A stretch of DNA of 64,000 nucleotides from Lingula anatina (GCA_051362555.1 CM120642.1:21762001-21826000), one strand, 5' to 3'; positions 1-64,000 are shown, counted from the first letter of the stretch. Numbers and translations are program-made. The notes: generated from the sequence alone by a model not told the origin.

Positions 1-499
1 TATATAAAGTCATAAAGAGAACGGGGCCGTCGTTTTGGATTGTTATGCAATTGATATTGGGCATGGAGATATCCACTTTTTTACAATTATGCGAAAGGCT
101 GGCGGCGGCCAGCAATTATCGCCCGGAAAATTTCAGTGACATTCTGTCTAAAGCAGCACATACCAGGTTTTTTGTAGCGAAAAAAGGGTCGACAGGGCGT
201 CGAGGTATTCGGTGGGCTGTAGGTCGGTCAGGCCACCCGACAGTTTGGCTGCTTCGTGTGAGTCGAAGTAGACCAAATGGCATCGACTGAAATGACCTTT
301 TATAGATTTGGTAGTATTAAGCATATCATTCAAGTTTGCATCATTTTGTAACATTTCTGTGTAGTGTTCATAATGCTTTAATATTCTGAGAGTACAAATA
401 AAGACATGCTGTTTGATTGATATTTGTTTTATTGATTGTTATACCAACAAAATGCATGAAATAACCCTAAATAGATTGGGTAATATGCAGCATGTCTAT

Positions 500-655
500 C
501 AGGCCCGTAGCCAGCAATTTCAAAAGGAGGGGGGGATCTTTTTTTGAAAAAGTGGGCCATTTTCCATAAAAACTTAATGTATCTAGATATAATTTTACCT
601 AGAGTGGACCTTTTCCCAGCAAAAGGGGTGGTTCTTTCAAACCCCCTAGTTAGTT
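500..655. mobile_element. Degenerate CAGGCCCGTA-type MITE (same family as 14039-14177)
   Basis: Starts CAGGCCCGTAGCCAG and shares internal gaaaaagtgg and accccct motifs with 14039-14177; right TIR decayed. Confidence 0.55.
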
Positions 656-659
656 TGAT

Positions 660-818
660 ATGTGTTTCTGTGGTAAATTTGTGTTTCCAGCTGTGTACTG
701 ACGGCATTCCTTCACTTAAGCAGCACTTTTTTTTTTGGACTGTTTTTTTTTTTCGCCCTCTCGCACCGATTTTGGGGTCCCCAGAGGATGTCATCCATAA
801 AAATAAAAAAGTGTGGCC
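660..818. mobile_element. Right arm of a PIF/Harbinger-like MITE (family of 11865-12354)
   Basis: Ends ...tcatccataaaaataaaaaagtgtggcc|TAA; alignable by eye to 12235-12354. Confidence 0.5.
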
Positions 819-1515
819 TAATAATGATTTAGGGGAACGGAAACTGTTTGAAAAAGTCACCAGTTCTCTTGTGACATATAAATTTGATAAGTCGTCTTCA
901 TATTTGGCCATTTGTTTCCAGGGAAATTCAAGTCCTATCATCTCGAATTAGATGATCATAAGAACATGAACAAAACGATGCTTGATTTTTAATTTTTCGA
1001 TAAATTATGGTGTATATGTAAAATATGCTATGTCGACTGGAAAAACACTTGAACTGGCAGATACATTAAGTGAGCTTTACCAGGCTTTATAATCACTTTT
1101 CAGACAGCAAACGTTTCCATGACTCCTTATGAGTGTTATACTGTTATACATGTATAAAAGGGCATGAGATTCGTGTCTTTGGAAGTATACTTCGAGCGGT
1201 TTATTTTTTCCGTATTTTTCCATACAATTTTTTAGGTTATTCCCAAGTTATCGCAAATAATCAGTGAGCCCCCTTAAAATCCTCTTCCACGTATACTACA
1301 AGAAGACTCGCTCCAACTAAGCTTATTAAAATGAGTTACGACTTTCAGAGTTACACAGTGACAAGTACGAGGGGGTGTGGCTGAATTTTAGTTGGCCCAA
1401 GTAGAAAGCCAGCAAGAGGTCCTCTATACCGGCAAACGCACAACTTCCTTTGCTCTCCTTGACGAAATTTTCTAAAGAAGACATCTGCTATAGTGGTGTC
1501 TGAACATAAAACACT

Positions 1516-2056
1516 CAGGCCTACCCAACTACCAGACTCGGCACCTAAGGATCCTGAATTAACCGGTTTATCGGACCACGCTACCCGTTTTCAAGGTGTG
1601 TGTCATTTCGGAGTATCATACCCCAGAACAAATTTTGTAGCACGACTGCGGGCTCATCCACGCTCGGCTGAACAACCTTAAACTGAACTCTTACTTTAGA
1701 GTACTCTATTTAGTCTCCATGGGGATATATGGGGACTTTACGACATTCGGTTTGAATGTTTTAACCACTTTTGATAGGGCTTTTTTGCATTGTATTAGAT
1801 TAATGTGGCAGTCTAAGGTTCATCTAGGTGGCTTTCAAATTTACGCACCCGGTTTTAAAATCATAAAGCGATTTTACGACAATCTTTTACTATCCAATCA
1901 AGGTAACAGCCGAGCATGCCAGGGCTCATCCTGTCGGTGTTCTGGCTGATACTCCGAAATGCGATCTGACACACACCTTGAAAACGGGTAGTGTGGTCCG
2001 ATATACCGGTTAATTCAGGATCCTTAGTTGCCGAGTCTGGTAGTTGGGTAGGCCTG
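1516..2056. mobile_element. 541-bp non-autonomous TIR transposon with 5-bp TSD (hAT5-like)
   Basis: Long TIRs CAGGCCTACCCAACTACCAGACTCGGC... and ...GCCGAGTCTGGTAGTTGGGTAGGCCTG (about 100 bp or more, few mismatches); ACACT duplicated at 1511-1515 and 2057-2061. Confidence 0.9.
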
Positions 2057-2178
2057 ACACTGGGAGTACAACGACATCACATCAAATTTTCTCGTGAAAC
2101 ATTTCAAGCAGTCCAGTTGCTTGCTTCTGAAGGACCACGGGCGGCTCAGACATTGTTCTCTTAATGTTCTAGTCTGTA

Positions 2179-5100
2179 GGGGAGACCGGGGCTAGTTGGA
2201 CCCCGGGGTAAGTTGGCCCCCCCCCGTCAATTTATGAAAAAGTAACTACGAGGTAAAAAAATTGGCCACATACTCTTGTAAAGTGACCGTAGCCTACAAT
2301 ACTTAGGAAGTGTCGTACGTTAAAGAGTTTTACTTAAGCGGTGAGTCTAAATGAACGATTTTTGCACCTAAAAGTAATTTTGTTTAAGAGAATTAAAAAT
2401 CTATTTTCATAGGCTTTTAATGAAATATAATATATGTATAGGGCATCAAACTGAAGCTCAGTGTTTCAAGTTTCACAGAGATATATCATCGTTGCTCATT
2501 CTAGCATCATAAATGGCTGCCATCCTTTAAAATAAAAAAGGTGCACCCGGGGCTAGTTGGCCCCCTAGACTCGGGGCAAGTTGGACCCTCATGTTACCCA
2601 CACTCCTTTGCGCGCAACGCTGTTTGAAATAAACAAGTTGGTGAAATTGACAAAGCTTGCCGGTGTTTACCGTCTGATTGATTTTATTAGGATTCCCCAT
2701 AGGGGAATACTATTGTTTCTGGTATTATTATTATTAGGATTCCCCATAGGGGAATACTATTGTTTTTGGTAGTATTATAGTTAGGATTCCCCGTAGGGGA
2801 ATACTATTGTTTTTGGTAGTATTATAGTTATTTTTATTATTCTTTCCGCGCGTTTTTTTTTTTGCGAAAAATCTGAAATAATTTACATAGGTAGCCTATG
2901 GTAAGAATATGCCATAGACCCAATTTCAGTGACCTTGACCTACTTTTCAAGGTCACAGAGGCTTTTAAAGGCAAAATTTGTAAAATTTGAAATTGACATT
3001 AGGCCTTAAGTGTAAGCCGTATGGCTATGGGCCTTATAGTCAATTATACTGAGGTGAATCCACATGTAATGACCTACTTTTATGCAAGTAGGTCAAGGTC
3101 AAGGTCGATAATGGCCAAACAGGCTCAAAAAAGGTTTGTTTCCGAGATCTCAAAAACAGGACGTCCCAGAGCCCAGATCATAGTGGCAAATGATGCCCTA
3201 TATATTTATCTAAAGTTAACCGTACTTTGGTAGCGACTGCTTAATTACTTTTTTTAATATAGATTTTTAAATATTTATGACATTGCAGAAATCTTGAGTT
3301 TGGCAGTTTCTCCATGAAACACTGGTTTTTGGTCATAGCATGGTATAGTAAACTACCCCAAACATATACCCAAAACCCCCAAATCAAATGTCAAATTTGA
3401 CCTTGACCCTCATTTTCAAGGTCATTCGGCTATTTCATGGAGAAATATTGAAGTGGGCTAAAAGTGATGTTTTGTTGACTCCCCCCCCCCCCAATTTGCA
3501 CATGCTCTTTCAGAATATTGGATCAAATTTAACCCATGACTTTCACATGACCTTGTAAGAGCATTTTTACACCTATTTTGCAGGGGAATCCTCCGCCACT
3601 GGCTTTAGCCAGTTGCAGTCTAGTTATTATTCTTTCCGCGCGTTTTTTTTTCGCAAAAAATCTGAAATAATTATCATAAGTAGCCCATGGCAAGAATATG
3701 CCACAGAACCAGTTTCAGTGCCCTTGACCTACTTTTCAAGGTCACAGGGGCTTTGAAAGGCAAAATTTGTAAAATTTGAAATTGCCATTATGCCTAAAGT
3801 ATAAGTCCTATGGCTAATGGCCTCATGGCCAATGATACTGAGCTAAATCCCCAGATGTTGACCTACTTTTATGCAAGTAAGTCAAGGTCAAGGTCGCTAA
3901 TGGCCAAACGGGCTCAAAAAAGATTTGTTTCCAAGATCTCAAAAACCGGAAGGCCCAGAGACCCAATCATAGTGGCAAATGATGCCCTATATATTTATCT
4001 AAGGTTAGCCCTATTTTGGTAGCGACTGCTTAATTACTTTTTTTAATATAGATTTTTAAATATTTATGACATTGCAGAAATCTTGAGTTTGGCATTTTCT
4101 CCATGAAACACTGGTTTTTGGTCATAGCATGCTATAGTAAACTACCCCAAACATATACCCAAAACCCCCAAATCAAATGTCAAATTTGACCTTGACCCTC
4201 ATTTTCAAGGTCATTCGGCTATTTCATGGAGAAATATTGAAGTGGGCCTAAAGTGATGTTTTGTTGACACCCCCCCAATTCGCACATGCTCTTTCAGAAT
4301 ATGGGGTCAAATTTAACCCATGACCTTCACGTGACCTTGTAAGAGCATTTCCACGCCTATTTTGCAGGGGAATCCTCCGCCACTGGCTTTAGTCAGTTGC
4401 AGTCTAGTTAGGATTCCCCATAGGGGAATACTATTGTTTTTGGTAGTATTATTATTATTAGGATTCCCCGTAGGGGAATACTATTGTTTTTGGTAGTATT
4501 ATAGTTAGGATTCCCCATAGGGGAATACTATTGTTTTTGGTAGTATTATTATTATTATAAGGATTCCCCATAGGGGAATACTATTGTTTTTGGTAGTATT
4601 ATTATTATTAGGATTCCCCATAGGGGAATACTATTGTTTTTGGTAGTATTATAGTTATTATTCTTTCCGCGCGTTTTTTTTCGCAAAAAATCTGAAATAA
4701 TTATCATAGGTAGCCCATGGCAAGAATATGCCACAGACCCAGTTTCAGTGACCTTGACCTACTTTTCAAGGTCACAGGGGCTTTTTAAGGCAAATTTTAT
4801 GAAATTTGAAATTGTCATTAGGCCCAAAGTATAAGCCATATGGCTAAGGGCCTTATGGTCAATGATACTGAGACAAATCCACAGATAATGACCTACTTTT
4901 GTGCAAGTAGGTCAAGGTCAAGGTCGCTAATAGCCAAACGGGCTCAAAAAAGGTTTGTTTCCGAGATCTCAAGAACCGGAAGGCCCAGAGCCCAGATCAT
5001 AGTGGCAAATAATGCCCTGTATATTTATCTAAGGTTAGCCCTATTTTGGTAGCGACTGCCTAATTACTTTTTTTAATATAGATTTTCAAATATTTATGAC

Positions 5101-6972
5101 ATTGCAGAAATCTTGAGTTTGGCAATTTCTCCATGAAACACTGGTTTTTGGTCATATCATGCTATAGTAAACTACCCCAAACATATACCCAACACCCCAA
5201 ATCAAATGTCAAATTTGACCTTGACCCTCATTTTCAAGGTCATTTGGCTATTTCATGGAGAAATATTGAAGTGGGCTAAAAGTGAGGTTTTGTTGACCCT
5301 CCCCCCCTCCAATTCGCATATGCTCTTTCAGAATATGGGATCAAAATTAACCCATGACCTTCACATGACCTTGTAAGAGCATTTCCACGCCTATTTTGCA
5401 GGGGAATCCTCCGCCACTGGCTTTAGCCAGTTGCAGTCTAGTTATTATTATTATTCTTTCGACGCGTTTTTTTTCGCAAAAAATCTGAAATAATTTACAT
5501 AGGTAGCCTATGGTAAGAATATGCCACAGACCCAGTTTCAGTGACCTTGACCTACTTTTCAAGGTCACAGGGGCTTTTTAAGACAAATTTTGTAAAATTT
5601 GAAATTGACATTAGGCCTTAAGTATAAGCCGTATGGCCAAGGGCCTTATGGCCAATGATACTGAGCCAAATCCACAGATAATGACCTACTTTTATGCAAG
5701 TAGGTCAAGGTCAAGGTCGCAAATGGCCAAACGGGCTCAAAAAAGGTTTGTTTCCGAGATCTCAGAAACCGGAAGGCCCAGAGCCCAGATCATAGTGGCA
5801 AATGATGCCCTATATATTTATCTAAAGTTAACCGTACTTTGGTAGCGACTGCCTAATTACTTTTTTTAATTTAGATTTTTAAATATTTATGACATTGCAG
5901 AAATCTTGAGTTTGGCAATTTCTCCCTGAAACACTGGTTTTTGGTCATAGCATGCTATAGTAAACTACCCTAAACATATACCCAACACCCCCAAATCAAA
6001 TGTCAAATATGACCTTGACCCTCATTTTCAAGGTCATTTGGCTATTTCACGGAGAAATATTAAAGTGGGCTAAAAGTGATGTTTTGTTGCCCCCCCCCCC
6101 CAATTCACACATGCTCTTTCAGAATATGGGGTCAAATTTAACCCATGACCTTCAAATGACCTTGTAAGAGCATTTCCGCACCTATTTAGTAGGGGAATCC
6201 TCCGCCACTGGCCTTAGCCAGTTGCAGTCTAGTTTAATTTGCTCTCTGTCTTTTCGAAAATTTATATTAGAAATGTTCTGTTGATTGTATGTATAAAAAA
6301 GAAAATCCATTGGACTTTCCTAAGAAAAACATTTATTTTGCCATTTTAAAGGGAATCCCCCTTTTTTTATAGTGTTATATAGGGGATTTTCCACCCCTCC
6401 CTACCTAGAGATCATTGTTCAAACAAACTCAATGGTTTAAAACTGAACTTGTTACTTTCTTTTAAAACGAAAATTTATCATTCGTTTTCATTCATTAAAA
6501 ATCTGATTTATACCATAATTAATGTATTCTTAATTAAAACAAAATTATTTTATTGATAGATATTTTGGTTCTTGCAACACATACCCCCCCCCCTACAACG
6601 TGACGTACGGAAACCTCAATAAATCTGCCTCATTTGAACTATTTATTCATCAAAGACACTCAAAAATCAATTTCATAAATTAAAAATGTATAAAAATGTA
6701 TTTCAAGGCGTTTACATGGGATACATATTTCATTTTCGTATAGGGGAGCCAACTTGCCCCGACCGTGGCGGGGCAAGTTGGCCCCCTTGACGTCAACTGC
6801 GTTTTTGTCAAATTGTGAGCCATCTGGCATTATATTTAAAAAATAATGACGTTGCATACGTAGCTTAGTTCATGGGCCTTACTTTAAAACCGGTTCTGTT
6901 ACTCTAACTCATTCCTAGTTGGCTCTACAAGGCCAAAAGTGTCTTACTGGGCCAACTAGCCCCGGTCTCCCC
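2179..6972. mobile_element. Non-autonomous Tc1/mariner-superfamily (TA-TSD) element carrying a Helentron array
   Basis: TIR GGGGAGACCGGGGCTAGTTGG...CCAACTAGCCCCGGTCTCCCC flanked by TA on both sides; internal subterminal copies of ggggc(t/a)agttgg; no transposase ORF. Confidence 0.88.
2684..6233 (+). mobile_element. Array of non-autonomous Helentron (HINE/DINE-1-like) elements: 8 heads and 4 bodies of ~790 bp
   Basis: 5' subTIR ttattAGGATTCCCC with palindrome ATTCCCCataGGGGAAT followed by (ATT)n. Each body ends GGGGAATCCT (3' subTIR), hairpin cactggc-ttta-gccagt, then CTAGTT at ~3625, 4409, 5443, 6233. Inserted in a T run with no TSD. Confidence 0.85.
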
Positions 6973-7493
6973 TATAGGTCGCAATGAAGGAAATTCAAGG
7001 AAATTCAAGTTGGGGAACAAACCATGATTTCTATATGATTTCCCATGATAAAGCCGGTGTTTTGATGATGTACAATATTACGGGAGTCTGTCCTCGTGAT
7101 AACAAATGTTTCATGTAACAGGGAGAATTACAATGCCTACGACCTGCGCCATGATAAACGAGATCTGATCGTGTTTCATAGAAATCGATCTTCAGAACCT
7201 GGTGCTAAGGCGGCCATGGTGATCGATAGGCGCATGACAGCTCTGTCTGTGACGGTGGGTTGGTTTAAGTGTGGTGACTATAGGGACTACAGGCCTTCCT
7301 GCAAGGCATTTGCTTTCAACCTGTTAAGATGCCGTGAGTTAATTTTTTTCCTGTGGGTTTCTGTATTTTTTGTGTAATGAGCATTGTAATTCTTCAGACT
7401 TGATTTTGATAAATATCTCATTTTCGATGAGGTGTATATGTTACGGTTGAGCCGACACTGTTATTCACATATAACTGTCATGTCCGTTATAAG

Positions 7494-7775
7494 TATGTGA
7501 TATGGAAGGTCTGCAAGCGACATACAATGTATCGGGCTTGATTACAACTGCAGTAATAAGGACACTGCAGTTCACCTCTCCTTGGTATAAAATCACCTTC
7601 AAAATATTCGACTGGATAGGATGTGTAGCTGGGTGTGAGATGATGAAGAATGATGAAGAATCTGAGTGCTATATTCTGGTATTTGTCACCCTCCAAGGAC
7701 TGGTGTTGTGAACGCAACAGCACTACCCTCTCTAAGTAACTCGTCAATGCTGGGCCAGGGTTATTTTGTTAGGGT
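7494..7775 (+). pseudogene. Frameshifted exon encoding a PAN/Apple-like cysteine domain
   Basis: After acceptor-like ttataag. Removing a 10-bp tandem duplication (tgatgaagaa x2, 7641-7660) gives ...FDWIGCVAGCEMMKNLSAIFWYLSPSKDWCCERNSTTLSK*LVNAGPG, resembling the PAN CxxxC...CELN pattern. Recognised by eye only. Confidence 0.35.
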
Positions 7776-10279
7776 ATAAAATGAAACAATGTCCCACACA
7801 ACCGGCAGTTTTACAGAATTATTAAACCCCATTCTACCTCTCATTTAAATATTGTCTTGATTTAATTTGGTTAGATAAGAAAAGGAAGACAGCATGTGGC
7901 CCTCAATGTTCTAAGTCATTTCTGAACTATGGGCGGAGTCTGGAGAGCTATAACAAGAATCAAATGTCGATAACGTTCAGCAGACGAGATCAATCGGCGC
8001 TCATTAGTTTACGTCGTCTGCGGACAAAGATCAATAACAGCGTCCGATGAATTTTGAACGTTTGCGGCCAGGGCACAGAGAGGAGACTGAGGTGAAAGCA
8101 CTGTTACTAGAAGTATATAATTTAGTAGGCTACACACACTATATTAACGGGGAAATATATCAACGACAGTTGCACGTTGGGTTATCATATTGCTGAGTGT
8201 ATCGTGACTTAGGTCAGTTGAGAGCCTCACAAGTGCTAAACGCGACAGTGTTACAAAATAGACCTGGTCAGTGACGATCAAACTTTCACATATCGTTCAT
8301 GCATTGGTTCAAACGGTTAGTTTTAACAATGGAACTATTCAAACATCCTCGTGTCTGCATATAGCCTGGACGTTCAGGTGAAATTGTTCCAGTTTGCGTG
8401 TGCTGCAATACTAGTATGCTGCTACCCGAGAAGGCTCTTCTCTCTCCTCTCTCTCTCAGTCCGTAGGCAGAACGTCGTAGACTCATACCCGCTTGCAGAG
8501 TATTCATATGGCGTGCACATTTAATTAAAATATGCCTGACTCTCATTCACCTCAACCTCTCTATTTACAATCACTTATATGTCTGCAGGTGTGTTATACA
8601 GTATCTTTTATGGGCAACGCGAATGTTTTAACATGGACACTTTTCTATATTTTATTTTAAATTTTTAAAACACTTAAATAAAGATACATGTCGCCATATC
8701 TTAATAGGCATATATGGTGCAAGCTATGGGAAGTTGCTCCTTGGCGGGGACACTTTTCACTGAGAATTTTATTAAACGAGTCTTTTTTGTCTAGTTTGTG
8801 GCATCATGACGTGAATCTTGGTGGTTTTTAATATAGGATATATTCCTGTGGTTGAGAACTGTCGGTGTTAATAGTACGTATTCCTTATGCTTTCAGATCA
8901 ATAAATCACTTTCCCTTTACTCACATACTAGAATAAATCAATGTAATAAAACAATAATGTTTGTGGGCCTGCTGCTGTCAAGTTAAACGTGTTTAGCGTT
9001 CATTATTCATCGTACGTGACTTTTCTGTTTGTTCAGCAAATCACCTCAGACGCGAAGGCCAAGACGCTGAACTCCTGTTAGGTGTCAGCCTTTCGCAGTT
9101 ATTGCGTGGTTATTGCCAGTTGAAAACTATACCCAATACCCCGTGATGACGCCGTGAAATATCGACATAATTTGCATAATTTTTGAACCCCTCTACAGGG
9201 GCTAAGAGCAACTTACATCCAAACCTTCCTCCATCTCTCTGTTCATATTAGGGGTGAACATTTTTTTTTCAAATTTTGTCGCTGTTTCCCTAGACCATTA
9301 TCACTGCAATATTTGATCCCCCCAACGAACATTTATTTTGAAATATCGATGGTGGCACAATGTTTGAACGCCTCTACCTGGGCAACAAATAAATGACTAG
9401 TTGTGTCAGTACAGGGCCTCCGTGTGCTAATGCAGAATAATGAGCACTAAGCTCGACTGTGACAATCTTGAAGACGTATCTTGGGCTGGAGTTTTAAGTT
9501 GAGTAAATTCATTCATAATGTTCTGTGTGGCCAGTAGAAACACTTTTTTGCCAGCTACAAAATTGTGCCAGTTAATGCGCCCTGCCATCAGGTTGACCCG
9601 TACGTGCTGTGGCTGTATTCATAAGTCACCACAATAAACACATCTCGATGGTTCACACGAATCGCTGATCAATGGTCTCTATACGACTGCGTTTTTTTTT
9701 TTTAATTTTTAAAAATGTTTCTCTTATTTTATTCAGTTTTTGTAAGCGCATTTAATCTGTTTAGGCTGTATAACTTTGAGTACGCTACTGGTCACTGCAT
9801 AATCCCCCACTTAGTTAAATGTTTATCAATATATTCTACTGAAAACCTGGAAGTGTTTACACGTGAACCTTGCTGTGAACACAGTGATCGATAGTATAAC
9901 AGCACATTACGGTACAAAGGAAACAAGTGAGAGAAATCGATCGGACTTTAAACTCGAAGAATAAAAGACAGTGTGCGGCACGGCAAAAAGGCTGTAGCAT
10001 AATTATTTTTAAGTCACTTCTTGCCAAAAAATGTGTCAGGTATAACTTTTTAAAGTTCATTTTATATTAAACGATGTACAACATTTGTTTTTATAAACTT
10101 TATGGATTCTGTAATCAGTTTGTTTGAATTTTTATTTACATGAAACTAAAACCATGTTACTGCATGCGATACATTTTTTCTATGGGACGAGGGCGTTGCC
10201 TTGGATCGATCAAGGGCAGATCGAAATAAGCCGAAGCAATAACATTGAAGCTATCCATTGGCAAATTTATATCTTATAA

Positions 10280-10282
<3 letters not shown>

Positions 10283-10330
<48 letters not shown>
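10283..10330. repeat. (TA)n microsatellite
   Basis: Pure TA run. Confidence 0.95.
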
Positions 10331-10331
<1 letters not shown>

Positions 10332-11864
10332 CACACATTTTATCACTTAATATCGTAGACCTATTTTCTGAAAACTATTCGATTTTCTTTTTTTCTTTCC
10401 GAAGTGCAAACCATATCTGGAGTATATAACACCAAAATATATTTCTGGTTAAAATTATTATCGAACGCACGTGTTATGACCGTCTCTAGCAAACTGTTCA
10501 CTTGCTATATCACATAATATAGTGTGTCAGGAGAAATGCGTGTATTTTGATACCTATAAAATTTTTCAACTGCGAAAAATCAGGCTATGCAGACATTTTT
10601 TTTTTTTTTTTGGGGGGGGGGGGGTGATCGTAAAGTAAGAACGTGGTATGTCTTTGATGCAAAGTCGGCGTGGGACCCAGCAGTGCATCTTGAAGGCACT
10701 GCCGGCCAGGGACAGGTTATGTCGGCCGGAGGTTTTACTCTGAAGTCAGACCATATAGAAAACTTATGGAAGTTCAGTATGTGCATAGCGGGTCCTTGGC
10801 GACGACGTACTGAACATGCATGACAGGTTCGCCGGACACCAGGCTAAATGATGTAAACAGATATATGAATATTTTTTATCATTTGGTCGTGTTAAGTTAC
10901 AGAGCATGCGCTGATTTAGTACGGATTAAAGTTCAAACCCTTGACCCTGAAATACAGCTAGGTTCCGGCGGAGTTCAAACAGGGCAAATTAATTACAATT
11001 AACTTATGACCTAAATCTCAGCCACCGCAAGGCCAAAGTACCTCTACGATTTTAGACTCGTCACCAGATCTCCTTTTCTGTCAACTGAAAGGGGTGTACC
11101 TTCAATTACCTAAATTATCTAAATTAATTACTCTACCGAGACTCTTGGTTTCTCTTCCGTAATTGTGAATATTTTTTAAAGACAGAGACGAATTGTATAA
11201 CACTGCCGTGCTATAATTTATTTCTTCAGGGAACGAATATGATTTATCGATATTTTTTATAAATTTTATCTTAATTTACATTGTCTATTGGAATTTAGCC
11301 GTTTACTTTACAGTTTGAGAGATAAAGAATGATACCAGTAGGTTACTGTGACGGGACTTAAGTTCATTGCAGAAAAAATTGGGGTAGGGAAAGAAAATCG
11401 TTAAGAGATAAGGTCTAAGGAAAATATAACATTGGTTTATATATCATTGTGTTGTTGAAGGATTGCTTTAAACATACCAAAAAAAGAAAGTTCTGCAACA
11501 TTGAATCATCCATTAATAAAATAAGGTCAAGTGAGAAATAAGGTTAAACTTGAGCCTTTCAAGAAAATAACCCAATAAAATACATTCGACCAGATAATGT
11601 GAAACATGAATATGTTTCTTTAGTGTTTTTAAACTTTGTGTCTATTTGAATGATTTAATTTGGTTTTAGGAGTTTATTTTACAGCAAGCGTAATTTTTTA
11701 CTGATACTAGTAGTGCAAATTTCAGGATTTAATGGGGTTTTGGGAGTGTTTTGTATATAGTAGGTAATTTCTAATTGATACAAGAACTGCACATCGGTTA
11801 AGTTCCATTGCTAAAAAATGGATGTTGGGGAGAAAAACTCCATTCCAATTGATATTTATTCTAA

Positions 11865-12354
11865 CACCACTCTGACTTATTTTTTATGGATGACGTCTGC
11901 GTGCTCATTTATTAATGCCTGTAATAAAGAAAGAAAGAAAGAAACTATACAAGAGACTGGCAGTGGTGAGCGACTATCATTCAGACAGCTTCGAAGACGC
12001 TCTATCCACACGTACATTTTTACATCATTGAGAGAAATTAGAGGAATTGGAGGAAAATGCTGGCCTGAAGGTTGGACAGGCCATTTGCCAGTTGGGTTGC
12101 TCTGTCCGAATTGAAGTGGACAAAAGTGGAACAAATGAAGTTTGATACTCTGAGATAAAGCAGATGACTTCTGACTCTTTAGTGTTCTCCAATAAAAATG
12201 TTTTGTTTGTTTGATACACTGGGGTTCCATTTGTGTAATTTCTGTGTGTAATTTTAGCTGTGCGTTCGTCTACTTTAGCGGCATTTTTTCGCCCTCTTGC
12301 ATCAGTTTCGATGTCTCCAGATGAAGTCATACATGAAATTAATTGACTGTGGCC
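11865..12354. mobile_element. Degenerate PIF/Harbinger-like MITE
   Basis: TAA on both sides; left end ttatttttatggatgac is the inverted counterpart of right end gtcatacatgaaatt...tgtggcc; homologous to 660-818. Confidence 0.5.
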
Positions 12355-12363
12355 TAATAGTTC

Positions 12364-12600
12364 AGCCTAGATTACATATACACAGGCGCCGTGCGATGAA
12401 ATTGTCCGTACGATTTTTTTGAAATGGTAAGGAGCTACGGGCTACGTCGAGTATGTCTACATTACATGGTCTTAAACCAGTAGATTTCGTGCCATTTCGC
12501 ACGGCCACCATCTACCTCCGCTCAGACGCCGTGCGAAAAGGGTATTACGGGCAGCATACGTGCACCGTACGGGCATCGCATTTCAAATGTAATCTAGGAT
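12364..12600. mobile_element. PIF/Harbinger-like MITE
   Basis: TIRs agCCTAGATTACAT...ATGTAATCTAGGat; TTA on the right flank. Confidence 0.7.
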
Positions 12601-12852
12601 TTAATTACAGATTATATTCCTATGTTTAGATCCATCCCTGAGCTGCAGGTGGTAGACAATACATATACGATATACTTGAATGCATGGTAACTGTGCGGTC
12701 TTACCAGGGAGAAAACATGGACGAGTTGCTTAGAATGTCTGAAAATATATAAGTGAATGCAAAATAATTTAATCAAAATCATTGTAAAGCTAGAATTAAT
12801 ACTGGAAATTATTTTATATAAAATTTGATAAATATATTTTGGAAAATTTAAG

Positions 12853-12972
12853 TTACAAAAGGACTGAGCCTGCAGTATTTGTTCTTTGGGTCTGTCTCAA
12901 CATGATTGTGACGTTGTCCGCTAGTTTCATCATATTGTGCTTGCGGAGACAGCAATGCAAAAAGATAGTCAG
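12853..12972 (+). other. Candidate transmembrane-coding exon
   Basis: 120-nt open segment YKRTEPAVFVLWVCLNMIVTLSASFIILCLRRQQCKKIVR (hydrophobic helix plus basic stop-transfer residues); donor AG|GTAGGG; acceptor weak. Confidence 0.35.
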
Positions 12973-13329
12973 GTAGGGACAAGATGTCCACGTGCGACCC
13001 CTTGCAAAACAATTGGAGCTTGTGTTTTCTTTATCCTTGATGTTTAATTTTGTTATTTTTATGTCTTCCCAGAACAAAAAACTGTGTCATACGGCTTTAC
13101 TTTAATGTCATGTGGGTTGAATGGGCGTATTTTAAAACATGACACGTGGTAGGGGGTTACCGTGATACCTTTCTAAGAGATGAAATAGAAAGGAACAAGG
13201 GTTTATAGAACACTGTATTGCTGAAGGAATGATCTTAACATAAAACTATTGCATGATATCTTAGGAAAATCTTATATCATAGTATAACATTGCATGATAT
13301 CTTAGGAAAATTAGGTTAAAGTTCAGTCT

Positions 13330-13860
13330 TAATGTGCCAGCCTATTGAGGTTTTGACAGTTTATTTTTCCTTGATTCTACTGATATGTCCTGCCCATCCA
13401 ATTTCATATCTTTAATTGAAAGTAGCACATCCTTCACTTTGGCCTGTTCTCTTATCCACTTCATGGTCATCCTATCTCTTACTCTGATGTTTACAATACT
13501 TCTTTCCATATTTCTCCGTGTTACTTGTAGCTTTTGTTCCATGGATGCATTCATTGTGCATGTCTCTGAACCATAGGTGACAGCTGGCAATACACATGCA
13601 CTGAACACTTTCTTTTTCCGACAGGTGGGGGGATTACTCTTGAATATGTATTTGTGCTTTGTAAACGCTACCCACAATGCATTTATTCTTTTTTGGACTT
13701 CTTTCTCCAGCGTTCTATCGCTGAGGCTGAATCTTTGCCAAGATATACACACTCTTCTACTGCTTCCATCTCCTTGTTGTTGACCTGTATTGTACCAGGG
13801 ATGGTGAGTGGTTCAAACATTATTTTAGTCTTACTGCTGTTCATTTTAACCCACGTCTGA
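13330..13860 (-). mobile_element. RTE-clade LINE fragment (RT C-terminal region, frameshifted)
   Basis: GLKMNSSKTKIM...EAVEECVYLG, then EVQKRINALWVAF...KKKVFSACVLPAVTYGSET...MERSIVNIRVRDRM..WIRE, typical of RTE ORF ends. Confidence 0.85.
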
Positions 13861-14038
13861 GGCTTTTAACTGAAAGAAGACGACACCCTGTGCCAGTTAA
13901 AGAAATAAAAAGTTTGCCGTTAAAAGGTTAAGAGGTACTGTATAGGTGCCGTCTTCAAAGGAACAAGAGTCATAAATAAATTGCAATCATTGAGTCCAAT
14001 GGAAGTTATTTATCTTTAATACATTTATGCTACCTTTA

Positions 14039-14177
14039 CAGGCCCGTAACCAGCCATTTCAAAGCGGGGTTCTTTTTCTGAAAAAGTGGACCTTTTTCTA
14101 TGATACCTTCGTGTACCTAAATAAATTTTACACAGAGGGGACCTTTGCAGGTTTCGAACCCCCTGGCTACGGGCCTG
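14039..14177. mobile_element. 139-bp MITE with 5-bp TSD (hAT5-like)
   Basis: TIRs CAGGCCCGTAaCCAG...CTGGcTACGGGCCTG; CTTTA duplicated on both flanks. Confidence 0.85.
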
Positions 14178-14220
14178 CTTTAAATCGCGCAGTGCACATG
14201 AGACAGATTTTCATTCCAAG

Positions 14221-14296
14221 GCCTTACAGTGGAATGGTAGTATCTCGGGATAAAGTGCGAGCAACTCTGTTCTATAGCTGTGATGTTTCGATAAAG
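14221..14296 (+). other. Candidate coding exon, phase-compatible with 12853-12972
   Basis: Acceptor ttttcattccaag; reads (R)PYSGMVVSRDKVRATLFYSCDVSIK; donor AAG|GTGTTA. Confidence 0.25.
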
Positions 14297-15049
14297 GTGT
14301 TATGGTGGTGATTTCATGGTTAATATGATGGCATATTTAGAAGGATCCCAGGGATGTGTGATAATGGTGATTTCATTACCAAATTATATTTTAGAAACTT
14401 CCTCATTTAAATCAAATTATATCAATGTTATAACATGAATCTGTAAATGTATTTTATTCAATAGAAAGATCTGTAATCTAGATATACAGGGTGTTTTTCA
14501 GTTTATAAAGGACTGAATAACGTCAATTAATCTCCTAGTTTAAATTTTAATCAATCTCAATTTAATATATATTGAAGTTCTCTAGAAATATATGCCTAAA
14601 TTCGTTAATTGGCTTCAATATCTCTTGCCATAAGAATCACTTAAATATATTTACGTGCTTCTTCCTTTGTATCAGTACATATATAGAGATCAGACAGAGA
14701 TCATTATAGACTAATTTTTGTCATTCGAACCGAAAGCGTGGATTGCCCTTGCTATCTTAGGACACTGCAGGTCTCTCAGCCAGAGAAATGAACGTCGGAA
14801 TCAGTCAGTTTGCAGTTGATCTCTAAAAACATCTCATCGATGTTGGGTTACCTGCTGGAGAAGTTACTAAGACCTAGCGTCCCCTGTGATAGAGTAACCA
14901 AGGCAGTTAAACTAGTTACCTAATTAATTTCACAAATTGGGTTATCTTACAGTTGATAATCGAATAGCAAGAAAGTCCCTAACTGTATTTTGAAAGTTTT
15001 AATTCCGTTAATAATCAGCTTGTTTATTAAATCCGCTAACTTTTCTTTA

Positions 15050-16403
15050 TACCCCCGTCACACTAGAGGCAGAATGAACAAGAATGCCGTCGGAAAGACA
15101 ATTCTTTGTGCATTCCTGGATATTCAAAGAGCATTCTAAAAATTCTGAGTGCATTTCAAATAGTTTTACCCATTCTTGTGGTTGGCCTGAATGTTAAAAA
15201 CTTTCGAAGCGCATTCGAAGCGGAAAATTATCGAATGGCATTTGAATAGTATTCTAACAGTACTGTGACTGCATTCTTAATATCTCACGGCATTCGGACA
15301 ACATTCAAAACATTCTGATCACATTCGAGGGATATTCGAACTGGTACGCGACTTAAGGCCCCCGTCGCACTTATTCGGAACCAGCAGGAATCAAGGTAGA
15401 ACCAACCAGAATGAATAAATTGAAAAATTCGTGCCATAATCGGGAGGGAATTTCAAATTGCAGTCAGAATATTCCGAATGAAATTCATATGCCGTACGAG
15501 TATGGTTTGACTGCTGGCCGAATACAGGCAGAAGTATGTAAGAAGATGCCTTGAATGATATATGAAGCGAACTCAAATGCAGTCAACTGCTCCCGGTATG
15601 GCTGCCAATGATGGTTTGAAATATAAAGAATTCAAACATAATGCAGCTGAAATACCTAAAATACTTAATTAAAATTACTTTCTAACATGTTTAGAATGTA
15701 ACACGATGCCCAGAGTGTGTAAATAACGCCACAGGAATGGTAACTGATCATAATGTTTCGAATGCTGTCGGAATGCCGTAAGAATATTTAGAATGCAGTC
15801 ATAGTGCAGTTAGAATACTGCTCAAATGCCATTCGATAAATTTCCTCTTGGAATGCACTTCGAAAGTTTTTGACATGACAAAAACATTCGAGCCGGCCAC
15901 AAGAATGGGTAAAAATATTTGGAATGCACTCAGAATTTTTAGAATGTTTTTAGAATGCTATTCGATTATCCTGGAATGCACAAAGAATTGTATTTCCGAC
16001 GCCATTTTTGATCATTCCGCCTCTAGTGTGACGGGGATTTTATACTCCGCCAGAATGTTCGAATGTGCCTCGAATGAGCTGAAATATTAATTTTGCCAGC
16101 AATCGAACTACACTAGTGCGCCGTTCAAAGTATATTCTAAATATTCTTACTGCCTTCTTACAGCATTATAAATATTCCTAGGTTTCCAACTACATTCGAA
16201 CTGCTTTTGAGAGCTACACAGTCGAAAATGCACTCATCATTCCAGGCGAAATAAAGCGCATTCTGAGTATTCCAACGGTACTCTTACAATAATTAAGGTC
16301 AATTTGAAAATTTTCCCCCGAATGTGGTTCGAATTTTAAAAATTATTCGTTCGGGCTCATTCTTCTTCATTCCTGCTGATTCCGAATAAGTGTGACGGGG
16401 GTA
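15050..16403. mobile_element. PIF/Harbinger MITE (outer copy)
   Basis: TIR TACCCCCGTCACACT...AGTGTGACGGGGGTA with TTA TSD (15047-49, 16404-06); rich in gaat/attc subrepeats. Confidence 0.85.
15356..16039. mobile_element. PIF/Harbinger MITE of the same family nested in opposite orientation
   Basis: aggCCCCCGTCGCACT...AGTGTGACGGGG flanked by TTA. Its right arm is the inverted copy of 15050-15300; its left arm is the inverted copy of the outer right arm. Confidence 0.75.
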
Positions 16404-17044
16404 TTAGCAAGGCTCCGTTTGATAATGTACCTCCATGTATGATAGGAGACTTTAGAAGATAAGTAAACTTGATCTGAGGTAATTGAATTAAGATTATTGT
16501 TTCTTCAAGTCCCCCGTAAAAGAAGTCAACCTTGGCAATATAGTGGCCAGTTAGTCAAGTAGATATGCTGACGACGTTCATTGCGGTCAGTCACTGTGTG
16601 CTGTGCACTCACTTGTGGAATCAACCTCGCAAAATGTGAATGGGAAGGTAGGCTCATTTGTACTTTAACTGAAAATCTATTAAACTCCGCTGCGTTGACC
16701 AGCGCACTTTTGGAAGATTTTTCCGTTAGTGTTCGTTTGATTCATAGTGGTTTCGTGCTTCGTGGTTGGTAATCGTCTGCTTGACGTAATGGTAATTTTA
16801 ACAATCCTCCCATTAGCTCCTTCAAACATACAATGTTCCATCTGGTTCATTGCATTTCCGAGAAAAGTACCAGTCCAAAGTACAGTGTATGGAGCCCGCT
16901 GGACCGACGAGAATGAAGTTCTCATTTGATTAATTTGATCAATAATACAAAATCTATGTTACAGACTATCATCATATACGTGTAAGTGTCATAATTTATA
17001 TAACATCAAGCAAGCAATTCTTCATAATATATACTAGAAATGAC

Positions 17045-18764
17045 CGGTGTCATGTACCAGAAAGTCCCCCATGTACCAGAAAGTCCCATGTCCTACGGAC
17101 CCTGGTTTCTGAAATAACGGGTCCCGGACTCTGTATCATGGTAATTGGATATAATATACCCCCGGACCCTGCATTTAACCGGACCCTACGTTTCATGACA
17201 GCTATCACGAAACACAGAGTCCGCCAGTCATACAGAAGAACTGGATATAAAAGCTAGGGTCCTACTGTAGAACAGTAGATATTTAATAAAATCTTGATGC
17301 AAGTAAATATAATATAAGAAAACAGCGGTGGTTTGCACAACGACCTGCTGGTGTAGTGGACAGCGACACGGGTTATGAGTATCCATTGATAGGAAAGTAT
17401 GAAGTAATTTAACAATATATCGGTTCGAGGCCAACGCTGGAGTTGACTTTATAACGCCTCTATTTTCACTCTTTTGTTTTAAATTTATAGTTAAATATTC
17501 AACTTACTGTCCATTTATTGTGTTTAATTCCGCAATAAAATGTGTTATACTCGCTTTTGATTACACTTCATACTTTTTTTAATTGAACTTACTTAAATAT
17601 ATTTCACACATATCCCATTGCATTGTGATGCTTAAGACTATATATACACGTGACTTATTTGAATACCACTCGTACATGTGTGTAAGCTAGTGGTGCACAA
17701 TGAATCGATGCTAAACTGTGCAAAACGTTTCTTTTCTCTAGACTTTATGCGTATTTTAGTCTAGAATGACTACCACTCATAAATGTGTGACAGCTTGCGT
17801 TATACAGTGCATCAATGCCAAATTGTGCAAAATATGTATTTTCTGGAAACTGACGACATTAATTAGTTATTAAATATACATGCTTATGGAGTGTAATTGA
17901 AAATGTACTCATTTAATTTTTTTAAACAATTTATATAAAGTTTTAATTTAAGTTGCATACCCTAAATTAAAATGAAATCAACCCAAAAGGAATGTATTCC
18001 ATGTTTCTCAATAACATTAGAAATCTTAATTAAAGTTTTTTCCATTGTGTATTATATGGACAACAATAAAGCGAGATTGTATCAACAAGAAGGATTTGAT
18101 ATCTACATGTACTTTAAAATATATTTATAATGTGAAACTATGGATTATATTTTTCTCATTTTAGACGAAGCACTGGCACAGATGTTTTATCAAGTTTGCA
18201 TGATGATGGAAATGCGGGTGACAACGGACAACGAGGAGAAAAAACAATTACTATACTGATTAATAAAATAAACTTTCTTTTTGTAAAATCAGGAAGTTCA
18301 CCAAAGGCACTTATGTATTCTGAATAAATTTACATTTCTTAAGTTATGTTCTTTCTCAATTGCATACAAAAGATAATCCTGCAAATTAAAGTTTATGAAA
18401 TGCGAACAATGCACGTTTATACTACGCGTTACACTTTAACAGAGGTTAATAATGTTTTTTTTTTACCTTTAATTCTTATAATTCTTACCTCCATATCAGT
18501 TAACATCATGTTCAATTTCATTTTTAAATTGCAAGTTTTAAGTGTGAGATTTCATTATTGCTCTTCAATGCGGACTTTCAGTATTAAAACGTAGGGTCCT
18601 AGGACTTTCCGTACTGAAATAGAGTGTCTAAGGGGACTCTACATTTCAGAACATAGAGTCCGGGACCCGTTATTTCGAGACAGAGAGTCCGCCTGGACTC
18701 TCAGTTTTAAAACACCGGGTCCGCCGGACCCTAGAATGGCAGGACTCTGTGTTGCTTGACACCG
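17045..18764. mobile_element. Non-autonomous TIR element with repetitive subterminal arms and 8-bp TSD (fold-back/Mutator-like; superfamily uncertain)
   Basis: Ends CGGTGTCA...TGACACCG; flanks GAAATGAC and GAAATAAC (1 mismatch); arms built of ggaccc/ggactc/gggtcc/gagtcc motifs. Confidence 0.75.
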
Positions 18765-19042
18765 GAAATAACACTTACGTCCAACAGTCGAAGTAATCTG
18801 ACTTATGCTTTCTCGATTATCGCTTAGTAAAACTGTATTAGCCTTAAAAAATAACTTATGAGCTATATGATCAATTAAGCCACATAATCTAAGAATGCAA
18901 ACATGTGTAATGTATCTTATAGAGCCTTTATAATCTGTATTACAAATTGGCCGACGAAGTAATCATGGAACATATCAGCTGTGTCTATAAAAGGAGAATA
19001 AATCGTGTTTTGACCTAATGACATTTTTTTATAAATATATAA

Positions 19043-19283
19043 GACCCAATTCCCATACCTAGATCGACCCATCTCCGAGAGGTTTCCCGCTAAATTGCTT
19101 TTATCTTAAGCGGTTTAGATGTCTACCACGCCTACTGAATCCGCTAAGCGAGGTTAATTACCCCCTAACAGCTTCAGTAGGCTTGCCAGACATCAGAGCT
19201 GCTTAAACTGAAAGCAATTTAGGGAGAAACCCCTCGGAGATGGGTCGATCTTGCCAGATCGATCTAGGTATGGCAATGGGGTC
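19043..19283. mobile_element. PIF/Harbinger MITE
   Basis: TIRs GACCCaATTcCCATACCTAGATCGA...TCGATCTAGGTATGGcAATgGGGTC; TAA TSD; arms pair for ~60 bp. Confidence 0.85.
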
Positions 19284-20191
19284 TAAGGCTTTGAAGAACC
19301 AATCTTTGTTTATATGGGGAACAGTTATGTTTCCGCATAATTGTAACGCGTGGTGTCCTTGGTGTTTTACCCCCAACAAATAACAACTGCACTGAGGCAA
19401 TAAACAGATAGCACATAAGCCCAGAAATGCAGATGTTCCGTATAACCCTCGTAACCGGCAAGGAGAGGGACTGTTTTGTGCATTTACATTAGAACATATT
19501 CGACCAGTTCATGACTACTTCGAATAGGTTTCATTGAAGGTTGTTTGTCTTGTACTATCGAGTAATGATGTATTGTGTGCGCGGATATTAAGATAAAAGG
19601 AACAAATTCACATAGGGCACTGCAGATGACTGTTAGTATACATGACTTAAGTTATTCGCTTTTCCTTGCAACACCAGGAAAATGCACTTTCCCCTGAAAA
19701 AAAAAATGCAGCAGCATGAATATTAATAACGTTGACACGGGGCCTGCCAAACATCGACAATATCTTTAAGCAATACTTTATAAATCTTTTGGAAACTGTT
19801 AATTTTTTCCATCTCAAAACAACATGCTGGCGAGAGTATGTTTTAAACTCATTTAAGACAAACGCAAGTAAATTATGTTGTATTTAGACAAAAGACAACA
19901 CGGTATGAGTTTGTATAGAAATGAACCAAGATACACGAATAACATGTCCACTAGATGTGAACTGACAACTCCCCTGAATCACTGAGAGAGGGCGTCGTGA
20001 TCGTATCAAGAAATGACAACCATAAACATTAAATGCTTTTTTCTAAACTGCACCTATCATTTATTTCATATTGTCTAACTTTACAGCGAACTCCACTCAC
20101 TTCACACACCTTCCTTTCAACGCAGATAGTTTCAGCGTGAATTAAACGAAAGATCCCTTCTATCTGATGGAAACAATATTCTTTAAATTAA

Positions 20192-20570
20192 AGATGCATA
20201 TGAAGTCATTTTTTTGCCACAAAAGCCAGCCAAATGCCAGCATATAGTTTCAAGTAAAATAACTAAGAGAATTACCTAAGGGCATTGTTAAGTTTTACCC
20301 GAAAAATGATATTTGAACGTTTTTTTCCTGCTAGCTTTCTATGCTGTATGTCAATGGGGCAGAAAAGTAGGTCACGAAAGTAGGTTAAATTACTGACCAA
20401 AAATTTAAAGAAAGGAGCAGTCTAAAGCTCTTTTATGGCTGATCGAATGATTTATTCAGTTTATCCCTAGGCAAGTCGAATTTGTTCGAGTCGTATAAGA
20501 AACTAGTAGAAGTGGTTCATATGTGTTACTGGGAATCCACGCTCCACCGATGCTCGGTTCGTATGTACCT
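20192..20570. mobile_element. Kolobok-like MITE
   Basis: TTAA on both flanks; AG...CT termini; imperfect TIR agatgcatatgaa and ttcgtatgtacct (10/13). Confidence 0.55.
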
Positions 20571-20762
20571 TTAAGTGTCGTAAGGAAAACAACGTTTCAA
20601 GAAAATGTAGGCAATGCAAATCCCGCGTGTAATACCACATAAAACCTTTGAGGGTTTTTACATCCTTGAAAAGACACAGTGACTTAATTGTCTGGTCTGA
20701 TCTACAGTATCTGTAGCGTGCTATTTAGCGCCATGTTCACGCCACGTTCACTTCATTAACAG

Positions 20763-20923
20763 ATCCGACAGATCGGATGTGCAGCAAAGGTCATAGATTC
20801 AGTGATCATATTGAAGCAGATGATGAGCAGATGAATATGGCGTTTACATTGGGTAGTCCACGGGACAAGAAGCCTTACCACAGTGTCCAGGACGGCGTAC
20901 ATCGTCCATACTGTCAATACTGA
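20763..20923 (+). other. Candidate terminal coding exon
   Basis: Acceptor ttcacttcattaacAG; open frame (D)PTDRMCSKGHRFSDHIEADDEQMNMAFTLGSPRDKKPYHSVQDGVHRPYCQY* with coding-like composition. Confidence 0.25.
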
Positions 20924-23117
20924 ATGATCAGCTTTATATCTTAGTACCACAGAAACATTAGGAGTGGGACGGACCGGGTTCAGGGGCATGCTTCATAAAT
21001 ACTGGAAGGCCTATCACTGAGTAATATATATAGGCAGAGATAGATAGCCCCATGCCACCAATGCAACCTCATGGTACATATGGCTCCTATAGGTACGTTC
21101 TGCAGATTATTGCAGAAGTTATATGTATTTAGATATTACCGTTGATTAATAACATCACTGAACAGGAAAGCACTTCGTTTTAGACTACATACAGTTTGAA
21201 AAGACATTCAAGCACTGAGGCCATACTTAAGTTATACCACTGTTAAGACATAGTGTAAAACTTAATTAACACTGATCATGATTCATTTTGCCTCGATAGT
21301 GTAATGATGTCACTGAGAGTCCATTGCCAGACTCTTCAGCCACACCAGTGACTGGCTGGCAAACTGAGGAGAGAGAGATCTACAGATAACAAGCCACATT
21401 GACGACATGGAGAGCAAGGTAAACATCTGTCAGAATATGTTGTATGGTAACATCTGGCTCTTTATTCCGTGGCCGCACCCCTATCTAACCCCGGCCCCAG
21501 ACATTTTTAATGCACAGGTATGTTGAGGGAAATGTGCCCAAATTCCTGTCTCCTGTTGCCCCCAAAAGATGATTCTAGAAGCCGCACATCGTTTACAGAT
21601 CCCCTGATCCCTCAGTGAAGTTCAAGTTGTGTTGGGTGGTAACTGCACCAGTAACTTGCAGGCGCTGTATGCACGGTGTATTAGGACTGCATATTAGTAC
21701 ATTTAGCACAGTCAAGGTATATGCATGTCGACAGTGGTCTACATGCATGGCCAGAAATGTGCAGCATTTACGCGATACGCGAGGGCGCAACAGTACGGCT
21801 TTACATGACTCAACTAACCAATCACAGCACAAGAATGGCATCGCACACAGACTCTGTGATAAGTGCTCAGCCCATTGTCAAGTAGTGTTAGTTCATGGTA
21901 ACAAGCGTCTGATATGTGCAGAGAAGTTTATTATTATAATATATATTGTTCTTATTGTTACATTATTAAATCTAACTCTGTATCCAAGTAGTAACTATAC
22001 TGTACCAAGTCAGGTACTAATCATGATGATGTACAGAGGTCATATATTCCAGAATAAGCCATTACCACTGATTTATAACTTTCATTTTTGTTTAATATGT
22101 TATTCATGAAAGAGTTCATGAAAGATTATTTTAATTTGTTAAATCGTGATCTTATTCTTTTTATATTCAAATAATTGAATACTGTGGGTAAAATTGGTCT
22201 TCCACTTCTTATTTGCATTTTTCCTTTACTACAAGATTATTTTGGAACAGTTGCAGCATTAAAATTTTGAATAAATAGCAATCTGAAAGAAGAATTTTGC
22301 ATAATTATTAAATGATGATAGGAATTTTGGATTAAGAGATTAGTTAAATACTGAGTAGTGATATGGTCAGTCAATTTATGTAGAATCTGATAATATGATT
22401 GAAAATACTGATTGAATTCTTGGCCTTGCACTGGGCAGTTTTACATTTGTGCCAAGTGCTCTTTTTGGACTCCATTGTACATGTACAGTGGTAAAAAATC
22501 TTCAATTGCCATGAATTTTTTAATCAGACTCTGTATGTTACTGCTATCAGCTGGTGCTATCGGCAACGAATTAATTTCTCTTTGTTTCTGAGTGAATCTA
22601 CCGTCTGAAATCACTATAACTGAAAATACCTGTATTTGCGTTTTGCTGAGGGTAGTCTAGGCAATATACGGCAAACATCTTAGTACCTGTGTACAACAGA
22701 ATTTTTTTAAAAACCCAGCGATATTTGGTCAGGAGTTGCTTGAAGCATAGCACAGCGTTGCTGTCTATCGGCAACAGGCCGTTAGTTTGTCAATTCTCAC
22801 GAATTACCCACGAATCGCGAACCCATTCATTTTTCATTTTCAAGTATGGCAATCTAGCAACTCATGAAAAATGCACGCATGCGCAGTGGGCTAGGCGTGA
22901 CGTCATGCAGTGCATTTCTGGGGATGATGACAAATCCGTTGTGATGGCGGAATCTGAAAAACCTTTTCAGGAAAAGTGTTGTTTCTGCCGTATGAAGGGG
23001 TGCGTCTTGTGTTACGTGTGTGCGTGCGTATGCATGAGCGTGTTTGACGTATATGTACGTGCGGGTGAGTGTCTTTGGCACGTGTGTATGTGGTATACAT
23101 GTGTGTGACGTGTGTAA

Positions 23118-23120
<3 letters not shown>

Positions 23121-23158
<38 letters not shown>
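23121..23158. repeat. (TG)n microsatellite in a degenerate TG-rich tract (~23010-23195)
   Basis: Pure TG run. Confidence 0.95.
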
Positions 23159-23161
<3 letters not shown>

Positions 23162-24130
23162 GTATGTGATTGTACGTGTGTGCGACGTGTGTATTTTTGA
23201 ATGCAAGTCAGAGGAAGCACATTCCGTTTGCGAAATCTTTTACATTATAAAACATTGGAGATCTGCTTCTGTTGGACCCAGGCTGGCTTCTATCCCCCCT
23301 TCACTTCGTGGTATTCTAGAGCTGCCAGGGAAAAATAATATGGACTGTTTCTACACCTGCGTATACAAGTATTACATTTCAGCAAAATCAGCGAATTACA
23401 TTTCATATTTATGTAACAAAGCTTTCATTAGACGGGCAATCCCGGGATCGATCTTATCGGCAATAATAATTATTTTTTCTTCGCAAATTTAAGACAAAGC
23501 GCGTCTAGAACTACTTAGGGAGTTTGCTAAACGGCGTAGACATTGTAAAGTAAATGGAGCCCCTGCATCAATGTAAAACGAGGATTATTGCGCGTTAGTA
23601 GCAATTCTGTCGCAGAAAATCAATTTATTATTGATGAAAAGGAACATTACTCTTGGTACATATAGCCCTGGTGTCTTATGTGATTGACAGGTGTCACAGT
23701 GGCATCACTCGCACGAGGATTCGTGAAGATCAAGCTGGAAGTTGACGGCTTTCTTATTAACTTCTTAAGTCAATGTATCCGAAACGACCCATCACTCAAG
23801 CATCAGATTTAGAAGTGGAGAAAGAATTTGTCTTATTATTTTTATCTACTTTTCGTTTCATCAAATCGTTGGAAAGACACTCATTATGCTTCTCTGAATG
23901 TCATTTGTAGTTGCAAAACTATTATCTCTTATTGGCAATGAGTCCTTGAAAATCTCGGGCGCACCGCGCATGTGCTGATTTCAATAAAAGAGAGAAGCCA
24001 TGTGAGGACAAAAACAAAGCGTGGTTTCCGGGGCGATCCTTTATAGCTAAGAGGAAACCGCTTTACGACATTTTATTATGTAAGAATAGATTCATACTCT
24101 TGATATTTCTTCGTAAAACCACGATCACTT

Positions 24131-24265
24131 ACCCTGAGTGTCAAAGCAACGTAAAAGCTAGCTTGTTAAATATACCTTGTGATGGAGTCGCTTTTACCGG
24201 TATTGCTGATATGGGTTATATATGAAATCAAGATCGAGCTGGCAATACCGGAATCTAGAACCTAT
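24131..24265. mobile_element. Tiny MITE-like element, copy 1 (66-bp hairpin core)
   Basis: Begins aCCCTGAGTGTCA; 24199-24264 is identical to 32323-32388. Confidence 0.5.
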
Positions 24266-24751
24266 AACTAAGTAAAACGTGTGGGTGTATGTTGACCTAG
24301 GAATGGTAGTTAAGAGTTTTTGGACAACCTTGACGAAAATGAACATACAGCGATATGTTATTTATATACCCTTTTAAACGATAGAATATATTCATAATGG
24401 CTGAAATGTGAAACCAAGTTAAATAACCCGTTCAACAGAGTAAGCTTGCACTGCAACTGTTTTTTATTGGCCAAAAAGACTTGCTATTTTTAAAGTGGCA
24501 GTTACGACTTCTAATGGATATCATGTTTACTAGCGAAAGCTTTGAAAGAAGTTATTACCGCATCATCAGCTGTTGTTGTGGTCTTGAGTTAGCTATTTAA
24601 TCTGATGCGTCTGTCGTGACGTCGTTTGCGGAAAATTTATATGGCCAGTTTTTATGATGCCAAGCTACACCAACACTAGTGATTGTCGCGATCATCAGGA
24701 TTCCCAAATATTCGTGATAAAACGGTATTTTTGACAGACGATCCTTTTTTA

Positions 24752-26395
24752 TCATGCATGTTAGACCCGATCCCATCATCATTATTGGTTTAGATTCTTC
24801 CGGCTGTAATAAATTTGATTGTGGAAATTATCAACAAATTTTTCACTGTGGGTGTTTTTCCAAAAAAAGTTTAAATCTGCAATAATTCGCCCACTACTCA
24901 AAAAGGACAACCTTGACACAGATCTTTCGGTAAACTATCGTCCTGTTTCCAATTTGTCATTTTTATCTAAGGTAGTAGAAAGGGTTATAGCAGTTAGACT
25001 ATTTAAGCATTTAGAAGCAAACAATCTTGTTGAGGAAATGCAGTCAGCCTACAAATTCAATCATAGCACAGAATCTGCACTTTTGATAATTAAAAATGAT
25101 TAAGTGGTGTTGACAAACATTCTGCTATGTTATTGGTACTGTTAGATTTGTCTGCTGCGTTTGACACAGTAAACCATAATATTTTATTGACATTTCTAGA
25201 GCAGAGTGTAGGGGTTAGAGATAAGGCCTTAGATCTTTTACGATCCTATCTTGTTGGGAGAATGCATCAAGTTAATATAAATGGTGTGCTTTCTGAACTC
25301 TCACAGCTTTTATTTGGTGTTCCTCAGGGGAGCGTTCTTGGACCGCTAAAGTTTTGTATTTACACGTTACCCTTTGGAGCAATTCTGCGTTATCATAAGA
25401 TACCCTGTAGGTTACCACTTTTATGCCGATGATACCCAGTTGTACACATCTTGTAACATCCATGATCCAGCATTGTCTGTGAACACCATTGTTGATTGCA
25501 TATCAGACCTCAGATGTTGGCTCATTTCAAACAAATTGAAGATAAATGATGGAAAAACAATTTTTAGTAATTACTCAACCCCACAACAAGGGCCTTGCTC
25601 ATAACTTGCAACTTAAAATTGGAGCTAGTATGGCACTTTCCTCCCCCCATGTAAAAAAAAATTAGGTGTATACTTTGATTCTTCACTTTCAGTAGACAAA
25701 CAGATCTCTAACATCACAAGGTCTTGTTTATTCAACATTCGGAATATTGGCACCAAAAGGAAATATCTGAATCAATCATCTGCTGCTACTGTTATACACT
25801 CATTGGTAACTTCCAGGTTGGACTATTGCAATTCTGTATTATATGGATGTCCAGATGATAAGATCAAAAGATTATAACGCATCCAGAATATCTCAGCACG
25901 GCTTTTAATGCTACAGCCTAGGGATTGCCATATCACTCCAATTTTAAAGCAGCTGCACTGGTTACCAGTTAGGGCCAGAATTTTATTAAAGGTTTTAGTT
26001 TTTACACATGCTGCTTTTTATAACCTAGCTCCACCATATATTACTGATCTATATTACCGACCGGATGGCCTTGTGGTTAGAGTGTCCGCCTCCGGAGCGG
26101 GAGGACGTGGGTTCAAATCCCGTCCGGGGACATACCAGTCCTTTATAAACGGTACCTGCTGTCTCCCCGCTTGGCACTCAGCATAAAGGGGTTGAAGCAG
26201 GGGCCTGGTCAGGCAGGTTAGAAATGTTATATTAGCTATGAGCGCCTTATATGGCAGCCGAGCTGTATGCTCCCCAGGGAGGTGAGACCGCCTACGGAGT
26301 GCACCAGTGCAAAAATAACCAGGCTTCCTTGACTTAAATATTCATATATGTAATTGTATAACTTCAACCTTCAGGTTGCGATTTCTCCAATAAAG

Positions 26396-26426
<31 letters not shown>

Positions 26427-26848
26427 CTAGTAAAACATTATAGCCCTCAAAGATCCCTGAGGTCTGGTGACAAACTTTTACTGAAAGTTCCCAAATCAAA
26501 GTTAAAAACATATGGTGACATATCATTTTGTGTAGCTGCACCAGTAGAGTGGAATAAGTTGCCAATTTTTATTAGACGAATAGAATCACAAGAATGTTTT
26601 AAAAAGGAATTGAAAACTCACATTTTCAGACATTTTATTCATGAATTTTTAATTTACATTAAAGAAACCTTGGATTTTTTACTTTTATTACTGTTTATTA
26701 CAATTTAGTCTAGTTCTGATTTATATAATATATATCTTAACTATTTTTATTTATAAACTTCTTTGTATTTTATGTTGTACAGTCTATTGAACATTTTATG
26801 GATTTTAGATTCGAAATAAATATATTGTTATTATAATTATTATTATCA
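24752..26848 (+). mobile_element. 5'-truncated L2-clade (CR1 group) LINE, decayed reverse transcriptase
   Basis: [83 protein letters not shown] across frames; AT-rich 3' UTR ending in an (ATT)n-like tail. Confidence 0.93.
26052..26424 (+). mobile_element. tRNA-derived SINE inserted in the L2 element
   Basis: Pol III A box TGGCCTTGTGGTT and B box GGTTCAAATCCC; (ATT)n tail; TSD ATCTA. Removing it rejoins the L2 frame PYITDL|VKHYSP. Confidence 0.88.
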
Positions 26849-28229
26849 TTAATCTGTTACGTAATTTTTTGCTTTTTATGATTACCTAGCTGCAAAATTT
26901 TGCAAGAAATGAGACCATCTGGAGTATTTAAAGGCTGTCGTGATAGTACTGTTTGAAAGAGTTCAAACTAGTTGAGCTGGGAAACGCACACCTGTCTATT
27001 AATAGCTATCCCACCACCTAAAACACCGCCCATATATCTGCTACACTCGTTTCCAGTCGCTGCACGCGCCACTAACCATTGCGGTGTAACATGGGTAAGA
27101 CGTACCCGCCTGTACGGTAGTCTGTTCCTGGATGTACTAGCAATTCCATTATAAGTGTGAAAGATCTAGATGTCATTGCTGGCCATGAGATACAACATAC
27201 GGACTGTTACGACAAAGGAAAAAACGAGGGGACGTAGTTCGTTCCTCGGCAAAAAGACCCCAAGGCAGTGCTGGTAGGCTGCCTCTGCGGTCTTGGGGTT
27301 ATGTTTGTCTTGATTTGGAACGCATTGGTTTGTGGCTGGTCCATTATGTAGGCGGTGGTAAGAAGTAGGCTCGGCAAACACTTATATTAATGTTTCTGTT
27401 TATGGCCCATTATTTGTAATTAGAGAGCATTTCAAAGGTATTGTGTTTTGATCTGTCAATTTATTTGAAACGCTGTCATTTGATTGAAGATCTGAATAGA
27501 TAGTAATTTAACTGAAAATAACTGAATATGCTTTATATTATGTCGTTAGTTATGGGTGTAAGTGTTTAAGTGTTATTACCTATGGTACCGGATACCATAC
27601 TTTTATAGGCAATGTATATTAATTAAGACAATGTTATACATGTAGACATGTATCCAGTACGCGCAAGCTTTGTTCATATCGTGAGACGCTTAGTAAAAAG
27701 AATAAATAATTTTAGCAAGAAAAATGCATTTAACGACTCAAATTTTAAGAGACTAAAAAGAGATGTTTAGGGGCTGGGCCACATCCTTTTGTCAGAAATT
27801 TAAAGTCATATGTGCAATAAATTACGCAGTATTTATTTACAAGTTACATAGACACACGATGTGGCTCACAATGACATGAATTTTCAGTTTATTGAAACAA
27901 GACAAGTAGGGTCGAGGGAGGGGGTGGGGTGAAGAACTTAACTCAGGATAGAAAATCTCATTCCTTCTCCCGACATTTATAGCAATCAGCATATGTTCGT
28001 AAAAAAAGAGTCTATGTTATTTGAATAACATACACATAGTCACCGTATTCTCCACCATGCTTCAAGACGGCTGCGGCAGAATTTTCATAGTGTACAGTAT
28101 TTTATTAATATTCCCTTGAACCGTAGATATCAAATTGTTTTGCAATCACCAAAGTTCACCACGAAAGATTTATATAATCAATAGAAAAAGTATTAGGCAG
28201 GGGACCTTGCTCGTTGTAAAAGGCAAATT

Positions 28230-28565
28230 TGACCTGCCTGAAGGTCTGGGGCTCAGGATGACCTGCCTGAAGGACTGGGGGAGTGACCTGCCTGAAGCTC
28301 TGGGACTCAGGATGACCTGCCTGAAGGTCTGGGGGAGTGACCTGCCTGAAGGTCTGTGGCTCAGGATGTCCTGCCTGAAGGTCTGGGGGAGTGACCTGCC
28401 TGAAGGTCTGGGGCTCAGGATGACCTGCCTGAAGGTCTGTGGCTCAGGATGACCTGCCTGAAGGTCTGGGGGGAGTGACCTGCCCGAAGGACTGGGGGAG
28501 TGACCTGCCCGAAAGTCTGGGGGGAGTGACCTGCCTGAAGGTCTGGGGCTCTGGATGACCTGCCA
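28230..28565. repeat. GC-rich minisatellite, ~13 units of 25-29 bp (GACCTGCCTGAAGGTCTGGGG core)
   Basis: Alternating 29-bp (...gctcaggat) and 25-bp (...ggagt) units form a 54-bp dimer in the first two thirds. Confidence 0.92.
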
Positions 28566-29581
28566 GTGACCAATGTGACCGTTGCCTGTGAAGACTGTGA
28601 TATTTTCAACTTTCCAGATGTTCAAGAACTGACCCCTCGGCAGGCTCCGCGTGTAGATTGCAAAGTGTGTCGTCGCTAAATGACCGTGGTCACTTATCTG
28701 TTATCTGTCTGTTTTTTGTCTACATTTATGATAGGCGCGCCAAGCCATTAGACGCAGGTGGAGGGTGGTGGATAATAAAACATACATGTACGTGCACATG
28801 AACTATTATTTGAGCATAAACGACATCACAATATGAACTCCATAGCACAGATGATAGTCGAATGTGGTATTTGGTTTCCTTGAAAATAATGAAACTTTAA
28901 TTCTGGGAAATCAAATCGGCATCCTTTCCAATTTATCTAAGTTGCGAATGAATAATGTAAGACACCTTATAAACTCAAACCCCAATACACTGAACATTGA
29001 TGAAGTTAGAACGTAAGTAAAGTATATGTATTTAATAGCTGTTAACTGTCCATTCGGAAGTGACTGGTTACAAATATGCACAACGCAAAACAGATTTCCA
29101 GTAAGACAAGCAATAATAGATACATGTACGAATATTATACGATAACATCATATTATAAGATGATTATAAGATAATATTATAAGATGAAAACCATAAAATA
29201 ATATTATAAGATGAAAACCATTACAGTTGCTTTAAATGAACATCATGTTTCATGAGCAATGTAATTTCTTTGTTCTAACCGGTCTAATATTATTAAAAAT
29301 AACATTCAACCTTCGCTGACTGCAGCCGCGACAAAGACAAACGAATCTTCCAGCAATTGCGCAGCAAGGACCCATAACGGCTTAGCACAGTATACACATT
29401 TAGTTCCAGCCTTTAAAACATAGGCTATGTGCATTTTTTTCATTCTTTCCTCATCTCTTTAATTTGTCATATCGTCGATATTAATCCCTTTGAAACTACC
29501 ACTTAAAATTATGATAGGAAATATCCGATCGTTACTCGGGCAGAAAGCCAGTAGGCCTACATGTACTTAATTATTCTCCAG

Positions 29582-29849
29582 GGACGCTTCGATTTTCCTG
29601 AGGACTCGGCTCCCAGTCTCTCTGCATCCATTATCTTGCATCAGGCTGTGAACAGAGCAGAGGATTAGTTGGATCGATAATTTTGCAGGCGTTCGAGGCA
29701 AGATTGCCTGGAAACCGCTCTGGCGTTCATAGCAAACGTTTTGATCGAAGGGACAGCATGTAATGGCCAGTTAATGCGAGGAGTTTGAAGATGGCGTTTG
29801 TTATGTGACTTTAAGTTTTGAGTCCAGTGTGTAAAAGACAGGTTGTAAG
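29582..29849 (+). other. Candidate non-coding or 5' UTR exon
   Basis: GC-richer unique sequence between acceptor-like ttattctccAG and strong donor AAG|GTAAGA; contains AAGATGGCG (YY1-type motif). Confidence 0.2.
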
Positions 29850-32283
29850 GTAAGAGCGTGGTGTGGAGGCACCACTAGGTACATATAACATGTAGGTACT
29901 GCTCTGGAGCGTGAAAACGAATACGAATGTTGGTGTTGTTAAGCTGAGAATACCAGTTCATGTTGGAAGTGAAGTGTGAGGGTATGAAGGTTACACGTAG
30001 TGTAGGTTCGCTGTTGTATACCTGATACCTATGGTGTCGCGCAGTCTTTCCAGAAGTCTTAGTATTCAGGCTTTGGAATCTTTTCAGTTTAAAAGCAAGT
30101 TATTTTTATCTTAGATCATCATTTTCTCATTTTCAAAAAGAAGATTATACTATTTAAAAAAAAAGATTATTCTATTTGTGGCTTTACAAATTTTCACTCT
30201 ATGGTGGAGGCTGTGGGCAGGAGCATCTCTGCCCTCAGAGAAGGGACACCCAAATTATTGTGTATTGCAAGGCTGACACCACGATGGGTGACCCAGCCCC
30301 CTAGGACAGTCCCCTTACCAAACGTCTCCAGCTGTCAGATTATCTGAAAATAAATTTTCATTTATTATGTCGGTATTATCATTTCTTTTTCAGACTGGTT
30401 CTTGCAACACAATAAATGATATGACTAGTAAGGTATATAATGATGGGCTTGTGTGGGACATCTTTTCTTCCAAGTATGCCTGTCTCTGCAGTCTATTACT
30501 CTGCTGTTAGTAAATTTCAAATGAAACAATACTGCCCCAATTTCAGCGATATTTTTTTTAATTTCAGTGTTTATCATCAGAGTTTTGAAATATTTTCTCT
30601 TTCCTTCACTGTTGCACAACTTGTGTATTGGGCTGTGTCAAAGGTTGTACAATCTTAAATCTCTGCCTTGTGGAAGGAGGGACTCCTGGGTGTCCTTAGT
30701 TTTTTTTTTCACCCATTTCTTATTCTCTGATGGTTTTCTCTGAATTGTTTACCTGTTACTGATAACAGTTAGTGTGTAAAGTGTTGCCTGTTGAGTGACA
30801 GATTTGTGTTCAAAATGATTACAGTTGAAAATGAAATTGATATATGCATTTATTAGTTATTACGTTTTTCTGAATATTTGTTTCTCTTTGAATCTTCTTT
30901 TATAAAGTTATTTTCTTTTATGTATAAAGCAAGCATGACATTGATTTAGTTACATTTTTGAACGATTAAACTTATACTAGCCAATTTACATTGTACGGGT
31001 CTGACGTGTATTTATTCTTCTCCAAATTGTTCAGTGTGTTTAAACTTAGACATCTACAACTGTGGTCCCTAATTTACTGCAACATTATCTTTTCAAGTAA
31101 AATTATGTATTAGCTAGTATTTGTATCTGCATGTTTCATGAGTTCATTTAAAGGAGTACATAATGTATAGACATTTCTGTCAGGGTTCTGTCTTCAGTGC
31201 TGTTAACTTCTGGCACACTTTTTGTAATAAAACTTCCTGCCATGACAGTAACCAAGAGTTGGATTTGTTTTTGTTTCAGTAAAAGCACAGAATGACAAAG
31301 TTGTCATTTCTTTTTTAGTTGAGTGATGTAGAGATTTTAAATTAAAACCCCATGAAGGAAAATTTCTACTTTAAGGGACAGTTCGTAAAAATAGAAAGAT
31401 TATTTGAAAATCACACATGGATATAGTTATAAATGAAAAAAGTGGATGAAAGTCAAAGTTTTAAAACTATAATCAAAATCCATTTATGGTGTGCAGGCCA
31501 AATTATTTGTTTAGGCCCATATTCGAGGATGTGGATTTGAAAAAATTGCTCTTTTGCTGGAAAGGGTCCAAAACCTATCATGGTACCATTACTGTGACGT
31601 ATCCCAAGTTGGATCAACTGAAGGAGTAAAGAAAATCCACTTTTTCGGAAAACGACAACCCCCCTTCAGCATCCCACCCTTCAACATTGCTGGCTACTTA
31701 TAAATATTAAAATCACCTCTTAGCAAATTTTTCTCTTTTATTTAGAAAAGAAAGAAAGACAAACCCCATTTAATGACATATAATCAATATTTTATTGTAC
31801 CAGTAAAATAAAGATATTTTAAGAAAATGATATTCTGAAGTGTTCAAACTGGCTGCCGCAGAGCTAATAAAAGATGTTCACTGACGACCCTGAAAAATGA
31901 AAGATGGAAATATTAAAATAAAATTCAGTTAAAGTGTGTTAGCTGTAAAAAGATGTTGACAGTAACTCTACAACCACCAGTAGCTCCTGGCTGCTATCAT
32001 ATAATTACTGCTTTCATGTACAGTTTTACCAGCTGTTTGACTAAGTTTTCCTCCAAAAATCTTTAAGTTAACTTTGTTATGATGTCATTAAAGCAAGGAA
32101 ACAAGGAAAGAACTTTCTTGTGACTGTATAATGAATCTGTTCTTTTATAAATACTGTAATTTTTTCATTTCTAAATGTCTGAAATGATTAGATTTAATAA
32201 TGAATGGTAATAATTATAACCATTTATGTTCTTCGCCTGCATCTGAAGCAAGATGTGAAAAGATTTAACATCCTCTTCCACCT

Positions 32284-32391
32284 GCCCTGAGTGTCAGAGT
32301 CACTGTGAATCGGACTTCAACTGGTATTGCTGATATGGGTTATATATGAAATCAAGATCGAGCTGGCAATACCGGAATCTAGAACCTAGGG
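32284..32391. mobile_element. Tiny MITE-like element, copy 2
   Basis: gCCCTGAGTGTCAGA...TCTAGAACCTAGGGT form degenerate TIRs; flanks ACCT and ACTT; 66-bp core identical to 24199-24264. Confidence 0.55.
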
Positions 32392-32497
32392 TACTTCCAC
32401 CTTGATTAGCAGCAGTCCTTGGGAGCTGAAATATATGACACAGTATTACTTACTAATATGCAATAATAAATAACCTTCAATAAGCAGTCAGTGCATC

Positions 32498-32746
32498 TTA
32501 TTACCTCCGCCAAGGAGGTTATGTTTTCACCCTGTTTGTCGGTCTGTTTGTTTGTTTGTCATCGATCAACATAACTAAAAAAGTTATGGAACTATTTTGA
32601 TGAAATTTCAGGAACTGTCAGAAGTGGGCCAAGGAAGAGATGATTAGTTTTCGGTGGTGATCCGGATCAATAATCAATCAATAATCAATAATAATAATAA
32701 ATCGCTGCCATGGCGGAGGTCTGCGCTCTTGGAGTGCTTTTCTAGT
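32498..32746 (+). mobile_element. Short HINE (Helentron-associated element)
   Basis: ttattACCTCCGCCAAGGAGGTT head, (TTTG)n microsatellite, 3' subTIR TGGCGGAGGT, hairpin gcgctcttggagtgc, terminal CTAGTT. Confidence 0.85.
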
Positions 32747-33299
32747 TTCATGTATGAAACTGCATCAAAATATTTACCATTGTTTAGAGTTAACAAATTT
32801 GCCATCTCATATTCAAAGATATACATGCAATAAAAACAGATAACAGTGAATTAACTTAGTGATTGTGCAAGAGAGTCTGCTTATTGTGTAGGTAAATTTT
32901 TAAAGTGTGTTAAATGAATGCCCGTTTAATTGATTTATACCATCTTACCTCTTTAATGCTCTCAGCATCTGACACACTCTTTGTCTTTTATGTCGCCTGA
33001 AGAAAAAAATATGGAATAGAAACTATCTGTGTACAATTAGGATTTGGGCAAAAATACAGAATTGAAAACTCATTCAAAGACTTTTCATTAAAAAAATTAA
33101 TTATTTTCATGAAGACCAGATTAAGTATTTTAAGACCAGCTTAATTGCTTGAGCAACACTGTTCGTATGTACCTGTGCATGTTAGTGTGTGTGCATGCAT
33201 GTGCATGTTTAATATGTGTATAAAATCATAATTTAATCTTAATTGGCTCCATTCGACCAGATGCATGGGGAGGCATGTGAGAGGAGGAGATATTCAACC

Positions 33300-33682
33300 A
33301 GGACCAAAACTTTCACCCTAAAAATCAATAGCTTCAAGGGCCAGGGCTTGCACCCTGAGAGTCAACAGCTACAAGGACCAAAACTTGCATCCTGAAAATG
33401 AACAGCTACAGGGACCAAGACTTGCACCCTAAGAGTCAACAGCTACAAGGACCAAGATTTGCACGCTGAGAGTCAACAGCTACAATTAAGGATCAAGATT
33501 TGCACCCTGAGAGTCAACAGCTACAAGAACCAAGACTTGCGCCCTGGGAGTCAACAGCTACAAGGACCAAGACTTGCACGCTGAGAGTCAACAGCTACAA
33601 GGACCAAGACTTGCACCCTGAGAGTCAACAGCTACAAGAACCAAGACTTGCACCCTGAGAGTCAACAGCTACAAGGACCAAG
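33300..33682. repeat. 37-bp minisatellite, ~10 copies
   Basis: Unit GGACCAAGACTTGCACCCTGAGAGTCAACAGCTACAA head to tail with no spacers. Confidence 0.93.
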
Positions 33683-35416
33683 ATATATATATCTTCTTAA
33701 CCGACCAAGCTAGATAGTCACGAAACACGATAAAGTATATCAGTAGAAAGGCTCAACTTGACTTTTTTTTTTCAAATCGTGGGGATTTAATGGTGGGGAT
33801 CGAGTATTAAAATTCACAGATTTCGGGCATGAAAGAAAATTTTGTGGTTTCCAGGGGTCAGTTTGTAAGATCAAAATTCAGGCCAGGGCGCTGTTCTGAA
33901 TCTTACCCTTGAAGTGGTAAATTGATCCAGAATTATCGTTGCAAACTATAATTACTTTTATAACCAAGTACTTGCTGGCTATATCACTATATCACCCTTC
34001 TGAACTTAATCTAACATCTGGACACCAGACTTCATGTCTGCACAGGCACACATCAAAGGGTGAGCATTACATCACATTGTCCAATGGCAAGTCACTACTG
34101 GTCCACAAGGGTAAGTAACCACAACTTTTACTGTCTTACAATCAGACAGCTTTTGGCCACTCAGTAGGACAGCAGGGAAACAAGACTAGTAGGACTATAC
34201 AACAAAACTGCTTCAGAAAGCATTAGGAGCTTGGACACAAGACCCCCAAAACAAGGTAAGGCATTCCTTCACTTTTTTATTTCCCACCTCCCAACCCAAG
34301 CGGCATATCAAAAGCCCCACCTTTTATAATTATGTGCTACGTCATTCTAACTAATTTTACTTAATCTCATTCATCAGTTCCCAACCTACGTTCAATAGGG
34401 TGACTCCCGTTTTCACCCACGTCCACACACACAATAATAAAACTTAGCAAATAATTTTATTCCATAAGTCTTGGTTATAAAAACGGGTATGTTAGCCTTT
34501 AATTTTGCCCAAGGGATATGCATACTTATACCTAAGATCTAATATACTATCCGTTTATTAGATCTTAGGTTTAAATGCAGTCAAACAGGCAAATAGGCTT
34601 TAATTACGAATATATTGCGTGTGTATTAATAAACTTTGTTTATTTTAGATCCGCTGATTCGAAAATAATATAAACCATTTCTACTACTTGCAAAAAACGC
34701 CTACATTTTGGCAGTTTTATAGTGATCATACCTAAACCCTAAATCCTGAAAATTGAAAAAAAAATCTGAAAACAAAATGCGTAGCCTAGGCCTAAAAGAA
34801 TAAAGTAGCTAGACAATCCTTCATAGGGAGCTCTTTACATAAATTGCAGTATTAATAGATTTATAAAACGTATGCAGTAAAAATCCATTATACTGTGCCT
34901 ATATAAGGGACTAAGTTCCGATTTAAGCTCTGGATCACTATAGTTCTTGACAGTCCAGTGGACATTTAGGAAATTCACGGGAATAAACGCGTCCATATGA
35001 AAATAAGAGCTTATACTAACTTGAAACGGAATAAAGAACGCACGATCATGACAGTGAGTGAGTAGCCCCCCCCCCCCCCCCCCCGCCCCACATGCACACA
35101 ATCACCCACGAATATAACTGTCTTGAAAACAAGAAGCAGGGAACGCCATAAATATTGTAGTAGTATTAAGCATCCTAAAGGTAGTCACGCAGCAAAACTT
35201 TTGTGTTCTTTAAAAAATATGAGAATATATTCTAGCAAATATAATAGAATTTTAAATAATTGAAATGCATTTCTTTCTAACATTCAGTTTACGTACGCCT
35301 CTCAAAGTTTTAAACTTCAAATATTGGAGACCATAATAGAGTCAGTCAAGGACACGTTTGGGGAACACGTTTGAACTCGTCATGATGGACATTTACAGGT
35401 GTAGGACCAGTACAGA

Positions 35417-35907
35417 CCCAGCAGGCATAGTTGCGTTGGATCAACGTTGAAAACAGGTTGATACGTTGAATTGCCGTTGATCTACCTAAATTCAACGTCA
35501 AATCAATGTTGATCCAGCCACGTCGAAACACTGTCATAATGTGACGTTGACTCAACGTTGTATTTTGGTTAATGACACAACCTTGCAGTTATGGATTGTA
35601 ATTTAAAATATTAATTATTGAAAACGTGATACTTTGTTTATCAATACTGTAACTAAATTTATCAAAATAATAACAAAATGGTTTTAAATTAAAATTGACA
35701 GTTGTTTTGTGTCTTTAGTGAACTTGTTATTCAGAAATACATTCCAATAAACTGAATTGCTTGCAAGGTCAGCTAACACTAGGATGAATAAGTTGCTGTA
35801 AATGTGATGGGGTTAACATTTCTTGGTAACCTGTTATAGATAGACAGGTTGAGGTGACTGTGACTTTGTTATATATATATTTATATATGTATGGTTGTAG
35901 TTATCTT

Positions 35908-35977
<70 letters not shown>

Positions 35978-36235
35978 CTAAATCTTTGAAATTCTAACTT
36001 AAAGGCCATACATTTATACCCTACATATATTTAGCCATCAAACATGTCCTACTGCTAAACACATCCAGTCTAATGTCCCGCTGGGTGGGGTTGATATAAC
36101 ATTGTTTTCTGACGTTGATACAACGTTGTTATCTGAGGTTGACACAACTTTCAAATCCAACTTTTATTCAATGTCTACTCAACGTTATGGTTCAACGTTG
36201 TTTCAACATTAAAACAACATAATTTGCCTGCTGGG
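35417..36235. mobile_element. CCCAGC-ended (EnSpm/CACTA-like) MITE containing a (TA)n tract
   Basis: TIR CCCAGCAGGCA...TGCCTGCTGGG; caacgttg subterminal repeats; (TA)n at ~35909-35975; TSD not clear. Confidence 0.75.
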
Positions 36236-36462
36236 AGTCTTTGTTGTCACTGTTAACATTTGTGTTTATATGTATTTTGATTGATGGTATGATGGTATGC
36301 TATCATGGTATGTGCCTGTATCATTTATTCCGATCTCTGAGTAAGTCTGTTTGCATGGTCACTATATGTGTTTGTATATATTCTGATCACTGTGTTTGTC
36401 TGTGTTGTCACTCTTGTTTCTATTATTTCTTATTACTGTGCATGTTTGTGTTGTCACTTTAA

Positions 36463-36781
36463 AAGGATAATAACTGTTCATTGTGGCCAAAAAATGTATT
36501 TCCTGGGGTAAATGATAATTTTCTCATGCCAATGGTTAATGAATCCATTTCCATATTCAAAGTTACTCCCTGTTCTTTTTTTTTTCTTTTTTGTGATAAT
36601 CTATTATTACAGAGCATACCCATCTATGGAGGTCATGTGGTCTGATGACAAGCACAAATTACAGAATAATTATTATAACTGCTACATTTTTGTGGTAAAA
36701 TAAATTATCTTATATTTGTATGAGTGGTTTACAGTTTATTTATTGTGAAATATAGATCTCATAGAAAGTGTTGTTATCCCT
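36463..36781. mobile_element. Kolobok-like MITE inserted in the satellite
   Basis: TTAA flanks; TIR aaGGATAAtAAC...GTTgTTATCCct. Confidence 0.65.
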
Positions 36782-37405
36782 TTAAGCTTAGACATCTCTT
36801 TAGATTCTGCTTGCTATCCACATTCTGTGTTGTCAATGTATGCATCTGATTAATATTATTTTCTGACTACCTTGTATGTCTATGGTATCCCTGTATGTGT
36901 TTGCATAAATTCTGATCACTACATATGTCGACTGTATTGTCACTGTACGTCTTTGTATATATTCTGATCACTGCATAACTCTTTGTGACTCTATCTGTTT
37001 GTATTCTTTTGATTTCTGTACATGTTTGTGTTACCACTGTACATGTTTTTATTTATTATGATCACCGTATGTTTATGCAGTTACTGTATGTGTTTGTATA
37101 AGATATTCTGATCTCTGTGTAATATTATTTTGTTGTTATATGTATTTGTATTTATTCTGATCATTGTGTTTATCTGTGGTATCCCTCTGTTTATGTAAAT
37201 GTCTCTTCATTAACCCAAACGAAAGTATAAGTAAAGGAAAAACACATATATGGTCTTCGAAATTTGGCCAGTGGTGGCCAGTTTTATTGAAAGGTCATTC
37301 TTGTAAAAGAATAGTGTAAAGTAAATATATAGCATTAGATGATGTTGAGTTTTATAAAATTATGTAATATTAAAGCATGAATAATAAATATTAAAAAATA
37401 GTCCT

Positions 37406-40400
37406 TTTTATGTACAGACACAGATGTGTCTGTACATATAGCCATCATCTGCGTCTGTCGTCGCCGTCGCCGTCGTCGCTGTCGTCGCCGTCGCCGTCGC
37501 CGTGCACTTTTACCGATAACACGATAAGTGGAAAACCATTTTACCTTTTGACTTGAAACTTGCAGAACTGATGAATATTCATAATACGCAGGTCAAGTTC
37601 GAAAATCAGCATGATCGGGTCACTTTTAGGGAATTTATGCTGTTTTTTCACTTTTTTCAGCATATATGCAGCACCGATAACACGATAAGTGGAAAACCAT
37701 TTTACCTTTTGACTTGAAACTTACAGAACTGATGAATATTCATAATACGCAGGTCAAGTTCGAAAATCAGCATTATCGGGTCACTTTTAGGGAATTTATG
37801 CTGTTTTTTCACTTTTTTCAGCATGTATGCAGCACCGATAACACGATAAGTGGAAAACAATTTTACCTTTTGACTTGAAACTTACAGAACTGATGAATAT
37901 TCATAATACGCAGGTCAAGTTCGAAAATCAGCATGATCGGGTCACTTTTAGGGAATTTATGCTGTTTTTATGTACAGACACAGATGTGTCTGTACATATA
38001 GCCGTCATCTGCGTCTGTCGTCGCCGTCGTCGCCGTCGCCGTCGTCGCCGTGCACTTTTACCGATAACACGATAAATGGAAAACTGTTTTTTCTTTTGGT
38101 ATGAAACTTACAGAACTGATGAATATTCATAATACGCAGGTCAAGTTCGAAAATCAGCATGATCGGGTCACTTTTAGGGAATTTATGCTGTTTTTTCACT
38201 TTTTTCAGCATATATGCAGCACCGATAACACGATAAGTGAAAAACCATTTTACCTTTTGGCTTGAAAGTTACAGAACTGATGAATATTTATAATACGCAG
38301 GTCAAGTTCGAAAATCAGCATGATCGGGTCATTTTTAGGGAATTTATGCTGTTTTTTCACTTTTTTCAGCATGTATGCAGCACTGATAACACGATAAGTG
38401 AAAAACCATTTTACCTTTTGGCTTGAAAGTTACAGAACTGATGAATATTCATAATACACAGGTCAAGTTCGAAAATCAGCATGATTGGGTCATTTTTTGG
38501 GAATTTATGCTGTTTTTTCACTTTTTTCAGCATATATGCAGCACCGATAACACCATAAGTGGAAAACCAATTTACCTTTTGGCTTGAAACTTGCAGAACT
38601 GATAAATATTCATAATACGCAAGTCAAGTTCGAAAATCAGCATGATTCGATTATTGTTAGGGAATTTATGCTGTTTTTTCACTTTTTTCAGCATATATGC
38701 AGCACTGATAACACAATAAGTGGAAAACTGTTTTTTCATTTGGCTTGAAACTTACAGAACTAATGAATATTCATAATATGCAGGTCAAGTTTGAAAATCA
38801 GCAAGATCGGGCAATTTTTATGGAAGTTATCCTGTTTTTTTTTTTTTTTTTTCAATTTTTTCAGCACTTTTATAACACCGATAACATGATAAGTGTAAAA
38901 ATGTTTTTCCTTTTGGATTGAAATTTACAGAACTGGTGAATATTTATAATACGCAGGTCAACTTTGAAAATTGGCATGATTGGACTATTTTTTACAAAAG
39001 TAATGCTGTTTTTTCCCTTTATTCAGCATACATGCAACACTGATAACGCATTTTAAGGAAAACCAATCAGCCTTTTGTCTTGCAACTCACAGGAGTGATC
39101 AATCTGACCAGTATACAGATCAAGTTTGAAAATAAGCTTGATCAGTTAAGTTTTGATGAAGTTATTAGCCTTTTTGTATATAAGTGGTTTTTCTTCAGAT
39201 TTAATTCTTAAGCATGTTAACAGTCTCATTACAGAACTAATTGGATATGTAAAAGTGTTGTTTTAACATTTTCTGCTTCTTAACAATATTGTTAGTTGAT
39301 TATATAAAAATGACGGTAAACCTATTATCGTGCATTGTGTAATAAAGTATCAAAAATGGAAAGGAACTCATCATTGCAGTTCGTCAGATTCAATCATTCA
39401 CTATGTTCAGAATCTCCAAATGTAGCTAATTGGACATTATAAATTGTTCTATTGATACTTTTCCTATGTCAACAATTTTCCTAGTTGATCATTTAAAAAT
39501 GACAGTTAATTGATTATGGTTTTATGTAAAAAAGGTGTTGAAAATGGAAAGAAAATCATTTCAGTACAGTTATCTCTTGTTAACATTTTGGCATTTTGAA
39601 AGTGTGACCCTAACTTCCATGTCCTTGGAGACCTTTCCATATCACATTTTCTGAATATCCATAATACTTTCATTTTTTTATAAAAAAATTGATGGTCATT
39701 ATGTTGCTAAGTATTATGTTATATTGCATGAAAGTTAAAGATTACCCTATTTTGGACACTGCTGCCAGGATAGCGATTAAGGGAAAACCATGTTACTTAT
39801 GATAATCAACCTTACTGAAAATACTGAAGTGCAGCTTGTGTTGGAAAACCATCGTAATTGTTTTCTGTTTTGAAAGCAATGCAGTACAGTGCTATTTGGT
39901 GCAATAAATGTATATGGATAGTAGGCAGTTAATTCAGGGTTATAAAATAATTTGCTTAATTGATTTTCAAGTTATTTCAGGGTTATAAAACAATTTGCTT
40001 AATTAATTTTCAAGTGGGCATTAAATGAGATTACATAAACACACATTGAGATTTCATTGTAAAGTCCCATCGGTTTAGCTTTCTTAACTGTGTCACATAA
40101 TTAGGAATCGATGATTATTATGCAGGTAAATGTTATTTAATATGGAAAATAAGTTTACAAAAAAAAAATTTGTGTAACGCTTACATTAATGCTAAAGATG
40201 AGTAACAGTGCCTTATTATTCTCAAACTCAATAGGGTTATTCATATCATGTTAGTAATTGTACAGCTAGATTAAAAGTTTGAATAGCAGCTTTGTTGGTA
40301 TTTTTTGTTATGTTTTATTTTACATTTTCTTTTAATTTTTTATGCTGTTTTTTCACTTTTTTCAACATATATGCAACATTTATAACACAATATAAGAAAA

Positions 40401-41667
40401 ACAGCTTAGCCAATTGTCATTATACTCACAGGAGTGGTCAATCTTACAAAAATTCAGGTTGAGTTCGAAAATCAGCGTTATCGGGCCATTATTTTAGAAG
40501 TTGTACTGTTTTTTCAAATTTCCTCAGATTCAATTCTTAGGCATGTTAACAGTCTCATTATTGAACTAATAAGATACGTAAAAGTGTTTGTTTGATATTT
40601 CCTGCATCTTTACAACATTGTTAGTTGATTATGTAAAAATGATGGTAAACTTGTTATCATGTATTGTGTAATCAAGTGTCCAAAACGGAAATAAACATCA
40701 TTGCAGTTTGTCAGATTCAATCATCCACATCTGCCATGATGACCATGATGGGAAAACCGTGTAACTTATGATTGTCAAACTTTCAAAAAAGAAACACGGG
40801 ACTAAAATGCAGCCCGAGTTGGAAAAGCAGTCTAATGGGCTTCTTTTTCTGGAAGTTATACATTTTAGTGAAATATTCATTATCTTTTTGGCATATTCAT
40901 TGTGGGACTCGGAGCTCCCATGGACATGAAGCCGGATGGTAATCAAATTTTCTACATGTTCATGCTATTTATAGTCAATAATCAAAAATTGGTGATAATT
41001 ATTCTATAATTTATTATGTAATGTTACATCAAAATTGACAATAATCTTTTTGCACTGCTACTGCAAACATTATGAAAAGAAAACTGTGTTATTTATTATT
41101 ATATTTAACTTAAGAGTATGATTTTTAGGATTGGCATGCAGTTCAAATTAGAAAGCCGGGTCAATTGGGTTATCATTTATTATTGAATTTAATGCAATTT
41201 TGTGTGAAATTTCATTTTTCTCATTCTGGCACTTTCTAAGTATAAACTTGAACTCTGATGGGCCTGAAGCCTTATGCTTTTACTTTCGTCGGTGTTACCT
41301 GTTGTGCAAAATTAAAATTTGATGTTGACTGTGCAGTTAAACATAATGTATTATTGCATCAGAAGTGGTAGTCTCCTATTTTGTGCATTATTGTTTTGTG
41401 CTCTTCTTAAGTTGTGACTTATGGGCCTGAAAGACCTTTGAGAGGGTCAGTCTATAAATTTCCCTTGGGTATCACTTCGCTAATTTCAGTTATAAAGTAA
41501 TTTGCCTAATTGATAGGCTACATAATGCACACTTGTGATTTGAGATTACATAAAGCACACTTGTTGATATTTCCCTGTAAACTCCCATAGGTTAAGCTCT
41601 CTGCTAGATTAATAATAAGGAAGCAGTGATAATTATGCAGGTAAATTTTGTTTAATATTGCAAATAA

Positions 41668-41710
<43 letters not shown>

Positions 41711-42513
41711 AACTGAAAGATTTAAAGTTTGAATAGCAGCTTCATTGGAATTATATTTACCTCTGCCAAGGAGGTTATATTTTCACCCCTGTTAGTCATC
41801 AACATAACTCAAAAAGTTATGGACCGATTTTGCTGAAATTTTCAGGAACTGTCAGAAGTGGGCCAAAGAGGACAAAAATCAATAATAATCAACAATTGCT
41901 ACCTTGGCAGAGGTCTGCACTCTCGGAGTGCTTTTCTAGTTTTGTTATGTTTTCCTTTATAATTTTTTTCTCAAACACTTGCATTTGTGACTTTTAACTC
42001 TCATCCGCCTGAGACTCTGACATTTCTGTATTTCCACATAAGCAGTTGTATTGTTTTTTCATGTCTTTAAACATTATGTTACTTATGTAATAATATTTTA
42101 TGCACTGTCATCATTTTTCAAATATTGAGACTTTCATCATGTGAATTTGAACTCTCATGGTCCTGAAACTGTAATCTTATTGAAAGGGTAGATTGAGACC
42201 ATCTTCTGGGACTTCCGGAAGACAGTCAGGTTATTAAGTTTATATTGCCTGGTATCTATTTTTTCTTTTGCTGGAAGACCATCAAAATGGAGGATGGATC
42301 AAAATAGATACTTTGGAATACTGTCAGAGAATATCTCTGGGTCCGCTCATGTTATTGACCATTTTACCTGTTGTGCATAATTAAAATTCAGTGTTGACTG
42401 ATAGTGCTATTATAAGCATTATTTATTATTGCATCAAAATTGACAAAATGACCTTTTTTGCATTTTTATTTTCTGTTTTTTGTCTGTACATTTGACAGCT
42501 TTGCTGCCTTGTT
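37406..42513 (+). mobile_element. Large HINE/Helentron-derived element with 161-bp internal tandem repeats
   Basis: Head palindrome TGTACAGACACagatGTGTCTGTACA followed by (CGT/CGC)n at 37410 and again at 37970; ~10 core repeats of 161 bp (37512-39200); 3' subTIR TGTCTGTACAT and hairpin gacagc-ttt-gctgcc at 42481-42513. Confidence 0.8.
41756..41940 (+). mobile_element. Short HINE (family of 32498-32746) nested in the large HINE
   Basis: tttACCTCTGCCAAGGAGGTT ... TTGGCAGAGGT gcactctcggagtgc ttttCTAGT. Confidence 0.82.
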
Positions 42514-42606
42514 TTCATTTGTGGGGTTGCAAATTGTGTTCTCACTTTTGTATCTCTTTATATTCTGATTGTACATTCTGCATTGTCAATATATGTGTCT
42601 GCTTAA

Positions 42607-44105
42607 CATAATAATAATAATAATAATAAATTGATTATTAAAATGTGTACAGTTACATTTTACAAGCTCTCTTAACTACAGTTTTACATAAATTTTGCAC
42701 ATAAGCTTAAATAAGTATAACTACTTTAGATCATTCTAATACCAAAATACATATAAGCTAACTACTTCAGACATACAGCTCGCAATAGTAAGACACAATC
42801 TTATAATACTGGATATAGTATTATGTACAATATACATTTGGTACTAAGGCATATCTGACTGTATAAAACTTGGCCACTGCTGATGCACTTGCATGACACT
42901 GTGGATTGAGAATTTGTATTTTGCTATCATCATCAGTGCCTGATAGACCAGAGAATTGTGACAGGGAATCAAACATTTTTTTTACGCTCACATGGATGCT
43001 GAGTGCAGATCAGGAGAAAGTGCTTTTCGTCTTCAGTTACATTTTTGCAGTGTGGACAAAATCTTTCTTCCATTGGTGTTTTAGGAGATGTATGTCTCCC
43101 CCTTTCAATTTGTAAATTGTGGTCACTAAGCCTGAGTTTTGATATTGCTATTTTGTAGTGGGCTGGAATGTCAAGTTGCATTTTTCGCCATGGTACAGTA
43201 AATTGAGAACCTATTAAAGCCCTTAAAATGGCTTTATAGGTTCTCAATTTACTGAATTTATCAGTATGTAATTCCTCCTAGAAGAGACATTCAACTTTCT
43301 TGGATATTTCTTGGTTCAAATCAGGATAGCTGTGAAATGTTTATGGCATGTTCCCGAAATGGCCTGAAACTAAGACCCCATTTCCAGAGATTAGATCGAT
43401 CTACTTTAGATCGATCTACTTTAGATCGACCTAACTCCCTGGGGGTTCACGCTAAATAGCTGTCAGCCGGGCGGACACGAAAGTTAATTACCCCCTTACA
43501 GCTTGTAGTAGGTGGGATGGACATTTAAGCTGGATTATCTGACAGTAATCTAGTGAGACTCCCCGCGGGGATAGATCGATCTAAAAGCTCTGGGAATACA
43601 GCCTAAGTTTCCAAGTTTCAAGCATTGTTTTCATGGCTGAGGTCCAGCTGGGTATTTTGTCATTTTTCTGTTGATTTTATATCTGTTCAACAATTCTTGT
43701 GTCTGGTAATTTGTCCAGTCTTTTTGCAAAATTTTGTGTTAGTTTAACAACATCACAGTATGTGGGGTATCTACCTAATTCTGCTCAACTTGCACCATTA
43801 TTTGTAGATCTTTTCACACCTAATTCCCATTTGCATGCTTTAAGATGAATTTGTTCAAATTGTAATTTATTGATAAAATTGAGGGACATTTTCTTTTGCT
43901 TAAATAGTTCCTCAGACCATACCTCACAACCATATGTTAGAATTGGCTTTATCATTTTATCAAAAAGCCTCATAGTCAATATGAGATTTGATATATTTTT
44001 GGATTTCAATGCTGCTTTGAGAGAAAATAAAGCTTTCAGGGCTTTTAATTTCAAATTATTCATGGCTTTTTTCAATGACCCTGTGCTCATAAATGTAAGA
44101 CAACC
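42607..44105 (-). mobile_element. RTEX-like LINE 3' fragment
   Basis: KALKALFSL...LFDKMIKPILTYGCEVW...ELGRYP...ISKLRLSDHNLQIERGRH...ERFCPHC...EDEKHFLLIC (C-terminal zinc finger); (ATT)n tail at ~42607-42630. Confidence 0.82.
43374..43603. mobile_element. PIF/Harbinger MITE inside the LINE, related to 19043-19283
   Basis: TAA TSD; tagatcgatcta subterminal repeats; shares a ttaattaccccct...acagctt core with 19043-19283. Confidence 0.75.
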
Positions 44106-45087
44106 TTGTATGACTATGGTTTCCGTGCCAGTATGTGTTTGCACATATTCTGATCACTGTGTACGGTCTTAGTTGTCACTGTCAACATCTGTGTTTATAT
44201 ATGTACACATACATATACAGTGACAATATAGACATACACAATGATCAGAGTATATGAAAACAAACAGTGACAATACACAAAAACGACAAAACAGATGTAC
44301 ACAGTGATCAAAATATATGTAAAAAAGTAAAGTACCAACACAACCATGCACAATAATCAGATTAAACACAAAGAAATATCTAGTGAAATCACAGTCATCA
44401 AAAGTTATATAACAAACACATTCAGATTGGAAGCAGCAAGTGGAATATAAACAGACATATAGTCTATGCTTACAGTAACCACACCAACATGCACAGTAAT
44501 CAGAATGATTACAAACAAATAGAATGAAAAAATTTAACATACACAGAGATCAGAATATATGCAAACACATACAGGGAAACCACATATATACAAAGAGTTC
44601 AGAAAATTAATATTAATCAGACACATATTGACAATACAGAATGTAAAATTTAATCAGAATATACCGGTATACAGACACATTGTTACAGAGACAATACAGA
44701 TTGTAGACAGTGATAATAATATATGCAGATATATATGCAATATGTGCAGATACCTTTATTAACAACACAAACATACACAGTGATTAAAGTAAATATTAAC
44801 ATGTACAGTGACAACAAACCCATGCACAGCAATCACAAATTAGTAGAGTAAAAACACCGTCATGCACAGTGATCAAAATACATATATGCAAACATATACA
44901 GTGATAATACACACATACACAGTGATTGGAATATATGGAAACACAGCAAGTGTAATATCACAAACATACACAGTGATCAAAATAGATATTTACATGTACT
45001 GTGACAATGCAGAATGGACACAAATATCAGAATATAAACAGACACATAGGTTTACAGTGACAACACCAACATGCACAGTAATCACAA

Positions 45088-45338
45088 CGGTTGACCTCTT
45101 TGCAACCCCACAATTTGAAATGTGTGCACTAGTTGTTTATTTTAAATGTAGATACTTCAGGGGCACATGTTTATATCATTTATCAACATTATTCAATGTT
45201 TATATTAATCTCCTTTATTTCTTTTTATTAATGGGACCTCCAATAATTGCAGCCATCATCGGCCAAATTTCAAACATCCCAAATTTCGACATATCATATT
45301 ACTTACATCACCTTAGATCAAGGAGACATAAATATATA
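45088..45338. mobile_element. Unclassified interspersed repeat, copy 1
   Basis: Homologous to 59919-60204; ends ttagatcaaggagacataaatatata. Confidence 0.7.
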
Positions 45339-45404
45339 GTGATATCACAGACATACATTGTGATCACAATATGTGCAAACACATACATTAACAACACAAA
45401 CATA

Positions 45405-45635
45405 GGGGAGACTGGGGCTAGTTGGCCTCGGGGTAATTAAGTTGGTCCCCCATCAATTTATGACAAAGTTACTATAGGATAAAAGAATTGACCACATCAT
45501 TTTGTAAAGTGACAGTATCCAATAGTGTTAAGAAAGCATCGGCAGTGAGTCCAAATGAAATAATTTAGCATCTTAAAGTAATTTTATTAAAAAGACATGA
45601 TGGGGGCCAACTTATACCGGGGGCCTGGTCTCCCC
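45405..45635. mobile_element. Internally deleted copy of the 2179-6972 TA-TSD family
   Basis: TA|GGGGAGACTGGGGCTAGTTGG...GGTCTCCCC|TA; interior aligns to 2179-2400; splits a satellite unit. Confidence 0.85.
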
Positions 45636-45734
45636 TACACAATGATGGAAATAAATATTAACCTGTACAGTGACAACACAAACGTTTGCAGTAATCGTAT
45701 TCACACAATTAAATAGAGTAAAAGCACAGACATG

Positions 45735-45809
45735 CCCTTACGAAAAAGTCCTATAGGATCCTATAAGATCCTATAGGATCCTGTAGGAAATTGGGCCAAA
45801 TTGTTAGGG
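45735..45809. mobile_element. 75-bp CACTA/EnSpm-like mini element
   Basis: CCCT...AGGG termini, 2-bp TSD TG, interior of palindromic cctataggat repeats. Confidence 0.6.
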
Positions 45810-48800
45810 TGAACATTGATCACATGTACAAACACATACAGTGAAGATTCAGAATGGGCACAGCAATCAAAATATATAAAGAAACATATGGACATAAACA
45901 CATACAAAGTAATCACAATATGTACAGACACATACAGCAACAACTTTAACATACACAATGATCAAAATTAATGCAAATACAAACAGCAAGAACACAAATA
46001 TACCTAGTAATAACAATGATTACAAACAAATAATGACAAAGACAAACACAGTGACAAGAATACATGCAAACACATAAAGTAACAATACAGAATAGACACA
46101 GCTAACAGAATACAAAGAGGCACAGAGACATACATTGACAACATCATTATGCAGAGTAATAGTAATGATTACAAACAAATAGAGTGACAAAACTGACATA
46201 CACAGTGCTCACAATGCATTGCTCACAATAAATGTAAACACAGACAGTGACAACACTAACAGGCACAGTAATCAAAATGAACACAAAAAAAAAAAAAAAA
46301 AAAAAAAAAAAACAGAGTGACAAACCTTACGATCGTAGTGCTCACAATAAATACAAACACCAACAGCCAACAGTAATGACACAAACATACACAGTGATCA
46401 CAATAAATACAAACATAAACAGTGACAACACAAACATGCAGATTGATAATAATAATAATTACAAACAAATAGGAAAAACAGACTTACACAATGATCAGAA
46501 TCATATGCAAACACAAACAGTAACAACACAAACATATACAGTGGTCAAAATAAATATTAACACAGTGACAACAGTAACGTGCATCATAATGACAATGAAT
46601 ACAAGGGAAAATAAGGAATACATAGCTGTACACAGTCATCACAATGTAAACAAACACATTTAGTCACAATATAGAATAGACACAGCAAACAGAATATAAA
46701 CAAACACAAACACAAAGACATGCATTGACAACATCATCATTGAACGCAACAGTAATGATTAAAAACAAATAGAGTGACAAAACCGACATACACAGCGCTA
46801 ACAATAAATACAAACATAAACAGTGACAATACAAACATGCATAGTAATAATAATGATTACAAAAAAAAAAAAAACAAACAAACAAAAAAAAACAAAACAA
46901 AAACAAACAGACTTACACAATGATCAGAATCATATGCAAACACAAACAGTAACAACACAAACATACACACTGATCAAATGAAATATTAAAATGTACATTG
47001 ACAACAGTAACATACACCATAATGACAATGAACACAAGGAAAAATAGTGAAAACATAGCTGTAAACAGTCATCACAATGTATACAAACACATTCAGTAAC
47101 AATACAGGAATAGAAACAGCAAACAGAATATAAAGAAACACATAGAAATACATTGACAATACCATCATTCAATGCAATAGTAATGATAACAAGCAAAAAC
47201 AGTGATAATACTTCTATACACATTGCTTGCAATAAAAACAAAGACAATGACCACACAAACTTGAACAGTTATGTACATAAATTCAAACAAACATAATCAC
47301 AATACAAAAATAATCAAAGATCAGAATGAATTGACACGTACAGTGACAACGCAACCGTGCACAGTAACCAGAATGAACACAAATTAATTGGTTGATTACA
47401 CAGTCATACACAGTGATCAGTGATGAAGTGAAAACACAGACATACACAGTGATCACAACATATATACAAACACATACAATGACAATACAGAATTAAAACA
47501 GCACTCGGAATATAAACAGACACATAAACTATGCTTATATCAACATCACCAACATGAACAGTTATTATAATGATTTAAAACATAAAGACAGAAAAAAACT
47601 GCCATAAACTTTGCTGACAATAAATATAAACACAAACAGTAACAACACAAACATATACAGTGATCACAATAAATAGAAAGACAAACAGTGTCAAAACAAA
47701 CATGCACAGCAATGATAATGATTACAAACAAGTAGAAGGACAAACAGACCTACACAGTGCTGAGAATTAAATGCAGACACAAACAGTAACAACACTTAAA
47801 TACACGGTAATCAAAATAAATATTAATATGTACATTGACAACAGCAACGTGCAGCATAATGACAATGAACACAAGGGAAAAGAGTGAAAACATAGCTGTA
47901 CACATTCATCACAATATATAAAAACATTCAGTAACAATATAGAATAGACACAGAAAACAGAATATAAACAGAAACATAGAAATACAGTGACAATACCATC
48001 ATTCAACACAATAGTTATAATGATAAACAAACAGAGTGAAAAAACTGACATACACATTGCCAAGAGTCATATAAAGACACAAACAGTAACAACACTAAAA
48101 TATCAAGGGCTCACAATAAATACAAACACCAACAGTGACAAAACAAACATGCACAGTAATGATAATGATTACAAACAAATAGAAGGACAAACAGATTTAC
48201 ACAGTGATAAGAATTATGTGCAGATACAAACAGTAATAACACAAACATAAATATTAACAGGAACAGTGATAACAGTAACATGCATAGTAATTACAATGAA
48301 CGCAAAGAAAAAAAGTGAAAACACAGTCGTACACAGCCATCACAATATATACAAACACATTTAGTAACAATATAAAATAGACACAGCAAACAGAATATAA
48401 ACAGACACATAAACACACATTGACAACACCATCATTCAACACAAAAGTAATGGTTACAAAGAAATAGAGTGAATAAACTGACATACACATTGCTCACAAT
48501 AAATACTAACACCAACAGTAATGACTCAAACATACATAGTGATCACAATAAAAACAAACACAAGCAATGTCAACATAAACATGCACAGTAATGATAATGA
48601 TTACAAATGAATAGAAAGACAAACAGACACTTACAGTGATCAGAATTATGTGCAGACACAAACAGTATCAACACAAACATACACAGTGATCAAAATAAAT
48701 ATTAAGCGGAAAAATAACGCGAACAGTAATGACAATAAACAGAAGGAAAAAGAGTGAAAACAGCCGTACACAGTCATCAAAATATATACAAACACATTTA

Positions 48801-51800
48801 CTCACAATATAAAATAGACACAGCAAACAGAATATAAACAGATACATTGGAATACATTGAAAACACTATCATACAACACAATAGTAATGATTACAGAGTG
48901 ACAAAACTGAAATACACAGTGCTCACAATAAATACAAACACCAATAGTAACATGGCAAACATATACAGTGATGACAATAAATACAACCAAAAACAGTAAC
49001 AACACAAACATGCATAGAAATGATAAAGATTACAAACAAATAGGACAAACAGACTTACACTGTGATCAGAATCATATGCAAACACAAACAGTAAATATAC
49101 AAACATCCACGGTGATCAAAATAAATATTTACATGTACAGTGAAGAAAGTAACCTGCACCATAATAACAATGAATACAAAGAAAAATAGTGAATACAGAG
49201 CAGTAAACAGTCATCACAATATATACAAACACATTCAGTAACAATACAGAATAGGCAAAGCAAACAGAATATAAACAGACACATAGACACATTGACAACA
49301 CCATCATTCAGCGAAATAATAATTATTATAAAAAAATAGAGTGACAAAACTAACATACACATTGCTTGCCATAAAAACAAACACAGACAGTGACCACACA
49401 AACATGAACAGTAATGTACCTAAATACAAACAAACATAATCACAATACATAAATACACAAAGATCAGAATGAATTGACATGTACAGTGATAACACAACGT
49501 GCACTGTAACCAGAATGAACACAAATTAATTGGTTGATTACACAGTGATCAGTGACTATGTGAAAACACAGACATACACAGTGATCACAATATATATACA
49601 AACACATATAATGACAATACAGAATGGAAACAGCAACCGGAATATAAACAGACACAAACTATGCTTACATCAACATCACCAACATGAACAGTTAAAATAA
49701 TGATTTAAAACATATAGACAGAAAAAACTGACATAAACATTGCTCACAATAAATATAAACACAAACAGTAACAACACAAACATATACAGTGATCACAATA
49801 AATAGAAAACATGCACAGCAATGATAATGATTACAAACAAGTAGAAGGACAAACAGACCTACACAGTGCTGAGAATTAAATGCAGACACAAACAGTAACA
49901 ACACTAACATTCACAGTGATCAAAATAAATATTAATATGTATATTGACAACAGTAACGTGCACCATAATGACAATGAACACAAGGGAAAAGAGTGAAAAT
50001 ATAGCAGTACACATTCATCACAATATATACAAACACATTCAGTAACAATATAGAATAGACAAAAAAAAAAAAAAAAAAAAAAAAAAAACAGAATATAAAC
50101 AGAAACATTAACATACATTGAAAACTCCATAATTCAGCGCAATAGTAATGATTACAAACAAACAGAGTGACAAAACTGACCTATAAAGTGCTCACAATAA
50201 ATACAAAAACGAACAGTAATGACACAAACATATACAGTGATCACAATAAATAGAAACACAAACAATGACAAAACAAACATGCACAGCAATGATAATGATT
50301 ACAAACAAATAGAAGGGCAAACAGAGTTACACAGTGATCAGAATTTTATGCAGCCACAAACAGTAACAACACAAACAAACACATTCAGTAACAATACAGA
50401 AAAGACACAGCAAACAGAATATAAACAGACACATAGACATAACATTGACAGCGTGATCATTCAGCACAGTAGTAATGAATATAAATAAATAAATTGACAA
50501 TACAAACATGCACAGTAATCAAAATAAATACAAACAAACACAGTCACAATACAGACATACAATGTGATCAGAATAAGTAAACATGTACAGTGACAACAGA
50601 ATCATGTAAAGTAACCAGAATAATCACAAATTAATCTAGTGATTACACAGTCATATACAGTGATCAATGATAGAGTGCAAAGAAACACATACAATGTGAT
50701 CACAATATATTTACAAACACAGACAATGACAAAACAGAATGGAAACAGCAATCAGGGAATAAACAGATACATAAACTATGCTTACAACAACAACAACACC
50801 AAGATGCACATTTATAATAATGATTAAAAACATATAGACTGATAAATCTGACATACACAGTGCTCACAATAAATCTAAACACAAAGAGTGACAACACTAA
50901 CATGCACAGTAATCAAATCAATTATGTTTAGACACAAACAGTAATGACACAATCATACACAGTGATCAAAATAAATATTAACATATGAAGTGACAAGAGT
51001 AACATGCACCGTAATAAGAATGAACACAAGGAAAAAGAGTGAAAACACAACCATACACAGTCATCATAATATATACAAACACATTCAGAAACAATAGTGA
51101 ATAGACACAGCAAACAATTAATATAAACAGACACATAGTCATACATTGAGAACACCATTATTCAGAGCAATATCAATGTTTACAAACAAATAGAGTGACA
51201 AAACTGACACACGCATTACTCACAATAAATTCAAACACCAACAGTAATGACACAAACATGAAAAATAATTTAAATAAATGCAAACTGACAAAGTCACAAA
51301 CACAGACATAAACAGGGATCAGAATAAATTTTGACATGTACAGTGACAACACAACCATGCACAGTAATCAGAATGAACACTAATTGATTAGGTAATAGCA
51401 CAGTCATACACAGTGATCAATGATGGAGTGAAAATACACACATACAATGTTATCATAATATATATACAAACACAGAAAATGACAAAACAGAATGGAAACA
51501 GCAATCAGGGTATAAACAGACACATAAGCTATGCTTACAGCAACAACACCAACATGCACATTTATAATAATAATTAAAAACATTATAGACTGAAAAAACT
51601 GTCATGTACTAGTGCTCACAATAAATATAAACATAAAGAGTGACAACACTAACATGCACAGTAATCAAATCAATAATGTGCAGACACAAACAGTAACGAC
51701 GCATATGTTGTCAATCATACACAATGATCAAAATAAATATTAACATATACAGTTATAACAGTAACATGCATCGTAATGAAAATGAACACAAGAAAAAAGA

Positions 51801-54495
51801 GTGAAAACATAGCCGTACACAGTCATCACAATATATACAAACACATTCAGTAACAAAAGTGAATGAACACAGCAAACAGAATATAAACAGACACATAGTC
51901 ATATATTTGACAACATCATCATTCAGCACAATAGTTATGTTTACAAACAAATAGAGTGACAAAACTGACATACACATTGCTCACAATAAATACAAACACC
52001 AACAGTAATGACACAAATATGAGCAGTAATGTAAATAAATACAAACACAGTCACAATACAGACATACACAGTGATCAGAATAAATTTTGACATGTGCAGT
52101 GACATCACAACTATGCACAGTAACCAGAATGAAGACTAATTAATTTGGTGATAACATAGTCATACACAGTGATCTGTTATGCAGTGAAAACACAGACATA
52201 CACAGTGATCACAATATATATCCAAACACATACAATGACAATAGAGAATGGAAACAGCAATCGGAATATAAACAGCCACATAAACTATGCTTACTGCAAA
52301 ACACCAACATGCACAGTTATAATAATGATTAAAAACATATAGACAGAAAAAACAGACATAAACATTGCTCACAATAAATGCAAACACAAATGGTAACAAC
52401 ACAAACATACACAGTGATCAAAATAAATGTTACCATGAACAGTGATAACAGAAATATGCACAGTTATGAGAATGAACAAGGAAAAAAAGTGAAAACATAG
52501 CCATACAAAGTCACCACAATATATACAAACACATTCAGTTATAATACAGAATAGAAACAGCAAACAGAATATAAACAGACACATAGACGTACATATACTG
52601 CACAATCATACGATGCAGTAATAATTATTATAAACAAATAAAGTGACAAAAAGACAAACACAGTGAGAAGAATACATGCAAACACATTCAGTGACAACAC
52701 AAACATGCACACTGATCAAAATAAATACAAACAAACACAGTCACAATACAGACATACACAGTGATCAGAATAAGTTGACATGGACAGTGACAAGACAACC
52801 ATGTAAAGTAACCAGAATGATCACAAATTAATCCAGTGATCAATGATGGAGTGAAAATACACACATACAATGTGATCATAGTGTATGTGTCTGTTTATTC
52901 CCTGATTGCTGTTTCCATTCTGTTTTGTCATTGTCTGTGTTTGTAAATATATTGTGATCACTTTGTATGTGTTTCTTTTCACTCTATCATTGATCACTGT
53001 GTATGACTGTGTAATCACTAGATTAATTTGTGCTTATTCTGGTTACTTTACATGGTTCTGTTGTCACTGTACATGTTTACTTATTCTGATCACAGTGTAT
53101 GTCTGTATTGTGACTGTGTTTGTTTGTGTTGTCAATTTATTTATTTATAATCATTACTACTGTGCTGAATGATCATGCTGTCAATGTTATATCTATGTGT
53201 CTGTTTACATTCTGTTTGCTGTGTCCTTTCTGTATTGTTTCTGAATGTGTTTGTATATATTGTGGTGACTGTGGATTGCCTTGTTTACACTTTTTCCCCT
53301 TGTGTTCATTCTCATTACTGTGCATGTTATCTCTTTTTCATTTAATATCTATTTTGATCACTGTGTTTGTTTGTGTTGTTACTGTTTGTGGCTGCATGTT
53401 ATCTCTTTTTCATTTAATATCTATTTTGATCACTGTGTTTGTTTGTGTTGTTACTGTTTGTGGCTGCATAAAATTCTGATCACTGTGTAAGTCTGTTTGC
53501 CCATCTATTTGTTTGTAATCATTATCATTGCTGTGCATGTTTGTTTTGTCATTGTTTGTGTTTCTATTTATTGTGATCACTGTATATGTTTGTGTCGTTA
53601 TTGTTCATTTTTGTATTTATTGTGAGCACTGTGCATTTCTGTCACTCTATTTGTTTGTATTCATTTTGATTACTGTGCATGTATATGTTGTCAATGTTTA
53701 TGTTTGTGTTTCTATTGTGATCACTGTAATATTTCATTTGATCAGTGTGTATGTTTGTGTTGTCACTGTTTGTGTTTGCATATGATTCTGATCACTGTGT
53801 AAGTCTGTTTCTCCTATTTGTTGGTTATCATTATCATTACTGTGCATGTTTATCATTACTGTGCATGTTTATTTTGATACTGTTGGTGTTTGTATTTATT
53901 GTGAGCACTGTATATGTAAGTTTTGTCACTCTATTTGTTCGTAATTATTACTATAATAATGGAGTTTTCAATGTATGTTTATGTTTATATTCTGTTTTTT
54001 GTGTCTATTCTATATTGTTACTGAATGTGTTTGTATATATTGTGATGGATGTGTACAACTATGTTTTCACTCTTTTCCCTTGTGTTCATTGTCATTATGG
54101 TGCACGTTACTGTTGTCAATATACATATTGATATTTATTTTGATCACTGTGTATGTTAGTGTTGTTACTGTTTGTGTCTGCATTTAATTCTCAGCACTGT
54201 GTAGGTCCGTTTGTCCTTCTACTTGTTTTCAATAATTATCATTGCTGTGCATGTTTGTTTTGACACTGTTTGTCTTTCTATTTATTGTGATCACTGTATA
54301 TGTTTGTGTTGTTAATGTTTGTGTTTATATTTATTGTGAGCAATGTTTATGTCAGTTTTTTCTTTCTATATGTTTTAAATCATTATTATAACTGTTCATG
54401 TTGGTGATGTTGATGTAAGCATAGTTTATGTGTCTGTTTATATTCCTATTGCTGTTTCCATTCTCTATTGTCATTGTATGTGTTTGTATATATAT

Positions 54496-54609
54496 TAAAT
54501 AAGTACACTGTACTATTTGTCTTTAAGCGTTTATTGGTCCAACTTGACAATGATCGCTATCTGAAACAGAAGATAAATTACTTAAGTCTACATGAATAAT
54601 AATCCTATA
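54496..54609 (-). repeat. 3' LTR (114 bp)
   Basis: Direct repeat of 59653-59766; preceded on the sense strand by PPT GGGAGGAGA (54610-54618). Confidence 0.93.
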
Positions 54610-54759
54610 TCTCCTCCCAAGTCTTTAGGTTCACTGATCAGTCAGTGGAAAGACTGAAATGTTTCAATGATCCATGAGAGGTCACTAGTGTTTGAAAACA
54701 AGTAAACTACAAAGTAACAGTTAAACTGAATATGCAAATGACAACAGGAATTCAAATGT

Positions 54760-57700
54760 TTATGACAGTTCATAGTCTTTTTGCCAAGCTGGGGGTCGAG
54801 TGGCATGAGTGGAGCGTCTAGGTTGATCCATGGTAAGAGGCTGTGACATTCCAGGTTGACTATCCACTGTCCTTGGGCGTGGAGTGGTGCAAACACGTGT
54901 GCTAACACTGACTGGCCTAGGTGGTGATGCATTCCCCAAAGGTAAAATACAGCGCTTTGGGGTGACGGTCCCTTTGGATGGCGTATCTGTGGAGGGTGAG
55001 GGTGTGTTGAACAGTTGAGGAATGGGTGGCGCAGTCAATGACGGCAGGGTTTCACACTGCGTTTGTGTGTCATGAGACTGTGGGGTAGCCTTGGCCTTAG
55101 GTGTTGCAGGTAGGCCAGGGATTTCTTCCTTGCGTTCCTCCTGATCAGTGGCAACCTTGGCAGGGAGTGTTGGAACAGAGCCAGGGATTTCCTTCCTTGT
55201 CTCCTGATCAGCTACAAGTTTGGCAAGTGGTGGAGTAGCATGCGGAAGCTGAAGATCAAGATCTATGGTCTGGATTGGTGTGGGTTGCAGGACAGGTGTG
55301 TAACGCTGGAGGAATTTCCTGTTCCGTAATGTAACTCGTCCCGAGCCATCTACTCTCACAACATATTGATCAAACTGCCGTACTTCAACTACGGTCCCAG
55401 TCTTGTCCCACAGGGGGTGAGGGCCTGTCTGGTTCTGGATTCGGACACGATCCCCTACTGCAAGGGGCACGAGTCTCTTGGTGTGCTCCGTAAGGCGTTC
55501 TGCCATCTTCATATGGCGATTTCTGAGCACTTCCTCCCTAGCCTTAAGGGTCTCTTGCCAAGTGGTGTGTGGTTTATATCTTCCCGGTGGAATGGGGATG
55601 AAATCACGGATAGGGTGCCCGAAGACGCACATTGAGGGTGAGAATTTGGTGTCTCTGTCTGGGGTGTTCCTGTACTGAAGCATAGCACACTGAAAGCTGT
55701 CCGTGTCCAGGTCACCACTGGGGCTGGTATTGTCTGTGATGAGGCGTTTTACTGTCTTAACCCCAACTTCAGCATGACAGTTACTATGGGGAAAGGCTAC
55801 TGATGACATACGATGATGTACACCCCAATCAGAAAGAAACTTCTTGGTGGCAGTTGATGTGAACTCCGGTCCCCCATCTGAGGATAGCTCATTGGCTATG
55901 CCAAAGGTGACAAATGTCCGTCGAAGAGAAGCTATCAGGCCAGCCGCTCCTTGGGATGCTCTCTCCACAATCGGCCAGTTGGAATAACGATCAACAATGA
56001 CAAGGTAGTTATTACCCATGTAGTGGAAGTAGTCAGCACAGTTGCACTGGAATGGGTAGTCAGGATACATCAATGGTGTCGGAGGGGCACTCGGTTGGGA
56101 GGGGGTCATGCGGTTGCAGTGGTTACAACCTGTTCTGGTGGATATTATATCGGGTGTAATGCCAGGCCAGAAGACTGAGGACTCGGCTCTGGTTATCATA
56201 GAGGAGATCCCCTGATGGGCGCTGTGCAATGTAGAGAGGACGTCTTGCCTTAATGCAGGTGGGATGACTACACGGTCTCTATACAACACAACTCCGTCGA
56301 TTGTGCTGAGGTCCTCCTTGAACTGATTATTACTCGCGAAGCTTGATGGGGAACTCTTGGCGGCTCTCTGGCAGACCTGAGATTATTAAGTCTACTAGCA
56401 TAGCCATATCTGCATCACTTGTGGTTGCTGTGTGTACTCTGTCCCAGGTCACTGATTTCAAGGTGATGGATGCAAGAGAGGATGTAAGTGCAGAGATCAT
56501 GTTTTCCTCCATGGGGATGTGATTGGGGGCAGGGGATCTGATTTGAGACAGAGGGTGATGTTGGCTGACAGTAGCAACGTCATCAGGGAGTGGGAGCTTA
56601 TCTGGATCTCCTGTGGGATGACGAGATACGCAATCTGCAGCAAGGTGTTTGAACCCACGTATATGTACCGTCTGGAAGCGGTATCTGAGGGTCTTCTCCT
56701 TCAAGTTTCTTAGGCGGGGGTTGTTGATATCATCAAGGGACCTGCCGCTAAAGACCTTCAGTAATGGCTTGTGGTCAACTGCAATGATGAGGTCGTGACA
56801 TCCAAGGACAGAGTACCTTGTCTTGTTCAGAGCATCAGCAACAGCTAGGGCTTCACCCTCGATGGGGGCATATCGCGATTCAGCAGAGTGGGTGAAACGG
56901 CTGCCTACAAGAGTAATCTTCCATCCAGATGGGCAGCAGAATGGTCGGATAGGCTGGCAAGAGCAATGCTTCTGTAAGAGCCAGAACCCAATTCCATTTT
57001 TGGACCAGTCAGTTGCAAGGCATGTGCGCCTGGACTTGTCAAATATTCGGACCCCCTCTTCAATTTCCTTGGAGATGACAGCCTTGGATTCTTCGAAGAA
57101 ACTGTTGAGATCCTCGTCCCATCTGAAGGGCATTCCAGGTTGAAGAAGACATCTAAAGGGAAGCATTTTGTCTGCCATGCTGAAGGCATATGATACCTGG
57201 TTGACCAAACCAAACCATGATCGCACATCAGTGATGTTTCGAGGGGTGGGAAAGTCCAAGATGGCCTGAAGGTACTTGGAACTGGGCTTGACACTTTCCA
57301 GGGTAATGTCAAATCCTGCAAATTCCACCTCATCTTGTGCGAAAACAAATTTCTTTGGGTTCAGGGTGATGCCATGTCTACCACAGATGTCTAACCACTC
57401 TACGGCTTTGAAGAAACTCCCCTCTATTGAGCTGGACCAAAGTAGGACATCATCGACACATTTGGTTTTGTTGGTTATGTGCGAGACAATTTCGTCGTAT
57501 CTCCTGGTGTACCCATCACCTGAAGCAATGTACCCTTGCAACCTTGTATCAGTATCTGCCCCAGGGTGTGATAAACGTTGTGAGATGGCGATCCTCCTCA
57601 CGAATGGGTACACTGTGGTATCCATTCCAAGCATCCAGAACTTTCTTTTTCTTGCCTTGGGGCACAGCCCTGGCTTGGTGAAAAGGAGAAGGGGTGTGGT

Positions 57701-59627
57701 GGGTCTCTCGTGTAGCATATGCATTCAGAGCCTGTAGATCAACTGTGCGGCGTAGCCTGCCATTGTTCTTCGCACATACAACCATGCGGTGGCACCAGGT
57801 GACTGGCTCGCCAATTGGGACTGGTTCGATGACCCCTAGTCTGACATCTTGGTCAAGTCCTGCTTTCACTTCTTCCTGCCAGTGAAGTGGGACTGGTATT
57901 GGAGTGTGATAGGCTACTGGTGCCGCAGAAGGGTCTACCATCAATTTCATTGGCGGGCTGTCCATAAGGGGCAAGGGCTGATGATCACATATATTAAATG
58001 TACTGGACCTGTAATAGTCCAGAAGGTATTCTTTCAGTCACCCACATTTCTGTTCCGTCGCAGGGAAAGGCAGCTTGGTTGGAGGCGGGGGAGGTGGTTG
58101 ACGTTTGGGGCAAGTGCATGTGTGTTGGGCATCAGCACCACATGCTGTAAGGGTAATGTCAGGAAACACGATGCCAAGTGCAATACATGCCTCCCTGCTG
58201 ATAAAGAGCTTGTCAGAGCTGTCGGTGACATAAGTCATCTGTCTTGTTTCCACCGGTTTGCCAGATGGGCCCCTCCCAGCATAGCGAAGTATAGTTGCTC
58301 CAAGAATGTTGATGCCATTGTTGACAGCAGTGTGCATCTTCATAGTGACTGGGATCAGGGCCTGTCGCTTCAAGCCTAGACGTTGCATTACCTTAATGCC
58401 AGCAAGGCAGCTCTGACAACCAGTGTCAGCCATTGAGGGATGTTCTATTGGTGTGGCCGAGGATAGAAGGCTGAAGCCTAGCTCTCTGTAATCATCTGCA
58501 CAGACCGTGATTCTGAGGTTGACGAACGGTTGTGGTTTGGAAGCTCTTCGCACCCACGTGTCATTCAATTGATCATAGATATGATGATCTAAAGCAATGG
58601 CCCTGCCTTTTGTATGTTGTGTTGTGATGGTGACAGAGCAGAGCAATTCAAATACTGCGCCTTCACAGTCATCTGCCTCATGACAGGAAGTAGTCTTCTG
58701 GCTCGGCTTGGGTTTGTCTTTGCTACAGCACACTATTTCTAGGTGGTGGTATCGAGTGCAGGTCTGGCATTTGTGTCCAAAGGCGGGGCAATCTCTCTTA
58801 CGAATGCGTAGAGGAGCAGCCTTGCCATGGCCAGTTTTTCCGCAGTAGCCACAGGGGTCCTGGGGTGGTTTTTCGGCAGGGGTGGAGGTCTCTTTTTTCT
58901 TGCGTCGGTAAGTGCTACCGATGGCCTCAGCTGCTTGGGATTCTTGTAAGCGAGATGCAGAGCGCTTCCCTGCTTCTTTTGCTTCCACAAATTGGAGGAC
59001 TTCCTCCAGTGTCATGTCCTGGTTCTTATCCCCTAAAAGGTCTATTTGGATCTCAGAGTCTGCTAGTCCACGGGTTAGAACATCACGGGTCATCTCCTCC
59101 ATGTAGCTTACAGCAGTGTTGCAAATGGGGCATGAGACAGAAAATTTGCACACTCCTGCCTGGCCTTTTAGACGGGCTCCATAGTTGCGGACAGGTTCAT
59201 CTCTGTCTTGGCGCATGTTCTGTAGTGTCACTCTAGCCACCATTGTGTTCTCTGTGCGTACCGCTAATGCTTTGATTGCGGCCATCACCTCATCAACAGA
59301 TTTGTTTGCAAGGCTCCCACCTGCTGTCCTAGTTAGGTCTTTTCGCAAGGGGTCATCACAACATTTCAGCAATTGGATAACCCTGTCTTTGCCAGCTATT
59401 TTTGTTGCATCAGCATATTCTGTCCATCTGGACTGAAAGTATGACCACTCTTCGCTGGTACCGCAGGCTGATATTGTGGGCCGCTTGGCTTTCTCCACTT
59501 TGGCTGCAGTAACAGGAGCGTTGGTATGAACAGAGCTGTGTGTGGTGAGTAGGGCTGCTACGATAGTGGCGTCAAGGTCATCTGTGGTGTAGTCACAGCC
59601 TTCTATTGGACACTGGACTGCCGGCAT
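54760..59627 (-). pseudogene. Gypsy gag-pol, disrupted near 58040, 57550 and 56330
   Basis: Gag with twin zinc knuckles (CGYCGKTGH..., CQTCTRYHHLEIVC), protease ADTG, RT (LDAWNGYHSVP, QGYIASGDGY, KCVDD), RNase H (TDWSK, YAPIEGEALA, DHKPL), integrase (HSAHQG..CNHC, ADYF, SDGGPEF, AEVGV), then a Pro/Thr-rich tail. Confidence 0.93.
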
Positions 59628-59640
59628 GCTGTCAGGTATG

Positions 59641-59652
59641 AGATAGCGATCA
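59641..59652 (-). promoter_or_regulatory. Primer-binding site complementary to the element's own LTR
   Basis: Sense TGATCGCTATCT directly after the 5' LTR is the exact reverse complement of AGATAGCGATCA at 59719-59708 in the LTR; it lacks the TGG of a tRNA PBS. Confidence 0.8.
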
Positions 59653-59766
59653 TAAATAAGTACACTGTACTATTTGTCTTCAAGCGTTTATTGGTCCAAC
59701 TTGACAATGATCGCTATCTGAAACAGAAGATAAATTACATAAGTCTACATGAATAATAATCCTATA
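59653..59766 (-). repeat. 5' LTR (114 bp)
   Basis: Sense TATAGG...ATTTA; contains AATAAA (59692-59687). Confidence 0.93.
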
Positions 59767-59779
59767 TTTATTGTGATCA

Positions 59780-59782
<3 letters not shown>

Positions 59783-59851
<69 letters not shown>
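59783..59851. repeat. (TA)n microsatellite at a satellite orientation switch
   Basis: Pure TA run, followed by a short tandem tggcttacacagtttt repeat (59882-59921). Confidence 0.95.
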
Positions 59852-59853
<2 letters not shown>

Positions 59854-59918
59854 AAGTTTGGCATAGTCAAACGTTTATTTATGGCTTACACAGTTTTGGC
59901 TTACACAGTTTTGGCTTA

Positions 59919-60204
59919 CAGTTGGCCTCTTTGCAACCCCACAATTTGAAATATGTGCACTATTTGTGTGGCATTATAATTTTAATGTAGATACTTCTGG
60001 CGCACACATAATGTTTATATCATCTATCAACATAATTCAGTGTTTATTAATAATACGCTTTATTTCTTTTATTAATGGGACTTCTAATAAAAGCGGCCAT
60101 CATCGGCCAAATTTCAAACATCATACTTGAGTTTGTTCCATTCTTTTAAAGGACTGATCCTAGTTCTAACATCAGCTTAGATCAAGGAGACATAAATATA
60201 TATA
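59919..60204. mobile_element. Unclassified interspersed repeat, copy 2
   Basis: Homologous to 45088-45338, same orientation, same terminus. Confidence 0.7.
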
Positions 60205-63200
60205 CCAACACAGACAACGACAAAACGGAATGGAAACAGCAATCAGGGTATAAACAGACACATAAACTATGCTTACAGCAACAACACCAACATGCACGTT
60301 CATAATAATGATTAAAAACATATAGACTTAAAAAACTGCTTACAGATTGCTCAAAATAAATATAAACACAAAGAGTGACAACACTAATATGCACATTAAT
60401 CAAATTAATTATGTGCAGACACAAACAATTATGACACAATCATACACAATGATCAAAATAAATATTAACATGTGAAGTGACAAGAGTAACATGCACCGTA
60501 ATAAGAATGAACACAAGGAAAAAGAGTGAAAACATGGCCGTACACAGTCATCACTATATATACAAACACATTCAGTAGCAATATTGAATAGACACAGCAA
60601 ACAGAATATAAACAGACACATAGTCACACATTGACAACACCATCATTCAGCGCAATAGTAATGTTTACAAACAAAAAGAGTGACAAAACTGACTTACGCA
60701 TTGCTAACAATAAATACAAACACCAACAGTAATGACACAAATATGAATAGTAATGTAAATAAATACAAACAAACACAGTCACAATACAGACATACAAAGT
60801 GATCAGAATAAATTTTGACATGTACAGTGACAACAAAACCATACATAGTAACTAGAATGAAGAATAATTAATTAGGTGATAGCACAGTCATACACAGTGA
60901 TCAGTGATGGAGTAAAAACACAGACATACACAGTGATCACAATATATATACAAACACATACAATGACAATACAGAATGGAAACAGCAATTGGAATATGAA
61001 CAGACACATAAACTATGCTTACATCAACATCACCAACATGAACAGTTATAATAATGATTTAAAACATATAGACAGAAAAAACTGACATAAACATTGCTCA
61101 CAATAAATATAAACACAAACATTAACAACACAAACATATACAGTGATCACAATAAATAGAAAGACAAACAGTGTCAAAACAAACATGCACAGCAATGATA
61201 ATTATTGAAAACAAGTAGAAGGACAAACAGACCTACACAGTGCTGAGAATTAAATGCAGACACAAACAGTAACAACACTAACATACACAGTGATCAAAAT
61301 AAATATCAATATGTATATTGACAACAGTAACGTGCATCATACACATGACAATGAACATAAGGGAAAAGAGTGAAAACATAGTTGTACACATCCATCACAA
61401 TATATACAAACACATTCAGTAACAATATAGAATAGACACAAAAAACAGAGTATAAACAAAAACATAAACATACATTGAAAACTCCATTATTCAGCGCAAT
61501 AGTAATGATTACGAACAAATCAAGGGACAAAACTGACCTATAAAGTGCTCACAATAAATACAAGCACCAATTGTAATGATGCAAACATATACAGTGATCA
61601 CAATGAATACAAACTTAAACATTGACAACATATACATGCACAGTAATCGAAATGAATACAAACAAATAGAGTTACAGAAATGCACAGAGCTCACAATAAA
61701 TACAAAAACGAACAGTAACGACACAAACATATACAGTGATCACAATAAATAGAAACACAAGCAATGACAAAACAAACATGCACAGCAATGATAATGATTA
61801 CAAACAAATAGATGGGCAAACAGACTTACACAGTGATCAGAATTTTATGCAGCCACAAACAGTAACAACACAAACAAACACAGTGATCAAAATAGATATT
61901 AAATGAAAAAGAGATAACAGTAACATGCACAGTAATGAGAATGAACACAAGGGAAAAAAGTGTAAACAAGGCGATACACAGTCATCACAATATATACAAA
62001 CACATTCAGTAGCAATACAGAAAAGACACAGCAAACAGAATATAAACAGACACATAGACATAACATTGACAGCATAATCATTCAGCACAGTAGTAATGAT
62101 TATAAATAAATAAATTGACAACACAAACATGCACAGTAATCAAAATAAATACAAACAAACACAGTCACAATACAGACATACACTGTGATCAGAATAAGTA
62201 AACATGTACAGTGACAACAGAACCATGTAAAGTAACCAGAATAAGCACAAATTAATCTAGTGATTACACAGTCATACACAGTGATCAATGATAGAGTGAA
62301 AAGAAACACATACAATGTGATCACAATATATTTACAAACACAGACAATGACAAAACAGAATGGAAACAGCAATGGGAATATAAACAGACACATAAACTAT
62401 GCTTACAGAAACAACACCAACATGCACATTTATAATAATGATTTGTCATTAAAATATATACAAACACATTCAGAAACAATAGTGAATAGACACAGCAAAC
62501 AATTTATATAAACAGACACATAGTCATACATTGACAACACCATCATTCAGGGCAATAGTAATGTGACAAAACTGGCAAACACATTGTTCACAATAAATAC
62601 AAACACCAACAGTAATGACATAAACATGAACAGTAATGTTAATAAATACAAACAAACACAGTCACAATACAGACATACACAGTGATCAAAATAAGTTGAC
62701 ATGTACAGTGATGACACAACCATGTAAAGAACACAGTGACCGGAATATGTGCAGACACAAACAGTAACAACACAAACATACACAGTGATCAAAATGAATA
62801 TAAACATGTACATTGATAATAGTAATGTGCACTGTGATTAGAATAAACACAAGGAAAAAGTAAAACCATAGCCGTACACAGTCATCACAATATATATAGA
62901 AACACATTCAGTAACAATACATAATAGACACAGCAAACAAAATATAAACAGAAACATAGCCATACATTGACAACACAATAAATACAAACACAGACAGTGA
63001 CAGCACTAACGTGGACAGGAATCAAAATAAATTTAAACAAATAGAGTGACAGAAATGACATACACAATGCTCACAATAAATACAAACACCAACAGTAATG
63101 ACGCAAACATATACAGTGATCACAATAAATAGAAAGACAAACAGTGTCAAAACAAACATGCACAGCAATGATAATTATTGAAAACAAGTAGAAGGACAAA

Positions 63201-64000
63201 CAGACCTACACAGTGCTGAGAATTAAATGCAGACACAAACAGTAACAACACTAACATACACAGTGATCAAAATAAGTATTAATATGTATATTGACAACAG
63301 TAACGTGCACCATAATGACAATGAACACAAGGGAAAAGAGTGAAAACTTAGTTGTACACATCCATCACAATATATACAAACACATTCAGTAACAATATAG
63401 AATAGACAAAAAAAACAGAATATAAACAAAAACATAAACATACATTGAAAACTCCATTATTCAGCGCAATAGTAATGATTACGAACAAATCGAGTGACAA
63501 AACTGACCTATAAAGTGCTCACAATAAATACAAGCACTAATTGTAATGATGCAAACATATAGAGTGATCACAATGAATACAAACTTAAACATTGACAACA
63601 TATACATGCACAGTAATCGAAATGAATACAAACAAATAGAGTGAGAGAAATGCACAAAGCTCACAATAAATACAAAAACGAACAATAACGACTCTAACAT
63701 ATACAGTGATCACAATAAATAGAAAAACAAACAATGACAAAACAAACATGCACAGCAATGATAATGATTACAAACAAATAGAAGGGCAAACAGACTTACA
63801 CAGTGATCAGAATTTTATGCAGCCACAAACAGTAACAACACAAACAAACACAGTGATCAAAATAGATATTAAATGAAAAACTGATAACAGTAACATGTAC
63901 AGTAATGAGAATGAACACAAGGGAAAAAAGTGTAAACAAGGCAATACACAGTCACCACAATATATACAAACACATTCAGAAACAATACAGAAAAGACACA

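What the first reader, a model, noticed from the sequence alone, without database searches (positions are those of the whole stretch)
59627..59766. tRNA-independent, self-priming architecture in an animal Gypsy retrotransposon with no chromodomain
Seen: the sense strand reads U3(47 nt)...ctgtttc-AGATAGCGATCAt-tgtcaag...AATAAA...attta|TGATCGCTATCT-13 nt-ATG. The position where a tRNA PBS (TGG...) should sit holds a perfect 12-13-nt complement of a sequence inside the LTR, and that LTR sequence is present in both LTRs. It begins at the A of an initiator-like TCAG, so it is the plausible 5' end of the transcript. Established: S. pombe Tf1 and related Tf1/sushi elements prime reverse transcription by annealing the first ~11 nt of their mRNA to the PBS, followed by RNase H-dependent cleavage. 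Inference: this element does the same, although its twin-knuckle Gag, its RT signature (WCHRMVVCAK, DAWNGY, KCVDD) and its lack of a chromodomain do not look like the Tf1/sushi group. That would imply an independent or little-studied origin of self-priming. I cannot verify whether this lineage is already catalogued.
Basis: partly seen in the sequence, partly recalled or inferred. Interest (0 to 1): 0.88.

Follow-up and report, generated by a model that had tools for sequence, protein, structure and literature searches.

The report
Self-priming animal Gypsy clade, TA-ended
This broken jumping gene and most of its relatives from other animals lack the usual tRNA docking site and carry there a short stretch that pairs with a piece of their own terminal repeat, in different letters from family to family, so the group likely starts copying itself with its own RNA, probably as an invention separate from the yeast Tf1 group.

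Summary
Observation confirmed and extended. The window holds a decayed 5.3-kb Ty3/Gypsy element on the minus strand (114-bp LTRs, 59766-59653 and 54609-54496). The 12 nt after the 5' LTR are the reverse complement of LTR bases 59719-59708. Among 78 loci (77 relatives plus the window), 64 have a perfect stem of 10 bp or more upstream of gag, against 0 of 78 controls. 34 of 39 families keep the stem at the LTR end, with 32 different primer sites and none starting TGG. LTRs end TA...TA with 5-bp target duplications. No chromodomain was found, and the Tf1 'pretzel' side helices are not supported. The nearest outgroups in two trees are TG...CA, TGG-primed, Mag-like elements, so an independent origin is likely; no chromovirus could be placed in the tree. 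Unproven: the transcript start, the cleavage and the priming itself. The arm's outer end fits both an initiator (TCA) and a splice acceptor (pyrimidines plus YAG). This scan noted self-priming animal Gypsy elements before on other DNA; I could not check whether they are this clade. My five paper searches on self-priming listed no description of it; Repbase could not be searched.

The parts
59653..59766 (-). 5' LTR, 114 bp, termini TATA...TTTA
   Evidence: other copies break off at 59766 and 59653 (loose ends); relatives end TA...TA
59720..59766 (-). Predicted U3, 47 nt, pyrimidine-rich at its downstream end; no canonical TATA box near -30
   Evidence: sequence; U3/R border inferred, not mapped
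59707..59719 (-). Putative self-primer arm AGATAGCGATCA(T), starting at the A of TCAG (initiator-like and also acceptor-like)
59687..59692 (-). AATAAA poly(A) signal inside the loop closed by the stem
   Evidence: sequence; AATAAA or ATTAAA lies in the loop in 16 of 34 families
59641..59652 (-). Primer-binding-site position, TGATCGCTATCT, abutting the LTR, no TGG
58038..59627 (-). gag and protease reading frame, ending at an in-frame stop; capsid-like fold, twin zinc knuckle, DTG protease motif, N-terminal Cys2His2-like motif
   Evidence: no Pfam match
57549..58037 (-). N-terminal piece of reverse transcriptase, broken off near 57550
56330..57523 (-). C-terminal RT (KCVDD) and RNase H piece, in another frame
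54760..56382 (-). Integrase piece (H2C2, rve) with proline-rich tail, no chromodomain
54610..54618 (-). Polypurine tract abutting the 3' LTR
   Evidence: same arrangement in relatives
54496..54609 (-). 3' LTR, 112 of 114 identical to the 5' LTR; holds the arm (54562-54550) but no primer site after it
59767..59771 (-). Left copy of a probable 5-bp target duplication (ATAAA)
   Evidence: 4 of 5 match to the right copy
54491..54495 (-). Right copy of the probable 5-bp target duplication (ATATA)

Best explanation
This is a dead copy of a widespread animal Ty3/Gypsy clade whose primer site pairs with a stretch of its own LTR, and the clade likely primes reverse transcription with the first 11-19 bases of its own RNA instead of a tRNA. 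Shown: the pairing, its co-variation across families, the absence of TGG, TA...TA ends, primer site and polypurine tract abutting the LTRs, no chromodomain. Inferred steps: (1) transcription starts at or within about 2 nt of the A of the TCAG motif; (2) the RNA 5' end folds onto the primer site, closing a 32-81-nt loop that often holds the poly(A) signal; (3) the element's RT-RNase H cuts at the 3' end of the arm, near the conserved CA/U(U), giving a primer that usually ends in CA; (4) minus-strand DNA starts at the LTR's last base, so the cDNA would need no end trimming; (5) copying of the primer into plus-strand DNA rewrites the primer site each cycle, which would keep the two arms perfectly matched while their sequence drifts. 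The mechanism probably arose from a tRNA-primed, Mag-like ancestor, independently of Tf1/sushi.
For: Best stem of 10 bp or more in the 400 nt before gag in 64 of 78 loci, 0 of 78 in equal stretches inside gag; in 53 of those 64 the 3' arm starts at the LTR-end motif T(T/C)TA|T, which the search did not require. 34 of 39 families (gag at least 80% identical within a family) have an anchored stem of 9-19 bp; 32 distinct primer sites; all four Watson-Crick pair types occur at positions 4, 5, 7 and 8; a primer site pairs 10 bp or more with another family's LTR in 4 of 1122 pairs. 0 of 34 sites start TGG. Stem pair probability 0.85-0.99 in 33 of 34. A family fetched after the analysis (L174) has a 16-bp stem, z -5.27, 0 of 200 shuffles. 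TCA lies at the outer end in 18 of 34 against 6.4% background; pairing starts exactly at the A in 11. Outgroup Gypsy elements from the same MAG assemblies: 16 of 25 rows show TGG within 3 nt of the repeat end and none of 25 self-pairs beyond 8 nt. The clade (100/100) groups with L135/L136 (99/92; 100/100 without long branches), which have TG...CA LTRs, an abutting TGG site and a similar twin knuckle. RT, RNase H and integrase catalytic motifs are kept in 68-90 of 90 full-length relatives. Tf1 precedent, including copying of the primer into cDNA ends: passages of PMC4600332, PMC10085805, PMC11042837.
Against: No transcript start was mapped: 5-28 reads per run, no pile-up of ends. The outer end fits a 3' splice site as well as an initiator: YAG in 19 of 34 against 9.4%, upstream pyrimidine share 0.68 against 0.49. 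7 of 34 families have no YAG near the arm start and 16 of 34 lack TCA there; in L050 and L051 pairing runs 2-4 nt upstream of the A. Nine of the 11 'starts at A' families look alike and are not independent. The Tf1 side helices are not supported: leader duplex p 0.72, U5 stem p 0.048 by permutation but mean z -0.11 against shuffles. 5 of 39 families failed the anchored test (L009, L031, L045, L060, L078). L013's stem is not favoured in folding. The clade sits on a long stem branch (1.93, 1.15) and no chromovirus is in the tree. Pairing at positions 0-8 is imposed by my selection of stems of 9 bp or more; only the variety of pair types and the controls count as evidence.
Confidence: 0.72

Rival explanations
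1. The element self-primes, but the arm is the start of an exon: the pyrimidine tract and YAG in front of it act as a 3' splice site, so upstream host transcripts are cis-spliced, or a spliced leader is trans-spliced, onto the arm. Only a cut at the arm's 3' end is needed to make the primer.
For: YAG at offset 0-2 in 19 of 34 families; upstream pyrimidine share 0.68 against 0.49, median AG-free zone 31 against 12 nt, branch-like YTRAY in 13 of 27 against 28% of control YAGs. Pairing starts right after the AG in L022, L039, L043, L046. U3 is only about 35 nt in L022, L039, L046, short for a promoter.
Against: Pairing includes the AG in 11 families, which an intron end would not need. L083 and L174 have TCA but no AG at the arm start. 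No upstream GT donor extends the pairing more than a control dinucleotide does. No joints in the laid contigs or reads (low depth). The long AG-free zone may follow from base composition alone. Recalled, not checked: molluscs, echinoderms, annelids and fishes are not known to use spliced leaders.
Confidence: 0.12
2. The stem serves mainly to hide the poly(A) signal of the 5' LTR (it cannot form in the 3' LTR), and priming uses another RNA that binds the same site, such as a small RNA made from the element's own 3' LTR copy.
For: AATAAA or ATTAAA lies inside the loop in 16 of 34 families; the stem is dominant in folding; the Tf1 side helices are missing.
Against: 18 of 34 families have no canonical signal in the loop. 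Occlusion would tolerate G-U pairs and bulges, yet stems are perfect and end at the LTR's last base. It does not explain the loss of TGG. It can coexist with self-priming.
Confidence: 0.08
3. Transcription starts at the conserved TCATT at the inner end of the arm, so the arm is U3 and exists only at the RNA's 3' end; the 3' copy pairs with the primer site and is cut to prime.
For: The inner end reads TCAT plus T in most families, which matches the initiator consensus TCAKTY quoted in PMC3601003.
Against: That conservation is already explained by pairing with the LTR end and TGA. Pairing stops sharply at an upstream TCA/YAG instead of running on into U3. Cutting there would remove the 3' R region needed for strand transfer (inference).
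Confidence: 0.05
4. A host tRNA or tRNA fragment primes, and the self-complementarity is incidental.
For: Host tRNAs could not be searched; none lies in the window. Half-tRNA priming without TGG is known in copia elements (PMC6317226, PMC10886601).
Against: 32 different primer sites in 34 families, each matched by its own LTR and almost never by another; 0 of 34 start TGG.
Confidence: 0.03

Closest known systems
Tf1, Tf2 (Schizosaccharomyces pombe), Tj1, Tosmo1-3 and the Tf1/sushi group of chromoviruses, with plant Tcn1
   Same: Ty3/Gypsy domain order; primer site right after the 5' LTR is complementary to an LTR stretch at the predicted RNA 5' end (passages of PMC4600332, PMC10085805, PMC6317226).
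   Different: No chromodomain; LTRs end TA...TA where the fission-yeast elements always end CA; no support for the three-helix pretzel; RT has C(V/I)DD; duplex 11-19 bp; nearest relatives in my trees are TGG-primed.
Mag lineage of Ty3/Gypsy (A, B, C clades; MolGy3, MolGy11, PolGy1, LGF7-9)
   Same: Short LTRs, 5-bp target duplication, about 5 kb, one ORF, as tabulated for Mag elements in PMC3286476; twin zinc knuckle (recalled as a Mag trait); hosts include molluscs and annelids, where MolGy3, MolGy11 and LGF7-9 were described (PMC6238403, PMC8556966, PMC8220671).
   Different: Described Mag elements use tRNA-Leu, -Ser or -Arg sites (PMC3286476). No labelled reference sequence was available, so the clade name is unresolved; it may be one of the named but unannotated clades.
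TAR lineage (Houba, Osr-1) of plant Ty1/copia
   Same: Self-priming predicted from sequence outside Tf1/sushi (passages of PMC6317226), so separate origins have precedent.
   Different: Other superfamily and kingdom; also untested.
Skipper (Dictyostelium) and fungal GalEa copia
   Same: No TGG primer site (PMC5006619; GalEa as cited in PMC6934838).
   Different: Skipper has a polypyrimidine stretch and no complement in its LTR; GalEa has an internal hairpin, not LTR pairing.

Membership tests
Ty3/Gypsy (Metaviridae-like) LTR retrotransposon | gag-PR-RT-RH-IN order between LTRs, PPT, target duplication | tested here: met
   best PDB sequence matches are Ty3 Gag-Pol and Ty3 RT; Gag model resembles PNMA2 and dArc capsids, best E 2e-3
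Tf1/sushi group | Primer site complementary to an LTR stretch instead of a tRNA | tested here: met
Tf1/sushi group | That stretch is the 5' end of the transcript | tested here: inconclusive
   initiator-like TCA in 18 of 34; RNA reads too few
Tf1/sushi group | Chromodomain at the integrase C-terminus | tested here: not met
   0 of 30 full-length relatives and the window piece
Tf1/sushi group | LTR ends in CA | tested here: not met
   TA...TA in the window and in two-LTR relatives; L174 and L040 end GA
Tf1/sushi group | Three-duplex pretzel around the primer site | tested here: not met
   leader duplex no better than cross-family pairs (p 0.72); U5 hairpin weak (p 0.048; mean z -0.11); tests used fixed 12-32-nt windows and may miss short helices
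Tf1/sushi group | RT-RH phylogeny within chromoviruses | tested here: inconclusive
   nearest rows are TGG-primed non-chromoviruses but no chromovirus could be fetched
Tf1/sushi group | RNase H-dependent cleavage makes the primer | not testable with these tools
   RNase H acidic motifs kept in 68-89 of 90 relatives; activity not tested
Mag lineage | Short LTRs, 5-bp target duplication, about 5 kb, single or two ORFs | tested here: met
   5 of 5 TSD match in 8 and 4 of 5 in 4 of 17 two-LTR loci, many from one family; 90 of 120 hits over 1500 aa in one ORF
Mag lineage | tRNA-Leu, -Ser or -Arg primer site | tested here: not met
   0 of 34 start TGG
Mag lineage | RT-RH groups with Mag, SURL, CFG1, Gulliver, Hydra2-1 | not testable with these tools
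   no named references; outgroups L133, L135, L136 are called Mag-like from their LTR size, TSD, TGG sites and recalled motifs
Splice-junction primer (earlier scan notes on BEL/Pao) | Primer site pairs with an exon-exon joint made inside the LTR | tested here: not met
   unspliced sequence already gives the full stem; GT donors extend it no more than control

The most novel reading that the evidence does not exclude
A pan-animal Gypsy clade left tRNA priming on its own by turning an ancestral CA|TGG junction into TA|TGA, primes with a single helix and no Tf1 pretzel, and in many families sets the primer's 5' end by host splicing at an acceptor built into a minimal U3, so that the element rides on host or spliced-leader transcripts instead of its own promoter.
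Probability: 0.12. Interest if true: 0.85.

Novelty: new variant of a known kind. Interest (0 to 1): 0.64.

Why it matters
Self-priming has been shown by experiment only for Tf1 and is treated as a mark of the Tf1/sushi chromoviruses. A broad clade in molluscs, echinoderms, crustaceans, cnidarians, annelids and fish, whose nearest sampled relatives are tRNA-primed, would show how the switch can happen and whether the Tf1 pretzel is needed. With more than 30 natural primer variants, the cleavage rule can be tested directly. Such elements would also escape silencing by 3' tRNA fragments (inference), and their TA...TA ends and missing tRNA site make them easy to miss with finders that demand TG...CA.

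Tried and rejected
No whole genome for the window. Viral contigs held no relatives; plasmids gave one distant hit. Clade motifs were not found in paper text or in the searched supplements of PMC6238403 and PMC8556966 (one picture PDF in each and files 13-14 of the second were not searched and may bear on the clade name). Attempts to get a chromovirus RT for the tree failed: PF24626 and PF00385 searches (L169 is an integrase with a chromodomain and its genome has no RT-RNase H match; I read it as Polinton-like from recall), a viral scan and a protein search. Pretzel helices and a splice-junction primer were tested and not supported. Searches for solo LTRs or primer-copy junctions in MAG contigs returned only the elements' own LTRs. 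ESM Atlas gave only unnamed or generic Gag clusters. Levin 1995, Lin and Levin 1997 and 1998, and Atwood-Moore 2006 are not held; I know them only through citing passages. In one search the best stems of the window and L069 were (TA)n artefacts; both have real 13-bp stems.

Full report
1. The observation. The element lies on the minus strand. Its LTRs are 59766-59653 and 54609-54496, 114 bp, with 2 differences. Other copies of the family break off at exactly these ends (loose ends). A polypurine tract abuts the 3' LTR, and the flanks match at 4 of 5 bases. The 12 nt after the 5' LTR are the reverse complement of 59719-59708, and the LTR's last A adds a 13th pair. In 20,000 shuffles of the LTR, 12 reached 11 nt and none more; that test cut the stretch one base late. 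Folded from 59719, the stem is the best structure, z -3.09; with U3 included z is -1.24. Other copies carry a different base at 59641, so the family pairing is 11 bp plus the terminal pair.

2. The element. The frames hold gag-protease, RT, RNase H and integrase in Gypsy order, broken by stops and frameshifts near 58040, 57550 and 56330-56380. Pfam is silent on Gag; a model of the first 310 residues (mean pLDDT 79) matches PNMA2 and dArc capsids weakly, best E 2e-3. Relatives are many: 1543 proteins for the RT-RNase H piece and 336 long proteins for gag-protease. Named ones come from Mytilus, Elysia, Aplysia, Amphibalanus, Synaphobranchus, Diadema, Palaemon, Actinostola and Lamellibrachia; the stem was not tested in DNA of these named species. 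Of the 120 long hits listed, 90 exceed 1500 aa in one ORF, and 84 of those 90 read KC(V/I)DD. No chromodomain appears in 30 of 30 scanned.

3. Co-variation. A Gag alignment fetched the best 80 of 149 metagenome loci and 7 loci in host-derived contigs of MAG assemblies. With the window that is 88; 10 were dropped for under 130 nt upstream. Of 78, 64 have a perfect stem of 10 bp or more in the 400 nt before gag, against 0 of 78 equal stretches inside gag; in 53 of the 64 the 3' arm starts at T(T/C)TA|T, which was not imposed. Two-LTR loci show that this motif is the LTR end, with TA...TA termini and 5-bp duplications: 5 of 5 in 8 and 4 of 5 in 4 of 17 loci, many from one family. Grouped into 39 families, 34 have a stem of 9-19 bp anchored there, with 32 different primer sites and loops of 32-81 nt. 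A primer site pairs 10 bp or more with another family's LTR in 4 of 1122 cases, two pairs of families with the same site. The five failures are L009 (14-bp stem just outside the searched range), L031 and L078 (short upstream DNA), L060 (one mismatch) and L045 (site apparently deleted); these explanations come from reading the sequences. No site starts TGG; 25 of 34 start TGA. L174, fetched later, has a 16-bp stem, z -5.27. A host tRNA cannot track 32 sequences that each match their own LTR.

4. Where the RNA starts. This is the open point. RNA reads were few (5-28 per run) and gave no pile-up. TCA lies at the outer end of the stem in 18 of 34 families against 6.4% background, and pairing starts exactly at the A in 11, nine of them alike. 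That fits an initiator; PMC3601003 (passages) gives TCAKTY for LTRs. The same site also resembles a 3' splice site: YAG in 19 of 34 against 9.4%, pyrimidine share 0.68 against 0.49, branch-like motif in 13 of 27 against 28%. Against splicing: pairing covers the AG in 11 families, L083 and L174 have TCA without AG, and no donor extends the stem (test prompted by e1-7811049 and e1-7882409). In DNA contigs of runs X1 and X7 and RNA reads of X20 and X21, some copies have LTR plus 11-12 nt of primer site and then foreign DNA. These could be non-autonomous copies that kept the cis signal, or insertions of cDNA bearing a primer copy as described for Tf1 (passages of PMC11042837). I could not tell which.

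5. Mechanism. The 5' end likely folds on the primer site; the stem has pair probability 0.85-0.99 in 33 of 34 families. A cut near the conserved CA/U(U) would give a primer ending in CA in 28 of 34 families, and DNA synthesis would begin at the LTR's last base. Copying of the primer into plus-strand DNA would explain why the arms stay perfectly matched. These steps are inferred from Tf1 (passages of PMC4600332, PMC10085805, PMC11042837; the original Levin papers were not held). RNase H acidic motifs are kept in 68-89 of 90 relatives. Tf1 needs two more helices; here the leader duplex is no better than cross-family pairs (p 0.72) and the U5 hairpin is weak (p 0.048 by permutation, mean z -0.11 against shuffles). 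The loop holds AATAAA or ATTAAA in 16 of 34 families, so hiding the 5' poly(A) signal may be a second role.

6. Origin. Other Gypsy elements were taken from the same MAG assemblies (40 stretches). Of 25 rows with a repeat pair, 16 show TGG within 3 nt of the repeat end and none self-pairs beyond 8 nt; the other 9 were badly delimited, and two of them resolved to TG...CA with TGG. In an RT-RH tree of 50 rows the clade is one group (100/100) next to L135/L136 (99/92), then L137/L138 and L133. With 13 rows left out, among them the long branches L137 and L138, L135 stays sister (100/100). L135/L136 have 166-168-bp TG...CA LTRs, a TGG site abutting the LTR, a tract ending GGGGAGA as in the clade, and a similar twin knuckle; the primer sites of L137 and L138 were not found. 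These traits match the Mag lineage as tabulated in PMC3286476 (passages). Limits: the root is a midpoint, the clade's stem branch is long, there are no named references and no chromovirus, so independence from Tf1/sushi rests on the nearest neighbours and on the failed membership features.

7. What is in print. Five searches on self-priming, seen as listings, and passages of the papers cited here gave self-priming for Tf1/sushi, Tcn1 and, by prediction, plant copia TAR (PMC6317226), but no animal non-chromovirus Gypsy clade. The passages I saw from mollusc and annelid surveys name Mag-lineage clades without primer analysis (PMC6238403, PMC8556966, PMC8220671; the last lists TATA among rare termini). 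Other papers seen as passages: PMC6934838, PMC3587641, PMC5006619, PMC10886601 (also outline). Repbase and subscription journals could not be searched. The scan's own notes report self-priming animal Gypsy elements on other DNA (19 notes held the search words, some on BEL/Pao); sequence look-ups linked none to this clade, and some describe a primer that carries the poly(A) signal, unlike this one.

8. Verdict. Real, clade-wide and most likely self-priming (0.72 with an initiator-defined start, about 0.9 for self-priming of any form). It works like Tf1 but fails three Tf1/sushi membership features. New variant of a known kind; interest 0.64.

Noticed in passing
window 59520-59627 (-): Gag begins with a C-x4-C...H-x3-H motif, present in 78 of 90 full-length relatives; a possible extra zinc finger ahead of the capsid domain.
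   Followed up: partly
window 44200-64000: A satellite with a period of about 49 bp surrounds the element; the block 52870-54495 next to the element is inverted relative to the arrays on both sides.
   Followed up: no
L136, L171 (= L082), L173 (= L084): Clade members and the sister element in G002 contigs also sit inside tandem arrays with 49/98-bp spacing; may reflect which host contigs entered the MAG rather than targeting.
   Followed up: no
window 59641-59642, runs X1, X7, X20, X21: Copies with LTR plus primer site followed by foreign DNA: non-autonomous family or primer-copy insertions.
   Followed up: partly
G001-G005: These prokaryote-labelled assemblies hold 8 to 150 Ty3/Gypsy RNase H matches each, so they carry much eukaryotic host DNA.
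   Followed up: partly
L016, L018, L019: This family has a further inverted copy of the arm upstream in the LTR, able to form a competing 8-11-bp hairpin.
   Followed up: no
L134, L148: A TGG-primed element (primer site like that of CsRN1-clade GyRex2 in PMC3587641) whose LTR starts TG but ends TA.
   Followed up: no
NZ_CP087956.1 (hit H1): A 5332-bp record filed as a Wolbachia plasmid encodes RT and RNase H of a Gypsy-type element, probably host retrotransposon DNA.
   Followed up: no
window 33263-33748 and 37471-39182: Two further tandem arrays with periods of 37 bp and 161 bp.
   Followed up: no
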